Below are positions 1-64,000 of a stretch of 64,000 nucleotides of DNA, piece after piece (positions within the stretch are counted from its first letter, which is position 1; every line of letters starts with the position of its first letter). Both the position numbers and the translations under genes were made by a program. Below the pieces are notes generated by a model. That model was not told where the DNA came from. It did no database searches and saw only the letters and a list, made by a program, of their open reading frames with translations. This DNA comes from an uncultured Steroidobacter sp. (GTDB lineage Bacteria; Pseudomonadota; Gammaproteobacteria; Steroidobacterales; Steroidobacteraceae): assembly GCA_937958065.1 (NCBI GenBank), contig CALFXI010000058.1, positions 17,487 through 81,486 on the forward strand, given 5' to 3'.

Positions 1-86
1 TGCGACCATACGGTCAACGGCGCGAGCAGCAATGCCGCCCAGAGAATCACGTTCCGTCGCAGTGACCGCCACTTGCATGAATCCAT
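1..86 (-). CDS. 5' end of a secreted protein running off the left edge
   Basis: ATG at 86 (minus) preceded by AGGGGG; reads MDSCKWRSLRRNVILWAALLLAPLTVWS..., a signal-peptide-like start; divergent from GH43. Confidence 0.55.
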   Translation of the reverse strand, partial: MDSCKWRSLRRNVILWAALLLAPLTVWS

Positions 87-322
87 GTGTGCAACCCCCT
101 GTGAGATCGGCGGGGCGTGCACTTTGTTGACCGCGCCACGGCCACACCGATGCTGTTCGTTCCTTCGAGCGGCGCCACCGTGAACCGCATTGGCCATCGT
201 TGTCAACAGCGTTTTTCTCGGGCGCGCGTTGTCTCCCGGGCCATTTCGACGGCGCCGCGGGGACAGCGCCCGCCGGAATCGTTGTAGTTTTCCGGCGTTA
301 GCGGTCGCCCCCGGGACATTTG

Positions 323-336
323 TGATACCGCTACCA
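323..336. promoter_or_regulatory. xyl-box-like LacI/XylR operator
   Basis: TGATACCGCTACCA matches the Xanthomonas/Caulobacter XylR box TGKTAGCGCTAMCA at 12/14; weaker copy CGTTAGCGGTCGCC at 296-309; upstream of a GH43 gene. Confidence 0.55.
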
Positions 337-394
337 GTCCGCGCGAAATGGTGCTACCTTTCGGCGCCGAACCGCACTCGATCAGGGGGAACCG

Positions 395-1498
395 ATGAAT
401 CGTCCGCAGCTGCACCTGTTTGCATGCACCGCGCTGGTCCTGCTCGCCGCATGCTCGTCCAAAGATCAGCCCGCCCCCGCTGGCGCCGATCAGCAAGCCG
501 CGGCCAAGCAGACGCGCCGCTATCTCTCGCAACCGCTCGTCTCCGAGATCTATACGGCCGATCCTTCGGCGCACATCTGGGACGGCAAGATTTATGTCTA
601 TCCGAGTCACGACATCGACGGCACCACGCCCGAGGATGATCTGGGCGCGCACTTCGAGATGCGCGACTATCGCGTCCTGAGCATGGACAGGATCGGCGGA
701 CCGGTCACGATACATCCGGTGGCGCTCGATGTGAGTCAGGTGCCCTGGGCCGAGAAGCAGATGTGGGCGCCGGATGCCGCACGCAAGAACGACACGTATT
801 TCCTGTACTTCCCCGCCAAGGACAAACAAGGCGCGTTCCGTATCGGCGTCGCGACGTCCAAGTCGCCGACCGGCCCGTTCGAGCCGCGACCCGAGCCGAT
901 CAAGGGCAGCTACTCGATCGATCCGGCAGTGTTCACCGATAGCGACGGCCGCACCTACATGTACTTCGGCGGCATCTGGGGCGGTCAGCTGCAACGGAAC
1001 ATCACCGGCACCTACGATCCGAACGGTTCCAAGACCGATCTGCAGGCGGACGACCAGCCGGCGCTGACCGCGAAGGTCGCGATGCTGACCGACGACATGC
1101 TCGAGTTCGCCGAGACGCCGCGCGACGTGGTGGTCCTGGACGAGAATGGCAAGCCGCTGCTGGGCGGCGACCACGACCGCCGCTTCTTCGAAGCGTCCTG
1201 GATGCACAAGTACAACGGCAAGTACTACTTCAGCTACTCGACCGGCGACACGCACTACATCGTCTATGCGATCGGCGACTCGCCGTACGGGCCGTTCACG
1301 TACACCGGCCGCATCCTCGAGCCGGTGGAAGGCTGGACCACGCATCACTCGATCGTCGAGTGGGACGGCCGCTGGTGGCTGTTCTACGCGGATTCGCAGC
1401 TGTCCGGGCAGACGCGCCTGCGCAACGTGAAAGTCACCGAGCTGTTCTACAACCCGGACGGCACCATCAAGACCATCGATCCACTGGTGCGCTCGTAG
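395..1498 (+). CDS. GH43 beta-xylosidase/alpha-L-arabinofuranosidase, lipoprotein
   Basis: Lipobox LLAAC; GH43 motifs [34 protein letters not shown]. Confidence 0.93.
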
Positions 1499-1507
1499 GG
1501 GATCTCC

Positions 1508-1558
1508 CCAGGCGCATCGCCTGGCACTCAGGCATCGGCTGAAATATGGCCGATGCCT
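1508..1558. repeat. Two tandem GC-rich hairpins after the GH43 gene
   Basis: CCAGGCG-CAT-CGCCTGG (1508-1524) and AGGCATCGGC-N9-GCCGATGCCT (1530-1558); no U-tract. Confidence 0.5.
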
Positions 1559-1622
1559 ATCAGGTCTGCGCAGCTGCTGCCGACAACACCGGACGTGTCT
1601 TCAGCAGCTGAACAAGAACGCC

Positions 1623-3266
1623 ATGAGAGTGAGTGGTCCGGTGAGCGATGCGGAATACGTGCTTCCAGATGGTGAGGTCATCATCACGCACACCGACCCG
1701 TCGAGCCGGATCACCTATGCCAACCCCGCGTTCCTGACCAGCAGCGAGTACTCGATTGAGGAGTGCCTGGGTCAGCCTCAGAACATCATTCGTCACCCCG
1801 ACATGCCCAAGGAAGCGTTCGCCGATCTGTGGCGCACCATCCGCGCGGGCAAGTCCTGGACCGGCCTGGTGAAGAATCGTCGCAAGCACGGCGGCTTCTA
1901 CTGGGTGCGAGCGAACGTCACGCCGATGATGGATCTGCAACGCGGCGAGATCGTCGGCTACATGTCGGTTCGCGTCAAACCGACGCGCGTCGAAATCCAG
2001 CAGGCGGAACAGGCTTACAAGGCCATCCGCGAAGGTCGCGCGGGCCGCCTGTGCATCCGCGAGGGCCGCATCTTCGACACTTCCTGGCGGGGCCGATTGC
2101 AACGGGCGTTGAAGCCTTCACTGCGCGTCGGCACATGGGCAGTCGTCGGATCGCTCAGTGCATTGCTGCTCACCATGGGCGTCGTCGGCGCCGCCACTGT
2201 CGGCTTCGGATGGATGACCAATCTGAGCTTCCTCGGTGCCGCCCTCGCCCTGGCCAACTTGCTCTACGTGCAGACGAACGTGGTTCAGCCGCTGCTGAAC
2301 CTGCATCGCGCGACGTTGCAATTGCTCGGCGGCAATACGCATGCACGAATTCCAGTGGCGGGCGCGTCGTGCATCGTCTCGGTCGCGGAAACGATCGAGC
2401 AGGTGCGAGTCAAGATGGATGGCGTGCTGAAAGACAACCTGGCGGCCGCGGCCAGCGTGCAATCCGGCGTGGTGGAGGTCGTGGAATCCAACACCGAGCT
2501 GTCCAATCGCACCGGCGAACATGCCGCCAACCTCGAGGAGACTGCCGCGTCGCTCGAACAGCTGACGGCGACTGTCACCCGCAATCGCGACAGCGCGCAG
2601 CAAGCCGCATCGCTGGCAACACAATCGTCCGAGGTGACAACGCGCGGTCGCGAGGTGGTGGGCCAGTTGTTCTCGACCATGAATGAAATCTCCGGCTCGT
2701 CCACCCGCATCGGAGAAATCGTCGGCATCATCGACGGCATCGCATTCCAGACCAATCTGCTGGCCCTCAACGCCGCCGTCGAAGCGGCACGCGCCGGCGA
2801 TCAAGGCCGCGGCTTCGCGGTCGTCGCTCAGGAAGTGCGCAGCCTCGCGCAGCGCTCGGCCTCTGCCGCGAAGGAAGTGAAGGATCTGATCGAGGCGTCG
2901 GTACAGACGGTCCATCGCGGCACCGAGCTCGCCAATCAGGCCGAGCAAGCCATGTCCAACGTCGTCGACTCCGTGCAGCACGTCACCAGCGTGATCAGAG
3001 AGATCGAAGCGGCCACGCTGGAGCAGGCGGCGGGCATCGAGCAGATCAACAAGGCCGTCACGGAGATGGACAATATCACTCAGCAGGATGCCCACATGGC
3101 GCAGCAGCTGATCGAGACTGCGCAGACGCTGCGCGAGCAATCCACGCAGATGTTTGCTGCGATCTCTGCCTTCTCGATGCAGCAAGCTCACGCGTCCCCT
3201 GCCGCGAGAGCGGAGCCAGCACACACGCACTTCGTCGAAGAGGAAAGAGAACGACGCGTGGCGTAA
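1623..3266 (+). CDS. aer: PAS-domain methyl-accepting chemotaxis protein (aerotaxis receptor Aer-like)
   Basis: N-terminal FAD-PAS ([37 protein letters not shown]), hydrophobic hairpin, MCP hairpin [30 protein letters not shown]. Confidence 0.9.
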
Positions 3267-3378
3267 ATAGCTCGGCGCCGCCCTTCCCCACCCGCGGCGC
3301 ATTCGATATCGTGATCACGGCTTCACTCTCTATGGATGACGTCGCCCATCCGCGACGTCCTGCCCCACGCCGCTCACG

Positions 3379-4419
3379 ATGGAGATACAGACAACGCTTG
3401 CAGAGCCCGAGCCGACCCCGACCGAGTCGCCACAAAAACTGACTCGCCTGGCGCGCTGGCTCGATCGCATGCCCTGGCTGATTCCCACGATCAGCTTCGT
3501 TTCCGGCATGGTCGGTTTCGTGATGGTCAAGCGCGGCGCGGATCTGGCTCGCGTGATCGCCATTGCGGCCCTGGCGGGTTGGTTGTGGTTGCTGATCGAG
3601 CCGCTGGTGCGCCGTTTTCTGGAGCGGCGCCGCTCGGGCATCGGCAAGTTCGTATCGAATTTCCTGACGCAGTCCCTGCAGCAGGAAGTGCTGTTCTTCT
3701 CTCTGCCCTTTCTGTTCGGCGCGCTACAACGCGACCTCGGTCAGATCGTCTTCATCTCGATCGCAGCGGCCGCCGCTGCGCTTACGGCACTCGACCCGCT
3801 CTACGAGCGCTGGATCGCCGCACGCGCCGCGACGCGCTTGCTCTTTCATGCCTACTGCAGCTTGATCGCGGCAGTTGTGGTCGTGCCGATGGTCGTGCAT
3901 CTGTCGCTCGAAGATGCATTGCCGCTGTCACTCGGTGCGGTCGGTGTATGGCTGTTGTTGACTGCACCGATGTCGCTGCGTTCGTTGCGCTCGCTGCGTC
4001 ACAAGCTGATCTGGGTCGCTTGCTCCACCCTGGCACCGTTGTTGGTGTGGCAGTTGCGCGCTCACGTGCCACCCGCCGGACTTGCAGTCACTCAAGCAGT
4101 CATCACCCAATCCATCGTGGACCGCACGCCCGGACCGGCCGTACGCGCGCTGACGAGAGCCGAGCTCAGTGCGGGTGTCGTCGCTTTCGCGGCCATTCGC
4201 GCGCCGAGCGGCGTCGCTCAAAACATCATCTTCGAATGGCGTCACGCGGGCGAGACCGAACGCATCAGCTCCGAAATCCAGGGCGGCAACGACAGCGGCT
4301 GGCGCACCTACTCCCGTAAACAGCTGTTCCCGGCCAATGCGCAGGGCCGCTGGATCGTGGATGTGAAAACCCCTCAAGGCCAGCTGCTCGAGCGCATGCG
4401 CTTCGTGGTGATGGACTGA
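3379..4419 (+). CDS. Membrane protein with C-terminal DUF2914-like domain
   Basis: About 7 hydrophobic segments, then AFAAIRAPSG...IFEWRH...GGNDSGWRTYSRK...GRWIVDV. Confidence 0.75.
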   Translation: MEIQTTLAEPEPTPTESPQKLTRLARWLDRMPWLIPTISFVSGMVGFVMVKRGADLARVIAIAALAGWLWLLIEPLVRRFLERRRSGIGKFVSNFLTQSLQQEVLFFSLPFLFGALQRDLGQIVFISIAAAAAALTALDPLYERWIAARAATRLLFHAYCSLIAAVVVVPMVVHLSLEDALPLSLGAVGVWLLLTAPMSLRSLRSLRHKLIWVACSTLAPLLVWQLRAHVPPAGLAVTQAVITQSIVDRTPGPAVRALTRAELSAGVVAFAAIRAPSGVAQNIIFEWRHAGETERISSEIQGGNDSGWRTYSRKQLFPANAQGRWIVDVKTPQGQLLERMRFVVMD

Positions 4420-5891
4420 CCCTGCTCCGCCTGCCGTCCGTAATTGAATGCAGCTCCCCAGCTGGAAGTCTCGGTAGCGAAGGTGCGTGTGCCGAATGTG
4501 AGATAGTCGCCGGCCGACGAGAGCGCAAGCGAGTTCGCAAACCCAGCGGCGATGGGAACAGCCGCGGGCGATTCGAACACGGCGGTTTGCTGCCATTGAT
4601 TCTGGCGCTGATCGAACGCGACCACATAGGGATGGCCGTAAGCGCCATCATCACGGTCGGCGAACGCAACCAGCGATCCGCCTGCTCCACTCAGCGTCAC
4701 GCGCGTTCCGAACGAGCGACGCTCCGGCAGCGCTGGCGTGAGCACGGTGCTGGTGGGCAGCCACTGGTTCGCCGATCGTCCATACATTCTGATGACACCC
4801 GTCGTCCCGTCCGCCGCGGCGGCATAGGGCGAGCCGATGGCAAGCATGCTTCCGTCCGCGCTCAAGTCGAAACCTTCGCTCTGTCCCTCGGGTTCGTACG
4901 CCGTGCCACCCAGGTGCGGCTCGCTCGCCGAACCTGCGAACTCGGCGGCAACATTCCAGCTGTCGCCCTCGTTCTGAAACACATAGAGCGTGTTGGCCCG
5001 ATTCGGCCAGCCGCCCAGATCAAAATCTTCCGTATCGGGATTCTGCTCGGCCGCGAGCACCGCCAGCGCCCGCCCGTCTTCGCTCAGCCGGACACCCCAA
5101 CCGAACCAATCATTGCTCTGCGGTGCCGGAGCCGTCAGCGCCTGCTGCTCGGTCCATGCACCCGCCTGCTTGGTGAATACATACACCGCACCGGCGGCTG
5201 ACTGCGTCCCGCCGCCAACATCCACCGCTTCATACGGCGCACCCACCGCAACCACATCGCCAGCCGAGCTGATTTCCACTGCTCGTCCGAACGATGAGGA
5301 ATCCTGCGCACGACTGGCTCGCAACATGCTCTCTTGCGTCCAGGCGCCATTGCTACGAATGTAAACGAATGCCGAGCCTGGCCCTGCATCCTGGCTTGGC
5401 GCGTCGTAACCTTCATATTGCGAGCCGACCACGAGGACGTCGCCTGCCATGTTGAGCGCCACGTCCGAACCGAACGAGTCATATCCTCGCGCCGCCGGCG
5501 GCTCGAGCTTGGCTTCCAGCTGCCAACTGCCACTGACGCGTCGATACACATACACCGCGCCCGAGCCGTACCACGGCCACTCGCTGCCGCCGAAATACCA
5601 AACATCGGCGACCGCCAGCGTCTGACCGTCGCCACTTAGCGCCACCTGGCCGCCGTATTGCTGATTCTTGGCCTGGTTCGTCGGCTCGTGATACTCGTAT
5701 TCGGAAGTGATGATCTCGGGTGTGGTACTCCACGTTTGCAGAGCCGTCTTGAGGTGCGCGCCGCGATTCGCCTTCGGCACCGGCCTCGCAAGCGGGGCGG
5801 CCGATGCGGCCCCCGCGACCATTGTCAGAGCAACGAGACTCGCCAGCGCAATACCTGTGTTGGAAATGTGCACGATGATCCTCTTCCCCAT
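4374..5891 (-). CDS. Secreted FG-GAP (integrin alpha-like) beta-propeller protein
   Basis: Signal peptide; repeats YGGQVALSGDG, FGSDVALNMAGD, FGRAVEISSAGD..VGAP, FGWGVRLSEDG, FGTRVTLS, FANSLALS with GAVYVY/F strands. Confidence 0.85.
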   Translation of the reverse strand: MGKRIIVHISNTGIALASLVALTMVAGAASAAPLARPVPKANRGAHLKTALQTWSTTPEIITSEYEYHEPTNQAKNQQYGGQVALSGDGQTLAVADVWYFGGSEWPWYGSGAVYVYRRVSGSWQLEAKLEPPAARGYDSFGSDVALNMAGDVLVVGSQYEGYDAPSQDAGPGSAFVYIRSNGAWTQESMLRASRAQDSSSFGRAVEISSAGDVVAVGAPYEAVDVGGGTQSAAGAVYVFTKQAGAWTEQQALTAPAPQSNDWFGWGVRLSEDGRALAVLAAEQNPDTEDFDLGGWPNRANTLYVFQNEGDSWNVAAEFAGSASEPHLGGTAYEPEGQSEGFDLSADGSMLAIGSPYAAAADGTTGVIRMYGRSANQWLPTSTVLTPALPERRSFGTRVTLSGAGGSLVAFADRDDGAYGHPYVVAFDQRQNQWQQTAVFESPAAVPIAAGFANSLALSSAGDYLTFGTRTFATETSSWGAAFNYGRQAEQGQSITTKRMRSSSWP

Positions 5892-6365
5892 GGTCGTCTA
5901 AGTATTGGCTGGCGCTCATGCCCGCAGCCTTTGTAATGTTTGACCATGGTTGCGAGTTCCTCGGCACCGCTGGCGATGGGTCAGCGTCTGGAGTCGTGCT
6001 GCGCAGACGCCTGATCGCACACGTGCGTGACGTCCGGCACCGGCCCATTGCAGGGTTCAACGTTGTGATGCCAGCCACCACGCGGCGTTTCGATCTGGGT
6101 GCGCAGGAGTGGCACCTCCTGGGTGAAGGAGCCGTTCGCCCCGCCCGGTTCGAGCCCGAGGCCGCGAAACGTCTAGACCAGATCGTCGATGGTCCCGGTC
6201 TCGCCTTCGGTTCCAGGGGCCGCCTGGCTTGCCGATGCTGCCGCCGGTTCGATTTCGGTCACCGGGGGTGACAAATCATGATGTGATGCCAAACGGGTAT
6301 TTTAACTCGCGGGTATACACCGCTACCTTGGCGCCCCCAAAATTTACAGGCTCCAAGGTCCCTCC

Positions 6366-9014
6366 ATGCGTCGATTCACTCCACTGTCCGCTGCGCTCAC
6401 GGCCATTCTCGGCGGCGTGGTGAGCGGTGAAGCCGTCTCCCAAACACAAAATACCGCGAGCGACGAGACTCTGGCCACCATCGTCGTGACCGGCTCGAAC
6501 ATCAAGCGCGCCGCCACCGACGCGCCGAATCCGGTGCAGATCATCGGTCGCGAGGAACTGGAAACATCGGCGAAAGTGACCGTGGCGGACGTGCTTCGTT
6601 CGGTCTCCGCGAACACTGGCAACGCCACCAACGAAACCAGCAACAGCGGCTGGGCGGCGGGCGCGGCGGGTATCGGCCTGCGCGGCTTGTCGCAGAAGAA
6701 CACGCTGGTGCTGCTCAATGGACGGCGGCTGGCCAATTACGGCTTTCCTTCGAATGGCCTCTCCGACACGTTCGTCAATCTCAATGCGCTGCCCATGGTG
6801 GCGGTCGAACGCATCGACGTGCTCAAGGACGGCGCTTCCGCCGTGTATGGCTCCGATGCCGTCGCGGGCGTGGTCAACATCATCACCCGGCAGAACTTCC
6901 AGGGATTCGAAGCCGGCGGCAGCTTCGGCACGACCGACGAGGGCGGCCTCGACACCAAGCGCGCCCGCTTCCTCGGCGGCATCGGCGATAAGCACAGCGA
7001 CGGCTACAACGTGCTGTTCAGCTTCGAAGCCTACGATCGCGACCGCCTGGATCAGGACCAGCGCGACCTCACCCGCTCCGGCATCTACACCGATCTGCCT
7101 GGCGGCCGCTGGAATGGCTGGACCGCCAAGGGCGCCCGCTTCCTGGTGAACGGCGTTTCCGTGCCGCTGCTCGACGCGCAGGGCAACTGCCCCGAGGGCA
7201 TGCAATTGACCGCGAGCGCGCCCATCGATGGCTTGCCGGGCAACACTTGCGCGATCAACCTCGCGCCCTACACCACCTTGATCCCGTCGACTGAGCGCTA
7301 TCAGGGCTACATCAACGCCACGCTGCGGATCAACGACAACGTCGAGGCGTTCGGCGATGTGATCTACAGCCACATTCGCGGCGCTTCGATCTTCGGCTCG
7401 AGCCCGTACTTCACGCTGGAAGGCGGCCGGTTCGCGCTCAACGCCGAGACCGGACTCGCCGAAGCGGTGCCGGCCGTGCTGCCCGCCGGCAATCCCTACA
7501 ATCCTTACGGCGTCAACACACAGATCGAATACACGTTCTTCGACCTCGGCCAGTCCGTGAAGACGAACCGCTCGGACGCGTACCGGGTGGTCGCGGGCTT
7601 GCGCGGTAGCGTCGATCGTTGGGATTGGGAAGCTTCCGCCTTCACCGCGCGCAGTAAAGAGGAAGAGACGGTTTCCGGCGGTTTCGCGAACCGTTGGGGC
7701 CTGTTCGAGGCACTCGCCAACGGCACCTACAACCTGCACGATCCCGCGAGCACGCCGCAATCCGTCATCGATTCGATCCGCTTGCGCACGCTGCGTCCGG
7801 CGGACTCGCGCTTGAACGGCGCGGATTTCAAGATCACTGGCGACCTGTTCGACTTGCCGGCGGGATCGGTTGGATTCGCGGCAGGTGTGGAGTGGCGCGA
7901 GGAAGAGATCGTTTCACGCAATCCGTGGCAGATCGATGCCGGCCTGCAAATCCGTCCTGCCATCGCAGAAGTGGATGGCAAGCGCAACGTCACCGCGGGC
8001 TACGCGGAACTGAATATTCCTGTGCTCTCGACCCTGGAGTTGCAACTGGCCGGCCGCGGCGATCATTACAGCGACTTCGGCAGCGCGTTCTCGCCGAAGG
8101 CGAGCTTGCGTTGGCAGCCTCTGGACGTGTTGGCAGTGCGTGGCGCGGCTTCGCGCGGCTTCCGGGCCCCTTCGCTGTCGGAGAACTCGGCCAGCACCAA
8201 CATCTCCTATGGCTCGGTGGTCGATCCCTACGATCCGGATGTGCCCGGCTCGCGCCAGAATCCGACCAACTTCACGGTCGGCAACACCGATCTCGATCCG
8301 GAACGCACCCACAGCTACAACCTGGGCATCGTGCTGACGCCCTGGCGGGATACCAGCCTGAGCATCGACTGGTATCGCATCGAGCTGGACAACCTGATCG
8401 GCACCGACAACGTCCCGACGATCGTGCAGAACAATCGTCCCGAAGACGTGGTGCGCGACGCTCGCGGCAAGCTGCTGGCGGTTTACAACCGCTATCAGAA
8501 TCTCAGCGAGCTGACCACCTCCGGCATCGACGTGGAGCTGCGCCAGCGCTGGCTGACCGACAACGTCGGCGAGTTTGGCGTCACTGCCGTCTATACCCAC
8601 GTGCATGACTATCGCCGTCCGCAAACCACCGGGGGCCCGCTGGTCGACTATGCCGGCACCAACCTGGGCGCGTCCTTCTCGTTGCCGCGGAACAAGGCGA
8701 CGACGACGTTCGAATGGAACATCGCGAACGTGCGAACCTCGCTCACGTGGTATCACACCGGCAGCTATGCCCAGAAAGCCAGTGCCGCAGCCACGGCCGT
8801 GCAATCGCGCGTCGATGCTTACGAGCAGTTCGACCTCTATGCCGGCTGGACGTCCGCATCGGACAACCTGACCGTGTACACCAAGATCGAAAACCTGTTC
8901 GACGAGCTGCCTCCCTACGACGCGTCGTTTCCAGGCATTCGCGCCCCGTACGACTTTACGCAGTTCGACCTGCGCGGCCGGGCGTTCTTGATCGGGCTCG
9001 ACTACCGGCTCTGA
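6366..9014 (+). CDS. TonB-dependent receptor
   Basis: TonB box TIVVTGS; plug LRGL..NTLVLLNGRR, IDVLKDGASAVYGSDAVAGVVNII; C-terminal LRGRAFLIGLDYRL. Confidence 0.93.
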   Translation: MRRFTPLSAALTAILGGVVSGEAVSQTQNTASDETLATIVVTGSNIKRAATDAPNPVQIIGREELETSAKVTVADVLRSVSANTGNATNETSNSGWAAGAAGIGLRGLSQKNTLVLLNGRRLANYGFPSNGLSDTFVNLNALPMVAVERIDVLKDGASAVYGSDAVAGVVNIITRQNFQGFEAGGSFGTTDEGGLDTKRARFLGGIGDKHSDGYNVLFSFEAYDRDRLDQDQRDLTRSGIYTDLPGGRWNGWTAKGARFLVNGVSVPLLDAQGNCPEGMQLTASAPIDGLPGNTCAINLAPYTTLIPSTERYQGYINATLRINDNVEAFGDVIYSHIRGASIFGSSPYFTLEGGRFALNAETGLAEAVPAVLPAGNPYNPYGVNTQIEYTFFDLGQSVKTNRSDAYRVVAGLRGSVDRWDWEASAFTARSKEEETVSGGFANRWGLFEALANGTYNLHDPASTPQSVIDSIRLRTLRPADSRLNGADFKITGDLFDLPAGSVGFAAGVEWREEEIVSRNPWQIDAGLQIRPAIAEVDGKRNVTAGYAELNIPVLSTLELQLAGRGDHYSDFGSAFSPKASLRWQPLDVLAVRGAASRGFRAPSLSENSASTNISYGSVVDPYDPDVPGSRQNPTNFTVGNTDLDPERTHSYNLGIVLTPWRDTSLSIDWYRIELDNLIGTDNVPTIVQNNRPEDVVRDARGKLLAVYNRYQNLSELTTSGIDVELRQRWLTDNVGEFGVTAVYTHVHDYRRPQTTGGPLVDYAGTNLGASFSLPRNKATTTFEWNIANVRTSLTWYHTGSYAQKASAAATAVQSRVDAYEQFDLYAGWTSASDNLTVYTKIENLFDELPPYDASFPGIRAPYDFTQFDLRGRAFLIGLDYRL

Positions 9015-9024
9015 TCCGTTCGCA

Positions 9025-10089
9025 TCAGCGCACCCACAAGGTCGGCTTGGCACTGTTCGCAGTGACCGAGCCGATCCTGGACGCGTGCTCGAAACCATGG
9101 TGCTGGAACGTCGCCAGCACCTCCTGCACTGCCGACGGCGAGCACGACACCAGCAGTCCACCGCTGGTTTGCGGATCGGTGAGCAGCGCCTGATCTTCGG
9201 CCGCAAACGACGGCGGCAAGCTCACTTCGGCGCCATAACCGGACCAATTGCGGCCCGACGCGCCGGTCACAAAACCTTGCGACGCCAGTTCACGCACGCC
9301 GTTCAATAAAGGGACGGCTGGCCACTCGATCTCCAGGTCGCAGCGCGCACCTCGCGCCAACTCCAACGCATGGCCGGCAAGGCCGAACCCCGTCACGTCG
9401 GTGAGTGCATGGACCCCGGAAAGCGCGGCAAGCTCGGGCCCTGGAGTGTTCAACTGCGTCGTGGTCGTCATCATCCGCTGGTAACCTGCCGGATCGAGCG
9501 CTCCTTTCTTCAGAGCGGCAGACAACACCCCGACACCCAGCGGCTTGCCCAGCACCAGCGCGTCGCCTGGCTGCGCATCCGCATTTCGTTTGATACGGCC
9601 GGGATGAGCGAGCCCCATCACGACCAGGCCGTAGATCGGCTCGACCGAGTCGATGCTGTGCCCGCCCGCAATTGGAATGTTCGCGGCACGACACACCGAG
9701 GCGCCGCCTTCCAGAATTTGCCCGATCGTCGTGGGTGAGAGCACATTGATCGGCATGCCGACGAGCGCAAGCGCCATGATGGGTCGACCACCCATCGCAT
9801 AGACGTCGCTGATCGCATTGGTCGCAGCGATCCGGCCGAAGTCGAAAGGATCGTCGACGATGGGCATGAAGAAATCGGTGGTCGCGATCAGCGCCTGCTG
9901 GTCGTTGAGTCGATAAACCGCTGCGTCGTCGGATGTTTCCAGGCCGACCATCAGCTCGGTGGGCATCGGCAGCGCGGCCGTGCCTTTGAGAATCTGCGAC
10001 AGCAGCCCCGGCGCGATCTTGCAGCCACACCCCCCTCCATGTGACAACGAGCTGAGACGCGGCTCGACCGACTTTTCGGGTGGCTTCAT
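9025..10089 (-). CDS. selD: Selenide, water dikinase (selenophosphate synthetase), Cys form
   Basis: HGGGCGCKI, DDAAVY, TTDFFMPIVDDP, DVTGFGLAGH, DPQTSGGLL; ATGA overlap with selA stop. Confidence 0.97.
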   Translation of the reverse strand: MKPPEKSVEPRLSSLSHGGGCGCKIAPGLLSQILKGTAALPMPTELMVGLETSDDAAVYRLNDQQALIATTDFFMPIVDDPFDFGRIAATNAISDVYAMGGRPIMALALVGMPINVLSPTTIGQILEGGASVCRAANIPIAGGHSIDSVEPIYGLVVMGLAHPGRIKRNADAQPGDALVLGKPLGVGVLSAALKKGALDPAGYQRMMTTTTQLNTPGPELAALSGVHALTDVTGFGLAGHALELARGARCDLEIEWPAVPLLNGVRELASQGFVTGASGRNWSGYGAEVSLPPSFAAEDQALLTDPQTSGGLLVSCSPSAVQEVLATFQHHGFEHASRIGSVTANSAKPTLWVR

Positions 10090-11492
10090 GACAATCCCTT
10101 CGCGGCAAGCTGGCCGAGTTGGGCAACGAACCCCTGCTCATCCTCCAGACAGCGCAGATCGAGCACCAGCGCATCGTCGGCGACCCGACCGATGACCGGG
10201 ATCGGCAACTGGCGCAGATCGCGCGCCAGACGTTTCAGGGCCGAGCCGACTCTGGCGGTCGTGGGCCGACACGTCAGCGCCCGGCTCGGAATGACTTCGA
10301 TGGGCAGCGAGCCGCTGCCGACCTGGCTCGACACTGCAGTCACATCGACTTGCCACTGCGTTCCGAGCGCGGCGGCCAGATGCGGCAGCACTCGGTTCGC
10401 AAGCGCTTCGATGTCGTCGGCCGAGCGCGTGAGCAAACGTAACGTCGGCAGTTCCTGCAACAGCAGATCGGGCGTGCGATACGCCAGCAACGTTCCTTCG
10501 AGCGCCGCAAGCACAGGCTTCGATACACGCAACGCACGCTTCAGAGGATGACGTCTGATTTTGTCGAGCAATGCCTTCCTGCCGACGATCAGACCGGCTT
10601 GCGGCCCGCCGAGCAACTTGTCGCCACTGAACGTGACCACGTCGGCGCCGCTCGCAATGGTTTCCCGCACCACCGGTTCCTTGGGCAACCCATATGCAGA
10701 GAGGTCGATCAGACTGCCCGCGCCCAGATCGACGAGCAGAGGCAGCTGATGCTCGTGTGCAATATGAGCGACTTCTGCCTCCGGCACCTGGGCCACGAAG
10801 CCGCTGATCTTGTAATTGCTCATGTGCACTTTCATGAGCGCCGCCGTCTTCGGACCGATGGCTTGCCGGTAATCGCCGGGATGGGTGCGATTCGTCGTGC
10901 CGATCTCGATCAGCCGCGTATTGGCACTGCGCATCACATCGGGAATGCGGAACGCACCGCCGATCTCGACCAACTCACCGCGCGACAGTACGACCTCGCG
11001 CTTGTGCGCCAGCGCCGCCAGCACGAGCAGCACTGCGGCTGCATTGTTGTTTACTACAGTGGCGGCTTCCGCGCCGGTCAGCTCGGTGAGAATGTTTTCG
11101 ACCAGACTGTCGCGCTCGCCTCGCCCGCCGCTTTCCAGATCGAATTCGAGATTGCAGGGCTCGCGCATCGCCATCGAGGCGTGCTCGATGGCGCGCGAAG
11201 ACAGCTGCGTTCGACCCAGGTTCGTGTGAAGCACGGTCCCGGTCAGATTGAACACGCGTCGCAGCCGAGGGGTGGCGCGCTCCTGCAGACGCTCCGTGAT
11301 TCGACGCGTCAGCTCGTTATCGCTCGGCCAGGAAAACCCGGGCTCATGCCGATGCGCGCGATGCTCATCGAGCACCGCTCTGATCGCATCGATCACTGCG
11401 CTGCGGCCATACGTCTCGCACAGTGTTGCTACGGCCGCGAAGCGCGCGATGCGATCGACGGAAGGAAAAGGATTGGTGGGCTGGGTGGCCAT
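10086..11492 (-). CDS. selA: L-seryl-tRNA(Sec) selenium transferase
   Basis: RRVFNLTGTVLHTNLGR, VNNNAAAVLL, SRGELVEIGGAFRIPDVM, PLP-lysine motif FSGDKLLGGPQAG; start reassigned to ATG 11492. Confidence 0.97.
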   Translation of the reverse strand: MATQPTNPFPSVDRIARFAAVATLCETYGRSAVIDAIRAVLDEHRAHRHEPGFSWPSDNELTRRITERLQERATPRLRRVFNLTGTVLHTNLGRTQLSSRAIEHASMAMREPCNLEFDLESGGRGERDSLVENILTELTGAEAATVVNNNAAAVLLVLAALAHKREVVLSRGELVEIGGAFRIPDVMRSANTRLIEIGTTNRTHPGDYRQAIGPKTAALMKVHMSNYKISGFVAQVPEAEVAHIAHEHQLPLLVDLGAGSLIDLSAYGLPKEPVVRETIASGADVVTFSGDKLLGGPQAGLIVGRKALLDKIRRHPLKRALRVSKPVLAALEGTLLAYRTPDLLLQELPTLRLLTRSADDIEALANRVLPHLAAALGTQWQVDVTAVSSQVGSGSLPIEVIPSRALTCRPTTARVGSALKRLARDLRQLPIPVIGRVADDALVLDLRCLEDEQGFVAQLGQLAAKGLS

Positions 11493-11629
11493 GGATCCAA
11501 ATCCCCGAGATCGCTGTAGCCTAGCACGCACTCGACATCGTTGGCCTGCCGTGCCTCGAACGCCGGACGGCGCGCTAGCTTTTCACTACCGGCTGGACAA
11601 GCCCGCCGGGCCAACTGCACCATAGTCCC

Positions 11630-11723
11630 GGAAGAGAAACATCCCCGGCGGGGTGCCCGGACTTCAAACCCGGAGGAAGGTGCCACGCACCTTCGGTAGG
11701 TTCGACTCCTGCCTCTTCCGCCA
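11630..11723 (+). tRNA. selC: tRNA-Sec (anticodon UCA), 7/5 fold
   Basis: GGAAGAG-AAA-CATCCC CGGC GGGGTG-C-CCGGA CTTCAAA CCCGG-AG-GAAGGTGC CAC GCACCTTC-G-GTAGG TTCGACT CCTGC-CTCTTCC-G-CCA: 6-bp D stem, UCA anticodon, long variable arm, G73, encoded CCA. Confidence 0.95.
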
Positions 11724-11724
11724 A

Positions 11725-12351
11725 TCACTGCTTTGGCTCAGGCACCGAGCTGCGCTCGCGATCGGGATCCTCCATGCCCTCGAACAGATCGCCCCGGGCC
11801 GGCGGCGGCTTGCCTATCCCACATCCGAAGAAGCCGAGACCGACGGCGCAACGATCCCCCACTCTGACGTAGGGCAATCCGCCCGAGAAGCCTGCCTTGG
11901 GCGGTGCCCATTTGAATTCAGGCTGCGGCTTGCACTCGGGTAATGCAGGATCGGCGAGCCCGGTGGAGTCGCATTTGCTTCGATCAGGCACCGGCATCTT
12001 TTCCGCAGCCGCTGCTGCGGCTCGTCGCGCCTCTTCGCTCCAGTTGATGGATGGCGCTGTCGTCGAGCCCGCCGGCACAGATCCCTCCGAGGGCTCGACA
12101 GTGATGGCGCTGGACACGTGGACGGTAATGTCTGTCTGTATCCGAGGCTCTGCGAGCGGACGCAGCTCTTGCTGAGCTCTGAGCCCGGTTACCGGCGTGC
12201 GTGGAAAGAACAGCAACGTGCGCTTGATACTTCCCTCTTCTTCATCGTACTCGCGCAGTTTCAGATCCAGCGGCACCATCAGCAATAGCACGTGTGCACC
12301 GGCCACCAGCACCAGAATGGCGAAGCGACGCAGACGTTGATCGTTAGCCAT
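11725..12351 (-). CDS. Hypothetical membrane-anchored Pro-rich protein with 4 C-terminal Cys
   Basis: N-terminal hydrophobic segment FAILVLVAGAHVLLLM, Pro/Ser-rich linker; no family recognised. Confidence 0.6.
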   Translation of the reverse strand: MANDQRLRRFAILVLVAGAHVLLLMVPLDLKLREYDEEEGSIKRTLLFFPRTPVTGLRAQQELRPLAEPRIQTDITVHVSSAITVEPSEGSVPAGSTTAPSINWSEEARRAAAAAAEKMPVPDRSKCDSTGLADPALPECKPQPEFKWAPPKAGFSGGLPYVRVGDRCAVGLGFFGCGIGKPPPARGDLFEGMEDPDRERSSVPEPKQ

Positions 12352-12461
12352 CGTTCCCTGGCCAGCCTCGATTGAAGGGGCGCCCCGCTTGGACCACGCC
12401 GACACGCAGTCGATGGTCGCAGGTTTTGCTCGATTTCGTCGCGCCGAGTAATCTATGCCGA

Positions 12462-12926
12462 ATGCAGAGCGAGCCCAATCAGATCAACGACAAAAGCGCA
12501 GCGTTGGATGCGCTGGACCAGCAACTGCTCGGGTTGTTGCGCGTGAATGCCAGGACGCCGACGGCGACGCTGGCGAGGAAGCTGGGTGTGTCCCGAGGCA
12601 CGATTTCGAACCGGCTTGCCCGGCTCGAAGCCAACGGGATCATCACCGGCTATTCAGTGCAGGTCCGCGCCCATTCGCAGCCCACTGGGATTCGAGCCTG
12701 GATGAGTATCGCGGTGGAGGGCGACAAGACGCGCGATGTAGTGAAGCGGCTGCTGGGCGAGCCCGCGATCAGCTCGCTGCACGATACCAACGGTCGCTGG
12801 GATCTGCTGGCCGAGGTGCATGCCGCATCGATCGCCGAGCTCTCCGAAGTGCTGGAGCGCATCCGGAAGATCAAGGGAATCGGCAACACCGAGACCAGCA
12901 TCCATCTGCAAACATTCAGGACATAG
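12462..12926 (+). CDS. Lrp/AsnC family transcriptional regulator
   Basis: LDALDQQLLGLLRVNARTPTATLARKLGVSRGTISNRLARLE HTH; RAM domain TNGRWDLLAEV...TETSIHL. Confidence 0.92.
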   Translation: MQSEPNQINDKSAALDALDQQLLGLLRVNARTPTATLARKLGVSRGTISNRLARLEANGIITGYSVQVRAHSQPTGIRAWMSIAVEGDKTRDVVKRLLGEPAISSLHDTNGRWDLLAEVHAASIAELSEVLERIRKIKGIGNTETSIHLQTFRT

Positions 12927-12934
12927 CGGCGCGA

Positions 12935-13999
12935 TTACGCGACCCGTCGCAACTTGCGCTTGCTCGCACCGAGCGTGCCGCCGAACAGATCCTTCGGATC
13001 CTCCAGATCGGGCACCAGGTCGATCTGGCGACAGAACTCCGGATGCTCGCGAGTGAGTCCGTGCAGGAACTTCAACGCCGAGTAATCCTCGAGCGCGAAG
13101 CCCACTGAATCGAACACCGTGATCTCCTCGTCGGCGCCGCGCCCTCGCTGCACGCCATTGACCACGTCCGCAAACTCGATGACGGGAAAGTCGGCCGGCA
13201 GCTGCTGAATCTCGCCTTCGATGCGCGACTGAGGCTCGTACTCCACGACGACCCGCGCATCGGAGCGACGCAGAATGTCGGCGTGCAGCTCGGTCTTGCC
13301 GGGGCAATCGCCCCCCACGGCATTCAAGTGCATTCCGGGAGCGACCATGGACGGCGTCAAGATCACCGCGTTCCGTTTGTCCGCGGTAACAGTCGTCACG
13401 ATGTCGGCGCCGAGCACCGCTTCGGCGGCGGACGTTGCATGCACCAAGGAAACATCCCGCAACTCCGGCATGGAGCGCAGATTCTGCGCGAGCTTCGCCG
13501 TGGCGCGCGGATCGACGTCATACAGCCGCAGCTCGTCGATACCCACTATGCGATGGAATGCGATGGCTTGAAACTCGCTCTGCGCGCCGTTGCCGATCAG
13601 CGCCATCGACTTGCTGTTGGGGCGTGCCATCCATTTCGCGGCAAGCGCCGACATCGCAGCGGTACGGAGCGCGGTCGTGACGGTCAGCTCCGAGAGCAGT
13701 ACCGGATAGCCCGTCGAAACTTCCGCCAGTACGCCGAACGCCGTCACCGTGAGCAGCCCGAGACTGGTGTTCTTGGGATGACCGTTCACGTACTTGAACG
13801 AATACAGCTCGCCGTCGCTGATGGGCATCAGCTCGATCACGCCGACCTCGGAATGACTGGCGAGCCGGGCCGATTTCTCGAACTGGCCCCAGCGCCGATA
13901 GTCCGCCTCGATCTGAGCGGCGAGCCGCTGCATGAACTCGCCCGGGCCGAGCTCGCTCACCAGGCGCTGGATGTCTGCGATGCCGACGTAGTCGACCAT
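12935..13999 (-). CDS. ocd: Ornithine cyclodeaminase
   Basis: GVIELMP, FKYVNGHPKN, TALRTAAMSALAA, IGNGAQSEFQ, NAVGGDCPGKTEL, FDSVGFALED; start at ATG 13999. Confidence 0.93.
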   Translation of the reverse strand: MVDYVGIADIQRLVSELGPGEFMQRLAAQIEADYRRWGQFEKSARLASHSEVGVIELMPISDGELYSFKYVNGHPKNTSLGLLTVTAFGVLAEVSTGYPVLLSELTVTTALRTAAMSALAAKWMARPNSKSMALIGNGAQSEFQAIAFHRIVGIDELRLYDVDPRATAKLAQNLRSMPELRDVSLVHATSAAEAVLGADIVTTVTADKRNAVILTPSMVAPGMHLNAVGGDCPGKTELHADILRRSDARVVVEYEPQSRIEGEIQQLPADFPVIEFADVVNGVQRGRGADEEITVFDSVGFALEDYSALKFLHGLTREHPEFCRQIDLVPDLEDPKDLFGGTLGASKRKLRRVA

Positions 14000-14096
14000 T
14001 GTCCGTCCCTCATCAAAATGCCTTTTCGGGCAGGCACTTATGGTAGGAAATTCGGACGTCACGCAGAACCCGGCAAGCTGCTCGGCCGGCGCCGCT

Positions 14097-14552
14097 TTAT
14101 TGACGAAATGACAGCCCTTTTTGACGTTCCGGCAACGGCGGATGCCGATGGCACAGGTCGTTCACGGCCGCCGCGACCTGCGTTTCCAGGCCGTCCGACA
14201 CGCACACGGTCAGCATGGCCGCCCGCAACTCGCCGCCCCAGTAGGGATCGAGCGCCTCCTCTTCCCGATCCCGACGCAACACGATCACGGGCGTGGCGCG
14301 CGTGCGAGGGTCGATGCGCATGCGGGCGATGATGCCGGCCGCCGGTATCAACGGCAGCTCCTCGGCCAATAACACCAGATCGGGCACGGGCGGCTCGGCG
14401 GTCAGCAGGCCGCGATGAAACAGGAATCGCAGTGCCTGCTCGCCATCTTTCACACGCAACATCGACGCATCCGGCAGATGTCGTCGGACGCCCTTCGCAA
14501 TCGCGGACCAGTCAGCGCCGCTGGGTTCGGCTACCAGTACATTGATACTCAT
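14097..14552 (-). CDS. Atypical (pseudo-)receiver domain protein
   Basis: Receiver pattern (VLVAE, DGEQALRFL, PDLVLL, TPVIVL), but acidic pair is EP and the phospho-Asp position reads AEELP. Confidence 0.7.
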   Translation of the reverse strand: MSINVLVAEPSGADWSAIAKGVRRHLPDASMLRVKDGEQALRFLFHRGLLTAEPPVPDLVLLAEELPLIPAAGIIARMRIDPRTRATPVIVLRRDREEEALDPYWGGELRAAMLTVCVSDGLETQVAAAVNDLCHRHPPLPERQKGLSFRQ

Positions 14553-14642
14553 GATGTCTCATCGGTGTCCACTCTCAATGAATACACGATCCGTCGCACG
14601 CGGGGGTTGCACTTGCAAAAATAGCTGTAGAATCTGCCCATC

Positions 14643-15014
14643 ATGAGCGAACCCCAACAGAATCAAGTCGCCGTGGACCTGGCCGACAACCTCATCATTG
14701 CCCGCGTGCGCGGCTGTCCGACAGAGGCAGTGTTGCAGGAGTGTCAAACCGAAGTCTTGCTGCTGGCCCGTGAAAGCGGCGTGCGGAACGTTCTATACGA
14801 TGCGCTCGAAATGGATCCGCCGCCGGTCAGCATTCCCTGGGCGCAGCGGTCGCTGGACGAGCAGCTGACCGATGTGAAACTCCGCCGCGCCATAGTAGTT
14901 CCGAACCCCAAGCTGGCGTTTCTTGCCCGGCTCGCATTCGGCGACGGTGACTATCGTGTCTTCTATGAAGACAAGGCAGCTGCCGCGCAGTGGCTGGCGG
15001 AACGGAACATCTGA
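14643..15014 (+). CDS. STAS/SpoIIAA-like small protein
   Basis: VLYDALEM, RRAIVVP, C-terminal FYEDKAAAAQWL pattern typical of STAS/SEC14-like proteins. Confidence 0.6.
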   Translation: MSEPQQNQVAVDLADNLIIARVRGCPTEAVLQECQTEVLLLARESGVRNVLYDALEMDPPPVSIPWAQRSLDEQLTDVKLRRAIVVPNPKLAFLARLAFGDGDYRVFYEDKAAAAQWLAERNI

Positions 15015-15029
15015 TTCGCCCGCCACCTC

Positions 15030-16538
15030 TCAGGCGCTGTGTCGCTGCGCCGGCTGCACGTTGGCATTCAAACGAAACAAATTCGACGGATCGTACTTGG
15101 TCTTCACCGCCACCAGCTTCGTATAGTTGCCGCGATAGTTCGCATTGATCTCGCTCGCCGTCGCCTCACGCGGCATGTCGTTCACGTAGAAGCCGCGCGT
15201 GTACTTCTCCAGCGTCGACCAATACCGCCGCGTCGCCTCGATGTGATCGGCCGGATCCTCGACACCGTAGCGCCAGCCGCTCATGGTCATCATGTTGGCC
15301 ATCGCGTATCGATGGGCGAACGCCGTTGCATTCTCGGGCACACGGCTGCAGGCGCCGCCGCAATGCTGGAAGAACACGGCCGTGGTTCGCCTCGGATCGC
15401 CCTTGAGCCCATCGACCAATGCGCTGATGAGCGCGTCGGGCAGCTCGGCGATGAAGCCGCCCTTCAGATAGATGCCCAGCATGCGCGCATCGGCCCAATC
15501 GCCCGATCGCTGCAACTCGACGTAGTCCATGGCTTTGATCGTGTCGCTGATCGGAGCGCCGATCTTTCGCAGCGGCGCGAGCGCGTGCTCCGCCTTGTTC
15601 GCAGGTCCGCTGTAGCAAACATCCAATTGCGCGGCGCCTTGCGCTCCGCCCGGCGGCAGCACGATGAGAGGATCGAAATACAGATCATCCGATGCCACCG
15701 GCGCGTAATCGGCGAACATCGTGAGCAGATCACGCGCTTTCTCGACGGGGAATATCAACTTGCCGGCCACGACCTGCCGCTGCATGGGATGCAGCTTGAA
15801 CTCGAATCTGGTGACGACGCCGAAGTTGCCGCTGCCGCCGCGCAGGCCCCAGAACAGATCCGGATTCTCGCTCAGGCTCGCATGTCTCAACTGACCATTG
15901 GCCGTGACCACATCCATGGAGTCGAGATTGTCGATGCTCATGCCATAACGTCGCGCGACCCGACCGAACCCGCCACCGAGCGTCAGCCCGCCCACACCGG
16001 TGTGCGACACCGTGCCGAGCGGCGTGACCAGACCTTGCGCCAGCGACTCGCGGTCCACCATGCCCAACAAGCTTCCGCCTTTGACCGACACTCGACGCGC
16101 CGTTGCGTCGACCGTCGCGCCGCGAAGGTCCTTCAGATCGATCTGCATGCCGCGCTCGCAGCTGGACTGACCGGAAAAGCTGTGACCGCCGCATTTCACT
16201 GCCAGCAACAGGTCGTGTTGGCGCGCGAAAGTCACAGCTTTCTGGATGTCGGAAACGTCCGTCGGCTGTACGATGAGTGCCGGATGTTTGTCGAAGGAAG
16301 GATTCAACAGCAGTCGAGCTTCGTCGTATCCAGCATCGCCGCGGAGGAGCAGCTGGCCGTGCAACGCTTCCGCAAGCTCACGAACTTCAGCACTCCGCAG
16401 CGTGATGGCACGACCATCGGCAGTTACCGCGGCAATGTCGGCAACGGGCCCCGGGTGAGCCAACGCGGGTACGAATCTCAACGTCGGTAGCGCGGCAGCG
16501 GCCAGAATCGCATGACTGACGAACTCGCGGCGTTTCAT
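15030..16538 (-). CDS. Tat-exported FAD-linked oxidase (VAO/BBE family)
   Basis: MKRREFV Tat signal; PALIVQP, AVKCGGHS (histidyl-FAD), GGLTLGGGFG, LFWGLRGGSGNFGVVT, KYDPSNLF BBE tail. Confidence 0.9.
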   Translation of the reverse strand: MKRREFVSHAILAAAALPTLRFVPALAHPGPVADIAAVTADGRAITLRSAEVRELAEALHGQLLLRGDAGYDEARLLLNPSFDKHPALIVQPTDVSDIQKAVTFARQHDLLLAVKCGGHSFSGQSSCERGMQIDLKDLRGATVDATARRVSVKGGSLLGMVDRESLAQGLVTPLGTVSHTGVGGLTLGGGFGRVARRYGMSIDNLDSMDVVTANGQLRHASLSENPDLFWGLRGGSGNFGVVTRFEFKLHPMQRQVVAGKLIFPVEKARDLLTMFADYAPVASDDLYFDPLIVLPPGGAQGAAQLDVCYSGPANKAEHALAPLRKIGAPISDTIKAMDYVELQRSGDWADARMLGIYLKGGFIAELPDALISALVDGLKGDPRRTTAVFFQHCGGACSRVPENATAFAHRYAMANMMTMSGWRYGVEDPADHIEATRRYWSTLEKYTRGFYVNDMPREATASEINANYRGNYTKLVAVKTKYDPSNLFRLNANVQPAQRHSA

Positions 16539-16657
16539 GGCAACCCCCAGGTTGATGCGCAGCACATTCGTTCTTTTGCGCGCCGGTCTTCGCCAGCGCT
16601 TGCTCGACCCCACGCAAGTAGATGCGCCTGCGCGCGCGAATGCAACTCGCGCTGTTA

Positions 16658-17749
16658 CTACTGTCTTTGGTCAGGGGGTGTGCCTGGAGCACCAATCACG
16701 ATGAGCTTGTCTTCGGCCTGAATGCGCAAGTCGCTTTCCCAAAAGCCGTAGCTGCGCTGGCCACGCAGCACACGCAGGATCAGTGCGCGACTCTCGAATG
16801 GACGATGCCCGATTTCTTCCGGCCGCGGCGCGCGCTCCATGAGCGTCACCTGGCCGCCAGCGCTGATGAGATCCATCACGTACGTCGCCAGGTGCGAGGA
16901 CTCGATGGAATCGGCCATCAGGATCCCACCCACTCGCGATGGCAGCACCGTCGCATTCGCACCGCTCTGGCGTAACAGCTTGTCGTTCTCGCCCTCCTCC
17001 ACGCGCGACACGATGCGGACCTGCGGCGCCAGATTGCGTGCAGTCAAGGTGATCAGCACGTTGGTGTCGTCACGATCGGTGCAAACGAGCAAAGCACGCG
17101 CGTGCTCCAGCATCGTCTCGCTCAAGGTCTGCTCGCGACTGGCATCGCCGAGGATGCCGATGTAGCCCAGTTCCGCCGCTTCCTCGATTCGGGCCTGATC
17201 CAGGTCTACGATCAGGATGTGTTGTTTGTCCAAGCCGCGAGCAACCAGCTCGGCCGCGGCACATCTGCCCGCGTGCCCGAAACCACACACCACCACGTGC
17301 CCTTGCAGGCGCGCCTGCAGTCGTCGCATACGAAAGTCCTCGATCAGACGCTGTAACACCAGCTGATACGCCGTGCCGACAAAAATCAACCAGATGAACA
17401 GACGGATGGGCGTGACCAGCAACGCATCGATCAGGCGCGCCTGGCGCGTGACCGGCACGATGTCGCCATAGCCGACCGTGGTCACGCTCACCATCGTGAA
17501 ATAGACGACGTCGCTGAACGAGATCGAATCGTCCTGGTTGTCGTGCAGGCCGTCGCGATCGAACCAGAAGATGGCGAGAACCAGCGCGAACATGGCCAGC
17601 ACCAGGCTGGCGCGGATCACCAGTGTCCTGCGTACGCTGCGCTCGCCACCGACGAACAGCCGCCGACCGGGAACTTGCAAGCGGCGATCCAGGGCATTGC
17701 CCGCCGGATCGGCGGACCGAGCGGCGCGACCTGCCGGTGCCGGGCTCAC
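16658..17749 (-). CDS. Two-TM potassium channel with RCK/TrkA-N domain
   Basis: Selectivity filter TTVGYGD; RCK GHVVVCGFGHAGR; GTG start overlaps upstream TGA. Confidence 0.92.
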   Translation of the reverse strand: MSPAPAGRAARSADPAGNALDRRLQVPGRRLFVGGERSVRRTLVIRASLVLAMFALVLAIFWFDRDGLHDNQDDSISFSDVVYFTMVSVTTVGYGDIVPVTRQARLIDALLVTPIRLFIWLIFVGTAYQLVLQRLIEDFRMRRLQARLQGHVVVCGFGHAGRCAAAELVARGLDKQHILIVDLDQARIEEAAELGYIGILGDASREQTLSETMLEHARALLVCTDRDDTNVLITLTARNLAPQVRIVSRVEEGENDKLLRQSGANATVLPSRVGGILMADSIESSHLATYVMDLISAGGQVTLMERAPRPEEIGHRPFESRALILRVLRGQRSYGFWESDLRIQAEDKLIVIGAPGTPPDQRQ

Positions 17750-17880
17750 CGAGACAACGCCGCTTCGCGCGCCACGCGGTCCAGCATCAGTTTCTCGTCG
17801 AGCGCGCTATGTAGCAGCTCGCGTGCACGGGCGAGCCGCCGAACCGTGGAATTTCTGCCCGGGGTTGGGGTGAGGATCAT
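17746..17880 (-). pseudogene. Truncated AraC-family HTH fragment (about 44 aa)
   Basis: RRLARARELLHSALDEKLMLDRVAREAALSR then TGA, i.e. stops inside the first HTH; no AraC continuation in the following sequence. Confidence 0.65.
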
Positions 17881-17965
17881 GGATCTATCGTACGGGCTTC
17901 GGGCGTTCCATTGAAAGCAGCACGCCATTACGACATACCGCGACCGCTATCTCGCCAACGACAGA

Positions 17966-18403
17966 TCAGGACGGCCGTTGCGACAGCTCGAGCCGCAGCC
18001 ACGCGCGGGCGTGGGTCCATTCGCGCTTCACGGTGTCGTGGGAAAGGCCGAGTGCCCGAGCGGTTTGTTCGATCGTGAGTCCGCCGTAGCAACGCATGGC
18101 CACGATTCGCGCCTGGCGCGGGTCCAGCGCTTCCAGACGCGACACCAATTCATGCAATGCCTCCCCATCCTCGAGTATTTCCGCGCGTGAGAGGACGCTG
18201 GCTCCCTGGGGACGTCGATCCTTCGCGCGAGCAGCACGAAACTGGCGCATGGCCGTCGCCGCAAGAGCGAAGAACTGCGCCCGCTCCTGCCAATCGATGG
18301 GAGGCGGCGCGCCTTTATCTCGCGGCCTGCGTCGCACGGTACGGACCCCTGAACCCTTCGCCACGTGCTTCCGGCGAACGCAGCAAGGTCGATTCAGCCA
18401 CAT
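17966..18403 (-). pseudogene. N-terminally truncated ECF sigma factor (TIGR02999-like)
   Basis: IDWQERAQFFALAATAMRQ and LDPRQARIVAMRCYGGLTIEQTARALGLSHDTVKREWTHARAWL retained; most of region 2 is absent in all three minus frames. Confidence 0.7.
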
Positions 18404-20465
18404 TCGGCAGGGCGATGATCCGGCCCGCCATGGCGATGGTGTCCGGACGATGCGCGATGATGATTCGGGTCAGCGACAGCGACTGCACGGCTTCATTCAC
18501 GCCGCGCTCGCAGGTGACGTCGAGGTGGCTGGTGGCCTCGTCGAGCGCCAGGATCTTCGGCTGTTTGTACAGCGCGCGAGCCAGCAGCACCCGCTGCTTC
18601 TGCCCTCCGGAGAGCGCATCGCCCATGTCGCCGATGAGCGTGTTGTACCCCATGGGCATGGCCACGACATCGTCGTGAATCACCGCGAGCCGGGCGCACT
18701 CCTCGATGCGCGCCTGGTCGGCATTGACATCGAAGAAACAAATATTGTCGGCGATGGAGCCGGCGAACAGCTTGTCCTCCTGCATGACCGCGCCAATGAG
18801 ATCGAGATGCGCAGGGGCCAGCTGCGCGACGCTCACTCCGCCGATCAGCACCTCGCCTTCAGTCGGCGCGAGCAGGCCGAGGATCAGCTTGAGCAGCGTC
18901 GTCTTGCCGCAGCCCGACGGGCCAACGATGGCCACGGACTCACCAGCGGCAATCTTGAAGCTCACGTCATGGAGCACCGGCGCGCTGAAACTCGAGTAAC
19001 GGAACGTGACATTGCGAAACTCGATGTCCGGAACCAGTGTCGACGCGATCTCGTTCGTTCCGGTGGACTCAGGCTCCGCGAGTGCAATGTCGGCCACGCG
19101 CTCGGCGTGCAGTCCCAGCATCCGCAGCTCGACGGCCTTGTCGATGAATGCACCGATGCGAGTGACAAAGGTTATCTTGAACGACACGAACGCAAATAGC
19201 ATGCCGACCGTGAGCTTCGCATCCAGCACCAGCAGCGCCGCCAGCCAGATCACGGCGATGTTTTCGATGCCGAACAGCGCGCCGTTCAGCGCCCGATACA
19301 GAATGTCCAGCCGCTCGGTGCGAATCTCGGCGTTGAAATTACGAACCAGCAGGTTCTCGTGCATGGTGCGCCGCTGCGACTGGCGATTGAACAGCTTCAC
19401 GCTCTGGATGCCGCGGATGGTCTCCAGAAAGCTGCTCTGCTGATTGGCAGCGTGCGCGATCTGCTCCTGCTGAGCGTCGAACAGCGGGCGATACAACGCG
19501 GCCCGCAGCAATGCATAAAGAACAGCGGCCACGCAGACGATGGCGGTAAGCAGGCCGCTGTAGGCAAACATCACGGCGAGTGTCAGGAGCGCCATCAAGC
19601 CGTCGACCAGCGCCGCGACGAAGCTCGAGGTGAGCGTGCGCTGGATCACGTTGAGCGACTCGAAACGCGACGACAGATCGCCGAGATGGCGCTTCTCGAA
19701 GAACGTCATCGGCAGGCGCAACAGATGCGCGAACAAGTTGCTCACCATCTGCGCGTTCAGGCGCGTTCCCAGCACCATCAATACCCAGGAGCGCGCCGCC
19801 GTGACGCCGACCTGGATCAGCGCAATCAGCAGGAAGCCCAGCCCGAGCACGGTGATCAGATCCCGATCCGCCGAGACGATGGCGTTGTCGACCACCAGCT
19901 GAGTGAAAAATGGCGCCAGGATGGTGAGCACTTCGAGCGCCAGCGCCATGCAAAAGATCTGCAGCAGCGTGCCCTTCATGCCGCGGAAACGGCCCAGCAG
20001 CTGGAACACCGAGACTTGCTGACGATCCCGCAGCGGCTGGAACTCTTCGAGCCGCGACAGCTCCAGGCACACGCCGGTGTAGTGCGGTGACAGCTCGGCC
20101 AGCGTGAGCACTCGCTGACCGCAGGCAGGATCGTGAATGACCGCACGACCGCCGCGCATTTCCGCCAGCACGACGAAGTGATTGAAGTCCCAGTGCAGGA
20201 TCGCCGGCAGGGTCACGCGTGGCAGCGCTTCGAGCTCCACCTTCACCGGCCGCGAGCCGAGTTGCAGCTGACCCGCCACTTGCATGATGTGCGCCAGCGT
20301 CGCGCCCTGCATGGACAGAGAGTAGCGACGGCGCAGCGCTGCGAGATCGATATCGTGACCATGATACGCGGCGACCATCGCCAGACAGGCGAGCCCGCAT
20401 TCGGCGCCTTCTGTCTGCAGCACGACTGGCGTGCGTCGTCTGCCCGAGAAGTTGAGCTGGATCAC
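18315..20465 (-). CDS. Peptidase-containing ABC transporter (C39-TMD-NBD; CvaB/RaxB-like)
   Basis: QTEGAECGLACLAM (catalytic Cys), LHWDFNHFVVL (His), IHDPA; Walker A GPSGCGKTT, LSGGQ, ILALDE. Confidence 0.95.
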   Translation of the reverse strand: MIQLNFSGRRRTPVVLQTEGAECGLACLAMVAAYHGHDIDLAALRRRYSLSMQGATLAHIMQVAGQLQLGSRPVKVELEALPRVTLPAILHWDFNHFVVLAEMRGGRAVIHDPACGQRVLTLAELSPHYTGVCLELSRLEEFQPLRDRQQVSVFQLLGRFRGMKGTLLQIFCMALALEVLTILAPFFTQLVVDNAIVSADRDLITVLGLGFLLIALIQVGVTAARSWVLMVLGTRLNAQMVSNLFAHLLRLPMTFFEKRHLGDLSSRFESLNVIQRTLTSSFVAALVDGLMALLTLAVMFAYSGLLTAIVCVAAVLYALLRAALYRPLFDAQQEQIAHAANQQSSFLETIRGIQSVKLFNRQSQRRTMHENLLVRNFNAEIRTERLDILYRALNGALFGIENIAVIWLAALLVLDAKLTVGMLFAFVSFKITFVTRIGAFIDKAVELRMLGLHAERVADIALAEPESTGTNEIASTLVPDIEFRNVTFRYSSFSAPVLHDVSFKIAAGESVAIVGPSGCGKTTLLKLILGLLAPTEGEVLIGGVSVAQLAPAHLDLIGAVMQEDKLFAGSIADNICFFDVNADQARIEECARLAVIHDDVVAMPMGYNTLIGDMGDALSGGQKQRVLLARALYKQPKILALDEATSHLDVTCERGVNEAVQSLSLTRIIIAHRPDTIAMAGRIIALPNVAESTLLRSPEARGEGFRGPYRATQAAR

Positions 20466-20472
20466 CGGTGGC

Positions 20473-21750
20473 TCACATGCGCCTGGTCACCGACTGCAGC
20501 GGCTCGATCGCCCACTCGATCAAACGGCGGCGCTCCAGCGACAGGGACGCATCCAGCTGCATGCCCGCCTGCAGAGGAAAATCCATCGCCCTGGTGTTCA
20601 CCTGCTGTGAGGCCAGCCGCACCGTCACACGATAGAACGGCTCGGTGGCCTGCACCGGCAGATCCAGCTCTTCGGGCGCCATCAATGTGCGGGCGATCTC
20701 GACGATCTCGCCGTTGAAGCTGCCGAAGCGCTGATACGGAAACGCCTGGTAACGCAGCCACACCCGATCGCCGATGTCGATGAAGCCGATGGAGCTGCTG
20801 GGCACGAGCAGCTTGGCCTGCAGCTCCGCATCCTTCGGCAGGATGGCGAGCAGCGAGGTGCGATCGGTAACGGTCTGGCCGATCTCGCCGGCAATCGCGG
20901 TGACGGTGCCGTCCGCCGGCGCAGTGATCACGATCGAGCGACGCGACTGATACTCGGCCCGCTCCTGAGCCAGCGCCAGGGTTTCGCGCTCGATCTCCGA
21001 CAGACGCTGACGCGCGCTGATCTCGGTGGTCGCGAGCTCCTGACGATGCGCCTTGATGTCACGCTCGAGTTGAGTCCGACTGCGACGCAGCTCCTGCAAT
21101 CGCGCCTGCTGTTCCAGACTCTCGGCGTACTTCTGGTCCGCGTCGAGCTGCGATACGAAATGGCGTTCGAGCAATTCGGCATGGCGACGAGCGATGCGTT
21201 CGGCGCTGGCGGCACGCTCCCTCTGCAGCGCAATCGAATCGTCCAGTTCCCGCAGCTCGCGTTCCTGGCTGATCAATGACTCCCGCAGCGAGCTGGCCTG
21301 CACGGTCGCGAGCTTCTGCTGATCGGCACGCTCGGCTTCCAGATTCTTCAAGCGCTGTTCGAGCTGCGCGATGGCGGTCGCCTGAGTCTCGGCAAGCTGC
21401 GTCGACGCGCCCTCCGGCGATACGACGAACAGCTCGTCACCACGACGGACGGCCTGGCCTTCGGAGACCCGGCGCTCCACGAGCGTTCCGGCGAGCGGGG
21501 CATACACTTTGATGAGGCCGGCACTCGGTGCGAGATAGCCACGCACCTCCGCCTTGCGCGCCAGCTCCCCGAAGCAGGCGAACAGCACCAGCGCGAGGAC
21601 GATGCCGACCGAGATCGCCGTCAGGCGCGGATAAGAAACCGGATGCGCCGCCAGCGACTCACCGACCAAGGACAGTCGGCGAGCATCGATGGCTTCCTGA
21701 CGGAACAGCGTGCTGCGGGGACCACCGCGGGGTGTGTTGACGGGCTCCAT
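20473..21750 (-). CDS. HlyD-family membrane fusion protein (CvaA/RaxA-like)
   Basis: LFRQEA N-terminus, single TM, long coiled coil, ITAPADGTV, AFPYQRFG, LQAGMQLDA. Confidence 0.92.
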   Translation of the reverse strand: MEPVNTPRGGPRSTLFRQEAIDARRLSLVGESLAAHPVSYPRLTAISVGIVLALVLFACFGELARKAEVRGYLAPSAGLIKVYAPLAGTLVERRVSEGQAVRRGDELFVVSPEGASTQLAETQATAIAQLEQRLKNLEAERADQQKLATVQASSLRESLISQERELRELDDSIALQRERAASAERIARRHAELLERHFVSQLDADQKYAESLEQQARLQELRRSRTQLERDIKAHRQELATTEISARQRLSEIERETLALAQERAEYQSRRSIVITAPADGTVTAIAGEIGQTVTDRTSLLAILPKDAELQAKLLVPSSSIGFIDIGDRVWLRYQAFPYQRFGSFNGEIVEIARTLMAPEELDLPVQATEPFYRVTVRLASQQVNTRAMDFPLQAGMQLDASLSLERRRLIEWAIEPLQSVTRRM

Positions 21751-21796
21751 ATCGCCATGAAGCGAGAAGCACCGTCAAACTGGCTCAGATCGAGCC

Positions 21797-21812
21797 CTGA
21801 ACTTAAGTTCAG
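21797..21812. promoter_or_regulatory. Perfect 16-bp palindrome upstream of the MFP gene
   Basis: CTGAACTTAAGTTCAG, 46 bp upstream of ATG 21750; fits CT-N12-AG. Confidence 0.55.
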
Positions 21813-21852
21813 TCGCGGCCGTGTGCCAGCCACGATCTCGCCATGGCGGCCA

Positions 21853-23898
21853 TCAGTTCTTCTCGCGTTCGAGCACGGCTTTGACGGCCGCGACGACGCG
21901 CTCGGGCACGAACTCGAAATAGCGCATCAGGTCCTTGGCCGGTGCCGATTCGCCAAATCGATCGATACCCACCACGGCACCACGGCGACCGACATACTTG
22001 CGCCAGAAGTCGGGCACGCCTGCTTCGACGGCGACACAGGGCAGCTCGAAGGGCAAGACTCGTTCGCGATATTCGGGATCCTGGCGGTCGAACGTCGTGG
22101 TCGAAGGCATCGACACGACGCGAACCGGAATGCCTTCCGCCTCCAGCGTCTTCTTCGCCTCGACCGCGAGCGCAACTTCCGAACCGGTCGCAATGATCAC
22201 GGCGCGCGGCCTGGCGTGCGGCTCAGAGAGCACATAGCCGCCACGGCGGATGTTTGCAATCGTGTCCGGGTCGCGCTCCTGGAACGGCACGTTCTGACGA
22301 CTCAGCACCAGGCTGGTCGGCCCATTCGTCCGTTCGATGGCCGCATCCCAGGCGACCACGGTTTCCAACGTGTCGCATGGCCGCCAGACGTCCATGTTCG
22401 GAATCAATCGCAGCGTCGCGACATGCTCGATGGGCTGATGCGTCGGGCCATCCTCGCCCAGACCGATCGAATCATGGGTGAACACGAAAATCGAGCGGAC
22501 GCCCATCAGCGCGGCCATGCGCAGCGCGTTACGGCAGTAGTCCGAGAACGTCAGGAAGGTCCCGCCATAGGGGATGAATCCGCCGTGCAGCGCCAGCCCA
22601 TTCATGATCGCGGCCATGCCGAACTCGCGCACGCCGTAATAGATGTAGTTGCCGCCGCTCTTGCCGGTGACGGCGTGCGATCCCGACCATAACGTGAGGT
22701 TCGAGCCAGCGAGGTCGGCCGAGCCGCCGATCAACTCCGGCAGGGTCGGCGCGATCCCTTCGAGGGCCTCCTGCGAGGCCTTGCGTGTCGCGATGGACGC
22801 AGCTTTAGCTTGCGTACGTGCCATCAGTCTGCGGATGTTCTCAGCGAACTCCTCCGGCAATGAGCCCCGCATGCGGCGCTCGAACTCTTCGCTCAGTTGC
22901 GGGTGAGCCGTCGCATACGCCGTCAGCTTCTGTTGCCACTCTTCCTCATAGATCGAGCCCGCATGATGGGCATCCCACAGCTCGTAGACGTGTTCGGGAA
23001 TCTCGAAAGCGCCGTAGTTCCACCCCAGTGCGGCGCGCGTGGCGGCCACTTCTTCCTCACCCAGCGCAGCGCCATGAGCATCGTGGGTGCCGGCCTTGTT
23101 CGGCGCTCCCTTGGCGATGACGGTCTTGCAACAGATCAGCGACGGTCTGTCAGGCACCGCCTTCGCGGCGCGAATGGCGTCGTCGACGGCGTCGCTGTCG
23201 TGCCCATCGACGTCGGGCACGACGTGCCAGCCGTAACTTGCAAAGCGTCGCGGCGTGTCGTCGGTGAACCAGCCCGAGACATGGCCGTCGATCGAGATGC
23301 CATTGTCATCGTAGAAAGCGATGAGCTTGCCGAGGGCGAGCGTACCGGCGAGCGAGCAGACTTCGTGCGAGATGCCTTCCATCATGCAACCGTCGCCGAG
23401 GAATACATAGGTGTAATGATCCACCACCTCGAAGCCAGGACGATTGAATTGCGCCGCGAGCACTTTCTCCGCGATCGCCATGCCCACGGCATTCGCAATC
23501 CCCTGCCCCAGCGGTCCGGTCGTCGTCTCCACGCCGGGAGTAACGCCGTACTCCGGATGGCCCGGCGTTCGCGAATGCAACTGACGGAACCGCTGCAGCT
23601 GTTCCAGCGGCAAGTCGTAACCGGTCAGATGCAGCAGCGAGTACAGCAGCATCGAGCCATGCCCGTTCGAGAGCACGAAGCGGTCGCGGTTGAACCACTC
23701 CGGGTTCGCGGGGTTGTGGCGCAGATGACGTTGCCAGAGCACCTCGGCAATCTCGGCCATGCCCATCGGCATGCCCGGATGGCCCGAGTTGGCCTTTTGC
23801 ACGGCGTCCATCGCCAGCGCACGCAGCACGTTGATGCCTTCCTGGCGCGGCCCCAGAGTGCGAGGCTTGGAGCGTTGCACGTCGAGCTCGGCGCTCAT
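21853..23898 (-). CDS. cbbT: Transketolase
   Basis: [56 protein letters not shown]. Confidence 0.97.
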
Positions 23899-24608
23899 GG
23901 GATTGCCCTCAATGCACGAGTCCCGCTGCGGGGACGCACACTCAGCTCCATGATCTCCTTCAGGTTGCTGACGATGGCGTCCGGCCGCAATTCCTCCAGC
24001 GGCTGATCGCGGTGATAGCCATAGTCGACCGCCACCACACGACAGCCCGCGGCGTGCGCCGCCTGGATGTCGGTCCGCGAATCGCCGATCAACAGCATGT
24101 CGGCGGGCTCGACCTCGCTCAGCGAACAGGCCGAATACAGCAGTGACGGACTCGGCTTTCTATCCTCGGGGCGCGCCGGACACAGCACCGCCGCGAAGAA
24201 CCCGCTGATGCCGGCCAGCTCCAGCAAGGCATGAGCGAACCTGCGCTCCTTGTTCGTCACGCAACACAGGGTGAGCCCGAGCGTACGCAACGTGTGCAAT
24301 GTCATCAGCACATCGGGATACAGACGCCCGCGCTGGAACACGCGTTGTCCGTACAGATCCCGAAACAATGCGGCCGCCGTCTCGTGCAAGTGCCCATCCG
24401 GCATCACGCCGCTTCGAGTCAGCACCCGCTTGACGAACTCATCGATGCCTGCGCCGATCAGCCCGGGAATCTGCTCGTCCGGCAGCGGCCGGCCGCCGAG
24501 CATGACCAGCATCATGTTGGCCGCCGCGCCCAGATCCGGCGCGGTGTCGATGAGCGTGCCATCCAGATCGAATGACACGGCGGCGACGCAATCGAGGAGT
24601 TTCGGCAT
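23895..24608 (-). CDS. cbbZ: Phosphoglycolate phosphatase (HAD)
   Basis: [28 protein letters not shown]; within the cbb operon. Confidence 0.9.
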
Positions 24609-24620
24609 GACGACCTCACA

Positions 24621-25544
24621 TCAGAACGTCGGTTCCAGAAATGCCTGGGTGGAGCGCTGTGATTTGCGCGCCAGCGATTCCCTGCGCCGCTCGATCAGGC
24701 GCAGAATCATCGGCGTGAAGATGAGCTGCATGGCCAGATCCATCTTGCCGCCCGGGCACACGATGGTGTTCGGCCGCGACATGAACGAGTCGTGCAGCAT
24801 CGCGAGCAGATACGGAAAGTCGATGCCGTGCGGACTGGCAAAGCGGATCACCAGAAACGATTCGTCGGGTCTCGGAATGAAACGCGCGATGAACGGATCC
24901 GACGTGTCCACGACGGGAACGCGTTGAAAATTGATGTGCGTGCGGGAGAACTGCGGGCAAATGTAGTGCACGTAGTCGTGCATCCGCCGCAGGATGGTGT
25001 CCGCCACCGCCTCCGTCGAATAACCGCGCGTGGAACGATCGCGATGCAGCTTCTGAATCCATTCGAGATTGATGACCGGCACCACCCCGATCAGCAGATC
25101 GACATGCTTCCAGATCTGAATGTCTTCGTGCGCCGCGGCGCCATGCAGCCCCTCGTAGAACAGCAGGTCCGTCCCCTCCGGCAGCTCCTCCCATTCGGTG
25201 AACGTGCCGGGCGGCTGTCCATACGGCGCGGCCTCCTGATCGTCATGCAGATATTTGCGCCGCCGCCCCTGTCCGCTCTCGCCATAGCTTCTGAACAAAC
25301 CGTCGAGCTCGGCGAACAGATTCGCGTCCGGGCCGAAGTGACTGAAGTACTGATCGCCACGCGCAATGGCATCGGCCATCTGCTGTTTCATGCCGGCGCG
25401 ATCATAGCGATGGAAGCTGTCGCCTTCGACGAACGCGGCCGTGAGGGCCTCGCGCCGGAAGATCTGCTCGAACGTCTTCGACACCGAGGTCGTGCCGGCG
25501 CCGGACGAGCCGGTGACTGCGATGATGGGATGTGTGGCTGACAT
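24621..25544 (-). CDS. cbbP: Phosphoribulokinase
   Basis: HPIIAVTGSSGAGTT, EGDSFHRYDR, YEGLHG, NLEWIQKLHRD, FQRVPVVDTSDPF. Confidence 0.97.
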   Translation of the reverse strand: MSATHPIIAVTGSSGAGTTSVSKTFEQIFRREALTAAFVEGDSFHRYDRAGMKQQMADAIARGDQYFSHFGPDANLFAELDGLFRSYGESGQGRRRKYLHDDQEAAPYGQPPGTFTEWEELPEGTDLLFYEGLHGAAAHEDIQIWKHVDLLIGVVPVINLEWIQKLHRDRSTRGYSTEAVADTILRRMHDYVHYICPQFSRTHINFQRVPVVDTSDPFIARFIPRPDESFLVIRFASPHGIDFPYLLAMLHDSFMSRPNTIVCPGGKMDLAMQLIFTPMILRLIERRRESLARKSQRSTQAFLEPTF

Positions 25545-25554
25545 GGAGGTTTGC

Positions 25555-26625
25555 CTATGCGGGATTTCTGAGCACGCTGCGAGTGCCGAACAACGGCGCC
25601 TTGAACTCGAAATCGTTGCACTCGCGGTGATAGCGCTCGATGCGCTCGACCTCCGCGCGTGCGCCGAATATGAAACCGATGCGTTGATGCAGGCTGTCGG
25701 GCTGGATGGTCAGCACCGGCTCCCGGCCCGTGCTGGCGCGCCCGCCCGCCTGCTCGATCAGGAAGCCGAGCGGATTGGCCTCGTACAGCAGGCGCAGGCG
25801 GCCGGGCTTGGTCAGGTCCCTGCGATCGCGCGGATACATATAAACGCCGCCACGCATGAGAATGCGATGAGCTTCGGCCACCACTGCGGCCACCCAGCGC
25901 ATGTTGAAATCGCGACCGCGCGGACCCGAGGCTCCTTCCTGGCATTCGTGCACGTAGCGCTTGATGGGAGATTCCCAGTACCGTGAATTGGATGCATTGA
26001 TGGCAAACTCCGAGGTGGTTTCCGGAATCCGCAGATCCGGATGGGTCAACATGAACTCGCCGATCTCTCGATCGAGCGTGAAGCCGTGCACGCCTCGCCC
26101 GGTGCTCAGTACGAGCATGGTGGACGAACCATAGATGGCGTACCCGGCGCAGACCTGTTCGATGCCCCGCTGTAAAAAATGCTCCTCGGACGGGTCCGTG
26201 ACGCCTTCAGGACAGCGCAGCACGGAGAAGATGCTGCCAACGGCGGCATTCACGTCCACGTTCGAGGAGCCGTCCAGTGGGTCGAACAGCAGCAGATACT
26301 TGCCAGTGGGATACTCCGCCGGAATGGCGTACGGCTTTTCCATCTCTTCGGACACCATGCCCGCGAGCTGGCCGCCCCATTCGTTGGTGCGGATGAAAAT
26401 ATCGTTGGCGAGCACATCGAGTTTCTTCTGCACCTCGCCTTGAACGTTGACCACTCCCGCATCTCCATAGGCGCCCGACAGCGCGCCCTTGCCGATGAGC
26501 GTCGCGATCCGCTTGCAGGCGAGTCGCACATCGTTCACCAGTGCAGTGAAGTTGCCGGTCGCGCCCGCGTGGCGGCGCTGCTCCTCGATCAGGAATCGGG
26601 TCAACGTTCTCGGCGCGAGCGTCAT
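25555..26625 (-). CDS. cbbF: Class 1 fructose-1,6-/sedoheptulose-1,7-bisphosphatase
   Basis: [36 protein letters not shown]. Confidence 0.96.
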
Positions 26626-27545
26626 GGATGCAATTCTCCCTGTCGTTCTGCAGGTGGGGGCTCGGCGAACACGCGGCTGGCCCGGATGTCCGCCGCTTCG
26701 ATGGTCATCAGATCGTTCTTTGCGAGCGACGTGTCACGCCTGCCGAACAAGCGGCTGGCTTGCCGCAACCGGGCGCGGTCCAGCGCATTGCGAATGGATC
26801 GGGCATTGGCGAAGTGCGGCAGGGCCTGGCGACGCTCTATATATTCCTCCAGCGCGGCCCGAGCCTCGGGGCTCAGCGTGTATTGCATCTGCTCGAGCAT
26901 CAGATCCGCGATGGCCAGCAATTCCGCGGGGGTGTAGTCCGGAAAAGCGATGTGATGCGCGATGCGCGAGGACATGCCTGGATTGCTGCGGAAGAAACGA
27001 TCCATGCGGTCTTCGTAGCCGGCCAGGATGACCACCAGATCGTCGCGATGGTTCTCCATCTCCTGCAGCAGGATTTCGATCGCCTCCTGCCCGTAGTCGC
27101 GCTCGTTCTCCGGCCGATATAAATAGTAGGCCTCGTCGATGAACAGCACCCCGCCCATGGCGCGCTTGAGCACTTCGCGTGTCTTCGGCGCGGTGTGGCC
27201 GATGTACTGGCCGACGAGATCGTCGCGAGTCACCGCGACCATGTGACCTTTGCGAACGTAGCCGAGTCGATGCAGGATCTCGGCCATGCGCAGCGCGACG
27301 GTGGTCTTGCCGGTACCCGGATTGCCGGTGAAGCTCATGTGCAGCGAGAGAGCTTCGGTGCTCAAGCCGGCCTGTCGACGCAGCGTGTCGACCAGCAGCA
27401 GTGCGCAGATGTCACGAATGCGCGTCTTCACCGGCGCGAGGCCGACCAGCTCGCTGTCGAGCTGATCGAGCACGTCGGCGACATGAGAGTCGCGGAACGC
27501 GGCGTCGAGGTTGAAGTCGTCAGCGGTTTTGGGGACGGAATTCAT
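26622..27545 (-). CDS. cbbX: CbbX red-type RubisCO activase (AAA+)
   Basis: [51 protein letters not shown]. Confidence 0.96.
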
Positions 27546-27569
27546 CGACGAAGATCCTCGCGGCGCTGC

Positions 27570-27986
27570 TCAATACCGATGCCCTTCCGGCCGTCGCGTC
27601 GCGTACGAGCGCAACGCATATCTCACCAGTCGTCCCGGCCCTTCCTCACGCAGCAATTCGAAGCCAGGCTCTTCCTGCGGCCGCGCCACGATGAACGACA
27701 GGCGCAGCGATTCGATGCCCCGCGTCGAGTCGAACGCATTGACCTTCACGTACCGATTCGGGAAAGTGCGCCGGCACTCGTCCACTTCTCGCATGATGCC
27801 GGCGGCGTCCTTCAGATCGAACATGGGAATGCCGAACATTTCCCAATACGTGTTGCGGGGATGCGGATCCTCGGTGTGCTCCACGGACACGGCCCAGCCG
27901 CGCTGCAGGCAGTACTCGATCTGCGAGCTGATCTGCTGGTCGGTGAGGTCCGGAAGAAATGAGAAAGTGCCTTGAGTGAGTCGCAT
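27570..27986 (-). CDS. cbbS: RubisCO small subunit, red-type
   Basis: [26 protein letters not shown]-terminal beta-hairpin extension EPGFEL.REE. Confidence 0.96.
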
Positions 27987-28018
27987 GACTGTGCTCTCGC
28001 GTAGGAATATCGAGCGGC

Positions 28019-29572
<1,554 letters not shown>

Positions 29573-29577
29573 TCAGA

Positions 29578-29592
29578 ATAAGATTCTCTTAT
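29578..29592. promoter_or_regulatory. CbbR (LysR) recognition site
   Basis: ATAAG-ATTCT-CTTAT dyad containing T-N11-A in the cbbL/cbbR divergent gap. Confidence 0.75.
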
Positions 29593-29627
29593 TTAGCGCA
29601 ATGGGGATCCGGTTCGCTGGAGTCGCC

Positions 29628-30581
29628 ATGCGGAACATCACTTTGCGGCAGATGCGCGTGTTCGCGTCGGTGGCGCGCTATCGCTCGTTCACCAAGGCCG
29701 CGCGCGAGCTGCATCTCACGCAACCCGCGATCTCACAGCAGATCAAGCAGCTCGAAATCGAAGTCGGACTGCCGCTGCTCGAACACGTCGGGCGACAGAT
29801 CCATCTCACCGCGGCCGGCGATGAGCTGTTGCGTTACGCATCCCAAGTCACCGAATTGCTGCGTGAGGCGGGCGAATCACTCGCGGCGATGCGCGGCCTG
29901 AAACGTGGCGTGCTGAAACTCGGCGCGGTCAGCACCGCGAAGTATTTCGCGCCCTCGCTGCTCTCGGCGTTCGCGCCTTCTTATCCGGAAGTCACGATCC
30001 ATTTCACGGTGGGCAACCGGGAAGAAATCATTCAACAGCTCGCGGCCAACGAAACGGATCTTGTCATCATGGGCCGACCGCCACGCGAGCTGATCACGGT
30101 CGCCGAGCCGTTTGCGAAACATCCATTGGTCGTGATCGCATCGCCCAATCATCCGCTCGCCGGCAAGCGACGCATTCCGCTGGAGCGTTTGGGCAGCGAG
30201 AGCTTCATCATTCGCGAGGAAGGCTCCGGAACCCGTGCGTCGATGGAGCACGTGTTCAGCAAGCGGGGCGTGCCGATCCGCGCCTCCATGGAAGTCAGCA
30301 GCAACGAGACCATCAAGCAAGCCGTGATGGCCGGCATGGGCATCGGCTTCATTTCCATCCACACCGTGGGCCTCGAGCTCGCCGCCGGCAAGCTCGTGAT
30401 CCTGAACGTGACCGGCCTGCCGCTGATCCGCGACTGGTTCGTGATCCACATGCGCGACAAACACCTGTCGCCGATCGCGGTGGCGTTCCGCAGCTTCCTG
30501 CTCGAGAAAGGTGCGGCGATCATTCATAAGACAGCGGAAGAGAGCCGGTCCATTCTGCGGGCCATTCCCGCCCAACAATAG
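29628..30581 (+). CDS. cbbR: LysR-family regulator CbbR
   Basis: TLRQMRVF..SFTKAARELHLTQPAISQQIKQLE; STAKYFAP; divergent from cbbL; GGAG RBS before ATG 29628. Confidence 0.95.
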   Translation: MRNITLRQMRVFASVARYRSFTKAARELHLTQPAISQQIKQLEIEVGLPLLEHVGRQIHLTAAGDELLRYASQVTELLREAGESLAAMRGLKRGVLKLGAVSTAKYFAPSLLSAFAPSYPEVTIHFTVGNREEIIQQLAANETDLVIMGRPPRELITVAEPFAKHPLVVIASPNHPLAGKRRIPLERLGSESFIIREEGSGTRASMEHVFSKRGVPIRASMEVSSNETIKQAVMAGMGIGFISIHTVGLELAAGKLVILNVTGLPLIRDWFVIHMRDKHLSPIAVAFRSFLLEKGAAIIHKTAEESRSILRAIPAQQ

Positions 30582-30752
30582 TGCGCCGCGCGTTCGCGGT
30601 GCCGTGCTCGTATACAAGCACCGTCGCGGGGCAAGCCCATCAGCGCCGCCGGCACCCGCATCTCCAACAAACGTTTCATCCAACTAAAGATAAAACAAAC
30701 AACTATCGAGACCCGCCTCGATCCCGGGCGAGGCTCGTATCGAGTTGGCCAG

Positions 30753-30766
30753 CTTGTTGCAACAAG
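30753..30766. promoter_or_regulatory. Perfect 14-bp palindrome upstream of TBDR
   Basis: CTTGTTGCAACAAG in the AT-richer intergenic leader. Confidence 0.4.
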
Positions 30767-30937
30767 AGCGAATTCGTTTTGAGCCGATCGATACAACCAA
30801 GGGAGATTACGGCATTCAGATCCTGACCGATCGAATGCTGCGCCAGGCCACCTCATCGAAGAGCGGTCTGTCGTGTCGGCATGGAGCCGACGTTTTCGTG
30901 GTTTGGATGAATACATACAAACACACGGGAGACGACC

Positions 30938-33526
30938 ATGGACAAGCATTCGGTTTCGTTACGACTGGCCATTCTCGGAGCACTGGGCACTGCTGGCACG
31001 ACGATCTCTTTCCAAGCACCGGCCGAACCGGCACACGAAAGCGTCGAAGAAGTCACCGTCGTCGGTTCCCGCCGCGCGAATGCGCCCGACACAGTGGCTC
31101 CAGTCGATGTGATCTCCGCGGCCCAGTTCGAGAGCGTCGGGGCGCCGGACATGGACAACATGCTGCGCAGCCTGGTGCCCTCCTACAACGTCGCACAACA
31201 ACCCATCAATGACGAGTCGACGCTGGTACGGCCGGCAAACCTGCGGGGTCTGCCTCCGGACAACACGCTCGTACTGGTGAACGGCAAGCGTCGGCATCGC
31301 GGCGGCGTGATTACGTTTTTGGGCGACGGTCTGTCCGATGGCGCTCAAGGCCCCGATGTCGGCCCCATTCCGACCATCGCACTCAAGGAAGTGCAAGTGC
31401 TTCGGGACGGCGCGGCCGCGCAGTACGGTTCCGATGCCATCGCCGGTGTCATCAACTTCCAACTGAAGGACTCGGCCGAAGGCACTGCATTCGAAGCTCG
31501 GTACGGCCAGTACTACGCGGGCGATGGCGCGACTTCGCAGCTGGCGGGAAACATGGGATTGCCGCTCGGCGCGAACGGATTCGCCAACCTCAGCTTCGAG
31601 CTGAGCGAATCGGACCCGACTTCACGCAGCGCGCAGCGTGCCGATGCACAAGCGCTGATCGATGCCGGCAACACAGCGGTGCTCACGCCGGCGCAGGTGT
31701 GGGGGCAGCCGAAGATCAAGGACTCGATCAAGTTCTTCGCCAACACCGGCTACGAGTTCACGACGAACCTCGAAGGCTATTTCTTCGGCAACTATGCGAG
31801 CCGCGAGGTCGACGGTGGCTTCTTCTATCGCAACCCGAACACGCGCGCCGCGGTGTATTCGAACGACGGCGGTGAAACGCTGCTGGTCGCGGACCTGAAC
31901 CCGGATAACGCCATCTCCTGCCCCACCGTGGCGATCGACAACGATGCGCCCGATCCCGTTGCGCTCGCGCTGATTTCATCCGGCGGCGCGTTGGACTCGG
32001 AGTGTTTCGTGTTCAATGAGATGTTCCCCGGCGGGTTCACACCCCGCTTCGGCGGCAAGATCACCGATCAGTCCGCGGTCGCCGGCCTGCGCGGCACGTT
32101 CGCCAATGGCCTGCGCTACGACGTGAGTGCCGCCTACGGCAGCAGCGAGGTCGAGTTTCTCATCTCTAACACCGTCAACGCCTCGCTCGGGCCGGATACC
32201 CCGACGCGCTTCAAGCCGGGCGTGAATCATCAGACCGATACCAACTTCAACATCGATCTGGCCTACCCGCTCGCGCTCTCGGGCCTGGCCTCGCCACTGA
32301 ACGTCGCGTTCGGCTTCGAATGGCGCGAAGAGGAATTCGAGATCGAGCGCGGCCAGCTCGAGTCCTATCAGATCGGGCCGCTCGCGAGCCAGGGCTTCAG
32401 CTCCGGCTCGAATGGCTACAGCGGCTACGGTCCGCAATCCGAAGGCGTGTTCGCGCGCGACAACATCGCGCTCTATCTGGATCTCGAAGCAGATGTGACG
32501 AACAGGTTGATCCTCGGCTCCGCCGTGCGCTGGGAAGACTTCGACGACTTTGGCACGACCACCAATTTCAAACTGGCGGCACGCTACGAGCTCACCGACC
32601 GCTTCGCGGTTCGATCGACCGTCAGCACTGGCTTCCGCGCCCCCACGCCGGGACAGGCAAACATCGTTCGCACCATCACGCAAATGGTGAACGGCCAGCT
32701 GAGCGAAACCGGCGTGCTGCCGCCCACCAATCCGATCGCCATCGCGCTGGCCAACGTCGCCTCCGACGGAGCATTCTCCGCCGCGCCGCTCAAACCGGAA
32801 GAGTCATTCAACTGGACGCTGGGCACGACGTTCGATCTGGGACCCGTGGGCGTGACGCTCGATTATTTCAACATCACGCTCGAGGACCGGATCGCGCTGA
32901 GCAGCCTGATCGACATCGATCGGACCGATCCGGCGCAGATTGCGATTCTCGACCAGTTGAGCACGAGCGGCGTGCCCGGCGCCTCCACACTCACCGCATT
33001 CCAGTTCTTCACCAACGACTTCGAGACGGAAACGCAGGGCATCGATCTGGTCGCGACCCTGCCGTTCGCGCTGGCGGGCGGCAGTTCGAGCCTGACCCTG
33101 GCACTCAACTGGACCGACACCCGACTGAAGGAGATCACCGCGCTGGCGGACGCCACCCGCAAGATACAACTGGAAGATCAATTGCCCGGGTATCGCGCGA
33201 TTCTCACGGGCACGCATTCGGTGGGCCCATGGAGCTTCATGGCGCGCACCAGCTACTACGACTCCTACATCGTCGCACTGGATATCGGCGCGGACGCCAG
33301 CGGCGAGTTCGATGGCAAGTACGGCGGCGAGCTGCTGGTGGATCTGGAAGCGAGCTACCGGATCACCGAGGGCTACACGCTCACCATCGGCGCACAGGAC
33401 GTCTTCGACAACACGCCCGACCGCTTTCCCAATCCCGAGCTCAACAGCGGCGCGATCTATCCCACCGGCTCGCCCATGGGCTTCAACGGCGGCTTCTGGT
33501 ACGCGCGGCTCAACATCAATTTCTAG
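30938..33526 (+). CDS. TonB-dependent receptor
   Basis: EEVTVVGSR, NLRGLPPDNTLVLVNGKRRH, VLRDGAAAQYGSDAIAGVIN, C-terminal GFWYARLNINF. Confidence 0.93.
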   Translation: MDKHSVSLRLAILGALGTAGTTISFQAPAEPAHESVEEVTVVGSRRANAPDTVAPVDVISAAQFESVGAPDMDNMLRSLVPSYNVAQQPINDESTLVRPANLRGLPPDNTLVLVNGKRRHRGGVITFLGDGLSDGAQGPDVGPIPTIALKEVQVLRDGAAAQYGSDAIAGVINFQLKDSAEGTAFEARYGQYYAGDGATSQLAGNMGLPLGANGFANLSFELSESDPTSRSAQRADAQALIDAGNTAVLTPAQVWGQPKIKDSIKFFANTGYEFTTNLEGYFFGNYASREVDGGFFYRNPNTRAAVYSNDGGETLLVADLNPDNAISCPTVAIDNDAPDPVALALISSGGALDSECFVFNEMFPGGFTPRFGGKITDQSAVAGLRGTFANGLRYDVSAAYGSSEVEFLISNTVNASLGPDTPTRFKPGVNHQTDTNFNIDLAYPLALSGLASPLNVAFGFEWREEEFEIERGQLESYQIGPLASQGFSSGSNGYSGYGPQSEGVFARDNIALYLDLEADVTNRLILGSAVRWEDFDDFGTTTNFKLAARYELTDRFAVRSTVSTGFRAPTPGQANIVRTITQMVNGQLSETGVLPPTNPIAIALANVASDGAFSAAPLKPEESFNWTLGTTFDLGPVGVTLDYFNITLEDRIALSSLIDIDRTDPAQIAILDQLSTSGVPGASTLTAFQFFTNDFETETQGIDLVATLPFALAGGSSSLTLALNWTDTRLKEITALADATRKIQLEDQLPGYRAILTGTHSVGPWSFMARTSYYDSYIVALDIGADASGEFDGKYGGELLVDLEASYRITEGYTLTIGAQDVFDNTPDRFPNPELNSGAIYPTGSPMGFNGGFWYARLNINF

Positions 33527-33556
33527 CCGGATGGAGCAATGGAAATGGCGCGGTGT

Positions 33557-33576
33557 GCAGACGCCGCGTCTGCTTT
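33557..33576 (+). terminator. Hairpin plus short U-tract between TBDR and oxidase (weak terminator or stability element)
   Basis: GCAGACG-CCG-CGTCTGC-TTT. Confidence 0.45.
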
Positions 33577-33588
33577 GGAGAACAACAC

Positions 33589-35157
33589 ATGACGAACGCA
33601 TCGCTCTCACGACGCACGTTTCTGCACCTGGTCGGCGCATTCGGCGGCTCGACTGCCGTGTATCGAGCCGCGGTTGGCATGGGCTTGCTGCCGATGAGCG
33701 CACACACGCCGCGACCGGACATCGCTCCCGTGCCGGCGCGCAAGCGCAAATCCGTCTTGATCCTGGGCGCCGGCATCTCCGGCCTGGCCGCCGCCTACGA
33801 GCTCGACCGCAAAGGTTATGACGTGCAAGTCATCGAAGCCTCGCATCGTGCCGGCGGCCGCAATCTCACCTTGCGTGGCGGCGACCTGATCGATGAAGCG
33901 GAGTACCCGCAAACGTGCGAGTTCGATCGCGATCCGGATCTTTATTTCAACGCCGGTCCGGCACGCATTCCCGGTCACCACGCCTCGTTGCTGGGCTACT
34001 GCAAGGAGCTGGGCGTGGCGCTCGCGCCTTTCATCAACGAGAACCGCAACGCCTGGGTGCAGGACGATGCCATGTTCGGCGGCCGACCGGTGCGCAATCG
34101 CGAATACATCGCCGACTCGCGCGGCTTCGTCGCCGAACTGCTCGCCAAGACCGTGCGGCCGGAGAGCTTCGGCACGGCGTTCAATGGCACCGACTATCAG
34201 CAGCTGCTCGAGTATCTGCGCCAGTTCGGCGAGCTCGACAGCCGCTTCAAGTACGTCAGCTCGACGCGCGCGGGCTACGCCACTCACGACTACGCGAGCC
34301 CGCCAGCCTTCAAGCAGCCGCTGAATGCCCGCGAGTTGCTGCGCTCGGGGTTCATCTACTTGATGAGCTTCAGCGAGCTGGACGATCAGTCCGCAATGAT
34401 GATGGAGCCGGTGGGCGGCATGGATCGCATCGTCACGGCATTCATGGCGAAGATCGGGCACCGGGTGAAGCTCAGCTCGCCCGTACAGTCCATCCGGCTC
34501 GGTGCGTCGGGCGTCGACGTGCGCTATCGCCACGCGGGCGGGATCGTCGATGCGCACGCGGACTTCTGCCTGACGTGCATTCCCATGCACCTGCTGGCGC
34601 GCATCGAGCACAACTTCCCCAAGGAATACGCCGACGCGCTCACTGCCGTGCCGCACGGCAAGCTGTTCAAGATCGGGCTGCAAATGAAACAGCGTTTCTG
34701 GGAGAGCGAGGGCATCTATGGAGGCATCTCCTGGACCCTGCAGGACATCATGCAGCTGTGGTATCCGGCGCATGGCATCCACCGCCAGAAGGGCGTGATG
34801 CTCGGCGCCTACACTTTCAGCGACGAGGTGGCCGAGAAGTTTGCGCGATTGCCGCCGGCGCAGAGAGTGGCGCTGGCCATCCAGCAAGGCGAGAAAATCC
34901 ATCCCGGCTACGGCCGTCATGTCGAGAGCAGCATCAGCATTGCCTGGCATCGGATGAATCATATGTTCGGCTGCCCCGCGCAGTGGAGCGAGCCGTTGCA
35001 ATCCCAATGCTTCAAGACGCTGCAGGCGCCGGCCGGCCACCACTATCTGATCGGCGATCAGATGAGCTATCACCCCGGCTGGCAGGAAGGTGCGCTACAT
35101 TCCACCTTCCATGCGATCGCGGACATCGACAAGCGAGTCCGCGCGAGCACCACCTGA
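33589..35157 (+). CDS. Tat-exported flavin monoamine/L-amino acid oxidase family protein
   Basis: SRRTFL Tat motif; ILGAGISGLAAAYEL, EASHRAGGR, FNAGPARIP, GWQEGA; true start ATG 33589 with GGAG RBS. Confidence 0.9.
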   Translation: MTNASLSRRTFLHLVGAFGGSTAVYRAAVGMGLLPMSAHTPRPDIAPVPARKRKSVLILGAGISGLAAAYELDRKGYDVQVIEASHRAGGRNLTLRGGDLIDEAEYPQTCEFDRDPDLYFNAGPARIPGHHASLLGYCKELGVALAPFINENRNAWVQDDAMFGGRPVRNREYIADSRGFVAELLAKTVRPESFGTAFNGTDYQQLLEYLRQFGELDSRFKYVSSTRAGYATHDYASPPAFKQPLNARELLRSGFIYLMSFSELDDQSAMMMEPVGGMDRIVTAFMAKIGHRVKLSSPVQSIRLGASGVDVRYRHAGGIVDAHADFCLTCIPMHLLARIEHNFPKEYADALTAVPHGKLFKIGLQMKQRFWESEGIYGGISWTLQDIMQLWYPAHGIHRQKGVMLGAYTFSDEVAEKFARLPPAQRVALAIQQGEKIHPGYGRHVESSISIAWHRMNHMFGCPAQWSEPLQSQCFKTLQAPAGHHYLIGDQMSYHPGWQEGALHSTFHAIADIDKRVRASTT

Positions 35158-35186
35158 CTCTCATACCTCGACAACAAGGAGAACCG

Positions 35187-35696
35187 ATGACCCGCCTCGT
35201 CCGTCTTGCCAACGCTGTAATCTGCTCCGCCCTGCTCGCCAGCAGCGCGCATGCCGCCGACGTGGTACGGCATCCACTGCTCGGAGGCTCGAAATTTCCG
35301 ATCGCGCGAGCCGTCGAGGTTCCCGCCGGTGCCAGCATTCTCTTTCATAGCGGCACCACGCCTGCCCCGCTCGATCCGAAAGCTCCCGCGGGCACGGCTG
35401 CCTATTGGGGCGATACCAAAGCCCAGGCGCTGAGCACTTTCGCGAGAATCAAAGAATCGCTCGACCAGCTCGGCCTGGATTTCGGTGACGTGGTTGCGAT
35501 GACCGTTTACCTGGTCGGCGATCCGGCCAAGGGCGGCCGCATGGACTTCGATGGCTTCATGGCCGCGTACTCTCAGTTTTTCGGCACGGCCGAACAACCG
35601 AACCTGCCGGCACGCTCGACCGTGCAGGTTGCCGGCCTGGTTCAGCCCGGCATGCTGGTGGAGGTCGAAGTGCAGCTCGTGAAGCGAAGCCGCTAG
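35187..35696 (+). CDS. Rid/YjgF-family imine deaminase with Sec signal peptide
   Basis: Signal ...ALLASSAHA; MDFDGFMAAYSQFF, LPARSTVQV (catalytic Arg), LVEVEV; AAGGAG RBS. Confidence 0.88.
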   Translation: MTRLVRLANAVICSALLASSAHAADVVRHPLLGGSKFPIARAVEVPAGASILFHSGTTPAPLDPKAPAGTAAYWGDTKAQALSTFARIKESLDQLGLDFGDVVAMTVYLVGDPAKGGRMDFDGFMAAYSQFFGTAEQPNLPARSTVQVAGLVQPGMLVEVEVQLVKRSR

Positions 35697-35704
35697 CGTC
35701 GGGT

Positions 35705-35770
35705 TTGCATCTTCCGGTATTACTCATACAATTAAAAAAGTCCGTGGCGGCGGTAACCACTCCAGTGGTT
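35705..35770 (+). promoter_or_regulatory. Putative sigma70 promoter and downstream operator for GH27
   Basis: TTGCAT-N16-TACAAT (35705-35732); dyad AACCACT-CC-AGTGGTT (35755-35770). Confidence 0.5.
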
Positions 35771-35807
35771 CCCCGCTCTTAGTCAGGACTGACTCGGGGG
35801 ATGAAGA

Positions 35808-37181
35808 GTGTCGACAGGAATCAACCGCCGCGAATTGCTCGCGGCTGCGGGTGCGCTCGGGCTGATCACGCAGAGCGCATCATCGACATCGCAGGCCGCG
35901 CCAACGGCGAGCGGCGGCGGTGCGCCCCTGCTCGCACCCACTCCGCCGATGGGCTGGAACAGCTGGAATTCCTTCGCCACGACCATCACCGAGGAGCAGG
36001 CGATCGCGAACGCCGAAATCATGGCGCGCGAATTGAAGCCGTTCGGTTACGACATCTTCACTATCGACATTCAATGGTATGAAGGCGCGGCGACGGGCTA
36101 CGAGTACAACACCAAGCCCATCCCGACGATGGATGAGCACGCGCGCCTGCTGCCGGCACCGAATCGATTTCCTTCCAGTGTAAAAGGTGCAGGCTTCAAG
36201 CCCATCGCCGACAAAGTCCACGCCCTGGGACTGAAGTTCGGCGTGCACCTGATGCGCGGCATTCCCCGGCTCGCGGTGGAGCGCAACCTGCCCATCCTCG
36301 GCGGCAAATGGAAAGCGCGCGACATCGCAAACACGGCCAGCGTGTGCCCCTGGAACCCGGACATGTACGGCGTCGACATGAGCAAGCCCGGTGCGCAGCA
36401 GTACTACGACAGCGTGTTCGCACTGTTCGCCTCCTGGGGTGTCGACTTCGTGAAGATGGACGACATGAGCCGGCCTTACGACGCGAACGCGCCGGAGATC
36501 GAGGCCGCGCAGCGAGCGATCCAGGCCAGCGGACGTCCGATGATCCTGAGCCTGTCGCCTGGCGAGACGCCGCTCACCAGCGGCGAGCACGTGCGCCGGC
36601 ATGCGCAGATGTGGCGCATCAGCGATGACTTCTGGGATGAGTGGCCGCAGCTGAAGGCGCAGTTCACACGACTGGAGAACTGGTCGATGTTTCGTCAGCC
36701 GGGCCGCTGGCCGGACGCGGACATGCTGCCGCTCGGCCGATTGCAGATGGGCAAGCGCGATTGCCGGTTCACGCCGGACGAGCAACGCACGTTGATGACG
36801 TTGTGGTCCATCGCGCGCTCACCGCTGATCATGGGCGGCGATCTGCGGCACCTCGACCCTGCGACGCTCGCGCTGTTGACCAATCGCGAAGTGCTCGCGG
36901 TCAACCAGGCCAGCCGCGACAACAAACCGGCCGCGCTCATCGAAAACGTGCGCACCTGGACAGCGCGTGCCGAACGGGGCGAAGCGCGCTATCTCGCGAT
37001 GTTCAACATCAGCGACCAGCCGGACAGCAAGCCCGTTCATTTCGATCTCGCGCGCCTGGGACTCGAATCCGCCAAGGTTCGCGATCTCTGGGCACAGCGA
37101 GACATCGGCACCGTTCGCGACCGCGTCTCCGCCACTCTCGCGCCCCACGCCTCCCTGCTTTACAGCCTCACGCCGGTGTAG
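35808..37181 (+). CDS. Tat-exported GH27 alpha-galactosidase/beta-L-arabinopyranosidase-like enzyme
   Basis: NRRELL Tat motif; TPPMGWNSWN, IDIQW, GVDFVKMDD, WRISDDFWD, WPDADMLPLG. Confidence 0.92.
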   Translation: MSTGINRRELLAAAGALGLITQSASSTSQAAPTASGGGAPLLAPTPPMGWNSWNSFATTITEEQAIANAEIMARELKPFGYDIFTIDIQWYEGAATGYEYNTKPIPTMDEHARLLPAPNRFPSSVKGAGFKPIADKVHALGLKFGVHLMRGIPRLAVERNLPILGGKWKARDIANTASVCPWNPDMYGVDMSKPGAQQYYDSVFALFASWGVDFVKMDDMSRPYDANAPEIEAAQRAIQASGRPMILSLSPGETPLTSGEHVRRHAQMWRISDDFWDEWPQLKAQFTRLENWSMFRQPGRWPDADMLPLGRLQMGKRDCRFTPDEQRTLMTLWSIARSPLIMGGDLRHLDPATLALLTNREVLAVNQASRDNKPAALIENVRTWTARAERGEARYLAMFNISDQPDSKPVHFDLARLGLESAKVRDLWAQRDIGTVRDRVSATLAPHASLLYSLTPV

Positions 37182-37277
37182 CTCGAACAAAGTGCCTCGA
37201 CGCGGTAACCAGATTCGCGGCGAACGCTCTTAAGACTGCACAAGGTTACGACTTCACGGGCCGACATCCGGAGAACC

Positions 37278-37793
37278 ATGTCAGCCGAGGCTGCTCGCGC
37301 ATTGATTACCGGCTTGGTTGCCAGCCACGGCGTGAAACTGCGCCGCTTCCTGCTCCTGCGTACGCGCAATGCCGCCGACGTGCCCGATATGTTGCAGGAA
37401 GTGTATCTGCGGATGTTGCGCGTCCCGAACGTGGAATCGATCCGATCGCCGGAGGCTTATCTGTTCACGGTCGCGCAACACGTCGTTCAACAGCATTCGC
37501 TGCGACAGTCGGCGACACCGCCCTCGATCGAGCTGAGCGAAATGCTGAACTCCGCACGCGCGGTCCCCGATGTGGATCCAGTGCTCGAACTGGATGCACA
37601 ACAGTGTCTGGAACAACTGCAGTCCGAGCTGGATCGCCTGTCGCCCAAACTGCGCGCCACCTTCCTGCTGCATCGTCGAGACGGTCTGTCGCTCGATGAA
37701 ATCGCCGGGCGACTCGGCACGTCGCTGCCGATGGTGAAAAAGAACCTCATGCAAGCGCTGGTGCAATTGCGTCAGCGGCTGGAGCGAGGCTGA
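37278..37793 (+). CDS. ECF sigma factor (FecI-like)
   Basis: DMLQEVYLRML, AYLFTVAQH, LSPKLRATFLLHRRDGLSLDEIA; immediately upstream of a FecR-like gene. Confidence 0.9.
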   Translation: MSAEAARALITGLVASHGVKLRRFLLLRTRNAADVPDMLQEVYLRMLRVPNVESIRSPEAYLFTVAQHVVQQHSLRQSATPPSIELSEMLNSARAVPDVDPVLELDAQQCLEQLQSELDRLSPKLRATFLLHRRDGLSLDEIAGRLGTSLPMVKKNLMQALVQLRQRLERG

Positions 37794-37796
37794 GCC

Positions 37797-38876
37797 ATGC
37801 CGCGTCACCCCTCCGCCCGGCTCAACGCGCAGATCTACTCCGAAGCATCGGAGTGGTTCGTGAACTGCCGCAGCGGCTCGCTCGACGACCGAACGCGCCG
37901 CAAGTTCGATGCGTGGCTGCGTCAGTCACCACAACACTTGAGTGCCTATCTGGAGCTGGCCGCGATCTGGGACGAAGGCCCGATGCTGGATGCAGAGCGT
38001 CGCTGGGACACCGACACGCTCATCGCGGAAGCGCGCGCAGAGCAAAGCAACGTCACTCGCTTGAACACCCCGTCCACCGTGCGAGCCCCCTCCGCCCTTT
38101 CTCACGCACGGTGGGCGGCGGTGGTCGCCTGCATTGTCATCGGTCTGGCCGCGTTCGTGTGGATTCATTTGTTTCTCGAACCCGTCTACGTCACCCAGGT
38201 CGGCGAGCAACGTTCGATCACTCTGCCGGACGGTTCGACCATGGAGCTCAACGCCCGCTCCAGAGTGCGGGTTCGTTATTCCCAGCGCGAGCGCGCGCTG
38301 GAGCTGCTGGAAGGCCAGGCGCTGTTCCGGGTGGCCAGGAACCCGGCGCGGCCCTTCATCGTCACCAGCGATGGCACGCGAGTGCGCGCGGTGGGAACGC
38401 AGTTCGATGTGAACAAGAGACGCGAGGGCACGGTCGTGACAGTCGTCGAAGGTCGAGTTTCCGTGCTGACGGACGTGCCCGATGCCCGCATCGAGCCGGT
38501 GACGGTCGAGATGACTGAACCGATGCCGAGGCTGCCCAATGACAGCGGTGCTGGAATCCTGCTCGCCGCGGGCGAACAGATCTCGGTCGGCGAGCAAGCC
38601 GCCAGGAGGATCGCGCAGGCCGATGTCGCACGCGCCATCGCCTGGACCCAGAAACAGCTGATATTCAAAGCCGCGACGCTCACCGAGGTCGCCGAAGAGT
38701 TCAATCGCTACAACCAGCGGCAGCTCATCGTGCAGGACCCGGAGCTGTACGACTTTCATATCAGCGGCGTGTTCGCTTCGAGCGATCCAGGCGCATTGCT
38801 GCAATTCCTGCGCGAGCGCGCCGGTGTGCATGTGGTGGAGAGCGACGATGCGATCTACCTGACCCGGCAACGGTAA
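37797..38876 (+). CDS. FecR-family anti-sigma/sensor
   Basis: EASEWF..FDAWL, TM helix, VGEQRSITLPDGS.MELN, LLEGQALF.VA, VRAVGTQF.V. Confidence 0.92.
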   Translation: MPRHPSARLNAQIYSEASEWFVNCRSGSLDDRTRRKFDAWLRQSPQHLSAYLELAAIWDEGPMLDAERRWDTDTLIAEARAEQSNVTRLNTPSTVRAPSALSHARWAAVVACIVIGLAAFVWIHLFLEPVYVTQVGEQRSITLPDGSTMELNARSRVRVRYSQRERALELLEGQALFRVARNPARPFIVTSDGTRVRAVGTQFDVNKRREGTVVTVVEGRVSVLTDVPDARIEPVTVEMTEPMPRLPNDSGAGILLAAGEQISVGEQAARRIAQADVARAIAWTQKQLIFKAATLTEVAEEFNRYNQRQLIVQDPELYDFHISGVFASSDPGALLQFLRERAGVHVVESDDAIYLTRQR

Positions 38877-38957
38877 CCGACGAGCCGTCGCACCTCAGAC
38901 GACGGCTGGAACGACAGATCGAGAACGAGCCGCGTGCGAGCGCGGCTGGGGGATGTC

Positions 38958-41900
38958 ATGCGAGTAAGCGTAGCAGCTGTTTGCCTGGCGCTGATGGGAC
39001 TGTCCGGCACGGCGGAGTCGCAGGCTGCGGCCAGGAAACAAACGGATATTCCGTCGCAGGGCCTCGGGCTGGCGCTGCAAAGCCTGGCCAGGGAGCGCAG
39101 CTTTCAGCTCGTCTACGTGTCCGAGGAGGTCGACACTCTGAACACGCAGGGTGCGGTCGGCGAGCTCACGCCCGAAGAAGCGCTGACGAAGCTGCTCGCG
39201 GGCACCGGCCTCACATTCAAGTATCTGAACGAACACACCGTCACGATTTTGCCCGTCGCGCCCCCGCCCCCCGCGCGCGCGAGGCCCATCAACGCAGAGC
39301 CCGGAGAACAACGCGTGCCACGCATCAGCAGACCTTGGATCGTGAAGAACGTTCGTCTGGCTTCGGCGGCTTCGGCCGTCATGTTTGGAGTTGCGGGCGG
39401 CCCCGCCGCCGCGCAATCCAGTGCCGCTCAACAAAACCTGGAGGAAGTCGTCGTCACGGGCATTCGCAGCAGCTTGCGCCAGGCAATGGAGATCAAGCGC
39501 GACTCGGATCAGATCGTCGACTCGATCGCTTCGGAAAGCCTGGGCAAGTTCCCCGATACAAACATCGCCGAATCCCTGCAGCGAATCACCGGCGTGTCCA
39601 TCGATCGCAGCGGCGGTGAAGGCCAAGGCGTCACGGTGCGCGGCTTTGGGCCGGAGTTCAACACGGTGCTGCTCAACGGTCGTCGACTCGCTTCGGACAC
39701 CGGCGCGCGCTCGTTCAACTTCGACGTGCTGCCCGCCGAGCTGATCTCCCGCGTCGATGTTTACAAGAGCGCAACGGCCCTGCTCCAGGAAGGCGGTATC
39801 GGTTCCGCGATCCTGCTGCATACACCGCGACCGCTGGAGCTCGGCGATTTCAAGAGCATCCTTTCCGCCAAAGCGCTGTATGAGGATCTGTCCGAGAACA
39901 CGACGCCCGAAGTGTTCGGCATGATCAGCGACACGTTCGCCGACGGACGCATCGGCCTGCTCGCCTCCGCTTCGTATCAAAGGCGCAAGAACCGCTCCGA
40001 ACGCATCCTCACCGACGGTTATCTCACCGCGCCTCGTGACAGCATGACATTGATCGCCGATGACCTGGCCGCGCAAGGCTATGCCGCCGACGATCAGTTC
40101 TTCATTCCGCAGAATCTGAACGTCAGCCCGGTCGATGAAGATCGCGAGCGAATCAACGTCAACGCTACGTTTCAATATCAGATCTCGGATCGCCTGCGCC
40201 TGACGGTCGACGGCATGTACGACCAGTTCAGTGTGTTCACCGAGGCGAACTCGCTCGGCTTCTTCGTCACGCCGTCCATCATCACGAATGCGCAGTTCGA
40301 CGAGCATCGAACCGCGACGAGCATCACGCAAACGATCGATGCCGCGATCGACTTCACCCGCTCCGAACGCGATCGCCCCACCGATATCTATGCCGGCGGT
40401 CTCAATCTCGCCTGGGACGTGAGCGACAGCGTCAATGTCACGCTCGACTCGTCGTGGTCTCGCGCCAGGTCCGGCGGCGCGGAAGGCACCAACGTGGCGG
40501 TCGTCGGCTTCCGCAAGGATATCTACACGCTTTCGTACGGACCCAACGGCATTCCCACGGTCACGGGCGTGCCGGCAGCGGACTACGTCGATCCGAGTCT
40601 GCCGGTGGCTCACTTCAATCTGCGCGGCACGGGCGGCGGTCCCCTCGGCGGCGGTGCGGACCTCGAAGACAGGATCCTCGAGCATCGCATCGAAGCGCAA
40701 TGGCAGCCCGAGCACGATGTGCTCAAGCGCGTCACGGTCGGGGGCTACTATTCGGAAGAGAAACAGCGCCGCGACACCCGGCTGTCCGATAACAACATCC
40801 TGTGCATGTACTGCGGCTACTTCGTCGACATCCCCGATGAGTTGATGCGGCCGTATAACGTCGGTTCCGGTTATCTCGGCGGTCGCGTGTCCGTGCCCTC
40901 AGCGTGGCAGGCCTTCGATATCGATCCGCTGCTCGCCTATCTCGAGTCTGCCGAAGCCGCCAGCGCGCGCGATGCTGCACAAGGCCTCCCACCTGGGAGC
41001 ACGCTGGCCGAACTGGCTGCGAGCAACGGCTTCGAAATCCATCAGCGACCGGACTCTTCGCGAGTCGAAGAAGAAGTCGCGGCGTTGTATGCGGATGCGA
41101 GCTTCGAGGGCACGCTCGCTCGAATGCCCTGGAATCTCACGGTCGGCGCTCGCTATGTGCGCACGAAGACCACCGCGTTCGGGATCTCTCAAGCGCTGCA
41201 GGATCTGGTGAACAGCGGCGACCCGACGCTTTACACGACCGTGCTGGGCGATCCGGTCACCGTCAGCCAGACCAACCAGTACAACGATTTTCTGCCGAGC
41301 CTGAGCTTCCGTTTGAACGTGACCGACGACGTGGTGTTGCGCTTTGCCGCTTCCAAGACGCTCACTCGTCCACCGCTCGGCGCCTTGTCACCGCGCCTCG
41401 TGATCGGCACGACGCGACCCGGCAATCTGCAGGCCTCCAGCGGCAATCCGGATCTGAAGCCGTTCGAATCCCGGAACGCCGATCTGTCGGCCGAGTGGTA
41501 CTACCAGGAGAATGGTTTCATCACCGTCGGCGTGTTCTACAAGGAGGTCGAGAACTTTCTGGTGAACACCGTCGAGAATCGCGCCCTGCCCATTGCCGAC
41601 TCGGACGATCTGTTCGCCGGCTATCCGGTGTTCGAGGTGAGCCTGCTCGACAATCTCGAGAGCGCCACGGTCAAGGGCGTGGAAATCGGCGTCCAGCACA
41701 GTTTCGACTACCTGCCCGGCGTCTGGAGAGGCTTCGGCGTGGGCGCGAACGCGACGCTGGTCGACAGCGGCGCCGAATTGAACGTGGATGACGTCTCGCA
41801 GACCTTCGCGCTCGAAGGCCTGGGCGACTCCTATAACGTCGTCGGCTTCTACGAGAACGGTCCGCTGGAAGTGCGCGTTGCCTGGAACCGCCGCGAGCGT

Positions 41901-42128
41901 TTCCTGCGGACCGCAGTCGGCTTTGGGGGCGAGCCCACCTTCGTCGAGCCGTATCAACAGATCGATGCGCGCGCCAGCTTCGCGATTTCGGATCACTTCT
42001 CGGTGTTCGCCGAAGGCGTGAACCTCGGCAACGAAATCCAGCATCGCGTCGGTCGTTACCGCAACCAGATCCTGCTGCTCGAAGAAACCGGACGCCGCTA
42101 CACGATCGGCGTCCGCGCCGAATTCTGA
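38958..42128 (+). CDS. TonB-dependent transducer/receptor with N-terminal STN signalling domain
   Basis: DIPSQGLGLALQSLA...EEALTKLLAGTGL (STN); GKFPDTNIAESLQRITGVSI (glycan-type Xanthomonas/Caulobacter TBDR pattern); ends GVRAEF. Confidence 0.92.
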   Translation: MRVSVAAVCLALMGLSGTAESQAAARKQTDIPSQGLGLALQSLARERSFQLVYVSEEVDTLNTQGAVGELTPEEALTKLLAGTGLTFKYLNEHTVTILPVAPPPPARARPINAEPGEQRVPRISRPWIVKNVRLASAASAVMFGVAGGPAAAQSSAAQQNLEEVVVTGIRSSLRQAMEIKRDSDQIVDSIASESLGKFPDTNIAESLQRITGVSIDRSGGEGQGVTVRGFGPEFNTVLLNGRRLASDTGARSFNFDVLPAELISRVDVYKSATALLQEGGIGSAILLHTPRPLELGDFKSILSAKALYEDLSENTTPEVFGMISDTFADGRIGLLASASYQRRKNRSERILTDGYLTAPRDSMTLIADDLAAQGYAADDQFFIPQNLNVSPVDEDRERINVNATFQYQISDRLRLTVDGMYDQFSVFTEANSLGFFVTPSIITNAQFDEHRTATSITQTIDAAIDFTRSERDRPTDIYAGGLNLAWDVSDSVNVTLDSSWSRARSGGAEGTNVAVVGFRKDIYTLSYGPNGIPTVTGVPAADYVDPSLPVAHFNLRGTGGGPLGGGADLEDRILEHRIEAQWQPEHDVLKRVTVGGYYSEEKQRRDTRLSDNNILCMYCGYFVDIPDELMRPYNVGSGYLGGRVSVPSAWQAFDIDPLLAYLESAEAASARDAAQGLPPGSTLAELAASNGFEIHQRPDSSRVEEEVAALYADASFEGTLARMPWNLTVGARYVRTKTTAFGISQALQDLVNSGDPTLYTTVLGDPVTVSQTNQYNDFLPSLSFRLNVTDDVVLRFAASKTLTRPPLGALSPRLVIGTTRPGNLQASSGNPDLKPFESRNADLSAEWYYQENGFITVGVFYKEVENFLVNTVENRALPIADSDDLFAGYPVFEVSLLDNLESATVKGVEIGVQHSFDYLPGVWRGFGVGANATLVDSGAELNVDDVSQTFALEGLGDSYNVVGFYENGPLEVRVAWNRRERFLRTAVGFGGEPTFVEPYQQIDARASFAISDHFSVFAEGVNLGNEIQHRVGRYRNQILLLEETGRRYTIGVRAEF

Positions 42129-42227
42129 CATCGCCGTAAGCTTCAGGCCGCGGCGAGCGCTCGCGCCCGCCTTCGTTTGCAAAGTCGTTCGATTTGCTGG
42201 ACGCTATCGCGAGCGGGAGCCCGAACG

Positions 42228-43004
42228 ATGAATACCAAGCGCCGGCGAATCGCCTGGCTGATCCTATGTGTGCCGCTGTATGCGGCTTGTTCGATGACCT
42301 ACCTCGGCCAGTCCGGACGCTTGAGCAACAGCGACTGGCGCACGGCCAGTCGTGAGCCCGTCGGCCTTGCCCCGGACCCGGCCACGACCCCCGAAGCCGT
42401 CGTACAGGTGTATGCAGCACGCACCATCAATTGGAAAGGCTACTTCGGCGTGCACACCTGGATCGCCGTGAAGCGCAGCGGCGCCTCCGAATTCACGGTG
42501 CACGAAGTCATCGGCTATCGATTGCGACGAGATGGCACGACGGTCGTGTCACGCGTGCGGGCGCCCGACAGCCGTTGGTTCGGCGCCGAGCCCGACCTGC
42601 TCAGGGATGTTCGCGGTCCCGGCGTCGACGCTTTGATCGATCGCATCGAACTGGCGGTGCAGAACTATCCATACAACGGCACCTATCGCATCTGGCCCGG
42701 ACCGAACTCGAACACCTTCACCGCGTTCGTGCTCCGCGACGTCCCCGAGTTGCGCGTCGACCTGCCGCCCACGGCCATCGGCAAGGATTATCTCGGTCTC
42801 AACCCCGTGGCGCTCACGCCGAGCGGCACCGGCGCTCAACTCAATATGTTCGGCCTGGCGGGCGTCGCCGCCGGTTGGGAAGAAGGCGTGGAACTGAACC
42901 TGTTGGGCCTGACTTTCGGCGTCGATCCGGTGAGCCTGTCGATCAAGCTGCCCCTGCTCGGCCGCATCGGCCCGGACGATCATGAGCCGCGCACGATCGA
43001 GTAG
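42228..43004 (+). CDS. DUF3750-like protein
   Basis: VVQVYAAR..WKGYFGVHTWIAVK, YRIWPGPNSNTF, LPPTAIGKDY, GVELNLLGL.FGVD. Confidence 0.75.
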   Translation: MNTKRRRIAWLILCVPLYAACSMTYLGQSGRLSNSDWRTASREPVGLAPDPATTPEAVVQVYAARTINWKGYFGVHTWIAVKRSGASEFTVHEVIGYRLRRDGTTVVSRVRAPDSRWFGAEPDLLRDVRGPGVDALIDRIELAVQNYPYNGTYRIWPGPNSNTFTAFVLRDVPELRVDLPPTAIGKDYLGLNPVALTPSGTGAQLNMFGLAGVAAGWEEGVELNLLGLTFGVDPVSLSIKLPLLGRIGPDDHEPRTIE

Positions 43005-43058
43005 CCCTGGGCGCTGCGCACGGCCGCCCCCGCATGACCGCGACCGAGCCTGACGCCC

Positions 43059-43484
43059 TCATTTCGCGAACAACTGCCCGATATCCTTGAACGCCTTGAA
43101 TTCCAGCGCGTTGCCGCACGGATCCAGCAGGAACATCGTGGCCTGTTCGCCGGTTTGGCCTGGAAAGCGGATGTGCGGCTCGATCACGAAGTCGATGCCG
43201 AAGGACCGCAATCGATCGGCCAGCGCCTGCCACTGATCCCAGCCGAGCACGACGCCGAAGTGCGGCACCGGCACATCGTGACCGTCGACGGGATTTGTAT
43301 GCGCGCGCTCCTGCGACGGCGTCTTCGGATGCTCGTGAATCACCAGCTGATGACCGAAGAAGTTGAAATCGACCCATTGGGTGCTCGAACGGCCTTCGGC
43401 CAGGCCGAACACTTCGCCATAGAAGCGGCGCGCCGCGGGCAGATCGTGAACGGGAATGGCCAGGTGAAACGGTGCCAGACTCAT
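43059..43484 (-). CDS. VOC/glyoxalase family protein
   Basis: [47 protein letters not shown]. Confidence 0.9.
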
Positions 43485-43613
43485 GACTCGGCGCGGTTGC
43501 GGGAACAAAATTCATCCTAGCCGGCGGGCGCGACAGCAGACAAGAGAAATTCGTTATGCTCGCGGCCAGCCGCGCATCGATGGGCGACCGTCACACCAAC
43601 GAGGGACCTCGAC

Positions 43614-44954
43614 ATGAAGTTTGTCCTCACCTGCCTGACGACCCTGTCGCTGCTCGCCGCCGCCACGCACGCGGCCAGCGCCGACGAATGGCAATCGTTG
43701 TTCGACGGCACCTCGCTGAACGGCTGGCACCTGATCAACGGCTCGGCGAAATACGAAGTGGTCGACGGCGCCATCGTCGGCACGACGCAGGCGGGCTCGC
43801 CCAACAGTTTTCTCGCGACCGAGCGGCGCTTCGACGATTTCATCCTGGAATTCGAGGTCAAACAAACGGTCGGGCCGAGCAACAGCGGCGTGCAGTTCCG
43901 CAGCCAGAGCAACCCGGAAGTGATGCAAGGCCGCGTGCGTGGCCCGCAGATGGACCTGGATCCGTCCGAGCGCCAGTGGACCGGCGGGCTGTACGATGAA
44001 GCCGTGAGCGGCTGGTGGTATCCGGGCACGCTCAATCCCCAGCCCGGGCTGTACAGATTCGACGAATGGAATCACATCCGCATCGAGGCCGTCGGCCCGT
44101 CGCTGCGCACCTGGGTCAATGGCCAGCTGTCGGCGTACGTGCTCGATGCGACCTATAAAGAAGGTTTCATCGCGCTGCAGGTTCATTCCATCGACAAGCC
44201 CGACGAAGCCGGCCGCAAGATTCACTGGCGCAAGCTGCGCATCAAGGAACATCCGGTCGCCTCGCCCGCCGCCGCGACCATCTTCGTTCGTAACAACCTG
44301 CCCAACGATCTGAGCGAGGTCGAACGCAGGCAGGGCTGGCAGCTGCTCTGGGACGGCAGCTCCATGAGCGGCTGGCGCAGCGCCAGGCGCGACGCCCCGC
44401 CCACGCATGGCTGGCGGATCAAGGACGGAGAGCTGATCGTCACCGGCAGCGGTGGCGGCGACATCGTCACCCGGCAGACATTCCAGGCATTCGAGCTGCA
44501 GCTGGACTTCAAGCTCACGCCGGGCGCGAACAGCGGCATCAAATATTACGTGGCCGACTATGGCACGGACAGCGCGGTGGGCCTGGAATATCAGCTGCTC
44601 GATGACGAACGTCACGGCGATGCGAAGCAAGGCAAGGATGGCAATCGCACGCTCGCATCGCTGTACGATATCCAGCCGCGCGAAAGGCTGATGTCCAATC
44701 TCGGGATCGCGCCGAAAGTCGGCGAATGGCAGCATGCACGCATCGTCGCAAGGCCGGACGGCACCGTCGAGCACTGGCTCAACGGCGTGAAGGTGCTGAG
44801 CTATCAGCGCGGCTCGCAGGATTTCCAGCGCCGGGTCGCCGACAGCAAGTTCAAGGACATCGCCGGCTTCGGCCAGCTGGAACGAGGCCGGATTCTGCTG
44901 CAGGATCACGGCGACGAGGTCCGTTTCCGCAGCATCAAAATCCGCACGCTTTAG
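43614..44954 (+). CDS. Tandem DUF1080 (3-keto-disaccharide hydrolase/hydratase-like) secreted protein
   Basis: Two repeats of W..LFDG.SL.GW / NSG / EWNH.RI or EWQHARI / G.IALQ.H or GRILLQDHG. Confidence 0.9.
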   Translation: MKFVLTCLTTLSLLAAATHAASADEWQSLFDGTSLNGWHLINGSAKYEVVDGAIVGTTQAGSPNSFLATERRFDDFILEFEVKQTVGPSNSGVQFRSQSNPEVMQGRVRGPQMDLDPSERQWTGGLYDEAVSGWWYPGTLNPQPGLYRFDEWNHIRIEAVGPSLRTWVNGQLSAYVLDATYKEGFIALQVHSIDKPDEAGRKIHWRKLRIKEHPVASPAAATIFVRNNLPNDLSEVERRQGWQLLWDGSSMSGWRSARRDAPPTHGWRIKDGELIVTGSGGGDIVTRQTFQAFELQLDFKLTPGANSGIKYYVADYGTDSAVGLEYQLLDDERHGDAKQGKDGNRTLASLYDIQPRERLMSNLGIAPKVGEWQHARIVARPDGTVEHWLNGVKVLSYQRGSQDFQRRVADSKFKDIAGFGQLERGRILLQDHGDEVRFRSIKIRTL

Positions 44955-44963
44955 GAACGAGCG

Positions 44964-46112
44964 ATGAGCAACACCGATCGACGCACTTTTCTGCAATCCG
45001 CCGGCCTGGCAGGGATCGCTTCCTCCATGTCATCGACCGCGCTCGCGCAGAGCACGCCCGCGCGCGAAAAAGCAAAGACCGAGCCGCCCGCGAGCAAACA
45101 TTCCATTCGCTTCGGCGTGATCGGCCTCGATCATGCGCACATTTACAGCATGACCGCCGCCGTGCAACGAGGCGGTGGCCAGCTGGTGGCCGTTTACGGC
45201 TCGGACCCGAAACAGATCGCCGATTTTCGCGCGAAGTTCGGCGACGTGAAGGTCGCACGCAGCGAACACGAGATCATCGAGGACAAGTCCATTCAGCTGA
45301 TTGCCGGTGCGCCCATTCCCGATCAGCGCGCACCGCTCGGCATTCGCGCCATGCGAGCGGGCAAGGATTACCTGGCGGACAAGCCCGGCATCGTCACGCT
45401 GGAACAGCTCGCCGAGGTACGCCGGACGATCGAGGCAACCGGTCGAAAATTCGCGATCATGTATTCGGAACGATTGGAAGTCCGCTCGGCCGTATATGCA
45501 GGCGAGCTGATTCGCCAGGGTGCGATCGGTCGCGTCATTCAGACCGTCAATCTCGCGCCTCATCGCGTGAATGCGCCGTCGCGCCCGGACTGGTTCTGGG
45601 ACAAGGCGCGCTACGGCGGCATCCTCACCGATATCGGCTCGCATCAGGCCGATCAGTTTCTGTACTACACGAACAGCACCCAGGCGCGCGTCGTCGCGGC
45701 CCAGACGGGCAACCTGGCGCATCCCAACCATCCGAAGTTCGAAGACTTCGGCGACATGATGGTGACCGGCAACGGCGGCACCGGCTACGTGCGAGTCGAT
45801 TGGTACACGCCGGACGGCTTGAGCACCTGGGGCGACGGGCGTTTGTTCATCCTGGGCACCGAGGGCTACATCGAGCTGCGCAAATACATCAACGTCGCAT
45901 CGGGGTTGTCGGGAGGCGATCACCTGTACATCGTCGATCGCAAACAGGCGCGCTACATCGATTGCAAGGACGTGGCCCTGCCGTTCGGGCCGCAATTCGT
46001 CACCGACATCGTCGAACGCACGCAGACGGCGCAGGACCAGAAACAGGCGCTGCTGGCCGCCGAGCTGGTGCTGACCGCGCAGAGGGACGCCACCCGCCCG
46101 ACCCTGAGCTGA
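44964..46112 (+). CDS. Tat-exported Gfo/Idh/MocA oxidoreductase
   Basis: DRRTFL; FGVIGLDHAH, DYLADKP, GGILTDIGSHQAD. Confidence 0.88.
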   Translation: MSNTDRRTFLQSAGLAGIASSMSSTALAQSTPAREKAKTEPPASKHSIRFGVIGLDHAHIYSMTAAVQRGGGQLVAVYGSDPKQIADFRAKFGDVKVARSEHEIIEDKSIQLIAGAPIPDQRAPLGIRAMRAGKDYLADKPGIVTLEQLAEVRRTIEATGRKFAIMYSERLEVRSAVYAGELIRQGAIGRVIQTVNLAPHRVNAPSRPDWFWDKARYGGILTDIGSHQADQFLYYTNSTQARVVAAQTGNLAHPNHPKFEDFGDMMVTGNGGTGYVRVDWYTPDGLSTWGDGRLFILGTEGYIELRKYINVASGLSGGDHLYIVDRKQARYIDCKDVALPFGPQFVTDIVERTQTAQDQKQALLAAELVLTAQRDATRPTLS

Positions 46113-46116
46113 AAAT

Positions 46117-46194
46117 TGGCCTGACCACGTTAGCGATCCCAACACCGCATTGACAGGCTCGCCCGGCTGATCTAACAATCCACTGGTCAGGCCA
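46117..46194 (+). promoter_or_regulatory. sigma70-like promoter bracketed by two inverted FadR/GntR-type operators
   Basis: TGGCCTGACCA (46117-46127) and its reverse complement TGGTCAGGCCA (46184-46194) flank TTGACA-N17-TAACAA (46150-46178). Confidence 0.65.
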
Positions 46195-46351
46195 CTTTCC
46201 CATGCCGAAGGTGGCCCGGTCAGGGGGAATCTCCGGTCAGCGATGTCGCTTCGAAAGGCGGCACGGCCGCGCTCGCCCGCGGCAAACCACAACTTCCTCC
46301 TGAAGCGATTCGGCCCTGCACGTCGTGGTCCACGAACTGGGAGGAGCTGAA

Positions 46352-49189
46352 ATGGCAAGCATCACGTCGGCCAGCGCGGGAGTGTTGTCTTTGTGTCTGA
46401 GCACCGCCGCCTTCGCCCAGCAAACATCCGGCGAAGGTCAGCTCGAAGAAGTCGTCGTCACCGGCTTTCGCGAGAGTCTCGAAGTCTCGCTCGCGGCCAA
46501 GCGCGATTCGGTGAACTTCACCGATTCCATCTCCGCCGAGGATGTCGGCAAGCTGCCGGACAACAATCTCGCCGAAGCCCTGCAGCGGGTGCCTGGCGTG
46601 CAGATCTCCCGCACCAACGGCGAAGGCCAGCAGATCTCGCTGCGTGGCATGGGACCGAGCTTCGCTCGCGTCCTGCTCGATGGCATGCCGGTCTCGGCGG
46701 CGTCCGAGGGCAGCGTCGATCAGCAAGCACGCAATCGCGAGTTCGATTTCGATCTGCTGCCCTCGGAAATCTTCAGCATGCTGCAGGTTTCTAAAACACC
46801 GACGGCGAGCACCGTCGAAGGCGGCCTGGCAGGCACGGTAGATCTGCGCACGCCGCGCCCGTTCGACTACAACGGTTTCCAGGCGAGCTATCAGCTGCAA
46901 GCCATGTATCAGTCCTCGTCCGAGGAAGTCGATCCGCGCGGCAGCTTTCTCGTCAGCAAGAATTGGGATGGCAAGTTCGGCGCGCTGCTGAGCGTTTCCA
47001 TGTCGCAACGAACTTTCCGCACCGATGGCTGGAGCTCGCAAGGCTGGACATCGGGGCGCGTGCCGGGCAATCCAGCGACGCCGACCGACCTCTACCAGGC
47101 GGGTTTCGACTGGAACCTGCCGAGCGTCAGCGCCTCGAGCGCCAATCAGAGCCCCGACTTCGTCAATGAATCGGGCTTGACCAACGCACAGCTCGCCAAC
47201 ACGCAGTTGCCGCGGCTCGGGCGGCCCGAAGTGCAACTCGGCGATCGCGACCGCATCGGCGGCACGCTGGCCTTGCAATGGGCGCCGAGCGACCGGCTGC
47301 TGTTCAACCTGGATGTGATCTACGCCAAGCTGGAATCCGAGTTCGATCGTTACACCAACAATCTGCTGGTGAGAAACACCAACCTGCAAACCGCGGGACC
47401 GACCGGCTTCGGCTACATCACGCCCAGCAACTTCTCGATCGACGAGAACAACACGCTGACCCACGGCACGCTGCTCAACGCCAAATTCTGGTCGGAAAAT
47501 CGCCTGTTCGAACAGGAGTCCGACTTCAAGCACATCGGCCTGGGCGGCTCCTGGCAGATCACGGACAACATCGGCCTGGACGTGAAAGCGTCCAAGGCGG
47601 AATCCGACTTCCGCTGGCGCATGACCACCTACCTGTTCCTGTCGCGCCCGGGCACGGTCGACATCGACGTGCCCGGTAACGGCATTCCCGTCATCGCCCC
47701 GCAGCTCGACCTGACCGACGTCGGCAACTGGCAGTTCGACACCGTGCGCGTGCAGCCCCGCACCCGCGAGGAAGAAAATGAAAACCTCGCGCTCGATCTC
47801 AAATTCGGCGACGACGAACGGAACATTCGAGTCGGCGCGCTGGCCAACAAGTTCTTCCGCGAACGCCTCACCTACTCCTCGTCCGTCGGCGTGACGCAAG
47901 GCACCGCCCTGACACCCTTTGGCTATACCGGCGGCGCGAATCTCAACCAGTTCAACATCGCCAGCTTCGCCAGGGTGGTGCCAGTGAACTATGGCGAACA
48001 CTTCGACCGGCCGGCCGGCTACAGCCGCTGGATCGTGAGCGACCTCGATGCGTTCAGCCGGATGTTGAATCCGAACGCGCTGGACGCCGCCGCCAATCTG
48101 GATTTCCAGAATTCCGGCAGCTTCGAAGAGCAGAACCTGTCGGCCTACATCGAAGCGAACACAGCATTGGACCTGTGGGGCCGCACCCTGCGCGTCAACG
48201 CCGGCGTGCGCTACGTGCAGACCGAGCACGAGATGGCTGGCTTCATCCGCGTGCCCTCCACGCCGCCGGCGGCGAACAATCTGTTCGGTCTGCGCAAGCA
48301 AGACTACGGCCGCAACGTCATCGACGGCGATTATTCCGAAGTGCTGCCGTCGCTGAACCTCGCGTATGACATCGGCGACTCGGTGCTGGCTCGTTTCTCG
48401 CTGTCACGAGCGCTGACCCGACCCAACCCCGCGGACTTGCAGCCGTTCACTTCCATCAGCACCGCCGGCGTGGTCTCCCAGGGCAATCCGAACCTGGATC
48501 CCTACATTTCCGATCAACTCGACGGCGGCCTGGAATGGTACTTCTCCGAAGGCGCGGTGTTGGGCGGCAATCTGTTCTACAAGGAAATCACCGGCTTCGT
48601 GCAGCGGCGGAATATCCCGCAGCCGTTCCGCAACGCCGGCATCGCGCTCGATACCATCACCGATCCGACCATCCTCGCGCTGTTGCCGAATGGACTCGAC
48701 ACGATCCTGTTGTTCAACACGCCGGTGAACATCGAAGCGACCACGTATCTGAAGGGCCTGGAACTGCTGTACCAGCAACGTCTCGACAACCTGCTGGAAG
48801 GCTCGGGCGTCACGCTGAACTACACGCGCCTGGATTCCGGCAGCCAGGTCGTCCTCGGCCTGGCGAAGCACAACCTCAACGCCGTTGCGTACTATGAACA
48901 GGAGCGCTTCGCCCTGCGCCTGAGTTACAACTATCGCTACGACTACGTGGAATGCGAGAACAACTGCGGCTCGACCTCGCCGCAGACCGGCTTCCGGCTC
49001 CAGGCGGGTTATCTGGACTTCAACGGCAGCGTAAGCTTCACGGCGCTCGGTCAGGACCTGACGCTGAGCCTGGAAGTGCTCAATCTCATCGACGAGGAAG
49101 AGTATTCGTTCTACGGTTATGAGAACCGTGCGAATACATTGAACAAACCCGGCCGCCAGTTCATTCTGGGGATTCGCGGCCAGTTCTAG
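46352..49189 (+). CDS. TonB-dependent receptor (glycan-type)
   Basis: LEEVVVTGFR, DVGKLPDNNLAEALQRVPGVQI, ends ILGIRGQF; GGAGG RBS. Confidence 0.93.
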   Translation: MASITSASAGVLSLCLSTAAFAQQTSGEGQLEEVVVTGFRESLEVSLAAKRDSVNFTDSISAEDVGKLPDNNLAEALQRVPGVQISRTNGEGQQISLRGMGPSFARVLLDGMPVSAASEGSVDQQARNREFDFDLLPSEIFSMLQVSKTPTASTVEGGLAGTVDLRTPRPFDYNGFQASYQLQAMYQSSSEEVDPRGSFLVSKNWDGKFGALLSVSMSQRTFRTDGWSSQGWTSGRVPGNPATPTDLYQAGFDWNLPSVSASSANQSPDFVNESGLTNAQLANTQLPRLGRPEVQLGDRDRIGGTLALQWAPSDRLLFNLDVIYAKLESEFDRYTNNLLVRNTNLQTAGPTGFGYITPSNFSIDENNTLTHGTLLNAKFWSENRLFEQESDFKHIGLGGSWQITDNIGLDVKASKAESDFRWRMTTYLFLSRPGTVDIDVPGNGIPVIAPQLDLTDVGNWQFDTVRVQPRTREEENENLALDLKFGDDERNIRVGALANKFFRERLTYSSSVGVTQGTALTPFGYTGGANLNQFNIASFARVVPVNYGEHFDRPAGYSRWIVSDLDAFSRMLNPNALDAAANLDFQNSGSFEEQNLSAYIEANTALDLWGRTLRVNAGVRYVQTEHEMAGFIRVPSTPPAANNLFGLRKQDYGRNVIDGDYSEVLPSLNLAYDIGDSVLARFSLSRALTRPNPADLQPFTSISTAGVVSQGNPNLDPYISDQLDGGLEWYFSEGAVLGGNLFYKEITGFVQRRNIPQPFRNAGIALDTITDPTILALLPNGLDTILLFNTPVNIEATTYLKGLELLYQQRLDNLLEGSGVTLNYTRLDSGSQVVLGLAKHNLNAVAYYEQERFALRLSYNYRYDYVECENNCGSTSPQTGFRLQAGYLDFNGSVSFTALGQDLTLSLEVLNLIDEEEYSFYGYENRANTLNKPGRQFILGIRGQF

Positions 49190-49198
49190 GAAGATGAC

Positions 49199-50572
49199 AT
49201 GCGACCACGACACCCTGCGAGCTCTCTTTCCCGCCGGACCTTTGGCAAGACACTGATGGGGTTGTCGTTGCCGCTGATATTGCCCAGCCGCTTGCTGGGC
49301 GCCGATGCACCCAGCAATCGCATCCGGGTCGGGCAGATCGGCTGCGGCCGGATCGCGCGCGACCATGACATGCCCGGCGTGTTGAAGTCCGGGCTCGCCG
49401 ACATCGTCGCGGTTTGCGACGTCGATGCAAATCGCGCGGCCCAGGGCAAGACACGCGTCGAGGAGCTGTATCGCGAGATCAATGCGCCGCTGCCGACCGT
49501 CAGCGTGCACGCCGATTACCGCGAAATCCTGCAGCGTAAGGACATCGACGCTGTCGTGATCAGCACCCCGGATCATCAGCACGCCGAGCCGGCGCTGGCG
49601 GCGATATTGGCAGGCAAGGATGTTTATTTGCAGAAACCCTTCACGATGACCATCGCGGAAGGCAAGGTGCTGCTGGATGCAGTGGAACGCAGCAGGCGCA
49701 TCCTGCAGGTCGGCAGCCAGCAACGTTCGTGGCAGCAGTTCCGTCAGGCCGCCGAACTGGTCCGCTCCGGGCGCATCGGGCAGGTGCGCAGCGTCGAGAT
49801 CGGCTTGCCCATCGATCCCACCGCGCCAGACGATCCGGCGCAGCCGGTGCCGAAAGAGTTGGATTTCGATCGATGGATCGGACCGGCCGAGTTTGCTTAT
49901 TACACCGAGCAGCGCGTGCATCCGCGCTCGGGCTACTCGCGGCCCGGCTGGCTGCGTAATGAATCGTTCTGTCTCGGCATGATCACCGGCTGGGGCTCGC
50001 ATCATTACGACACCATGCATTGGGCGCTCGATCTGGAATCGAGCGGTCCCTCACGCGTCGAAGGCACCGCGGAGTTTCCGACAAACAAGATCTGGAACGT
50101 GCATGGCGCCTATGACGTGAAGCTCACCTATCCGGGCAACATCCGCGTGCATGTTTCCGACAAGAATCCGAATGGCCTGAAGTTCGTCGGCGACGACGGC
50201 TGGATCTGGGTCACCCGCGACGGCCAGGCCACCGCCAGCGATCCCAAATCCGGACAGACCCTGCCGCCGCTCGACGCAAGCGACAAACGCCTGCTCGATC
50301 CGAAGGGTTTGAAGGTCGAACTGCCTCGTAGCGACAGTCATCACAAGAACTGGCTGGAGAGCGTGCGCTCGCGCAAGGAGCCGCTCGCTCCCGCGCACAT
50401 CGCTCATCGCAGCGGCAGTGCGTGCATCGTCAGCTGGATCGCGATGAAGCTGCAGCGGCCGCTCACCTGGGATGTGAAATCCGAAAGCTTCCTGAACGAC
50501 GCCGAAGCCAACAAATGGCTGTCCCGTCCCGAGCGCGCCCCGTACGGCGTGACGCGATTGATCAAGAGCTGA
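49199..50572 (+). CDS. Tat-exported Gfo/Idh/MocA oxidoreductase
   Basis: SRRTF; IRVGQIGCG, VISTPDHQHA, DVYLQKP, QVGSQQRS, GMITGWGSHH.D. Confidence 0.9.
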   Translation: MRPRHPASSLSRRTFGKTLMGLSLPLILPSRLLGADAPSNRIRVGQIGCGRIARDHDMPGVLKSGLADIVAVCDVDANRAAQGKTRVEELYREINAPLPTVSVHADYREILQRKDIDAVVISTPDHQHAEPALAAILAGKDVYLQKPFTMTIAEGKVLLDAVERSRRILQVGSQQRSWQQFRQAAELVRSGRIGQVRSVEIGLPIDPTAPDDPAQPVPKELDFDRWIGPAEFAYYTEQRVHPRSGYSRPGWLRNESFCLGMITGWGSHHYDTMHWALDLESSGPSRVEGTAEFPTNKIWNVHGAYDVKLTYPGNIRVHVSDKNPNGLKFVGDDGWIWVTRDGQATASDPKSGQTLPPLDASDKRLLDPKGLKVELPRSDSHHKNWLESVRSRKEPLAPAHIAHRSGSACIVSWIAMKLQRPLTWDVKSESFLNDAEANKWLSRPERAPYGVTRLIKS

Positions 50573-50580
50573 GCGGCATC

Positions 50581-51933
50581 ATGCGAAAGTCCTTGCAGTC
50601 GCTGGTCGGCGCGACGCTGATGTTTGCTGCCGCCCTAACCTCCCACGCCGAAGGCATCACCGGGCCGGTGCGTCTGCTGACGCTCGACCCCGGCCATTTC
50701 CACGCCTCGCTGGTTCAGAAGTTCATGTACCAAGGCGTCGACCCGCAGGTGCACGTCTACGCCCCCAAAGGCGATGACGTGCTCGAGCACATGAAGCGCA
50801 TCGAAGGCTTCAACCGGCGAGCGGATCAGCCCACGAGCTGGCGGACCGAGCTCTACACCGGACCGGACTACCTGCAACGCATGCTCGCGGATCGCAGCGG
50901 CAATGTGGTCGTCATCTCGGGAAACAATGCACACAAGGCGCAATACATCCTGAGCTCCATCGAGACGGGGTTCAACGTGCTCGCCGACAAGCCGATGGCG
51001 ATCACGCCGCCCGACCTCGAGAAGCTCCAGCAGGCGTTCGCGCTCGCCGGGAAAAAAGGCACGCTGCTCTATGACATCATGACCGAGCGCTTCGAGATCA
51101 CTTCGATCCTGCAGCGCGAGCTGTCGCAGCGGCCGGAGCTGTTCGGCTCACTGCAGAAAGGCAGCGCCGCCGATCCCTCGATCCGCAAGGAAAGCGTGCA
51201 TCACTTCTCGAAAATCGTGGCCGGCTCGCCATTGAAGCGGCCGGAATGGTTCTTCGACGTGCGCCAGCAGGGCGAAGGGCTGGTGGATGTCACGACGCAT
51301 CTGGTGGACCTGGTGCAATGGCAGGCCTTCCCCGAGCAGGCCCTTCAGCCCGCGGACGCGAAAGTGCTGAGCGCGAAGCACAGCCGCACGCCCATCACGC
51401 TCGATCAGTTCAGCAAGGTCACCGGCGCGACAGCGTTCCCGGAATTCCTGAAATCGGACGTCCGGAACGGCGTGCTGAACGTCTACGCAAATGGCGAATT
51501 CACCTATCGGCTGCGCGACGTGCATGCACTGGTTTCGGTGAAGTGGGATTTCGAGGCACCGCCGGGCGGCGGCGATACGCACTTCTCGGTGATGCGCGGG
51601 ACCAAGGCCACGCTCATGATCGAGCAAGGCGCGGCTCAGCAGTTCAAGCCCGTCCTGTACATCGAAGGCACCCGGGACGAGGCGGCCGTGAAGAGCGCCA
51701 TCGCCTCTTTACAAGGCAAGTATCCCGGCGTGGGCGTACGCCGCGAAGGCGAGCGCTGGGCAGTCACCGTGCCGGAGAAATACAACGTCGGCCATGAAGC
51801 GCACTTCGCCCAGGTCACCGAGAACTTCCTGAAATACCTGCGCTCGGGCAAGCTGCCCGCATGGGAAGTGCCCAACATGCTGACCAAATATTCAACCATC
51901 ATGCAGGCGTATCAGCTCAGCCGCGCCCAGTGA
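50581..51933 (+). CDS. Secreted Gfo/Idh/MocA-related oxidoreductase
   Basis: Signal peptide; LDPGHFHASLVQK, NVLADKPM, YDIMTER, GEGLVDVTTHLVDL. Confidence 0.75.
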   Translation: MRKSLQSLVGATLMFAAALTSHAEGITGPVRLLTLDPGHFHASLVQKFMYQGVDPQVHVYAPKGDDVLEHMKRIEGFNRRADQPTSWRTELYTGPDYLQRMLADRSGNVVVISGNNAHKAQYILSSIETGFNVLADKPMAITPPDLEKLQQAFALAGKKGTLLYDIMTERFEITSILQRELSQRPELFGSLQKGSAADPSIRKESVHHFSKIVAGSPLKRPEWFFDVRQQGEGLVDVTTHLVDLVQWQAFPEQALQPADAKVLSAKHSRTPITLDQFSKVTGATAFPEFLKSDVRNGVLNVYANGEFTYRLRDVHALVSVKWDFEAPPGGGDTHFSVMRGTKATLMIEQGAAQQFKPVLYIEGTRDEAAVKSAIASLQGKYPGVGVRREGERWAVTVPEKYNVGHEAHFAQVTENFLKYLRSGKLPAWEVPNMLTKYSTIMQAYQLSRAQ

Positions 51934-51962
51934 CACTCGACCCACGATTCGAGCAAGGCGGA

Positions 51963-54488
51963 ATGCGATTTCATAGAACGGGCCTCGGCGCCCTTGCGGC
52001 CACCTGGCTGGCATTGATTCCTTTCTGGCAGGCCCAGGCACAAAGCGGCGACCGGCCCGGTGAGCAGCAAAAGCCACCGCCGGCGCACATCAAGATACCG
52101 CCCGCGCCTGCGCTGAAAGCCGAAGACGCACTGAAAACATTACGCGTCGCGCCCGGCTTTCGGGTGGAGCTCGTGGCGAGCGATCCGCTCCTGTTCGATC
52201 CTGTGGCCATCAGTATCGGCCCCGACGGGCGCATGTGGGTGGTCGCGATGCGTGCCTACATGCCGAATGCCGACGGTGTCGGCGAAGATGCGCCCATCGG
52301 AACGATCGCAACACTGGAAGATACGAACAACGACGGCCAGTACGACAAGCGTACCGAGTTCGCCGGTGGTCTGATCCTGCCGCGTGCGCTCGCTCTCGTG
52401 GGCGACGGCGTGCTGGTCGCCGAGCCGCCGAACCTCTGGTTCATGCGAGACACCGACAACGACGGCAAGGCCGACGACAAGCGACTGATCGCCAACGATT
52501 ACGGCAATCCCTCGAATCCGGAGCACAGCGCCAACGGCCTGCTCTGGGGCTTGGATAACTGGATCTACAGCGCCAACCACACCACGCGCTTTCGCTACCA
52601 GCGTGGCGAATGGAAGCGCGAACCGACGTCCTTTCGCGGTCAGTGGGGCATCGCGCAGGACGACTTCGGTCAGCTGTACTTCAACAACAACAGCGTCGCG
52701 CTCTACACGGACGCGCTGCCGGCCGAATATCTGCTCCGCAATCGCAGTCTGCCGAATCCCCGCGGCTCGAATGTGCAGCTGGCGCGCGCTGACGAAATAT
52801 CGGTGTGGCCGGCGCGCGTGACGACGGGCGTCAATCGCGGCTATCAAATCTTACGAGAAGACGGCACCCTGCCCGTCCTCACGGCGGCCAGCGGCCCTGC
52901 AATCTATCGCGGCTCGCTGTTCCCAGAGAGCTTCCGCGGTGATGCCTTCATCTGCGAGCCCGCCGGCAATATAGTCAAGCGGCTCGTGATCGAAGAGCGA
53001 GACGGCGTGCCTCGCGTACGCAACGCGTACGAGCGCACCGAATTCCTGGCCTCGACCGATGAACGATTCCGGCCGGTGAACCTCTACAACGGGCCCGACG
53101 GTTCGCTGTATGTGGTGGATATGTACCGCGGCATCATCCAGCACCGAATCTTCCTCACGACCTATCTGCGCAACCAGATCAAGGAACGCGGGCTCGAAGC
53201 GCCGCTCGGCATGGGGCGCGTCTATCGCATCGTGCCCGAAAATGCGCCGCGCCGTGCAGCTCCGAATCTGGCGAACGCCACACCATCGCAGCTCGTCAGC
53301 GCGCTCGATCATGAAGACGCGTGGGTGAGAGAAACTGCGCAGCGCCTGCTCGTCGAGCGTCAGGACGCAAGCGCCGTGTCCGCCCTGCGACGTTTGGTTA
53401 CGAACTCAGCTCGCCCAGCGACACGCGTTCATGCACTGTGGACGCTCGATGGCGTTGACGCAGTCGATTGGCCCACGGCCGCGGCCGGCCTGCGCGATGC
53501 CGAGCCACGCGTCGCCGCGACCGCCGCTCGGGTAGCCGAGAAGTTCCTGACGACGGATCCAGAGCGCACGATCAAGGCGCTGTTGGAACGTGCGCGATGG
53601 AATGAACCAGCAGTGGTTCGTCAGGTTGCCCTATCGCTGGGCAAAGCCGAGGGAAAGCACGCAGACACGGCCCTGCTGGAACTGGCCCGACAAGCGGGCG
53701 CGCAGCCGTACGTGGCGGACGCCATCGTCAGCAGCATCGGCGGCCGCGAACCGGCTTTTGTGAACTCCCTGATTGCGACCGAGAACAAGGCCGATATTTC
53801 CAACGCATCCACCGTGCTCGCCGTTGCCACAGCCACGGTGTTACAGACGGGCGAAGTTGATCAGAGCGAGGCACTGCTCAGTCGTCTCACTCAACCGAAG
53901 ACGAGCGCTTGGGTCCGCACAGCGTTGCTCGACGGCATCGATCGCCTCATCCCTCGCGCCGACGATGGTTCGAGACGCATGGCCTATCTGGCCGCCGAGC
54001 CCAAAGCGCTGCTCACCTATGCGTCGAGCGGTGCGGCCGATGCGCCTAGAGCCGCGCAGCTGGCGAAGTTCCTGCGCTGGCGTGGCTCCACGGTAGACAC
54101 GGCCGCGTCACTCGCGAAATTGACACCCGAACAACGCGCCCTCTATGACAAAGGACGCAGCGCGTTCGCCGTGTGCGCCGCCTGTCACCAGGAAGAAGGC
54201 CAGGGAATGAAGGGCCTCGCGCCCGCGCTCGCCGGATCTCAATGGGTCAACAGCTCGCCGCAAGCGGTCGTGCGCATCGTGCTCAATGGCAAGGTTGATC
54301 AACTCGCCATGCCCGGGCTCGGCGGCGCGCTCGATGATGAGGCGATCGCATCGATTCTCACGTACGTGCGACGCTCCTGGGGCAACGAAGCGAGCCCCAT
54401 CGACGCTCGCACCGTCAAATCCATCCGCGACGTCGTATCACATCGCGATGAGCCATGGAGCGACGAAGAGCTGCAACCGCTGCGCTGA
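51963..54488 (+). CDS. PVC-type heme-binding dehydrogenase-like protein (beta-propeller, HEAT repeats, monoheme cytochrome c)
   Basis: PGFRVELVASDP, GPDGRMWVV, NGLLWGLDNWIY, DERFRPV, GPDGSLYVVDMYRGII, HEAT repeats, CAACH, distal MPG. Confidence 0.87.
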   Translation: MRFHRTGLGALAATWLALIPFWQAQAQSGDRPGEQQKPPPAHIKIPPAPALKAEDALKTLRVAPGFRVELVASDPLLFDPVAISIGPDGRMWVVAMRAYMPNADGVGEDAPIGTIATLEDTNNDGQYDKRTEFAGGLILPRALALVGDGVLVAEPPNLWFMRDTDNDGKADDKRLIANDYGNPSNPEHSANGLLWGLDNWIYSANHTTRFRYQRGEWKREPTSFRGQWGIAQDDFGQLYFNNNSVALYTDALPAEYLLRNRSLPNPRGSNVQLARADEISVWPARVTTGVNRGYQILREDGTLPVLTAASGPAIYRGSLFPESFRGDAFICEPAGNIVKRLVIEERDGVPRVRNAYERTEFLASTDERFRPVNLYNGPDGSLYVVDMYRGIIQHRIFLTTYLRNQIKERGLEAPLGMGRVYRIVPENAPRRAAPNLANATPSQLVSALDHEDAWVRETAQRLLVERQDASAVSALRRLVTNSARPATRVHALWTLDGVDAVDWPTAAAGLRDAEPRVAATAARVAEKFLTTDPERTIKALLERARWNEPAVVRQVALSLGKAEGKHADTALLELARQAGAQPYVADAIVSSIGGREPAFVNSLIATENKADISNASTVLAVATATVLQTGEVDQSEALLSRLTQPKTSAWVRTALLDGIDRLIPRADDGSRRMAYLAAEPKALLTYASSGAADAPRAAQLAKFLRWRGSTVDTAASLAKLTPEQRALYDKGRSAFAVCAACHQEEGQGMKGLAPALAGSQWVNSSPQAVVRIVLNGKVDQLAMPGLGGALDDEAIASILTYVRRSWGNEASPIDARTVKSIRDVVSHRDEPWSDEELQPLR

Positions 54489-54492
54489 CGAC

Positions 54493-56142
54493 CTACGGCT
54501 CACCTCGCGGCGCGCGTTGTGCGTCAGGCGCAAACACAGCCGCGAGCTCGTCGCCCTCGTACCATAGCGGACGCTCCGGCGCGTTGGCGGCCGCTGCAAT
54601 CACACCATAGATGTACTGTCCCCAGCGCTGCGCCACATCCCACTGCAGCGGCAAGCTCATGTCATCGGAAGGCTGGTGATAATGACGCGACTCGTATTCG
54701 TCCCAGGTCGTTACATCCATGCCGCCGCTGCGAGTCCGGCCGCGATCCGGATTGGGGAACAACACAGGAATGCCCATGCGCAAAAAAGGATACTGATCGC
54801 TCAGCGCGAGGTTGCCTCGACCAGGAATCGGATCCGGCGCATGCACCGCATCGATGGCCCGTGCCGCCTCGAGCGACATCCGCCCCAATGTCGAGTGTTC
54901 GGCGCCGAGCGCAACGATGCCGGCGAAGTCGTGAAAGGCCATGAGCCCGTCCACACTGATCGCGCCGACGATCTGCCGCAGCGGCACCGAGGGATGCTCG
55001 ACGAAATAATCCGAGCCCAGCAACCCCTTCTCCTCCGCCGTGGTCGCAAAGAACAGCACCGATCGCTTCGCGCCGCCCTGCGCACGCAGCACTCGCGCGG
55101 CTTCCAACATCACGGCAATACCGCCGGCGTTGTCGACGGCACCGTTGTAAATCACATCGCTGCCCGTCTTCGTGCCGACCCACGTGTCCAGATGCGAGAC
55201 GATGGCCACATACTCACGCTTCAACACAGGATCCGTGCCGGGCAGCACGCCGATGACGTTGGGGCTCGACAGATCCTCATGGAACGATTTACGCGAGAGT
55301 CGTATCTGCGCTGGCAGCTCGAAGCCGCGGGGTGGCGAAGTCAGCGGTTGCTCATAGATGCGATCGATGTCGCGACGGGCCTGGGCAAACAGTGTCCTGG
55401 CGGCGCGTGGCCCGAGCGTCACCGTCGCTTTGACGGGCGACGCTGCCGCACTGTGCTGCGGATCGATCCATCCCAATGCTGGCAAGGGCCGGACCTGCCG
55501 GACCATTTCCCAGGGGGAAAACCGCTCTCGCTCGGGTGACTTCAGCGTCAGCAGAGCGATCGCCCCTGCTTCGGCGGCCATTCGTTCCTTCTGTCGCGTC
55601 CAGCTGTAATGCGCGCGCAGCGCGCCCGGAAAACTCGCCGGCGCTCCCTCGAGAATCACGACAGCCTTGCCCTTCACGTTCAGGCCGGAGTAATCGTCGT
55701 GCTTCAGGCTCGGCGCCCGGATGCCCCAGCCTGCAAACACCAGCTGCGCCTCGATCTGCTCATCGGTCGAGTAAGGGCTGGCATCGACCGCGATATCCTG
55801 TCCGTTCTCGAAAACGAGCGGGCCCGTCTTGGTGAGCAACTCGAACCGGACGCCATTGCTGTGTAACGAGCGACGCCGCAGCGGCACTTGCTGAAAGAAA
55901 TCCGGCTGCCCCGGCACGGGCACCAATCCATGGGAAGCGAACTGCGCGGCCACATAGGTCGCTGCAATGTCATAGCCCTGCGTGCCTGCTTCACGCCCTC
56001 CGAGTACGTCGGCGGCAAGAAATGCGGTGTGCGCCTTGATGGCATCGGCCGAGACGGCGGCTGTCTCCGCATTGCTCTGATGAGCGAGCACTCCCAAGCA
56101 GCATGTCACCAAGCCGTGCAGCCAGATCCGTTGGTATGTCAT
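54493..56142 (-). CDS. M28 family metallopeptidase with PA domain
   Basis: GREAGTQG, GAVDNAGG, TAEEKGLLGS, SDQYPF, YHQPSDD. Confidence 0.9.
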   Translation of the reverse strand: MTYQRIWLHGLVTCCLGVLAHQSNAETAAVSADAIKAHTAFLAADVLGGREAGTQGYDIAATYVAAQFASHGLVPVPGQPDFFQQVPLRRRSLHSNGVRFELLTKTGPLVFENGQDIAVDASPYSTDEQIEAQLVFAGWGIRAPSLKHDDYSGLNVKGKAVVILEGAPASFPGALRAHYSWTRQKERMAAEAGAIALLTLKSPERERFSPWEMVRQVRPLPALGWIDPQHSAAASPVKATVTLGPRAARTLFAQARRDIDRIYEQPLTSPPRGFELPAQIRLSRKSFHEDLSSPNVIGVLPGTDPVLKREYVAIVSHLDTWVGTKTGSDVIYNGAVDNAGGIAVMLEAARVLRAQGGAKRSVLFFATTAEEKGLLGSDYFVEHPSVPLRQIVGAISVDGLMAFHDFAGIVALGAEHSTLGRMSLEAARAIDAVHAPDPIPGRGNLALSDQYPFLRMGIPVLFPNPDRGRTRSGGMDVTTWDEYESRHYHQPSDDMSLPLQWDVAQRWGQYIYGVIAAAANAPERPLWYEGDELAAVFAPDAQRAPRGEP

Positions 56143-56263
56143 TCAAACAAACATCATGATCGCAAGGACGGCTAGCTTCTCACATCCGCGTGGCGGGCTC
56201 GCGCACCAACGGACGATCGGCCGAAATGCGCAATCGACGCCATCGAGCGACGCTTGAAAAGGC

Positions 56264-57037
56264 TTACCGGTCGAAGGTCGCCGTCTCGCGGCCTTGCGTG
56301 GAGTCGAGACCGAACGCTTTATCGAGCCCGCGCGCGCCGACGAAGATGGCATTGTGAATCTGGGCATCGGTCAGGATGGCGCCTTCGAGCCTCGCACCGC
56401 TCAGGTTGGCGCCCGCCAGATTCACCCGGCTCAGATCGGCGCGCGTGAGATCGGCTTCACGCAGATCGGCATAGCTCAGATCCCCACGCGACAGATCGGC
56501 GCCGATCAGCTTCGCCCCTTTGAGCGACGCATGCGTGAGCACGATCCGGATCAGTCCCATGGGCTGATTGCGCATGTCGGCCCCCGATCTCAAATCGGAC
56601 AGGTCCGCGCCATCCAGATTGGCGTGATCGAGCTTGCTCATCAGATGCGCGCCGCGCAGATCGGCGCCCGCCAGATTCGCGTTGTCCAGCAGCACGCCGA
56701 AGATGTTCGCTTCCTGCAGATTCGCTTTCACCAACACCGCATTGCGCAGCAGCGTCAGATTCAAGTTGCAGCGAGCGAGATTGGCATTGGAAAGATTGGC
56801 GCCATCCAGATTCGCACCGAACAATCTGGCACCTCGAAAATCGATGCCGGAAAGATCCACACCGGCCGCTTGCAGATTGGATAGATCCGTCGCACCGGAT
56901 TTGAGCTGCGATATCACTTCCTCCCGAGTGGCGGGCGCAGCGAATGATGCACCGGCGAGCAACATCGGCGCCGCCAGCCACGCACCGACCAGCCACCTGC
57001 ATCGCCACAAACCGCTTCGATGTTTCCTGCTACGCAC
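56264..57037 (-). CDS. Secreted pentapeptide-repeat protein (PedD-like)
   Basis: A(D/N)LXX repeats interrupted by GADMRNQPMGLIR; signal-like N-terminus. Confidence 0.85.
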   Translation of the reverse strand: MRSRKHRSGLWRCRWLVGAWLAAPMLLAGASFAAPATREEVISQLKSGATDLSNLQAAGVDLSGIDFRGARLFGANLDGANLSNANLARCNLNLTLLRNAVLVKANLQEANIFGVLLDNANLAGADLRGAHLMSKLDHANLDGADLSDLRSGADMRNQPMGLIRIVLTHASLKGAKLIGADLSRGDLSYADLREADLTRADLSRVNLAGANLSGARLEGAILTDAQIHNAIFVGARGLDKAFGLDSTQGRETATFDR

Positions 57038-57083
57038 GCGTCTGCCTCGTTTGATGAATGTTTCTCCACGGCAACGACTGTCT

Positions 57084-57125
57084 CACTGTTCCGATGTGTG
57101 CCGTAACAGTGTCACGCATTGACAC
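57084..57125. promoter_or_regulatory. Overlapping dyads, candidate enhancer (bEBP) sites
   Basis: CACTGTT-N14-AACAGTG (57084-57111) and GTGTCA-N5-TGACAC (57109-57125), about 130-170 bp upstream of a sigma54 promoter. Confidence 0.5.
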
Positions 57126-57255
57126 ATCGTGATCTGTTGCCGATACCACACACTCACACGTTTGCTCCTCTGCTGGCTGCAAACAATGGACCGATGCATA
57201 TTTGTTTCCTACGACTGCGCATCGCGATTCGCAAACGCACCCGCGACATTCGAAG

Positions 57256-57271
57256 TGGCATAGCGCTTGCT
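57256..57271 (+). promoter_or_regulatory. sigma54 (-24/-12) promoter of the porin gene
   Basis: TGGCAT-AGCGC-TTGCT; invariant GG and GC at canonical spacing; ATG 39 nt downstream. Confidence 0.75.
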
Positions 57272-57310
57272 AACACTGTGGAACGGTCAACATCCGTTCG
57301 GGAAAACGTC

Positions 57311-58555
57311 ATGCGCATCAAAGAACGCACCAATGGTTTCAGCTCTCCGTTCTGGTACACGGCAGCAGCCGCGCTGCTAGCTGCAAGTTTCTCGCCTCGC
57401 AATGCCTCGGCAGTAGAAGTCTCCGCCGGCGACTGGAAGCTGACGGCCAAGGGCAATGTGAACGTTTATTACATTCGTTCCAGCTGCGAAGACGAACGCT
57501 CGGCCGGCGTGACCGGCGGACTCGCCTGTCGCGGCGCCGCCGGAGAAGAAAAATCGTCCTCGGTCAGCAACGGTCTGCTGCCCGCGGCGCTCGCGATCAG
57601 TGCTGCCACGACCCAGAAGAGCCTGGACCTGTCGGTCACTTTCGGATTCTATCCAGGCATCAGCACCAACGACGGCAGTCCGAACCTGCAGCAAGGCGCC
57701 ACCGAACTGAATACCGCGCTGGGCACGACCGCCATCGACATGCGTCAGGTGTTTCTGACCATCGGCAACGACAAGATCGGCGAGTTCAAGCTCGGTCGCG
57801 ACCTCGGCCTGTTCGGCAGCGATGCGATCCTGAACGACATGACCTTGCCGGGCGTCGGCGGGGGCAATGGCAATTATGCGGCGCCGGCGAATACGTCGTT
57901 GGGCTCGATCGGACTCGGCTATATCTACGCGGACTGGTACGCCCAGATGAACTACACGACGCCGAGCCTGGCCGGTTTCAAAGCGACGATCGGCATCTTC
58001 GATCCGCTCGAGCCCATCGGACAAGCCATTCCTACGCCCAAACGCACGCCCGGCTACCACGGCAAGATCGCCTACAAGAGCGACTTGTTCTATGCGTCGG
58101 CGAGCTACATGTCGCAGAAGCAGAATGATCCGCTCACCCTGCGTGACTTCAGAAGCCACGGCTGGGATGCCGGCGGCAAGGTGATGCTGTACGGGTTCGA
58201 AGTGCTCGGCTGGTATTACAACGGCAAGGGCATGGGAACGACCGCGTTGTTCCTGTTCGGCGCCACGCCCCTCAGCCAGGAACGCGATTCGGATGGTTTC
58301 CTCGCCCAGGCCACCTACAAGTTCCACGACCTCAAGGTCGGCGTCAATTACGGCCGGAGCAATCTGGATCTCGCCTCCGGCGAGCTGCCTTCGGACCTGG
58401 TGAGGAGAAACGAGAAATACACGGCGGGTGTCTACTACTCGCTCACCGAGAACCTGACGCTGATCGGCGAGTACTCCGATATCAAAGCCAGGTCTCACAA
58501 CAACATCGAGAACAAGAGCAACAACTTCAACATCGGTGCTTATCTGTCGTTCTGA
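57311..58555 (+). CDS. Outer-membrane porin
   Basis: Signal peptide, alternating beta strands, GEFKLGRDLGLFG, C-terminal NIGAYLSF. Confidence 0.85.
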   Translation: MRIKERTNGFSSPFWYTAAAALLAASFSPRNASAVEVSAGDWKLTAKGNVNVYYIRSSCEDERSAGVTGGLACRGAAGEEKSSSVSNGLLPAALAISAATTQKSLDLSVTFGFYPGISTNDGSPNLQQGATELNTALGTTAIDMRQVFLTIGNDKIGEFKLGRDLGLFGSDAILNDMTLPGVGGGNGNYAAPANTSLGSIGLGYIYADWYAQMNYTTPSLAGFKATIGIFDPLEPIGQAIPTPKRTPGYHGKIAYKSDLFYASASYMSQKQNDPLTLRDFRSHGWDAGGKVMLYGFEVLGWYYNGKGMGTTALFLFGATPLSQERDSDGFLAQATYKFHDLKVGVNYGRSNLDLASGELPSDLVRRNEKYTAGVYYSLTENLTLIGEYSDIKARSHNNIENKSNNFNIGAYLSF

Positions 58556-58567
58556 GATCTGGCCCCA

Positions 58568-58593
58568 CGACGGCGCCCGAACGGGCGCCGTCG
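58568..58593. terminator. Strong hairpin after porin
   Basis: CGACGGCGCCC-GAAC-GGGCGCCGTCG; no U-tract, so role uncertain. Confidence 0.45.
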
Positions 58594-58947
58594 ACCACAA
58601 ACCGACCTGCAGTACTGCTCGGGCGCAGGTGGCGCGCTCGATAATCCATGATGCCGGTGCCAGAGCAGTCGCGAGCAACCTGCCTCAAGTCATGACGGGC
58701 GCTGCCGATCCTCGCAGCAATCAAATAGAAACATTGGCTTGAGCCGCTCTGGCGTGGCTCGCGCGAAATTAACATTCGAGGGCATGCTCGCCCAGTAATG
58801 GTGATGCCATTCGACGTCGTGCTATATCCCCTGCGCCGTCAATTCCGTGATGAGCGATCCATAGCCGCAGAGCGGAACGCGGCAGCAGCTCCGCGTGCCG
58901 TTGGCACGTGCGAATCATCAACATGAATCGATGCTCAGGGGATACAC

Positions 58948-59814
58948 ATGGAAAGGAAGAACTCCCGCCGCAGATGGGCCATTGGACTGGGTTTGTTGAT
59001 CCTGGCCACCAGCGCGCACGCGCAAACGAATCCCTATCAGAAAGGGCCTGATCCAACCTCCGCTTCACTGAACGCAACCAGCGGTCCATTCACCGTCGCC
59101 ACCTCCAGCGTGTCCAGTCTCGTGGTCGGCTTCGGTGGCGGCACGATCTACTACCCGACGACCACCGGCACTTACGCCGTGCTCGCGATTTGCCCGGGCT
59201 TCACCGCGACTCAATCGTCCATCGCGTGGCTGGGGCGCCGGATCGCAACGCACGGCTTCGTCGTGATCACGATCGATACGAACACCACGCTGGACCAACC
59301 GCCGAGCCGCGCGACGCAGTTGATGGCCGCGTTGAACTACGTGACCAATTCGAGCAGCGCCACGGTTCGCAGCCGAGTCGATGCATCACGTCGCGGCGTT
59401 GCCGGCCACTCGATGGGCGGCGGCGGAACGCTGTATGCCGCACGTGACAATCCTTCGCTGAAAGCGGCGGTGCCCTTGACCGCATGGAGCACATTGAAAT
59501 CTTTCTCGAGCATGCAGGTGCCAACGCTCGTCATCGGCGCGGAGGCGGACAGCGTCGCCTCGGTGTCATCGCATTCCATTCCGTTCTACAACAGCCTGTC
59601 GAGCTCGCTCGACAAGGCGTATGCGGAGTTGAATGGGGCCTCGCACTTCGCGCCCAACACCACCAATACGCCGATCGGCCGTTATTCGGTAGCCTGGGTG
59701 AAACGCTTCATGGATAACGACACTCGCTATACGCCATTCCTGTGCGGCGCGCCTCATCAGAGCTACGCCACGTCGCTGGTGTTCTCGGACTATCGATCGA
59801 CCTGTCCGTACTGA
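58948..59814 (+). CDS. Secreted type I PET hydrolase/cutinase-like alpha/beta hydrolase
   Basis: [47 protein letters not shown] (Ser), LTAW, ADSVA (Asp), GASHFAPN (His), [13 protein letters not shown]...TCPY. Confidence 0.93.
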
Positions 59815-59830
59815 ACGCAGTCTCGCGTTC

Positions 59831-59864
59831 GGATGGCGGCCCTGGGTGCCGCCATCCTCTTTTG
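59831..59864 (+). terminator. Intrinsic terminator between hydrolase and chaperone genes
   Basis: GGATGGCGGC-CCTGGGT-GCCGCCATCC-TCTTTTG. Confidence 0.7.
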
Positions 59865-59883
59865 AACCAGCAAGGAGCAATGC

Positions 59884-60576
59884 ATGCGAACCCGTCCGCT
59901 TGTCGTCATTTGTTTGATGGTTGCAGTGGGCATTGCGGTGATTTGGTGGGTGCGGACCAATGGCCCGCAACCGGTTGCGTCGCGCGCGGCGGACGAACCT
60001 GCAGCGACGACGCAAGCAGCAGTAAAGCCCAACGAAGAGATCGACGCGACCGAGCCCAGCCGTCCCATCACGCCGGCGCCCGCGCCAGACTCGCCGCCGG
60101 CCAGAACCGACGGCGTCCACCCGTTCCGCGTCGACGGCACAGGCAAACTCGTTATGGACGAACAAACCCGACTCAACATGGAAGCGTTGTTCGCACACAC
60201 CGACGCCGCCGATCTCTCCCAAGCGCAGCAGAACGCCACGGCAACGCTGCCGCCTGCCGCAGCAACCGAAGCGGCGGCCTTGCTCCAGCAGTACGACAAT
60301 TATTCAAAAGCACAGCGACAGTCGTATCCGCCTGGCAACGCACCCGCCACTGAAGAGGCGGCGCTGGCCGAGCTCGACGGCTTGCATGCATTACGGGTCG
60401 CGCACTTCGGACCGGAAGTCGCCAAGGCGCTGTATGGCGCCGAGGAAGACCTCACCCGCTCGCTGATCGAGCTCATGCGCCTGGAAAAAGATCAAAGCCT
60501 CACGTTGCAGGAAAAAGCCGAGCGCGCCCAGCGGTTGCATGACGAGATCGAGGCCCGGCAACAGGGCCGCCGTTAG
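59884..60576 (+). CDS. Lipase chaperone (foldase)-like membrane-anchored protein
   Basis: N-terminal TM, Pro/Ala linker, helical C-terminus LLQQYDNY...LHALRVAHFGPEVAKALYGAEE; position directly after a secreted esterase. Confidence 0.72.
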   Translation: MRTRPLVVICLMVAVGIAVIWWVRTNGPQPVASRAADEPAATTQAAVKPNEEIDATEPSRPITPAPAPDSPPARTDGVHPFRVDGTGKLVMDEQTRLNMEALFAHTDAADLSQAQQNATATLPPAAATEAAALLQQYDNYSKAQRQSYPPGNAPATEEAALAELDGLHALRVAHFGPEVAKALYGAEEDLTRSLIELMRLEKDQSLTLQEKAERAQRLHDEIEARQQGRR

Positions 60577-60633
60577 CTCGTGCCATTGGTTCGCTGGCTC
60601 GACCGAATGGCGGCGCCGTCGTAACATCCATGC

Positions 60634-61158
60634 ATGACGCGCCTGCGCACCATTGCTGTAGTGTTTCTTGTTTGCATGGCAAGCATGTTCGCCGCCGCAG
60701 CTGGCGCGAAAGAGCCGACGCGACTCGTCGTTCTCGACATCGAGCTCACGGGCGACCTCGGCGGCCCCGAGTTCGCGGCCGAGCATGAAGCTCGACTGAA
60801 ACTGGCAAGCGCACGATTGCGAGAAGAGCTCGCCGCCACCGGCCTCTATGAGCTGGTGGACACGAGCGCAGCCAGCGACACCCTCGCTCAGCTCAAATCC
60901 CAACATCGGTATCTGCACGACTGCAATGGCTGCGACCTCGAGCTCGGTCGCCGTCTGAACGCGGATCAGGTGATGGTCGCGTGGGTGTATCGAGTCAGCG
61001 GCCTGGTTCTGACATTGACCTACGAAATTCACGACGTCGCTTCCGGGCAGATCGTCGGCCGGAAATCCTTCGGCTTCCGGGGTGACAACGACACAGCGTG
61101 GACGCGCGCCATCGACTACATGGTTCGCGACCTGAAAGCGGCGCAACCCGCGCGCTAG
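60634..61158 (+). CDS. DUF3280-like periplasmic protein
   Basis: Signal peptide; VVLDIEL, CNGC, VYRVSGLVL, FRGDNDTAWTRAI. Confidence 0.75.
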   Translation: MTRLRTIAVVFLVCMASMFAAAAGAKEPTRLVVLDIELTGDLGGPEFAAEHEARLKLASARLREELAATGLYELVDTSAASDTLAQLKSQHRYLHDCNGCDLELGRRLNADQVMVAWVYRVSGLVLTLTYEIHDVASGQIVGRKSFGFRGDNDTAWTRAIDYMVRDLKAAQPAR

Positions 61159-62258
61159 AAGAAACCGTGCACCTGCGCGAAGTAGAACCTGCGATTCTGC
61201 TGATCGTTCTGCGGAATGCCGTCATAGATCCGAGCCCCGACGCGCAGCTGCAGGAACTGGATCGGGAAATGTTCCCAGACCAGACTGAAGCGATTCTGCT
61301 CGTCCTCGTCCACGTCCGTGTCCGGATCGAAATACTCCGCCGTCAGCTTCAGGTTCTGGCCTTTGACCATCAGCCAGTTCGCTTCGAGCAACCCGACCCA
61401 TTGCTTGCGCTCGGTCGGACCGAGCGTTCTGTCCATGATGTAGTCGGCCTCGCCCAGCCACACGACGGGCCCGATGCGAACGCCGGCGAACAAACCTTGC
61501 ATCTGGCGATTGCCCGCATCCGTGTGATTGTGGTTGAACCCTGCGCCGAACCTCCAGACGTTCTGCACATACTCGCCACGCAAGCTCACTTGCTTGCCCT
61601 CGTCGGTCTCGTCCCCGCCCGCGGCGCCATTGGTCACGGCGAGCTGCGCGGTCCAGCTCGTTGCCTCGTATCCGACCTGCACGCCTCGATCCGGCGTCGT
61701 GAAGTTGATGCCGGTCACCTGTCGAATGAATGCGGTGTCGTCCTGGATGCGCAATCCATAGGGCAGAAAAAACTGCCCGGCCTGAAAATTCCACTGCTGG
61801 CCCTTGCTCGTGTAACGCGCGAACGCTTCGAGATTGGTGCTGCCGCCTGGCGCGAGACGCTGATCGACATAAACCGCGAGCCGGTCGGGAATCGGAATGA
61901 CGGCGAGATACGCCCGCATCTCCTCGATGTCGAACTCATTCGTCGAGGGGTTATGCGGAACATCGGTGTACGTTGCATTCGTGCGCAAGTTCCCTCCGAG
62001 CGCCACGAACGAATTCAACATGCCGGTCCACGCCTCCGTTCCGGCCCCTTCGATGCGACGCGCCGGCAATGCGGTCTGCGCATAGGCGTTCCCGAATACA
62101 TTGCGCATGCCGCCGCCGGTCGGGTTGAAATGACAGCTGGCGCATTTCAAGCCTTCGCGGACAGCGAGGTACGGCTCGGCATGGGCGATATGAAGAGCGG
62201 AGGCGACGACCAGTGCGACGAGCGCGCAGACTTTGCGAAGCACGGTGCCCGACTTCAT
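61155..62258 (-). CDS. Monoheme cytochrome c-porin fusion (Cyc2-like outer-membrane cytochrome)
   Basis: Signal AHA then EPYLAVREGLKCASCH; remainder amphipathic beta strands with GQFFLPYG; ends in Phe. Confidence 0.7.
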   Translation of the reverse strand: MKSGTVLRKVCALVALVVASALHIAHAEPYLAVREGLKCASCHFNPTGGGMRNVFGNAYAQTALPARRIEGAGTEAWTGMLNSFVALGGNLRTNATYTDVPHNPSTNEFDIEEMRAYLAVIPIPDRLAVYVDQRLAPGGSTNLEAFARYTSKGQQWNFQAGQFFLPYGLRIQDDTAFIRQVTGINFTTPDRGVQVGYEATSWTAQLAVTNGAAGGDETDEGKQVSLRGEYVQNVWRFGAGFNHNHTDAGNRQMQGLFAGVRIGPVVWLGEADYIMDRTLGPTERKQWVGLLEANWLMVKGQNLKLTAEYFDPDTDVDEDEQNRFSLVWEHFPIQFLQLRVGARIYDGIPQNDQQNRRFYFAQVHGFF

Positions 62259-63112
62259 TGAGCCATCTCCACGGTGAAGCGCAGAACGAAATCGCCGCCG
62301 GGCGCGCCGTCCCCATCGCCGTCGATGGGCCGGGCCTGCAGATCGGCCATCGCGACTGGATCCGTGCCACGAATGCGCAATTCGTAGGAATCCGCAGCGA
62401 GCGGCGCGACACGAGGAGTAATCGCGAGAACTGTGGGCAAATCGGACCGCACCACCGCGTCGACCGGGACGTCATGTTCATTGCCGGAATCGAAACTGCC
62501 GTCGCCGCCGCTGGCACGCAGCTCGATCAGGTTCGACTGCATCAGCGATGTATCCAGCTCGACGTTCGAGGTGATGACGACGTCACGCACAGGCGCGGAC
62601 ACAGTCTCATTGCGCGCCGGCGATATCGCCGTCAACTGTACGAGCTCGAAGCGCGAGTTCGCGCTGCCTCCTGCTGCCATGGTGTTCGCCGCACCGTCCG
62701 TGATCCATTGTCGAATGACGGCGATCGTTTCCTGAGGCAACGGCGGCAGATTGAGCGGCATGCGTCCGCCCACGGCCGCAGTACCCTCGAGCTTCTGAAT
62801 CAGATAACTCGCGTCGGGATTGCCCGGCTGAACTCGTAGCATCGAGGGCACTTCGACGCTCGGCGCATTCACGAGCAGCGCATAGGATGCGCCTTCATCG
62901 AGTCGCAAGCCCAACGGCGCAGCGGCGCCCGCATGACAGGCGGTGCACACGGGGGTGAAAACGTTGTCCTGGATGGATTTGAAGTCCGGCTGCAGTGCGC
63001 CGCCACTGCTCTCGCCAAGCGGCCGGCCGTTCTCATCGAGACCTCGTCCATCGCCGGCGCAGGCCGCAAGCAGACACGTGGTGCACAGTGCGCAGAGCTT
63101 CGCCTTCCTCAT
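62255..63112 (-). CDS. Monoheme cytochrome c lipoprotein with C-terminal Ig-like domain
   Basis: Lipobox LAAC; CTACH..GLRLD..PGNPDASYLIQKL..GRMP..IRQW; then ISPARNE..VVITSNVELD Ig-like region; ATGA overlap with the downstream gene. Confidence 0.8.
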   Translation of the reverse strand: MRKAKLCALCTTCLLAACAGDGRGLDENGRPLGESSGGALQPDFKSIQDNVFTPVCTACHAGAAAPLGLRLDEGASYALLVNAPSVEVPSMLRVQPGNPDASYLIQKLEGTAAVGGRMPLNLPPLPQETIAVIRQWITDGAANTMAAGGSANSRFELVQLTAISPARNETVSAPVRDVVITSNVELDTSLMQSNLIELRASGGDGSFDSGNEHDVPVDAVVRSDLPTVLAITPRVAPLAADSYELRIRGTDPVAMADLQARPIDGDGDGAPGGDFVLRFTVEMAQ

Positions 63113-63255
63113 GCATTCACCCCGGCGTTCTTGTTTGGCTGGCGTGAGTGCCCGCGCACGCAGCGCAGGTTCATTCTGTCGCGTTGAACTTTCCGGGCGA
63201 CGCTCGGGCACTCATGCATACATCCCTGGCAGAGACGCTCGTCGGGAATGCAAAT

Positions 63256-64000
63256 ATGCGCATGCACAGAGCTATCCCAGCTTCGCTTGCATTGACACTG
63301 ATTGCAGTCACCGCTTGCAGCGGCAGTGGTGGAGACGACGGCGGCTCCGGGCCAGCAATCGCCCAGGCTGCACCTACAGCATCCATCACCGCCCCGCCGG
63401 GCGCATCAGTGAACAGGACCGTGACATTGACTGCGACCGCAACCGCGGAGGCGGGAGTGAACCGAGTCCAGTTTCTGGTTGACGGGAATGTGATCGGGAC
63501 CGCAACCGCGGCGCCCTACCAGACAAGCTGGGACACATCGACCGTCCCCGACGGCGCCCATCAATTGACGGCTGTCACCATCGACAACGCCAATGCTTCC
63601 ACGACCTCGGCTCCGGTCACGGTCACAGTGCTCAATTCACCCACCATCGATGTCACGGTGAGCTCGGCCGAGGTCTTTCCCAGAACGGGCTCCGCCGCGA
63701 CCGGCGTGGGACAGTTCACATTCAATCTGGTGACTGGCGCGGTGACTGGCACTGTCACGTTCACTGGCATCGCAGCGACGCTCTCGGACATTCATCAGGG
63801 TATTGCGGGCACCAATGGCCCCGCGATCCTCACGCTGTCGGTGAGCGGCACTGATCCAAACAGCTGGGTCGCGCCAGCTGGAGCCACTCTCACAGCGGAT
63901 CAGGTGAACGCCTTACTTGCGGGCGAGCTATATGTAGACGCGCACTCCGCCACTTTCCCCGACGGCGAAATTCGCGGACAACTTCGCCCGCAAGGCATCG
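63256..64000 (+). CDS. Lipoprotein with Ig-like (Big) and CHRD domains, partial (runs off window)
   Basis: Translated by hand: MRMHRAIPASLALTLIAVTAC (lipobox)...VQFLVDG.VIGT...APYQTSWDT...DIHQGIAGTNGP...GELYVDAHSATFPDGEIRGQL (CHRD). Confidence 0.85.
   Translation, partial: MRMHRAIPASLALTLIAVTACSGSGGDDGGSGPAIAQAAPTASITAPPGASVNRTVTLTATATAEAGVNRVQFLVDGNVIGTATAAPYQTSWDTSTVPDGAHQLTAVTIDNANASTTSAPVTVTVLNSPTIDVTVSSAEVFPRTGSAATGVGQFTFNLVTGAVTGTVTFTGIAATLSDIHQGIAGTNGPAILTLSVSGTDPNSWVAPAGATLTADQVNALLAGELYVDAHSATFPDGEIRGQLRPQGI

Follow-up and report, generated by a model that had tools for sequence, protein, structure and literature searches.

The window, by which is meant the whole 64-kb stretch of DNA that was analysed, contains a selenocysteine (Sec) locus in which selC, the gene for tRNA-Sec, is divergent from an overlapping selA and selD, with the 3' end of an otherwise deleted selB in the gap between them (Table 1). 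When the full 64 kb was submitted to ARAGORN, the sole tRNA called was a tRNA-SeC with anticodon tca at position 35 of the gene, and the Rfam family RF01852 matched positions 11630-11719 with 65.2 bits (E = 5e-11), above its gathering score of 47. The product of the adjacent selA is identical to P0001, shares 89% identity with the SelA of S. cummioxidans and 83-85% with those of S. agaridevorans, S. flavus and Peristeroidobacter soli, and is homologous to the SelA structures deposited as PDB 8uzw and 3w1h; its PLP-lysine motif FSGDKLLGGPQ is intact, and all 11 of the SelA proteins from the clade were likewise intact with the PLP lysine kept. The identities to these SelA proteins assign the window to a Steroidobacter-like gammaproteobacterium.

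Table 1. Features of the sel locus, in window coordinates
Feature	Position	Strand	Description	Basis
selD	9025..10089	-	Selenophosphate synthetase, Cys form, motif GGGCGCK; 4-nt overlap with the end of selA	Pfam AIRS, AIRS_C; translation
selA	10086..11492	-	L-seryl-tRNA(Sec) selenium transferase, 468 aa, divergent from selC	Pfam PF03841 (E = 8e-155), PF12390
selB 3'-end remnant	11589..11625	+	...RLDKPAGPTAP* (last 11 codons)	88% identity across 52 nt with the terminus of S. agaridevorans selB
Putative selC promoter	11594..11623	+	TGGACA (11594-99), 18-nt spacer, CACCAT (11618-23)	Conservation across ten Steroidobacter-clade genomes
selC	11630..11723	+	tRNA-Sec(UCA) gene, 94 nt with encoded CCA	ARAGORN; Rfam RF01852; fold; covariation (62 sequences)
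Acceptor 5' strand	11630-36	+	GGAAGAG	Sequence; 7 contiguous Watson-Crick pairs with CTCTTCC
Acceptor-to-D linker	11637..11639	+	AAA, 3 nt	Sequence; acceptor stem without bulge
D arm		+	CATCCC-CGGC-GGGGTG, 6-bp stem and 4-nt loop	Sequence
Anticodon arm	loop 11662-68	+	CCCGGA-CTTCAAA-CCCGG-[A]-G, 7-nt loop CTTCAAA	Sequence
A31.C39 mismatch	11661, 11669	+	Closes the anticodon loop	Sequence
Anticodon	11664..11666	+	TCA, reads UGA	Sequence; ARAGORN
Bulge 43a	11674	+	A, 3' side of the anticodon stem	Sequence
Variable arm		+	GAAGGTGC-CAC-GCACCTTC, 8 bp and 3-nt loop, then 1-nt spacer G	Sequence
T arm	11696 onward (with acceptor 3' strand, 11696..11719)	+	GTAGG-TTCGACT-CCTGC, 5 bp including U50.G64	Sequence
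Acceptor 3' strand	11713-19	+	CTCTTCC	Sequence; directly 3' of the T arm
Discriminator	11720	+	G73, followed by CCA	Sequence

The features on which an initial annotation had based its assignment of an unusual tRNA-Sec, namely a 7-bp acceptor stem with a 5-bp T stem, an AAA linker and an A.C mismatch closing the anticodon stem, were all present in the sequence. The covariance-model check proposed at the same time returned the match to RF01852 reported above and no 8-bp acceptor: the alignment deleted one acceptor pair (one position per side) and flagged the next as non-canonical, so that an eighth pair is without support from the model. The distance from T-loop to G73 is 12 nt, as against 13 nt in 8/5 relatives, and therefore no 13-bp acceptor/T stack is possible whether the branch is drawn as 7/5 or as 6/6; the gene thus has 7 + 5 pairs where the criterion for bacterial tRNA-Sec is 13 (8/5). 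The minimum-free-energy fold drew the same 12 bp as 6/6 (z = -3.2), the two drawings being inseparable by covariation because no variation is seen at G7, at C66 or at the G preceding the T stem. By comparison with the 8/5 relatives, the 3' acceptor strand lacks one nucleotide, and the first A of the linker (7a) is the former 5' partner of the lost eighth pair, now unpaired. The selC of E. coli shares with that of the window the UCA anticodon, G73, a long variable arm and C at position -1; in both the D stem is of 6 bp with a loop of 4 nt, and the T stem of 5 bp carries a TTCGACT loop. The E. coli gene, however, pairs A31 with U39, is without the 43a bulge and has a linker of 2 nt, and its 8 acceptor pairs bring the branch to 13 bp.

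The same tRNA recurs well beyond the window. A SelA-based scan with one genome per species yielded 16 loci, among which a 7-nt 3' acceptor strand and a 3-nt linker were confined to the three from Steroidobacteraceae and to that of a further gammaproteobacterial MAG, the canonical 8 nt with a 2-nt linker being found in Acidovorax, Ancylobacter, Ensifer, Rhodospirillales and the remainder; set out by sequence, the strand is of 7 nt in five (the window, L001-L003 and L011) and of 8 nt in ten 8/5 relatives. Six more Steroidobacter-clade loci reached via their SelA proteins carried the same tRNA, and the architecture proved common to ten Steroidobacter-clade genomes. Metagenome contigs were searched with the pattern TTCGACTCCNNNCTCTTCCG, which covers the T-loop, the 5-bp T stem, the 7-nt acceptor strand and G73, and returned at least 120 matches, of which at least 70 were full tRNA-Sec genes of 7/5 type, none having a linker shorter than 3 nt; the term rare, originally applied to the 12-bp form, is not borne out by these numbers. 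G73 was also present in genome loci found outside the pattern search. Two matches with odd anticodon loops (L044 and L057) proved to be ordinary tRNA-Ser(UGA) genes in tRNA arrays and were set aside. Four others (L086, L090, L092 and L131) are 7/5 tRNA-Sec genes with the anticodon loop CTTCAAC, that is, with C38 and not A38.

The possibility that the gene is a canonical 8/5 tRNA-Sec whose 7-nt 3' strand reflects a sequencing or assembly error, which the initial annotation had named as grounds for withdrawing its claim and which nothing favours except that 8/5 is the textbook form, is excluded, because many independent genomes carry the 7-nt strand: the 12-nt distance from T-loop to G73 recurs in the genomes of four isolates (S. 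agaridevorans, S. cummioxidans, S. flavus and P. soli), several MAGs and 62 distinct sequences overall, the ten Steroidobacter-clade genomes are alike, and the Rfam alignment itself requires the deleted pair.

An alignment of the 62 distinct 7/5 sequences was used to assess the fold, the acceptor stem and G73 being fixed in it by the search pattern so that acceptor covariation is uninformative. The linker was of at least 3 nt in 62/62, and 96.4% of cells in the cloverleaf paired, as against 84.7% in shuffles, with a covariation score of 0.392 compared with 0.179 for shuffles and ~0.07 for slid partners. Changes on both sides were recorded for all six D-stem pairs, all eight variable-arm pairs, four of the six anticodon-stem pairs and the outer T-stem pair (49:65; GC 57, UA 3). 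The adjoining pair 50:64 was UG in 32 sequences and UA in 26, with C-G in P. soli, and pair 27:43, counted with the bulge skipped, was C-G in 59/62. A tally of 60 unique tRNA sequences gave A.C at position 31:39 in 11, and in the 62-sequence alignment this position otherwise covaried (CG 17, AU 13, GC 11, UA 8). Throughout the Steroidobacter clade A31.C39 is fixed, P. soli and S. flavus adding a G30.U40 pair.

A tRNA of this kind is not without precedent. Santesmasses, Mariotti and Guigo (2017) described 47 bacterial tRNA-Sec with a 12-bp AT-stem (PMC5330540), and their account includes, for Gammaproteobacteria, a 7/5 fold with the extra linker nucleotide 7a ('S2 Fig column D') and gives bulge 43a as common to most of the 12-bp set; still earlier reports of 12-bp tRNA-Sec are cited in PMC5389517 and PMC4607533. 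The window selC has the features of that subclass: the 7-nt 3' strand, the extra linker nucleotide without an acceptor bulge, and the bulged 43a. It differs in context, selC usually lying in a selABC operon in the 12-bp class of PMC5330540, whereas in the window it is divergent from selA-selD and selB is deleted; A31.C39 also finds no mention in the passages of that paper on the 12-bp class. No Steroidobacteraceae are named in the text of PMC5330540, the species names looked for were absent from the supplements searched, and a literature search for Steroidobacter together with tRNA-Sec found no paper linking them. The window tRNA-Sec is accordingly a family-level addition, Steroidobacteraceae, to a published 12-bp class, subtype included, and not a new class. 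The original proposal that the class extends to a new lineage thus holds for the family, the exact subtype having been published already in 2017 (PMC5330540).

Other tRNAs with comparable branches are readily distinguished. The (8/4) tRNA-Sec, selC* tRNA-Cys and 8/4 or 9/3 allo-tRNAs of Mukai et al. (2017; PMC5389517) share with the window a 12-bp branch and tRNA-Sec-like D and variable arms, but attain it with a longer acceptor and a shorter T stem (8/4, 9/3), some with a bulge 51a, whereas the window tRNA keeps a 5-bp T stem and has a shortened acceptor. The mycobacterial 7/6 tRNA-Sec (PMC13449736, 2026) likewise has a 7-bp acceptor, but retains 13 bp by means of a 6-bp T stem, an arrangement impossible in the window selC because only 12 nt lie between T-loop and G73.

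That a SelA accepting a 12-bp tRNA-Sec is known, as the initial annotation had stated, is documented in the literature (PMC5389517, PMC10778597, PMC6267555): current systems for SECIS-independent Sec insertion are built, together with allo-tRNA, on the SelA of Aeromonas salmonicida, an enzyme whose own tRNA-Sec is of 12 bp (PMC10778597, PMC6267555). Both this pair and that of the window combine a gammaproteobacterial SelA with a tRNA-Sec of 12-bp branch. The compensating indel in SelA that had been anticipated was not found: an alignment of 5 proteins from 7/5 hosts with 11 from 8/5 hosts, and spacing measured on 30 SelA proteins, revealed no indel separating the two groups. The distance from the N-terminal PSVD to the core FNLTG is 71 residues in the window clade and in three 8/5 hosts alike, and the ranges overlap (66-74 in 7/5 hosts and 70-76 in 8/5 hosts).

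A scan with a strict sigma-70 consensus found no promoter before the window selC. Comparison of ten Steroidobacter-clade genomes nevertheless revealed two conserved boxes separated by a variable spacer, present whether or not they lie inside selB coding sequence, for which the clade consensus is TGGACA-N18-CA(C/A)CAT-N6-G(+1). The geometry of these boxes predicts a transcription start at -1 or +1 (G+1 = 11630). A survey of the 50 nt before selC in 64 distinct leaders of the 7/5 class extended this pattern: a TTG-like -35 element was visible, A at -12 and T at -8 marked a -10-like hexamer that ends at -8 in 29/64 and at -7 to -9 in 40/64 (at -7 in the window clade), and position -1 was C in 45 and T in 13 (pyrimidine 90%, C 70%). 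The TATAAT box of E. coli selC, by way of contrast, ends 33 nt upstream of +1, as against 7 for the window box.

This preference at -1 raises the question of whether the mature tRNA begins at C-1 and pairs it with G73 in the manner of tRNA-His, giving an 8-bp acceptor and a branch of nominally 13 bp. Among the 62 class members, 42 have C and 14 have U at -1, so that 90% could pair with G73, and C is found at -2 in only ~20%. E. coli selC, however, also has C at -1, and yet in the published description of its mature tRNA-Sec the discriminator G73 is unpaired and the 8-bp stem makes no use of -1 (PMC13449736). Moreover, such a pair would leave the 3' strand one nucleotide shorter, so that the CCA end would reach no further, and a pyrimidine at -1 with the -10 box at a fixed distance fits equally well the preference of start sites for pyrimidine(-1)/purine(+1). 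A C-1:G73 pair is for these reasons judged very improbable; the fixed distance of the -10-like element and the pyrimidine at -1 are an unexplained regularity, and constitute no evidence for a leaderless tRNA or for that pair. Metatranscriptome contigs of a marine relative (L073), considered as a source of 5'-end information, stopped at the 3' end of the tRNA and ran upstream past +1, giving no 5' end and leaving a leaderless transcript unsupported.

The more unusual point of the locus, an unexpected one and one that the initial annotation had passed over, is not the type of tRNA but the recurrent loss of selB with retention of selC, selA and selD. selB adjoins selC in nearly all of the 7/5 loci with context, and in L001, L139, L145 and L088. 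In S. agaridevorans (L001) its frame spans 660 codons from a GTG, or ~650 aa from the likely ATG (L001 3953-5935), is divergent from selA and ends 5 nt before selC, and in S. flavus and two metagenome relatives it is laid out in the same way. In the window the remaining ~2 kb of the gene is deleted, and the 137-nt gap between selA and selC (11493-11629) consists of the selA-selB intergenic region, ~45 nt of other sequence and the selB remnant. The window-type joint corresponds to L001 3964->5997, with 2032 nt skipped, and recurs in contigs from three metagenome runs that are independent of one another, which establishes that the deletion is no assembly artefact; the same junction is common to the window and S. 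cummioxidans. Runs in which the window sequence occurred were of soil, compost and plant DNA only.

Within the group as a whole selB has been kept in S. agaridevorans, S. flavus, L088 and L145, and deleted or truncated in the window and seven relatives (L002, L137, L138, L141, L142, L143 and L144), the remnants differing in size. In P. soli and a close relative the deletion is internal and has left a C-terminal ORF of 83 or 64 residues, and in three other selB-less lineages the distance from selC to selA is 72-158 nt. In a tree of SelA proteins S. flavus, with selB intact, is sister to P. soli (100% bootstrap), and the window groups with S. cummioxidans (99%); given these positions of selB-intact S. 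flavus and selB-less P. soli, selB must have been lost at least twice. Every one of the deletions spared the 37 nt in front of selC. A 1080-nt soil contig (L034) bears a Steroidobacteraceae-like locus in which selB is reduced to its first ~48 codons, and its tRNA-Sec has a U7.C66 mismatch at the seventh acceptor pair; this may be a real case of decay.

Neither a SelB-type GTPase nor a gene for formate dehydrogenase or any other recognisable selenoprotein was found in the 64-kb window. Of the 120 best homologues of the SelB of S. agaridevorans (at least 47% identity, any more distant selB falling outside this list), none was named for a selB-less species or located on the large contigs of one, and the only isolates named were S. 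agaridevorans and S. flavus. One candidate for a relocated selB (P0125, a close SelB homologue without a matching SelA contig) was found to sit in the usual sel locus.

Such findings invite the view that a selenocysteine trait is in the course of loss and that the locus is its relic, selC and selA having been non-functional leftovers since the deletion of selB. The varied sizes of the selB remnants in the eight affected loci, the 64-kb window without a visible selenoprotein gene, and the partial selB and mismatched tRNA of L034 are in its favour. Rates of substitution point the other way: selA dN/dS was 0.109 at dS 0.52 between the window and S. cummioxidans, the pair that shares a deletion junction, and 0.078-0.129 in other selB-less pairs of comparable divergence, so that the values for selB-less lineages (0.07-0.13) match the level of selB-bearing pairs (0.075-0.100). 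A very close selB-less pair, P. soli and L141, gave 0.175 at dS 0.017, and selD values were 0.09-0.12. The tRNA is nearly invariant, with three differences between the window and S. cummioxidans that disrupt no pair, and at most three positions differing among the species compared, always in a bulge or as wobble or compensatory changes; furthermore, the 37 nt upstream of selC are intact in every deletion. selC, selA and selD are therefore, as judged by comparison of their sequences, under purifying selection without decay despite the loss of selB, and a relic is considered improbable.

The explanation preferred, and held to be quite probable, is that the window carries a functional selC of the described 12-bp class (7/5, 7a, 43a) at a locus from which selB has been deleted, SelB as the delivery factor most likely being encoded elsewhere in the genome of the organism. 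[quoted passage not shown] In relatives that bear selB, namely S. agaridevorans, S. flavus and almost the entire wider 7/5 class, the SelB encoded just upstream of selC would deliver the product to UGA codons accompanied by a SECIS element. In the window genome selB has gone from the locus, with the 37-nt promoter-like stretch before selC spared.

An alternative that is unlikely, yet deserves to be kept in mind for the selB-less lineages, is that the 12-bp Sec-tRNA-Sec is in natural use without SelB, either by way of EF-Tu, whose preference is for branches of 12 bp, or in a role outside ribosomal decoding, as a donor of tRNA-bound Sec. The independent loss of selB on at least two occasions, with selA, selC and selD retained under purifying selection, is consistent with such a role, as is the lack of any relocated close selB among the best 120 SelB homologues. 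A 7-bp acceptor stem, moreover, switches E. coli tRNA-Sec from SelB to EF-Tu (PMC7609411, where the result is cited from Baron and Bock 1991). Against this, genes of the window end in TGA more often than in any other stop codon (20/38 genes), which argues against a general EF-Tu-delivered suppressor of UGA, such a suppressor being costly; the tRNA is essentially alike in selB-bearing and selB-less species; and a distant selB (<47% identity) could lie elsewhere in the genome.

Should SelB be encoded elsewhere in the selB-less genomes, as the preferred explanation supposes, the system would be an ordinary one, whereas a genome with none would imply a non-canonical role for tRNA-Sec. The occurrence of selB-bearing species (S. 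agaridevorans and S. flavus) beside close relatives that are selB-less (S. cummioxidans and P. soli) provides a natural experiment on 12-bp tRNA-Sec without SelB. Taken alone, the tRNA adds Steroidobacteraceae to a published structural class, one that is abundant in soil and marine metagenomes, and the Steroidobacter clade offers several natural pairs of SelA and 12-bp tRNA-Sec from cultivable isolates, beyond the Aeromonas pair used for Sec recoding.

Several other features of the neighbourhood were recorded. A conserved protein of ~208 aa is encoded at 11725-12351 (-), ending 2 nt from the 3' end of the tRNA; it has a hydrophobic stretch at its N terminus, several conserved Cys and no Pfam match, and S. 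cummioxidans and L144 have it too. Positions 18315-21750 (-) encode an ABC exporter, which carries a C39 peptidase domain at its N terminus, and a HlyD-type partner, the two being of the bacteriocin- or peptide-export type. A Calvin-cycle (cbb) cluster at 21853-30581 comprises genes for transketolase, a HAD phosphatase, phosphoribulokinase, FBPase, a CbbX-like AAA protein and the large subunit of RuBisCO (28019-29488), together with a divergent LysR regulator, and suggests CO2 fixation in a Steroidobacter-like bacterium; cbb genes lie near selA in L144 also. Among the loci of Ancylobacter, Ensifer and Xanthobacteraceae (L008, L009, L010 and L015), the selB frame runs through the entire tRNA-Sec gene, nested selC genes of Alphaproteobacteria having been described already (PMC8124441).

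Follow-up and report, generated by a model that had tools for sequence, protein, structure and literature searches.

An exported DUF1080, Gfo/Idh/MocA and propeller-cytochrome gene block in Steroidobacter: a candidate periplasmic route for hydrolase-independent glycoside cleavage

Gene content and layout

Six plus-strand genes for exported proteins fill positions 43614–54488 of the window (the whole 64,000-nucleotide stretch of DNA analysed), where 43614 is the first start and 54488 the last stop of the block. The host is a soil Steroidobacter. The block and the features upstream of it are as follows.

35808..37181, + strand: GH27 (Melibiase_2); PF16499 2e-29, PF17801 3e-12
37278–37793, + strand: ECF sigma factor (Pfam)
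37797–38876, + strand: FecR (Pfam)
38934–42128, + strand: STN-domain TonB receptor (Pfam)
43614..44954, + strand: tandem DUF1080 protein, 446 aa; PF06439 in two stretches, 290 bits; Sec signal ending AASA/DEW
44964..46112, + strand: GFO_A, Gfo/Idh/MocA protein, 382 aa; PF01408, PF22725; Tat motif DRRTFLQ
46117–46127 and 46184–46194, no strand: inverted 11-mer pair TGGCCTGACCA, an exact repeat flanking a sigma-70-like promoter at 46150–46179
46325..49189, + strand: TonB-dependent receptor; TIGR01782, 624.6 bits (cut-off 310); Plug and beta-barrel Pfam domains
49199..50572, + strand: GFO_B, Gfo/Idh/MocA protein, 457 aa; PF01408, PF19051 C-terminal domain; Tat motif SRRTFGK
50581..51933, + strand (most likely start): OxC, GFO-fold protein, 450 aa; PF16490 'Oxidoreduct_C', 400.9 bits; Sec signal
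51963..54488, + strand (most likely start): DUF7133, HEAT and cytochrome c protein, 841 aa; PF23500, 348.9 bits; TIGR02604, 209 bits; Sec signal

No glycoside hydrolase domain was found in the six block proteins by Pfam search, as the original prediction had claimed, and the tandem DUF1080 protein, the TonB-dependent receptor and the heme-propeller protein (DUF7133 with a CxxCH cytochrome c) that it had named were all recovered. Its three Gfo/Idh/MocA (GFO) enzymes are indeed all exported, with the qualification that two (GFO_A and GFO_B) carry Tat signals and the third (OxC, of PF16490) a Sec signal. The nearest classical glycosidase is the GH27 gene, a neighbour 6.4 kb upstream of the block. 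The ECF sigma factor, FecR and STN receptor genes (37278..42128) form a cell-surface signalling trio and a candidate regulator of the region; in L015 and L016, too, the block is preceded by a TonB receptor gene.

The genes fall into two groups with intergenic gaps of 8–29 bp inside each, and a 212-bp gap, in which the promoter lies, precedes the receptor gene. The 11-mer has no other copies in the window beyond its two sites, and the promoter that the pair flanks was the only site found in a scan of the region, with 10 of 12 positions matched. The inverted pair recurs at four other loci (L006, L008, L015, and L016). The stretch 46117..46194 is probably an internal promoter under operator control that serves the genes from the receptor to the cytochrome protein. 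The receptor itself belongs to the Xanthomonas/Caulobacter carbohydrate-type subfamily and is proposed to import the substrate.

The tandem DUF1080 protein

PDB entry 4jqt matched the tandem DUF1080 protein over its full length (3e-118). The C-domain keeps the NSG, E-Y-Q, LYD, and LQDHG motifs common to BT2-type sequences; in the N-domain, E-x-Q is replaced by Q-x-D, likewise in 4jqt. A DUF1080 protein was recently described as a 3-keto-alpha-glycoside lyase and hydratase, in work that located the active-site residues of BT2, demonstrated aglycone elimination by BT2, and found the TIM barrel to be required for beta anomers only (Nasseri et al., bioRxiv 10.1101/2024.03.25.586180). We propose that the tandem protein acts as a 3-keto-glycoside lyase and 2-hydroxy-3-keto-glycal hydratase.

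These findings bear on the premise of the original prediction that a lyase was missing. The block does lack a TIM barrel, but this is not anomalous, since lyase activity on 3-keto-alpha-glycosides has been demonstrated for DUF1080. A tandem DUF1080 gene and a BT2158-class GFO gene without an adjacent TIM barrel is also the usual layout in Bacteroidota, where the two directly adjoin in 19 of 20 loci; that GFO is about 450 aa long, and its best NCBIfam match was BT_2158_fam in the five checked. A canonical, Caulobacter-like GMC-DUF1080-TIM-GFO-MFS-LacI cluster, with a Tat-exported TIM barrel, is present on another contig, C48, of the same genome.

The GFO-fold proteins

GFO_A matched 2p2s (6e-104) and 3u3x (4.5e-98) and is placed by sequence in their class, to which no function is assigned. 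It has GLDHAH where GxGxxG is expected, retains the DKP and DxxxH motifs, and is detectably similar to OxC (BLASTP, 4e-8). GFO_B had BT_2158_fam (glycoside 3-dehydrogenase) as its top NCBIfam match and the Nasseri-type dehydrogenases 8tdf and 8tdh as its top PDB matches (approximately 1e-21), and a twin-arginine motif was found in 29 of its 30 orthologues. The family score was 123.6 bits, far under the cut-off of 750, and GFO_B has Leu and Asp where, in our own mapping from the alignment, AL3 appears to place its sugar-binding Arg192 and Trp195. On both counts GFO_B is not an orthologue, and its likeness to BT2158 does not fix the substrate or even the oxidised position. In the published pathway chemistry, a Tat-exported GFO binds NAD tightly and requires a re-oxidant. 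We propose that GFO_B binds NAD(P) tightly and is a keto-forming dehydrogenase acting at C3 of glycosides.

For OxC, we preferred the ATG at 50581 to the listed ORF start at 50422 on the basis of the Sec signal that it gives and its position 8 bp beyond the preceding stop; for the DUF7133 gene, 51963 is likewise the most likely start, rather than 51861. OxC matched PDB 4oo3 (PARMER_00841) over the whole protein (5e-153, Z 55.5, 54% identity), and its identity across phyla is 52–67%; our literature search found no function or publication for PARMER_00841 or the PF16490 family. The Gly-rich loop has given way to DPGHFHA, the DKP and DxxxH motifs remain, and among 74 orthologues a lipobox occurs in 37 and an RR motif in only 4. 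Sec export suggests that OxC is probably cofactor-free, and we propose that it is an NAD-free partner of GFO_B, acting as a lyase, isomerase or hydratase on a keto-sugar; the GFO Lys/Asp/His set is kept, so a redox enzyme is still conceivable.

The GFO fold also underlies GH109 and GH188, and one of these proteins might by itself be a complete NAD-dependent glycosidase, like those of GH4, GH109 or GH188, performing oxidation, elimination, hydration and reduction in a single active site, with the other genes accessory. A Tat-exported architecture of about 450 aa is typical for exported NAD-holding GFO enzymes, such as GH109, and GFO_B resembles them in this respect; the OxC model also aligns with two sulfoquinovosidases of GH188 (8qc2 and 8qc3; Z 30.6). 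However, that score is not above those for ordinary GFO dehydrogenases (Z 28–32), Pfam reported no GH109-specific domain in the block proteins, and GFO_B finds its top family match among dehydrogenases rather than glycosidases. In Bacteroidota, the strict pairing of GFO and DUF1080 genes favours a division of labour, and we regard a self-contained glycosidase as improbable.

The DUF7133-HEAT-cytochrome c protein

In this protein a six-bladed propeller is joined to HEAT repeats and to a cytochrome c with a single heme (CAACH, with an invariant Met783), and its AF2 model had a pLDDT of 92.1 and a pTM of 0.91. The top matches of the propeller in VIA were PQQ sugar dehydrogenases (Z 21.6–25.2, 13–23% identity), compared with about 20 for generic propellers, which places it nearest to the PQQ sGDH/AA12 enzymes. 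In hhalign, DUF7133 aligned with the GSDH profile at 95.7%, through the last blades and with DERFRPV on the RIRxV motif; Pfam GSDH was not matched in the DUF7133 sequence even at E<=10, and a profile of the domain recovered no solved PQQ enzymes. The genome encodes pqqC, pqqE and seven GSDH genes and is predicted from these to make PQQ. We propose a PQQ-type quinohemoprotein that would oxidise a sugar or keto-sugar and pass electrons to the respiratory chain. The family is very large (17,004 clusters of 50% identity at E<=1e-3). Of 400 other Pseudomonadota genomes sampled, just 1 had a relative at E<=1e-20.

A protein of the same architecture, Lac161_ORF7, was reported as a beta-galactosidase (Cheng et al. 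2017, PMC5342196). In that study the cosmid complemented a Lac- S. meliloti strain, and glucose was set free when lactose was given to the protein purified from BL21(DE3) E. coli cells (Km 1.8 mM). If the block protein were itself a glycosidase, the block would not be hydrolase-free. We consider this very improbable, given the PQQ-dehydrogenase fold and a heme domain that would be superfluous for a hydrolase. LacZ carry-over is possible in view of the BL21(DE3) source and a Km near that of LacZ, and periplasmic cofactor-dependent oxidation followed by ketolactose cleavage would fit at least equally well.

Gene linkage in other genomes

In 40 of 76 loci, spanning Verrucomicrobiota, Gemmatimonadota, Acidobacteriota, Bacteroidota, Lentisphaerota and others, the gene immediately 5' of OxC is a GFO_B orthologue; this pairing of a Tat-exported BT2158-class GFO with PF16490 is described here. 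GFO_A lies immediately 3' of OxC in six Cytophagales loci, and in a Sphingobacteriaceae MAG (L048) OxC is followed about 20 bp on by DUF7133-cytochrome c. The closest orthologues of the latter adjoin the orthologous tandem DUF1080 gene in L112 and L114, another close orthologue (L124) adjoins a GFO_A orthologue and a sugar MFS transporter, and a single 1334-aa ORF (L142) joins DUF1080, a GDSL domain, DUF7133 and cytochrome c. Among 102 ORFs flanking DUF7133-cytochrome c genes, DUF1080 was the commonest Pfam family (7); GFO and AP_endonuc_2 had 3 members each. DUF1080 was present in 11 of 80 DUF7133-anchored loci, within 3 kb in 10 of them; the association is real and concerns a minority of loci.

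Within the genus, the relatives G002, G010, G011, G013 and G022 all keep the tandem DUF1080, GFO_B and OxC genes. G010 and G022 lack the receptor in a block that is otherwise colinear, G022 lacks GFO_A as well, and most of the DUF7133 gene is gone from G013. These absences indicate a modular block, in which the other genes can do without the cytochrome protein. The predicted electron-draining step is a candidate with indirect support from the PQQ-dehydrogenase-like propeller and its recurrence beside or fused to DUF1080; set against this is the loss in G013.

Such modularity, the internal promoter that divides the block, and the recurrence of any one orthologous neighbour of DUF7133-cytochrome c in at most 7 of 80 loci would also suit a chance juxtaposition of independent modules (DUF1080x2-GFO_A, receptor-GFO_B-OxC and DUF7133-cytochrome c) in a carbohydrate-scavenging island. 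There is little probability in this explanation, since every block protein except the TonB receptor has an independent adjacency or fusion with another in a different phylum, the gaps within each unit are short, and the tandem DUF1080, OxC, GFO_A and full-length DUF7133 genes of this genome are single-copy and all in the block.

Proposed pathway

The DUF1080 C-domain motifs, the BT_2158_fam and 8tdf/8tdh matches of GFO_B and the export of all proteins point to a periplasmic pathway of the 3-keto-glycoside type, which remains the best fit, as originally predicted, with the absence of a lyase a weaker premise than stated. We favour, at a probability of roughly 0.55, periplasmic hydrolase-independent glycoside cleavage by oxidation, elimination and hydration, as a variant of the Bacteroides/Alistipes BT2156-2160/AL1-5 systems without the TIM-barrel lyase. 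This reading draws on observed domain content, export signals, operon-like layout, conservation and cross-phylum gene linkage.

The choice of substrate, the site at which it is oxidised, the parts played by GFO_A and OxC, and PQQ use are inferred. The TonB receptor would take up an oligosaccharide or glycoside, and Tat-exported GFO_B with pre-bound NAD(P) would oxidise a ring hydroxyl, most likely at C3. The tandem DUF1080 protein would then eliminate the aglycone and hydrate the glycal so formed; the two domains of the protein are not identical and may split these reactions or serve different anomers. Re-reduction of the keto-sugar by GFO_A and/or GFO_B would regenerate the bound cofactor. 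OxC, with its GFO acid/base residues, may be an extra lyase or isomerase on the GFO_B product, and the DUF7133 protein, as a PQQ-type quinohemoprotein, may oxidise a pathway sugar or keto-sugar and deliver electrons to respiration.

It is rather unlikely, though less so than the alternatives above, that the block instead oxidises and rearranges free monosaccharides, anhydro-sugars or cyclitols. The exported GFOs would then swap sugar and keto-sugar, like Caulobacter aldose-aldose oxidoreductase and levoglucosan dehydrogenase, DUF1080 would be only a hydratase/isomerase, and the quinohemoprotein would turn aldoses to lactones. The characterised relatives closest to GFO_A include aldose-aldose oxidoreductase (5a02) and 1,5-anhydro-D-fructose reductase, sugar-acid metabolism genes (UxuA, SDR, AKR and MFS) lie near the Bacteroidota GFO_B-OxC pair, the propeller resembles aldose dehydrogenases, and GFO_B lacks the glucoside-binding Arg and Trp of AL3. 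In contrast, the TonB receptor is typical for oligosaccharide rather than monosaccharide uptake, SusC/SusD genes adjoin OxC in Prolixibacteraceae, and the DUF1080 C-domain keeps motifs common to BT2-type sequences, BT2 itself being a protein that eliminates aglycones (bioRxiv 10.1101/2024.03.25.586180). Under the preferred glycoside-cleavage reading, the block would present a pathway of recent description in a new gene arrangement, and two uncharacterised partners may provide the step that is missing and an outlet for electrons into respiration.

Comparison with known systems

The closest oxidative cleavage clusters are BT2156-BT2160 of Bacteroides thetaiotaomicron and AL1-AL5 of Alistipes (Liu et al. 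2021, PMC8121099; Nasseri et al., bioRxiv 10.1101/2024.03.25.586180). Like the block, they are periplasmic, lack a Koshland glycosidase, and combine an exported Tat-dependent Gfo/Idh/MocA dehydrogenase with an exported DUF1080 lyase/hydratase. Unlike them, the block has no TIM-barrel 3-keto-beta-glycoside lyase, cytoplasmic GFO or DUF6377 regulator, its DUF1080 protein is of the tandem two-domain 4jqt type, and GFO_B is, by its bit score, a distant paralogue; GFO_A, the PF16490 protein, a proteobacterial TonB receptor and the heme-propeller protein are additional. The LacABC-type/glucoside 3-dehydrogenase systems with DUF1080 in Caulobacter crescentus and Agrobacterium (Price et al. 2022, PMC9007349) are related in coupling periplasmic glycoside oxidation to a c-type cytochrome ahead of a DUF1080 enzyme, in a proteobacterium that uses TonB receptors; their dehydrogenase is of the FAD GMC type and its cytochrome subunit is a separate protein, whereas the candidates here are NAD-type GFOs and a propeller-cytochrome fusion.

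The six-bladed propeller of DUF7133 is shared with PQQ sugar dehydrogenases and AA12 enzymes (3a9g, 2ism, E. coli Asd 2g8s, A. calcoaceticus sGDH 1qbi, Trichoderma AA12 6i1q and Coprinopsis PDH 6jt5), and the R-x-R motif and last blades of DUF7133 align with the GSDH profile in hhalign. Fungal PDH also bears a fused cytochrome domain. The block protein differs from these enzymes in lacking a Pfam GSDH match and in having HEAT repeats that separate the propeller from a class I cytochrome c. OxC has its whole-length counterpart in PARMER_00841 of PF16490. The full architecture of the DUF7133 protein is that of the PVC-type heme-binding CxxCH proteins (TIGR02604/TIGR02603; DUF7133), including Lac161_ORF7 (PMC5342196), from which the block copy is set apart by its gammaproteobacterial host and its place within a DUF1080/GFO operon.

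Gene content and layout of the block

The block lies on contig C58 of a 6.4 Mb Steroidobacter genome, in a window with a GC content of ~63%; judged from one protein, the nearest named relative is S. cummioxidans (91% identity). Its six genes are all encoded on the forward strand:

43614-44954 (+), tandem DUF1080 protein, PF06439 in two stretches, Sec signal
44964-46112 (+), GFO_A, Gfo/Idh/MocA-type (GFO) protein, Tat motif DRRTFLQ
46325-49189 (+), TonB-dependent receptor, TIGR01782, Xanthomonas/Caulobacter subfamily
49199-50572 (+), GFO_B, Gfo/Idh/MocA-type protein with a PF19051 C-terminal domain, Tat motif SRRTFGK
50581-51933 (+), OxC, PF16490 protein, Sec signal
51963-54488 (+), DUF7133-HEAT-cytochrome c protein, one CAACH heme site, Sec signal

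The receptor scored 624.6 bits against TIGR01782 (cut-off 310), which places it in the TonB-Xanth-Caul subfamily. The domain search returned no glycoside hydrolase (GH) domain among the six genes, and no GH109-specific Pfam domain was reported in the block proteins. The domain and signal assignments thus bear out the inventory of the original prediction, namely a hydrolase-free block with a tandem DUF1080 protein, exported GFO proteins, a TonB-dependent receptor, and a heme-propeller protein. It is a genuine, intact, and coherent locus.

The tandem DUF1080 and GFO_A genes are separated by 9 bp, and the genes in the run from the receptor to the cytochrome gene by 9, 8, and 29 bp. The last two distances follow from the starts at 50581 (OxC) and 51963 (DUF7133-HEAT-cytochrome c), which were preferred over the longest-ORF starts because they yield signal peptides just past the preceding stops. 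The sole sigma-70-like promoter that the promoter scan found in the region (46150-46179, 10 of 12 positions) is located in the 212-bp gap before the receptor, where it is flanked by two exact inverted copies of the 11-mer TGGCCTGACCA (46117-46194) that are unique within the window. This inverted pair recurs in four related genomes, at a DNA identity of just ~80-84%. The promoter and the conserved pair therefore indicate at least two transcription units in the block, the second of which probably has its own repressor; no regulator gene for the pair was identified within the window. Sites returned by the terminator scan of the region were not above chance expectation.

Genes upstream of the block encode a GH27 protein (35808-37181), a DUF3750 protein, and an ECF sigma/FecR/STN-receptor trio; a glyoxalase-fold protein (43062-43484) is encoded there divergently. 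Elsewhere in the window, Calvin-cycle genes occupy 25555-29488 (-), namely the RuBisCO large subunit (28019-29488), a CbbX-like AAA protein (26622-27545), and FBPase (25555-26625), and are adjoined by a divergent LysR gene (29601-30581, +). A TonB receptor gene (30938-33526) is followed by genes for a flavin amine-oxidase-like protein and a protein with a RidA/L-PSP domain (32320-35157 and 33915-35696; the ORF boundaries overlap), possibly a unit for the oxidation of amines or amino acids. The gene at 58948-59814 encodes an alpha/beta hydrolase of PETase/cutinase-like type (PF12740 at 4e-119).

Linkage across phyla and within the genus

The pairing of a tandem DUF1080 protein with a GFO dehydrogenase, without a TIM barrel, is widespread. 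Of 201 Bacteroidota genomes sampled, 24 had tandem DUF1080 orthologues (47-54% identity), and a GFO of ~450 aa adjoined them in 19 of the 20 Bacteroidota loci fetched, with BT_2158_fam as its best NCBIfam match in all five cases checked. TIM barrels occurred only occasionally within 9 kb of these genes.

A second pairing, between a BT2158-class GFO and a PF16490 protein, is conserved over at least eight phyla. The 80 OxC-anchored loci (52-67% identity) came from Steroidobacteraceae, Verrucomicrobiota, Gemmatimonadota, Sumerlaeota, Kiritimatiellia, Lentisphaerota, Acidobacteriota, Planctomycetota, KSB1, and many Bacteroidota. The sequence reached far enough upstream in 76 loci, and in 40 of these a GFO_B orthologue was directly upstream of OxC on the same strand; 38 of the 40 calls scored at least 386 bits, and the ORFs of the remaining two were cut by contig ends. 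GFO_A was directly downstream of OxC in six Cytophagales loci. Further recurrent neighbours of OxC were SusC/SusD, UxuA, SDR, MFS, LacI, and AKR genes.

The heme-propeller protein recurs adjoining or fused to DUF1080. No conserved orthologous partner emerged from its 80 anchored metagenome loci, at most seven of which shared any genuine neighbour cluster, and the informative tally was that at the Pfam family level: in the 102 flanking ORFs, DUF1080 was the commonest family (7), followed by SDR and sulfatase (4 each) and GFO and AP_endonuc_2 (3 each). Among the closest orthologues (51-59% identity), two adjoin an orthologous tandem DUF1080 gene (loci L112 and L114), and one adjoins a GFO_A orthologue accompanied by another GFO and a sugar MFS transporter (L124). 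On metagenome contig Ga0172373_10003007, a single 1334-aa ORF (L142:2856-6857) joins DUF1080, a GDSL/SGNH esterase domain, DUF7133, and cytochrome c, and in a Sphingobacteriaceae MAG (L048) OxC is followed ~20 bp later by the DUF7133-HEAT-cytochrome c gene. Through these adjacencies and this fusion in other phyla, each of the five enzyme genes of the block is thus independently tied to another. We also observed DUF1080 fused to an M60-like (enhancin) peptidase, adjoining a DUF7133-HEAT-cytochrome c gene (L187:7142-9886, -).

The block varies in a modular way within the genus. It was complete in two of the five related genomes compared (G002 and G011), while G010 was without the receptor, G022 was without GFO_A and the receptor, and G013 had mostly lost the DUF7133 gene; the tandem DUF1080 gene, GFO_B, and OxC were present in all five, including G002 and G011. 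The unpublished genome G018 underlies no claim made here.

The tandem DUF1080 protein and the Tat-exported GFO proteins

The tandem DUF1080 protein matched PDB 4jqt over its full length (3e-118), and its C-terminal domain aligned with the BT2-type structures 8tda, 3osd, and 3nmb. This domain retains NSG, E-Y-Q, LYD, and LQDHG, corresponding to the BT2 channel residues (Asn, Glu-x-Gln, Tyr, and Gln-x-His), whereas in the N-terminal domain Q-x-D replaces E-x-Q, as also seen in the N-terminal domain of 4jqt (Q-x-D or Q-x-E); therefore, the two DUF1080 domains are not equivalent.

GFO_B had BT_2158_fam as its best NCBIfam match at 123.6 bits, below the equivalog cut-off of 750. Its best PDB matches, 8tdf and 8tdh, were likewise far under equivalog level, and the HMMER alignment to 8tdf covered only the N-terminal ~200 residues. 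By these comparisons GFO_B belongs to the same broad class as the Tat-exported glycoside 3-dehydrogenase BT2158 without being its equivalog. At the positions of AL3, the characterized Tat-exported GFO, the NAD-adjacent Gln161 is kept, while Arg192 and Trp195 are replaced by Leu and Asp, respectively (our numbering offset on the 8tdf alignment). Because of these two replacements, a plain glucoside is probably not the substrate of GFO_B. GFO_A fell in the unstudied 2p2s/3u3x class in the PDB search.

OxC, a PF16490 protein related to GFO enzymes

OxC, a single-copy protein in the genome, scored 400.9 bits against PF16490 (cut-off 27) and is thus a member of this family. Its identity to PARMER_00841 (4oo3; Z 55.5) is 54%, and its next structural neighbours are GFO_A-class structures (Z ~32). 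GH109 and GH188 are NAD-dependent glycosidases on the GFO fold; the OxC model aligned to the GH188 structures 8qc2/8qc3 at Z 30.6, while many dehydrogenases score Z 28-32. The ADKP and RP(D/E)WF motifs are common to GFO_A and OxC, which also matched each other by BLASTP (4e-8). At the position of the glycine-rich loop of GFO enzymes, OxC has an invariant DPGHFHA, and the Lys of DKP and a DxxxH motif are retained. The conserved residues of OxC include H39, H41, K137, D236, and H240. The literature search found no papers on PF16490, Oxidoreduct_C, or 4OO3.

Periplasmic NAD(P) enzymes are loaded with their cofactor in the cytoplasm and exported through the Tat pathway, a route proven for GFOR and presumed for AL3/BT3. 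Among 74 OxC orthologues, 67 had a hydrophobic leader and 37 a lipobox, but only 4 had an RR motif, in contrast to the twin-arginine motif in 29 of 30 GFO_B orthologues. Since NAD(P) enzymes take the Tat route, these leaders suggest that OxC would carry no nicotinamide cofactor and that its retained acid/base residues may serve a non-redox step.

The DUF7133-HEAT-cytochrome c protein

This protein scored 348.9 bits against PF23500 and 209.1 bits against TIGR02604 (cut-off 122.2), with PF13442/PF00034 and a CAACH motif, and is by these profiles a PVC-type heme-binding CxxCH family member (N-terminal DUF7133/TIGR02604 plus C-terminal heme domain). The family is large (17,004 50%-identity clusters at E<=1e-3), but among 400 other Pseudomonadota genomes sampled just one had a relative at E<=1e-20, and 4 of 151 Bacteroidota genomes had one at E<=1e-80. 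Its rarity in Pseudomonadota suggests that the gene was acquired from another phylum; base composition in the window gave no sign of recent transfer. A second DUF7133 match in the genome was weak (36.8 bits, 512-aa ORF, C27:133682-134437).

The AF2 model (pLDDT 92.1, pTM 0.91) gave generic propeller matches only in a Foldseek search of the PDB. With VIA-align, each of the top 11 matches was a PQQ sugar dehydrogenase or an AA12 enzyme, the highest being 3a9g (Z 25.2, rmsd 2.9 A, 274 residues), 2ism (Z 24.0), and 6i1q (Z 23.8), followed by 7cgz, 6jt5, 2g8s, 3das, and 1qbi, against Z ~20 for unrelated or generic six-bladed propellers. The modelled fold is a six-bladed propeller of the sGDH type. 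Pfam GSDH (PF07995) did not match the protein even at E<=10, and searching PDB sequences with the DUF7133 domain profile found no solved PQQ enzyme. An hhalign comparison of DUF7133 with an alignment of GSDH sequences from this order reached 95.7% probability over 73 columns in the last blades, and aligned the invariant DERFRPV of DUF7133 onto RIRxV of GSDH. The two arginines of RIRxV presumably correspond to PQQ-carboxylate ligands in the Acinetobacter enzyme. Conserved residues of the DUF7133 protein include R141, E187, H188, N191, R368, R370, H394, and R419. PQQ availability is indicated by pqqC (340.5 bits, cut-off 240) and pqqE (520.4 bits, cut-off 381), both on contig C21, and the genome has seven GSDH genes. 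On the combined evidence of the PQQ-type propeller, the GSDH profile match, and the pqq genes, the protein is probably a quinohemoprotein dehydrogenase.

The sole published activity for this architecture is that of a beta-galactosidase, Lac161_ORF7, assayed as protein from E. coli BL21(DE3) with a Km near that of LacZ (PMC5342196). We consider contamination, or oxidation followed by cleavage, a more likely source of this activity than true hydrolysis.

Relation to oxidative glycoside cleavage

The mechanism of oxidative non-Koshland glycoside cleavage was described only in 2024, in gut Bacteroidales: the Tat-exported GFO AL3/BT3, with tightly bound NAD, oxidizes glycosides at C3, the TIM barrel AL1/BT1 eliminates beta-linked aglycones, and the DUF1080 protein AL2/BT2 is both an alpha-anomer lyase and a glycal hydratase (Nasseri et al., bioRxiv 10.1101/2024.03.25.586180). 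In Caulobacter, DUF1080 is tied to the cytochrome-linked dehydrogenase LacABC (Price et al., PMC9007349), so there is already an example of oxidation linked to a cytochrome. The original prediction had noted that a TIM-barrel lyase was missing and had called for a different lyase or an electron-draining oxidation step. The absence holds for the block, as PF01261 had no match on contig C58. The need for a different lyase does not follow: with DUF1080 acting as an alpha lyase, the missing TIM barrel alone does not demand a new one.

Four PF01261 copies are found elsewhere in the genome, three of which resemble hydroxypyruvate isomerase, an IolE-like protein, and L-rhamnose isomerase. The fourth belongs to a cluster on contig C48:

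L095:2633-10659 (-), C48 cluster: GMC oxidoreductase, LacI, MFS transporter, DUF1080 (signal peptide), Tat-exported PF01261 TIM barrel, cytoplasmic GFO, DUF1080 (signal peptide)

The two DUF1080 genes of C48 were found by a Pfam-HMM search of the genome; a single-sequence phmmer census that had placed the genome's only DUF1080 genes in the block was dropped on this account, and later family scans used iterated HMMs. Because the C48 TIM barrel is Tat-exported, it could serve the block in trans as a periplasmic lyase.

We propose, with a probability of roughly 55%, that the block represents a variant of the pathway for oxidative glycoside cleavage that does without the TIM barrel. In vitro, recycling of the cofactor limited the rate, with cytochromes mentioned as possible in vivo re-oxidants, and Nasseri et al. 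left the in vivo recycling of the exported dehydrogenase's NAD unsettled and predicted other gene architectures (bioRxiv 10.1101/2024.03.25.586180); the present locus and its relatives are relevant both to the recycling question and to this prediction. For the heme-propeller protein, oxidation of a pathway sugar species is more likely than direct re-oxidation of GFO_B. We know of no precedent for direct hydride transfer from NADH buried in a GFO enzyme to heme. A fuller and distinctly speculative scheme would make the heme-propeller protein a PQQ quinohemoprotein that oxidizes glycosides or keto-sugars and is wired to the respiratory chain, and PF16490 a cofactor-free, Sec-exported GFO descendant acting as the lyase or isomerase partner of the Tat-exported glycoside dehydrogenase. 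If true, two large families of unknown function, DUF7133-HEAT-cytochrome c and PF16490, would gain roles in oxidative glycoside cleavage, and if the proposed roles hold, CAZyme-only annotation would underestimate the potential of soil bacteria to degrade glycans. The most interesting parts are the uncharacterized GFO_B-PF16490 pair and the recurrent DUF1080/heme-propeller association. Steroidobacter agaridevorans and Peristeroidobacter agariperforans (L015 and L016), both in culture, carry the same block, which makes the proposal testable.

Compared with BT2156-2160/AL1-5, the block differs in having no counterpart of their in-cluster TIM-barrel 3-keto-beta-glycoside lyase. It differs from LacABC/glucoside 3-dehydrogenase in its lack of a GMC domain, the latter system pairing an FAD GMC subunit with a cytochrome c subunit. 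The C48 cluster of the same genome has the canonical, lac-like arrangement of the Caulobacter type.

What the first reader, a model, noticed from the sequence alone, without database searches (positions are those of the whole stretch)
58948..59814. New type I PETase/cutinase candidate
Seen: full Ser-Asp-His triad, oxyanion/subsite residues F (PGFT), M (SMG), W (LTAW), His at the W159 position and F after the catalytic His, and a C-terminal Cys pair only, plus one extra Cys in AICPG. Known: this layout matches TfCut2/LCC-type PET hydrolases and lacks the IsPETase active-site disulfide. Inference: a probable polyester hydrolase from a lineage other than the usual actinobacterial or Burkholderiales sources.
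Basis: partly seen in the sequence, partly recalled or inferred. Interest (0 to 1): 0.78.

Follow-up and report, generated by a model that had tools for sequence, protein, structure and literature searches.

The report
Steroidobacter cutinase-like polyesterase with chaperone gene
The gene is a real, intact, secreted cutinase/PET-hydrolase-family esterase in a soil Steroidobacter genome. It sits next to a small lipase-chaperone gene and is an uncharacterised but ordinary member of a very large, well-known enzyme family.

Summary
Window 58948..59814 (+) is a 288-aa ORF that matches Pfam PF12740 (PETase) end to end (E 4e-119). It has the Ser155-Asp201-His233 triad in GHSMGGGG, F85/M156 at the oxyanion positions, W180, His154 at the IsPETase-W159 position and Phe234 after the catalytic His. 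It lacks the active-site disulfide and the 3-residue loop insertion. It keeps the C-terminal Cys266/Cys286 pair and has one unpaired Cys82.

This is the type I (TfCut2/LCC-like) layout. The AlphaFold model (pLDDT 90.6) superposes on PET hydrolase structures at TM 0.91-0.98.

The host is a Steroidobacter (Gammaproteobacteria). The locus is syntenic with S. flavus and S. gossypii, so the "unusual lineage" claim holds.

"New" needs tempering. Orthologues at 84-92% identity are already in public databases, and more than 5,000 relatives were found. The closest tested proteins are reconstructed ancestral PETases (70-71%) and Thermobifida cutinases (61-62%). PET activity is plausible but untested.

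One addition: a short membrane-anchored Lif-type lipase chaperone gene (59884..60576) lies directly downstream, behind a conserved hairpin. The same pairing occurs in the related proteobacterial loci examined, including the IsPETase locus. Verdict: new member of a known kind, of moderate to low interest.

The parts
58937..58942 (+). Shine-Dalgarno-like AGGGGA, 5 nt upstream of the ATG of the hydrolase gene
   Evidence: Read directly from the sequence.
58948..59814 (+). PETase-family (type I, cutinase-like) serine polyester hydrolase gene, 288 aa including stop
   Evidence: ORF. Pfam PF12740 E 4e-119, full length. PDB matches. AF2 pLDDT 90.6. Foldseek TM 0.91-0.98 to PET hydrolases. GC3 0.77.
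58948..59022 (+). Predicted Sec-type signal peptide [25 protein letters not shown], with cleavage after AHA before QTNPY
   Evidence: Inferred from the sequence: positive n-region, hydrophobic core, AXA site. AF2 pLDDT is low over residues 1-25. Mature PDB constructs begin at the aligned position. The RR pair is not conserved in orthologue P0021, which argues against Tat export.
59191..59193 (+). Cys82 (AICPGFT): unpaired cysteine at the end of strand beta3, just before the oxyanion loop
   Evidence: There are only 3 Cys in the protein. The position is Cys in 53 and Ser in 68 of 121 closest relatives. It is Ser in TfCut2 and LCC and Val in IsPETase.
59200..59202 (+). Phe85, at the oxyanion-hole/subsite I position (IsPETase Y87)
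   Evidence: Alignments. The position is F in 99 and Y in 22 of 121 relatives.
59407..59415 (+). His154-Ser155-Met156: the type I His at the W159 position, the nucleophile Ser and the oxyanion Met, within GHSMGGGG
   Evidence: Invariant in 121/121 relatives.
59485..59487 (+). Trp180 (IsPETase W185), aromatic clamp of subsite I
59548..59550 (+). Catalytic Asp201
59644..59649 (+). Catalytic His233 followed by Phe234 (the type I residue at IsPETase S238)
59743..59805 (+). Cys266...Cys286: the C-terminal cysteine pair conserved in the family. The enclosed loop has 19 residues, 2-4 more than in TfCut2, LCC or IsPETase.
   Evidence: Both Cys are invariant in 121/121 relatives. The insertion SYATSLVF is shared with Steroidobacter and type-I-like Burkholderiales relatives. 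Bond formation itself was not tested.
59831..59857 (+). GC-rich hairpin GGATGGCGGC-loop-GCCGCCATCC followed by TCTTTTG, between the hydrolase stop and the chaperone start
   Evidence: Terminator-like site with 10 pairs, 8 of them G-C. The same stem is present at the same place in S. flavus, S. gossypii and MAG L002, and a different GC hairpin is there in L003 and L005.
59884..60576 (+). Short Lif-type lipase chaperone (foldase) gene, 230 aa, with N-terminal membrane anchor MRTRPLVVICLMVAVGIAVIWWV, a Pro/Ala-rich linker and a helical domain. It lacks the C-terminal mini-domain of canonical Lif.
   Evidence: Pfam PF03280 E 2.3e-12, profile positions 1-95 of 192. A profile of 14 orthologues hits B. 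glumae Lif 2ES4_D (E 1e-8), P. aeruginosa LipH 9G8U_B and its MD1 domain 6GSF/5OVM. An orthologue lies adjacent to the hydrolase gene in 22 related proteobacterial loci.

Best explanation
The gene encodes a secreted serine esterase of the polyesterase-lipase-cutinase family (Pfam PETase, type I layout) in a soil Steroidobacter.

Proposed route and mechanism:
1. The precursor is exported through Sec and its 25-residue signal peptide is removed (inferred).
2. The protein folds in the periplasm with help from the membrane-anchored short Lif-type chaperone encoded directly downstream (inferred from conserved adjacency and from what is known of LipA/LipH and of the chaperone gene next to IsPETase).
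3. The C-terminal Cys266-Cys286 disulfide forms (inferred).
4. The enzyme is released from the cell, probably by a type II secretion system (inferred; no such genes are in the window).
5. Outside, Ser155, activated by His233 and Asp201, attacks ester bonds of a polymer chain. The chain lies in a shallow groove lined by F85, M156, W180, V203 and F234. The backbone NH groups of F85 and M156 stabilise the oxyanion (shown only by homology and by the model).

The natural substrates are most likely aliphatic polyesters of plant or microbial origin, such as cutin and suberin. The enzyme is probably also active on synthetic polyesters such as PCL, PBAT and BHET, and has weak to moderate mesophilic activity on amorphous PET.

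A conserved hairpin between the two genes probably lets the cell make much more enzyme than chaperone.
For: - Family and fold: Pfam PF12740 at full length, E 4e-119; 183 PDB relatives, nearly all of those listed being PET hydrolases or cutinases; AF2 pLDDT 90.6 with TM 0.91-0.98 and rmsd 1.0-1.7 A to TfCut2, Thermobifida cutinases, PET40, PHL7, LCC and Cut190.
- All catalytic and subsite residues are present, and they are invariant in 121 relatives.
- The best PDB matches, ancestors 55_547 and 35_442 (70-71% identity), are described as active ancestors, and 55_547 was assayed on PET at 60 C (PMC12077509).
- Chaperone: Pfam Lipase_chap above cutoff and a profile match to crystallised Lif proteins.
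- Chaperone linkage: a Lif-like gene is adjacent to the hydrolase gene in all 6 Steroidobacteraceae loci (L001-L005, L117), in 7 type-I-like Burkholderiales or other proteobacterial loci, and in the IsPETase and Rhizobacter loci in divergent orientation. It is absent from all actinomycete loci.
- LipA needs membrane-anchored LipH in the periplasm before type II secretion (abstract of PMC13381987).
- The hairpin is conserved across species.
- The gene is native to the genome: host-like GC and codon bias, and synteny with two Steroidobacter species.
Against: - No activity data exist for this protein or for any member of its immediate clade in the literature I could search.
- Family membership does not guarantee PET hydrolysis: the ancestors span a wide range of activities, and family members include enzymes described as lipases (1JFR).
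- The chaperone lacks the C-terminal mini-domain and the canonical RxxFDY(F/C)L(S/T)A motif, so it may not act like LipH.
- Many relatives of this family have been produced in recombinant form and crystallised (the PDB entries; that this needed no partner chaperone is my recollection), so dependence on it may be partial.
- Some proteobacterial relatives (Marinobacter, the Noviherbaspirillum group) have no Lif gene within 8 kb.
- No type II secretion genes and no cutin or fatty-acid catabolic genes lie nearby.
Confidence: 0.8

Rival explanations
1. It is a true lipase or short-chain esterase (triacylglycerols or soluble esters) with no meaningful activity on polymers. On this reading the Lif partner reflects a lipase-like physiology.
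For: JGI annotates many orthologues as 'triacylglycerol lipase'. The family includes the Streptomyces exfoliatus lipase 1JFR (61% identity). The partner belongs to the lipase-specific foldase family.
Against: All residues that line the open polymer groove of type I PET hydrolases are conserved. The model shows no lid (fold match over the whole length). Nearly all structurally studied relatives at 55-71% identity are polyester hydrolases. The IsPETase locus carries the same kind of chaperone.
Confidence: 0.12
2. It is a dedicated PET-adapted enzyme comparable to IsPETase (recent adaptation to plastic).
For: Membership of the PETase Pfam family and conserved subsite I residues.
Against: It lacks every IsPETase-specific adaptation: W159, S238, S214/I218, the active-site disulfide and the extended loop. 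The gene is vertically inherited and syntenic in soil Steroidobacter species. No MHETase-like or terephthalate catabolic genes were found among the window genes I scanned (not every gene of the 64 kb was scanned).
Confidence: 0.03
3. The gene is an inactive remnant or is not expressed.
For: No sigma-70-like promoter was detected upstream.
Against: The ORF is intact and full length, with an RBS and host-like codon bias. Every catalytic residue is conserved across 121 relatives. The gene pair is conserved across genera. The promoter scan is a crude consensus match.
Confidence: 0.03

Closest known systems
Type I PET hydrolases/cutinases of actinomycetes (TfCut2 and Thermobifida Cut1/Cut2, PET40, LCC, PHL7, Cut190)
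   Same: Same fold (TM 0.93-0.98) and same triad. They share His at the W159 position, Phe after the catalytic His, H209/F213 next to the Trp clamp, a single C-terminal disulfide pair and no extended loop. F at the Y87 position is common among them.
   Different: Only 55-64% identity. The host is Gram-negative, with a Sec signal peptide. The gene is paired with a Lif-type chaperone, which no actinomycete locus has. The disulfide-enclosed C-terminal loop is 2-4 residues longer. Ala replaces Pro before the Trp clamp (LTAW), and Ser replaces Pro in DSVAS. These enzymes are thermophilic; this host is presumably mesophilic (not tested).
Reconstructed ancestral PETases 55_547 and 35_442 (PDB 8ETX, 8ETY; Sci Adv 2025, PMC12077509)
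   Same: They are the best matches in the PDB (70-71% identity, E ~1e-118), with type I active-site residues and the same CPY C-terminus.
   Different: They are synthetic inferred sequences, not natural enzymes. They lack the 4-residue C-terminal insertion and have Tyr at the Y87 position and Ser at the position of C82.
IsPETase of Piscinibacter (Ideonella) sakaiensis and other type IIb enzymes
   Same: Proteobacterial, 52% identical, same triad, W185, M161 and C-terminal disulfide. The mature N-terminus (AQTNPY) and the [10 protein letters not shown] segment are shared almost verbatim. There is an adjacent Lif-like chaperone gene (L081 382..1173), reported as important for growth on PET.
   Different: IsPETase has W159, S238, S214/I218, the C203-C239 disulfide and a 3-residue loop insertion, all absent here. 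Its chaperone gene is divergently oriented rather than downstream, and is only 23-26% identical to this one.
Lipase/foldase pairs of family I.1/I.2 (P. aeruginosa LipA-LipH, B. glumae LipA-LipB)
   Same: A secreted alpha/beta-hydrolase gene is followed by a gene for a membrane-anchored Lif homologue. A profile of the chaperone hits 2ES4_D, 9G8U_B and the MD1 domain.
   Different: The client is a cutinase-like enzyme, not a family I lipase. The chaperone has 230 aa against more than 300 for the crystallised Lif constructs (2ES4_D 332, 9G8U_B 302). It ends near residue 225 of 2ES4_D, so the C-terminal mini-domain is missing, and it lacks the canonical MD1 motif.
Roseateles depolymerans TB-87 esterases Est-H/Est-L with the chaperone-like gene est-Ch (recalled from memory; not retrievable in the library)
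   Same: As I recall it, PETase-family polyester-degrading esterases are encoded next to a chaperone-like gene in a betaproteobacterium.
   Different: Not checked here. No sequence or paper was available to me, so this is a lead and not a test.

Membership tests
Pfam PF12740 PETase (polyesterase-lipase-cutinase alpha/beta-hydrolases) | Full-length match to the family HMM above the gathering score | tested here: met
   397.2 bits against a cutoff of 28, covering profile positions 2-263 of 263.
Pfam PF12740 PETase (polyesterase-lipase-cutinase alpha/beta-hydrolases) | Ser-Asp-His triad with the Ser in G-x-S-M-G | tested here: met
   S155 in GHSMGGGG, D201 and H233, aligned to IsPETase S160/D206/H237 and invariant in 121 relatives.
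Pfam PF12740 PETase (polyesterase-lipase-cutinase alpha/beta-hydrolases) | Lid-less alpha/beta-hydrolase fold superposable on solved members | tested here: met
   AF2 pLDDT 90.6. Foldseek TM 0.91-0.98, with rmsd 1.0-1.7 A to all but the domain-swapped ancestral entries.
Type I PET hydrolase (TfCut2/LCC type; classification as I recall it from Joo et al. 2018) | No active-site disulfide (IsPETase C203-C239 positions are not Cys) | tested here: met
   A198 and A235 at those positions.
Type I PET hydrolase (TfCut2/LCC type; classification as I recall it from Joo et al. 2018) | No 3-residue extension of the loop after the catalytic His | tested here: met
   The loop has 9 residues, as in LCC and TfCut2, against 12 in IsPETase.
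Type I PET hydrolase (TfCut2/LCC type; classification as I recall it from Joo et al. 2018) | His at the W159 position and Phe at the S238 position | tested here: met
   H154 and F234.
Type II PET hydrolase (IsPETase-like) | Second disulfide next to the active site, plus the extended loop | tested here: not met
   Both are absent. The protein is not filed here.
Verified PET hydrolase (functional class, e.g. a PAZy entry) | Experimentally shown release of MHET/TPA/BHET from PET | not testable with these tools
   No data were found for this protein or its clade.
NCBIfam NF051441 BHET hydrolase BdeA (equivalog) | Score at or above the curated cutoff | tested here: not met
   412 bits against a cutoff of 520.
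Lipase-specific foldase Lif (neighbour gene 59884..60576) | Match to Pfam PF03280 above gathering, and homology to crystallised Lif proteins | tested here: met
   47.7 bits against 25.7. Profile hits: 2ES4_D E 1e-8, 9G8U_B E 7e-8, MD1 domain 6GSF E 2e-6.
Lipase-specific foldase Lif (neighbour gene 59884..60576) | N-terminal membrane anchor with the folding domain in the periplasm | tested here: met
   MRTR followed by the hydrophobic stretch PLVVICLMVAVGIAVIWWV, read from the sequence. Topology is inferred from the positive-inside rule.
Lipase-specific foldase Lif (neighbour gene 59884..60576) | Complete domain set, including the C-terminal mini-domain MD2 | tested here: not met
   Only profile positions 1-95 of 192 are matched. 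The alignment to 2ES4_D ends at residue 225 of 332. All 14 aligned orthologues are equally short, at 214-242 aa for the aligned portions.
Lipase-specific foldase Lif (neighbour gene 59884..60576) | Conserved MD1 motif RxxFDY(F/C)L(S/T)A (from my knowledge of Lif proteins) | tested here: not met
   The corresponding helix reads TRLNMEALFA. Only a T-R-x-x-x-E pattern is largely conserved in the clade (T nearly invariant, R in most, E invariant).

The most novel reading that the evidence does not exclude
The Steroidobacter enzyme may belong to a proteobacterial 'type I-like' clade that sits between actinobacterial cutinases and the type II/IsPETase lineage. In that clade, a short Lif-type steric chaperone would be a co-evolving and functionally required folding partner of PETase-family enzymes in Gram-negative bacteria generally, and not only in P. 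sakaiensis. If so, the chaperone would be a neglected determinant of the yield and activity of proteobacterial PET hydrolases. This hydrolase-hairpin-chaperone cassette would then be a simple natural system for studying chaperone-assisted folding of a cutinase.
Probability: 0.3. Interest if true: 0.6.

Novelty: new member of a known kind. Interest (0 to 1): 0.33.

Why it matters
As an enzyme candidate it adds one more uncharacterised type I-like polyesterase to a family with thousands of sequenced members and dozens of solved structures. It would matter in practice only if assays showed unusual activity or stability.

Its evolutionary position and context are of more interest. It comes from a Gram-negative soil lineage with no characterised member. 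In a simple distance tree it groups with type-I-like Burkholderiales enzymes, next to the type II clades. That fits the fact that reconstructed ancestors are its best structural matches.

It is also paired with a truncated Lif-type chaperone in a cassette conserved from Steroidobacterales to the IsPETase locus. This offers a testable explanation for how Gram-negative bacteria fold and secrete these enzymes. It also suggests an obvious experiment, co-expression of the chaperone, for groups that struggle to produce proteobacterial PET hydrolases.

Tried and rejected
- Tat export. The n-region SRRRW resembles a twin-arginine motif. However, the signal peptide is short (25 aa), and orthologue P0021 has FHRGW with no RR. 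A periplasmic foldase also implies export of unfolded protein. Rejected in favour of Sec.
- Second disulfide through Cys82. Rejected: the protein has only three Cys, and the position alternates Cys/Ser among relatives.
- Recent horizontal acquisition. Rejected: there is no GC anomaly, codon bias is host-like, and the locus is syntenic with two Steroidobacter species.
- BHET-hydrolase equivalog. The score is below the NCBIfam cutoff.
- Single-sequence search of the chaperone against the PDB found nothing meaningful. Only the profile of 14 orthologues reached Lif structures.
- The simple terminator scan did not report the intergenic hairpin in S. flavus, S. gossypii or L002 because their T-tracts are weaker. 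Direct folding showed that the stem is conserved.
- Literature. Searches for Steroidobacter with PET hydrolase, PETase or cutinase returned papers where, in the two I opened, Steroidobacter appears only for rubber degradation or as a community taxon. The Roseateles depolymerans chaperone paper was not retrievable. 'PETase + foldase' returned nothing relevant. The reference behind 'recently recognized' could not be retrieved. PDB entries 9PM1/9PM2 (rank 6-7) could not be traced to a paper or organism.
- Model coordinates are not exposed, so triad and disulfide distances could not be measured.

Full report
**1. The observation**

Window 58948..59814 (+) is an intact ORF of 288 codons plus stop. 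It starts at the first possible start codon after an upstream in-frame stop. An AGGGGA ribosome-binding sequence lies 5 nt upstream. Its third-position GC (0.77) matches the other genes of the window.

To map the residues I aligned the protein with three references. The T. fusca cutinase was translated from locus L034. The correspondence in IsPETase numbering is as follows.

| IsPETase | Window protein |
|---|---|
| Y87 | F85 |
| W159 | H154 |
| S160 | S155 |
| M161 | M156 |
| W185 | W180 |
| C203 | A198 |
| D206 | D201 |
| S214 | H209 |
| I218 | F213 |
| H237 | H233 |
| S238 | F234 |
| C239 | A235 |
| C273 | C266 |
| C289 | C286 |

The 3-residue loop insertion of IsPETase is absent. The protein has three cysteines only (82, 266, 286), so C82 is unpaired.

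**2. What it is**

- The protein matches Pfam PF12740 (PETase) over the whole profile, at E 4e-119.
- Its best PDB matches are 8ETX to 8EU1, followed by Thermobifida cutinases, TfCut2, PET40, PHL7, Cut190 and LCC.
- 8ETX and 8ETY are reconstructed ancestors 55_547 and 35_442 of PET-degrading cutinases. The paper describes both as active ancestors, and 55_547 was assayed on PET at 60 C (PMC12077509). [quoted passage not shown]
- An AlphaFold2 model built on 54 homologues has mean pLDDT 90.6 and pTM 0.87. Only the signal peptide is poorly defined.
- Foldseek places the model on these structures with target-normalised TM 0.91-0.98 and rmsd about 1.0-1.7 A (apart from the domain-swapped ancestral entries, 4.6 A). 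Identities are 70-71% to the ancestors, 61-64% to Thermobifida cutinases and PET40, 59% to PHL7 and 55-57% to LCC and Cut190.
- NCBI's equivalog model for BHET hydrolase BdeA scores 412 bits, below its cutoff of 520.

**3. Whose gene it is**

The closest proteins are from Steroidobacter flavus (92%), S. gossypii (89%) and Steroidobacteraceae metagenome bins. Next come Burkholderiales (Hydrogenophaga, Aquabacterium, Rubrivivax; 66-74%), and then actinomycetes (58-65%).

The flanks of the gene are collinear with S. flavus at 76-82% DNA identity. The shared order is a pentapeptide-repeat gene, a porin, the hydrolase, the chaperone and an outer-membrane protein. Two small differences exist:
- S. 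flavus has an AraC-type regulator and a 1018-aa gene inserted before the hydrolase.
- The window has a DUF3280 gene inserted after the chaperone.

GC content shows no anomaly. The window therefore comes from a Steroidobacter-like gammaproteobacterium (order Steroidobacterales), and the gene is vertically inherited there.

The claim of novelty is weaker. Orthologues are already public, one with a UniRef name that begins 'PET hydrolase/cutinase-like', and 5,598 relatives were scored in one search.

**4. Place in the family**

I built a neighbour-joining tree of 132 sequences from the fetched loci plus references. The Steroidobacter sequences sit beside a group of Burkholderiales and other proteobacterial sequences (L006-L009, L017, L043, L111). 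These share all type I residues. Together the two groups lie next to the type II clades on one side and LCC and the actinomycete type I enzymes on the other. This is a distance tree with midpoint rooting and no support values, so the placement is only indicative. It does agree with reconstructed ancestors being the best PDB matches.

Among 121 close relatives, the triad, H154, M156, W180, H209, F213 and both C-terminal cysteines are invariant. F85 alternates with Y, and C82 alternates with S at 53:68. The 'extra Cys' is thus a common Ser/Cys variant at the end of strand beta3 and not a new structural feature. Clade-specific details are a 4-residue insertion in the disulfide-enclosed C-terminal loop, LTAW in place of LTPW, and DSVAS in place of DS(I/V)AP.

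**5. The neighbour gene**

Sixty-nine bases downstream, 59884..60576 (+) encodes a 230-aa protein. It has an N-terminal membrane anchor, a Pro/Ala-rich linker and a helical region that matches Pfam Lipase_chap (E 2.3e-12, profile positions 1-95 of 192).

A profile of 14 orthologues hits three crystallised foldases: the Burkholderia glumae lipase chaperone (2ES4_D, E 1e-8, residues 21-225 of 332), P. aeruginosa LipH (9G8U_B) and its MD1 domain (6GSF, 5OVM). The protein is therefore a short Lif homologue that lacks the C-terminal mini-domain.

A Lif-like ORF lies next to the hydrolase gene in the following loci:
- every Steroidobacteraceae locus, downstream on the same strand;
- the type-I-like Burkholderiales loci, in the same arrangement;
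- the IsPETase locus of P. sakaiensis and the Rhizobacter type IIb loci, adjacent on the opposite strand.

It is absent from the Marinobacter loci, the Noviherbaspirillum/RIFCSPLOWO2 group and all actinomycete loci. One weak match exists in an Oleispira locus.

Chaperone divergence tracks hydrolase divergence. Between the window and S. gossypii, identity is about 77% for the chaperone over the aligned C-terminal part and 89% for the hydrolase. Against the Burkholderiales type-I-like loci the figures are 28-43% and 59-74% (hydrolase identity for the MAG locus L111 was not measured). Against the IsPETase locus they are 23-26% and 52%.

[quoted passage not shown] The pairing is therefore known for IsPETase. 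Its breadth across Proteobacteria is what the present comparison adds.

**6. The intercistronic hairpin**

Between the two genes lies a 10-bp GC-rich stem (GGATGGCGGC / GCCGCCATCC) followed by TCTTTTG (59831-59857). The same stem with different loops occupies the same place in S. flavus, S. gossypii and MAG L002. L003 and L005 have a different GC hairpin there. I read this as a leaky terminator or transcript-stabilising element that favours the enzyme over the chaperone. This is an inference.

**7. Mechanism proposed**

1. Sec export and signal-peptide cleavage after AHA25 (inferred).
2. Folding in the periplasm assisted by the anchored short Lif (inferred from conserved linkage, and from the LipA/LipH paradigm).
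3. Formation of the C266-C286 disulfide (inferred).
4. Release from the cell, probably by type II secretion (inferred; no such genes are in the window).
5. Hydrolysis of polyester chains by the S155/H233/D201 triad, with the oxyanion hole formed by the backbone amides of F85 and M156 (by homology and the model).

The natural substrates are probably cutin- or suberin-like or microbial aliphatic polyesters. Activity on synthetic aliphatic-aromatic polyesters and some activity on amorphous PET are plausible for a type I enzyme but are untested.

The surrounding genes are porins, TonB-dependent receptors, sugar oxidoreductases and an M28 peptidase. They say nothing specific about substrate.

**8. 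Rivals**

- A plain lipase or esterase without polymer activity (about 0.12).
- A PET-specialised enzyme like IsPETase (about 0.03; all IsPETase-specific features are absent).
- A silent or defunct gene (about 0.03; the ORF is intact and conserved).

**9. Novelty and verdict**

The sequence observation is right and the family assignment is right. The lineage is uncommon for this family and has no characterised member in the literature I could search.

The protein is nevertheless an ordinary, already-catalogued member of a very well-studied family. Whether it hydrolyses PET usefully cannot be known without an assay. It is a new member of a known kind. I score interest at about 0.33, mostly for the conserved short-Lif partnership and the position of the clade between type I and type II enzymes.

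Noticed in passing
window 9025..11723: Selenocysteine machinery cluster: a tRNA-Sec gene (11630-11723, +; Rfam 65 bits, ARAGORN anticodon TCA) lies next to selA (10086-11531, -; Pfam SelA E 8e-155) and an AIR-synthase-family gene (9025-10089, -). I read the latter as selD-like from its position only. Whether a selenoprotein gene with an in-frame TGA lies nearby was not checked.
   Followed up: partly
window 18315..21750 (-): A C39-peptidase ABC exporter (716 aa) plus a HlyD-family adaptor (425 aa). This is the usual export pair for double-glycine leader peptides or bacteriocins. No substrate peptide gene was looked for.
   Followed up: no
window 60634..61158 (+): A DUF3280 (PF11684) gene is inserted between the chaperone and the outer-membrane protein gene. 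It is absent at this position in S. flavus and S. gossypii.
   Followed up: partly
L117 5600..9804 (S. flavus): S. flavus carries an AraC-family regulator and a 1018-aa protein without Pfam hits between the porin and the hydrolase gene. The window lacks both. The regulator might control the hydrolase in that species.
   Followed up: no
window 38934..50572: A carbohydrate-uptake-like cluster: two TonB-dependent receptors (one with an STN domain), a 3-keto-disaccharide hydrolase-domain protein, two GFO/IDH/MocA oxidoreductases, a DUF3750 protein and a glyoxalase-family protein.
   Followed up: no
L082, L083, L084, L086, L088 (Rhizobacter/Burkholderiales MAG loci): Several type IIb loci carry two or three tandem PETase-like genes. 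L082, L086 and L088 also carry two Lif-like genes each, which suggests the genes were duplicated together.
   Followed up: partly
window 61155..62258 (-) and 57311..58555 (+): The hydrolase-chaperone pair is bracketed by two outer-membrane beta-barrel genes. Upstream is a Porin_4 gene and downstream is a weak Porin_O_P-like gene. This arrangement is conserved in S. flavus. Whether they take up hydrolysis products is unknown.
   Followed up: no
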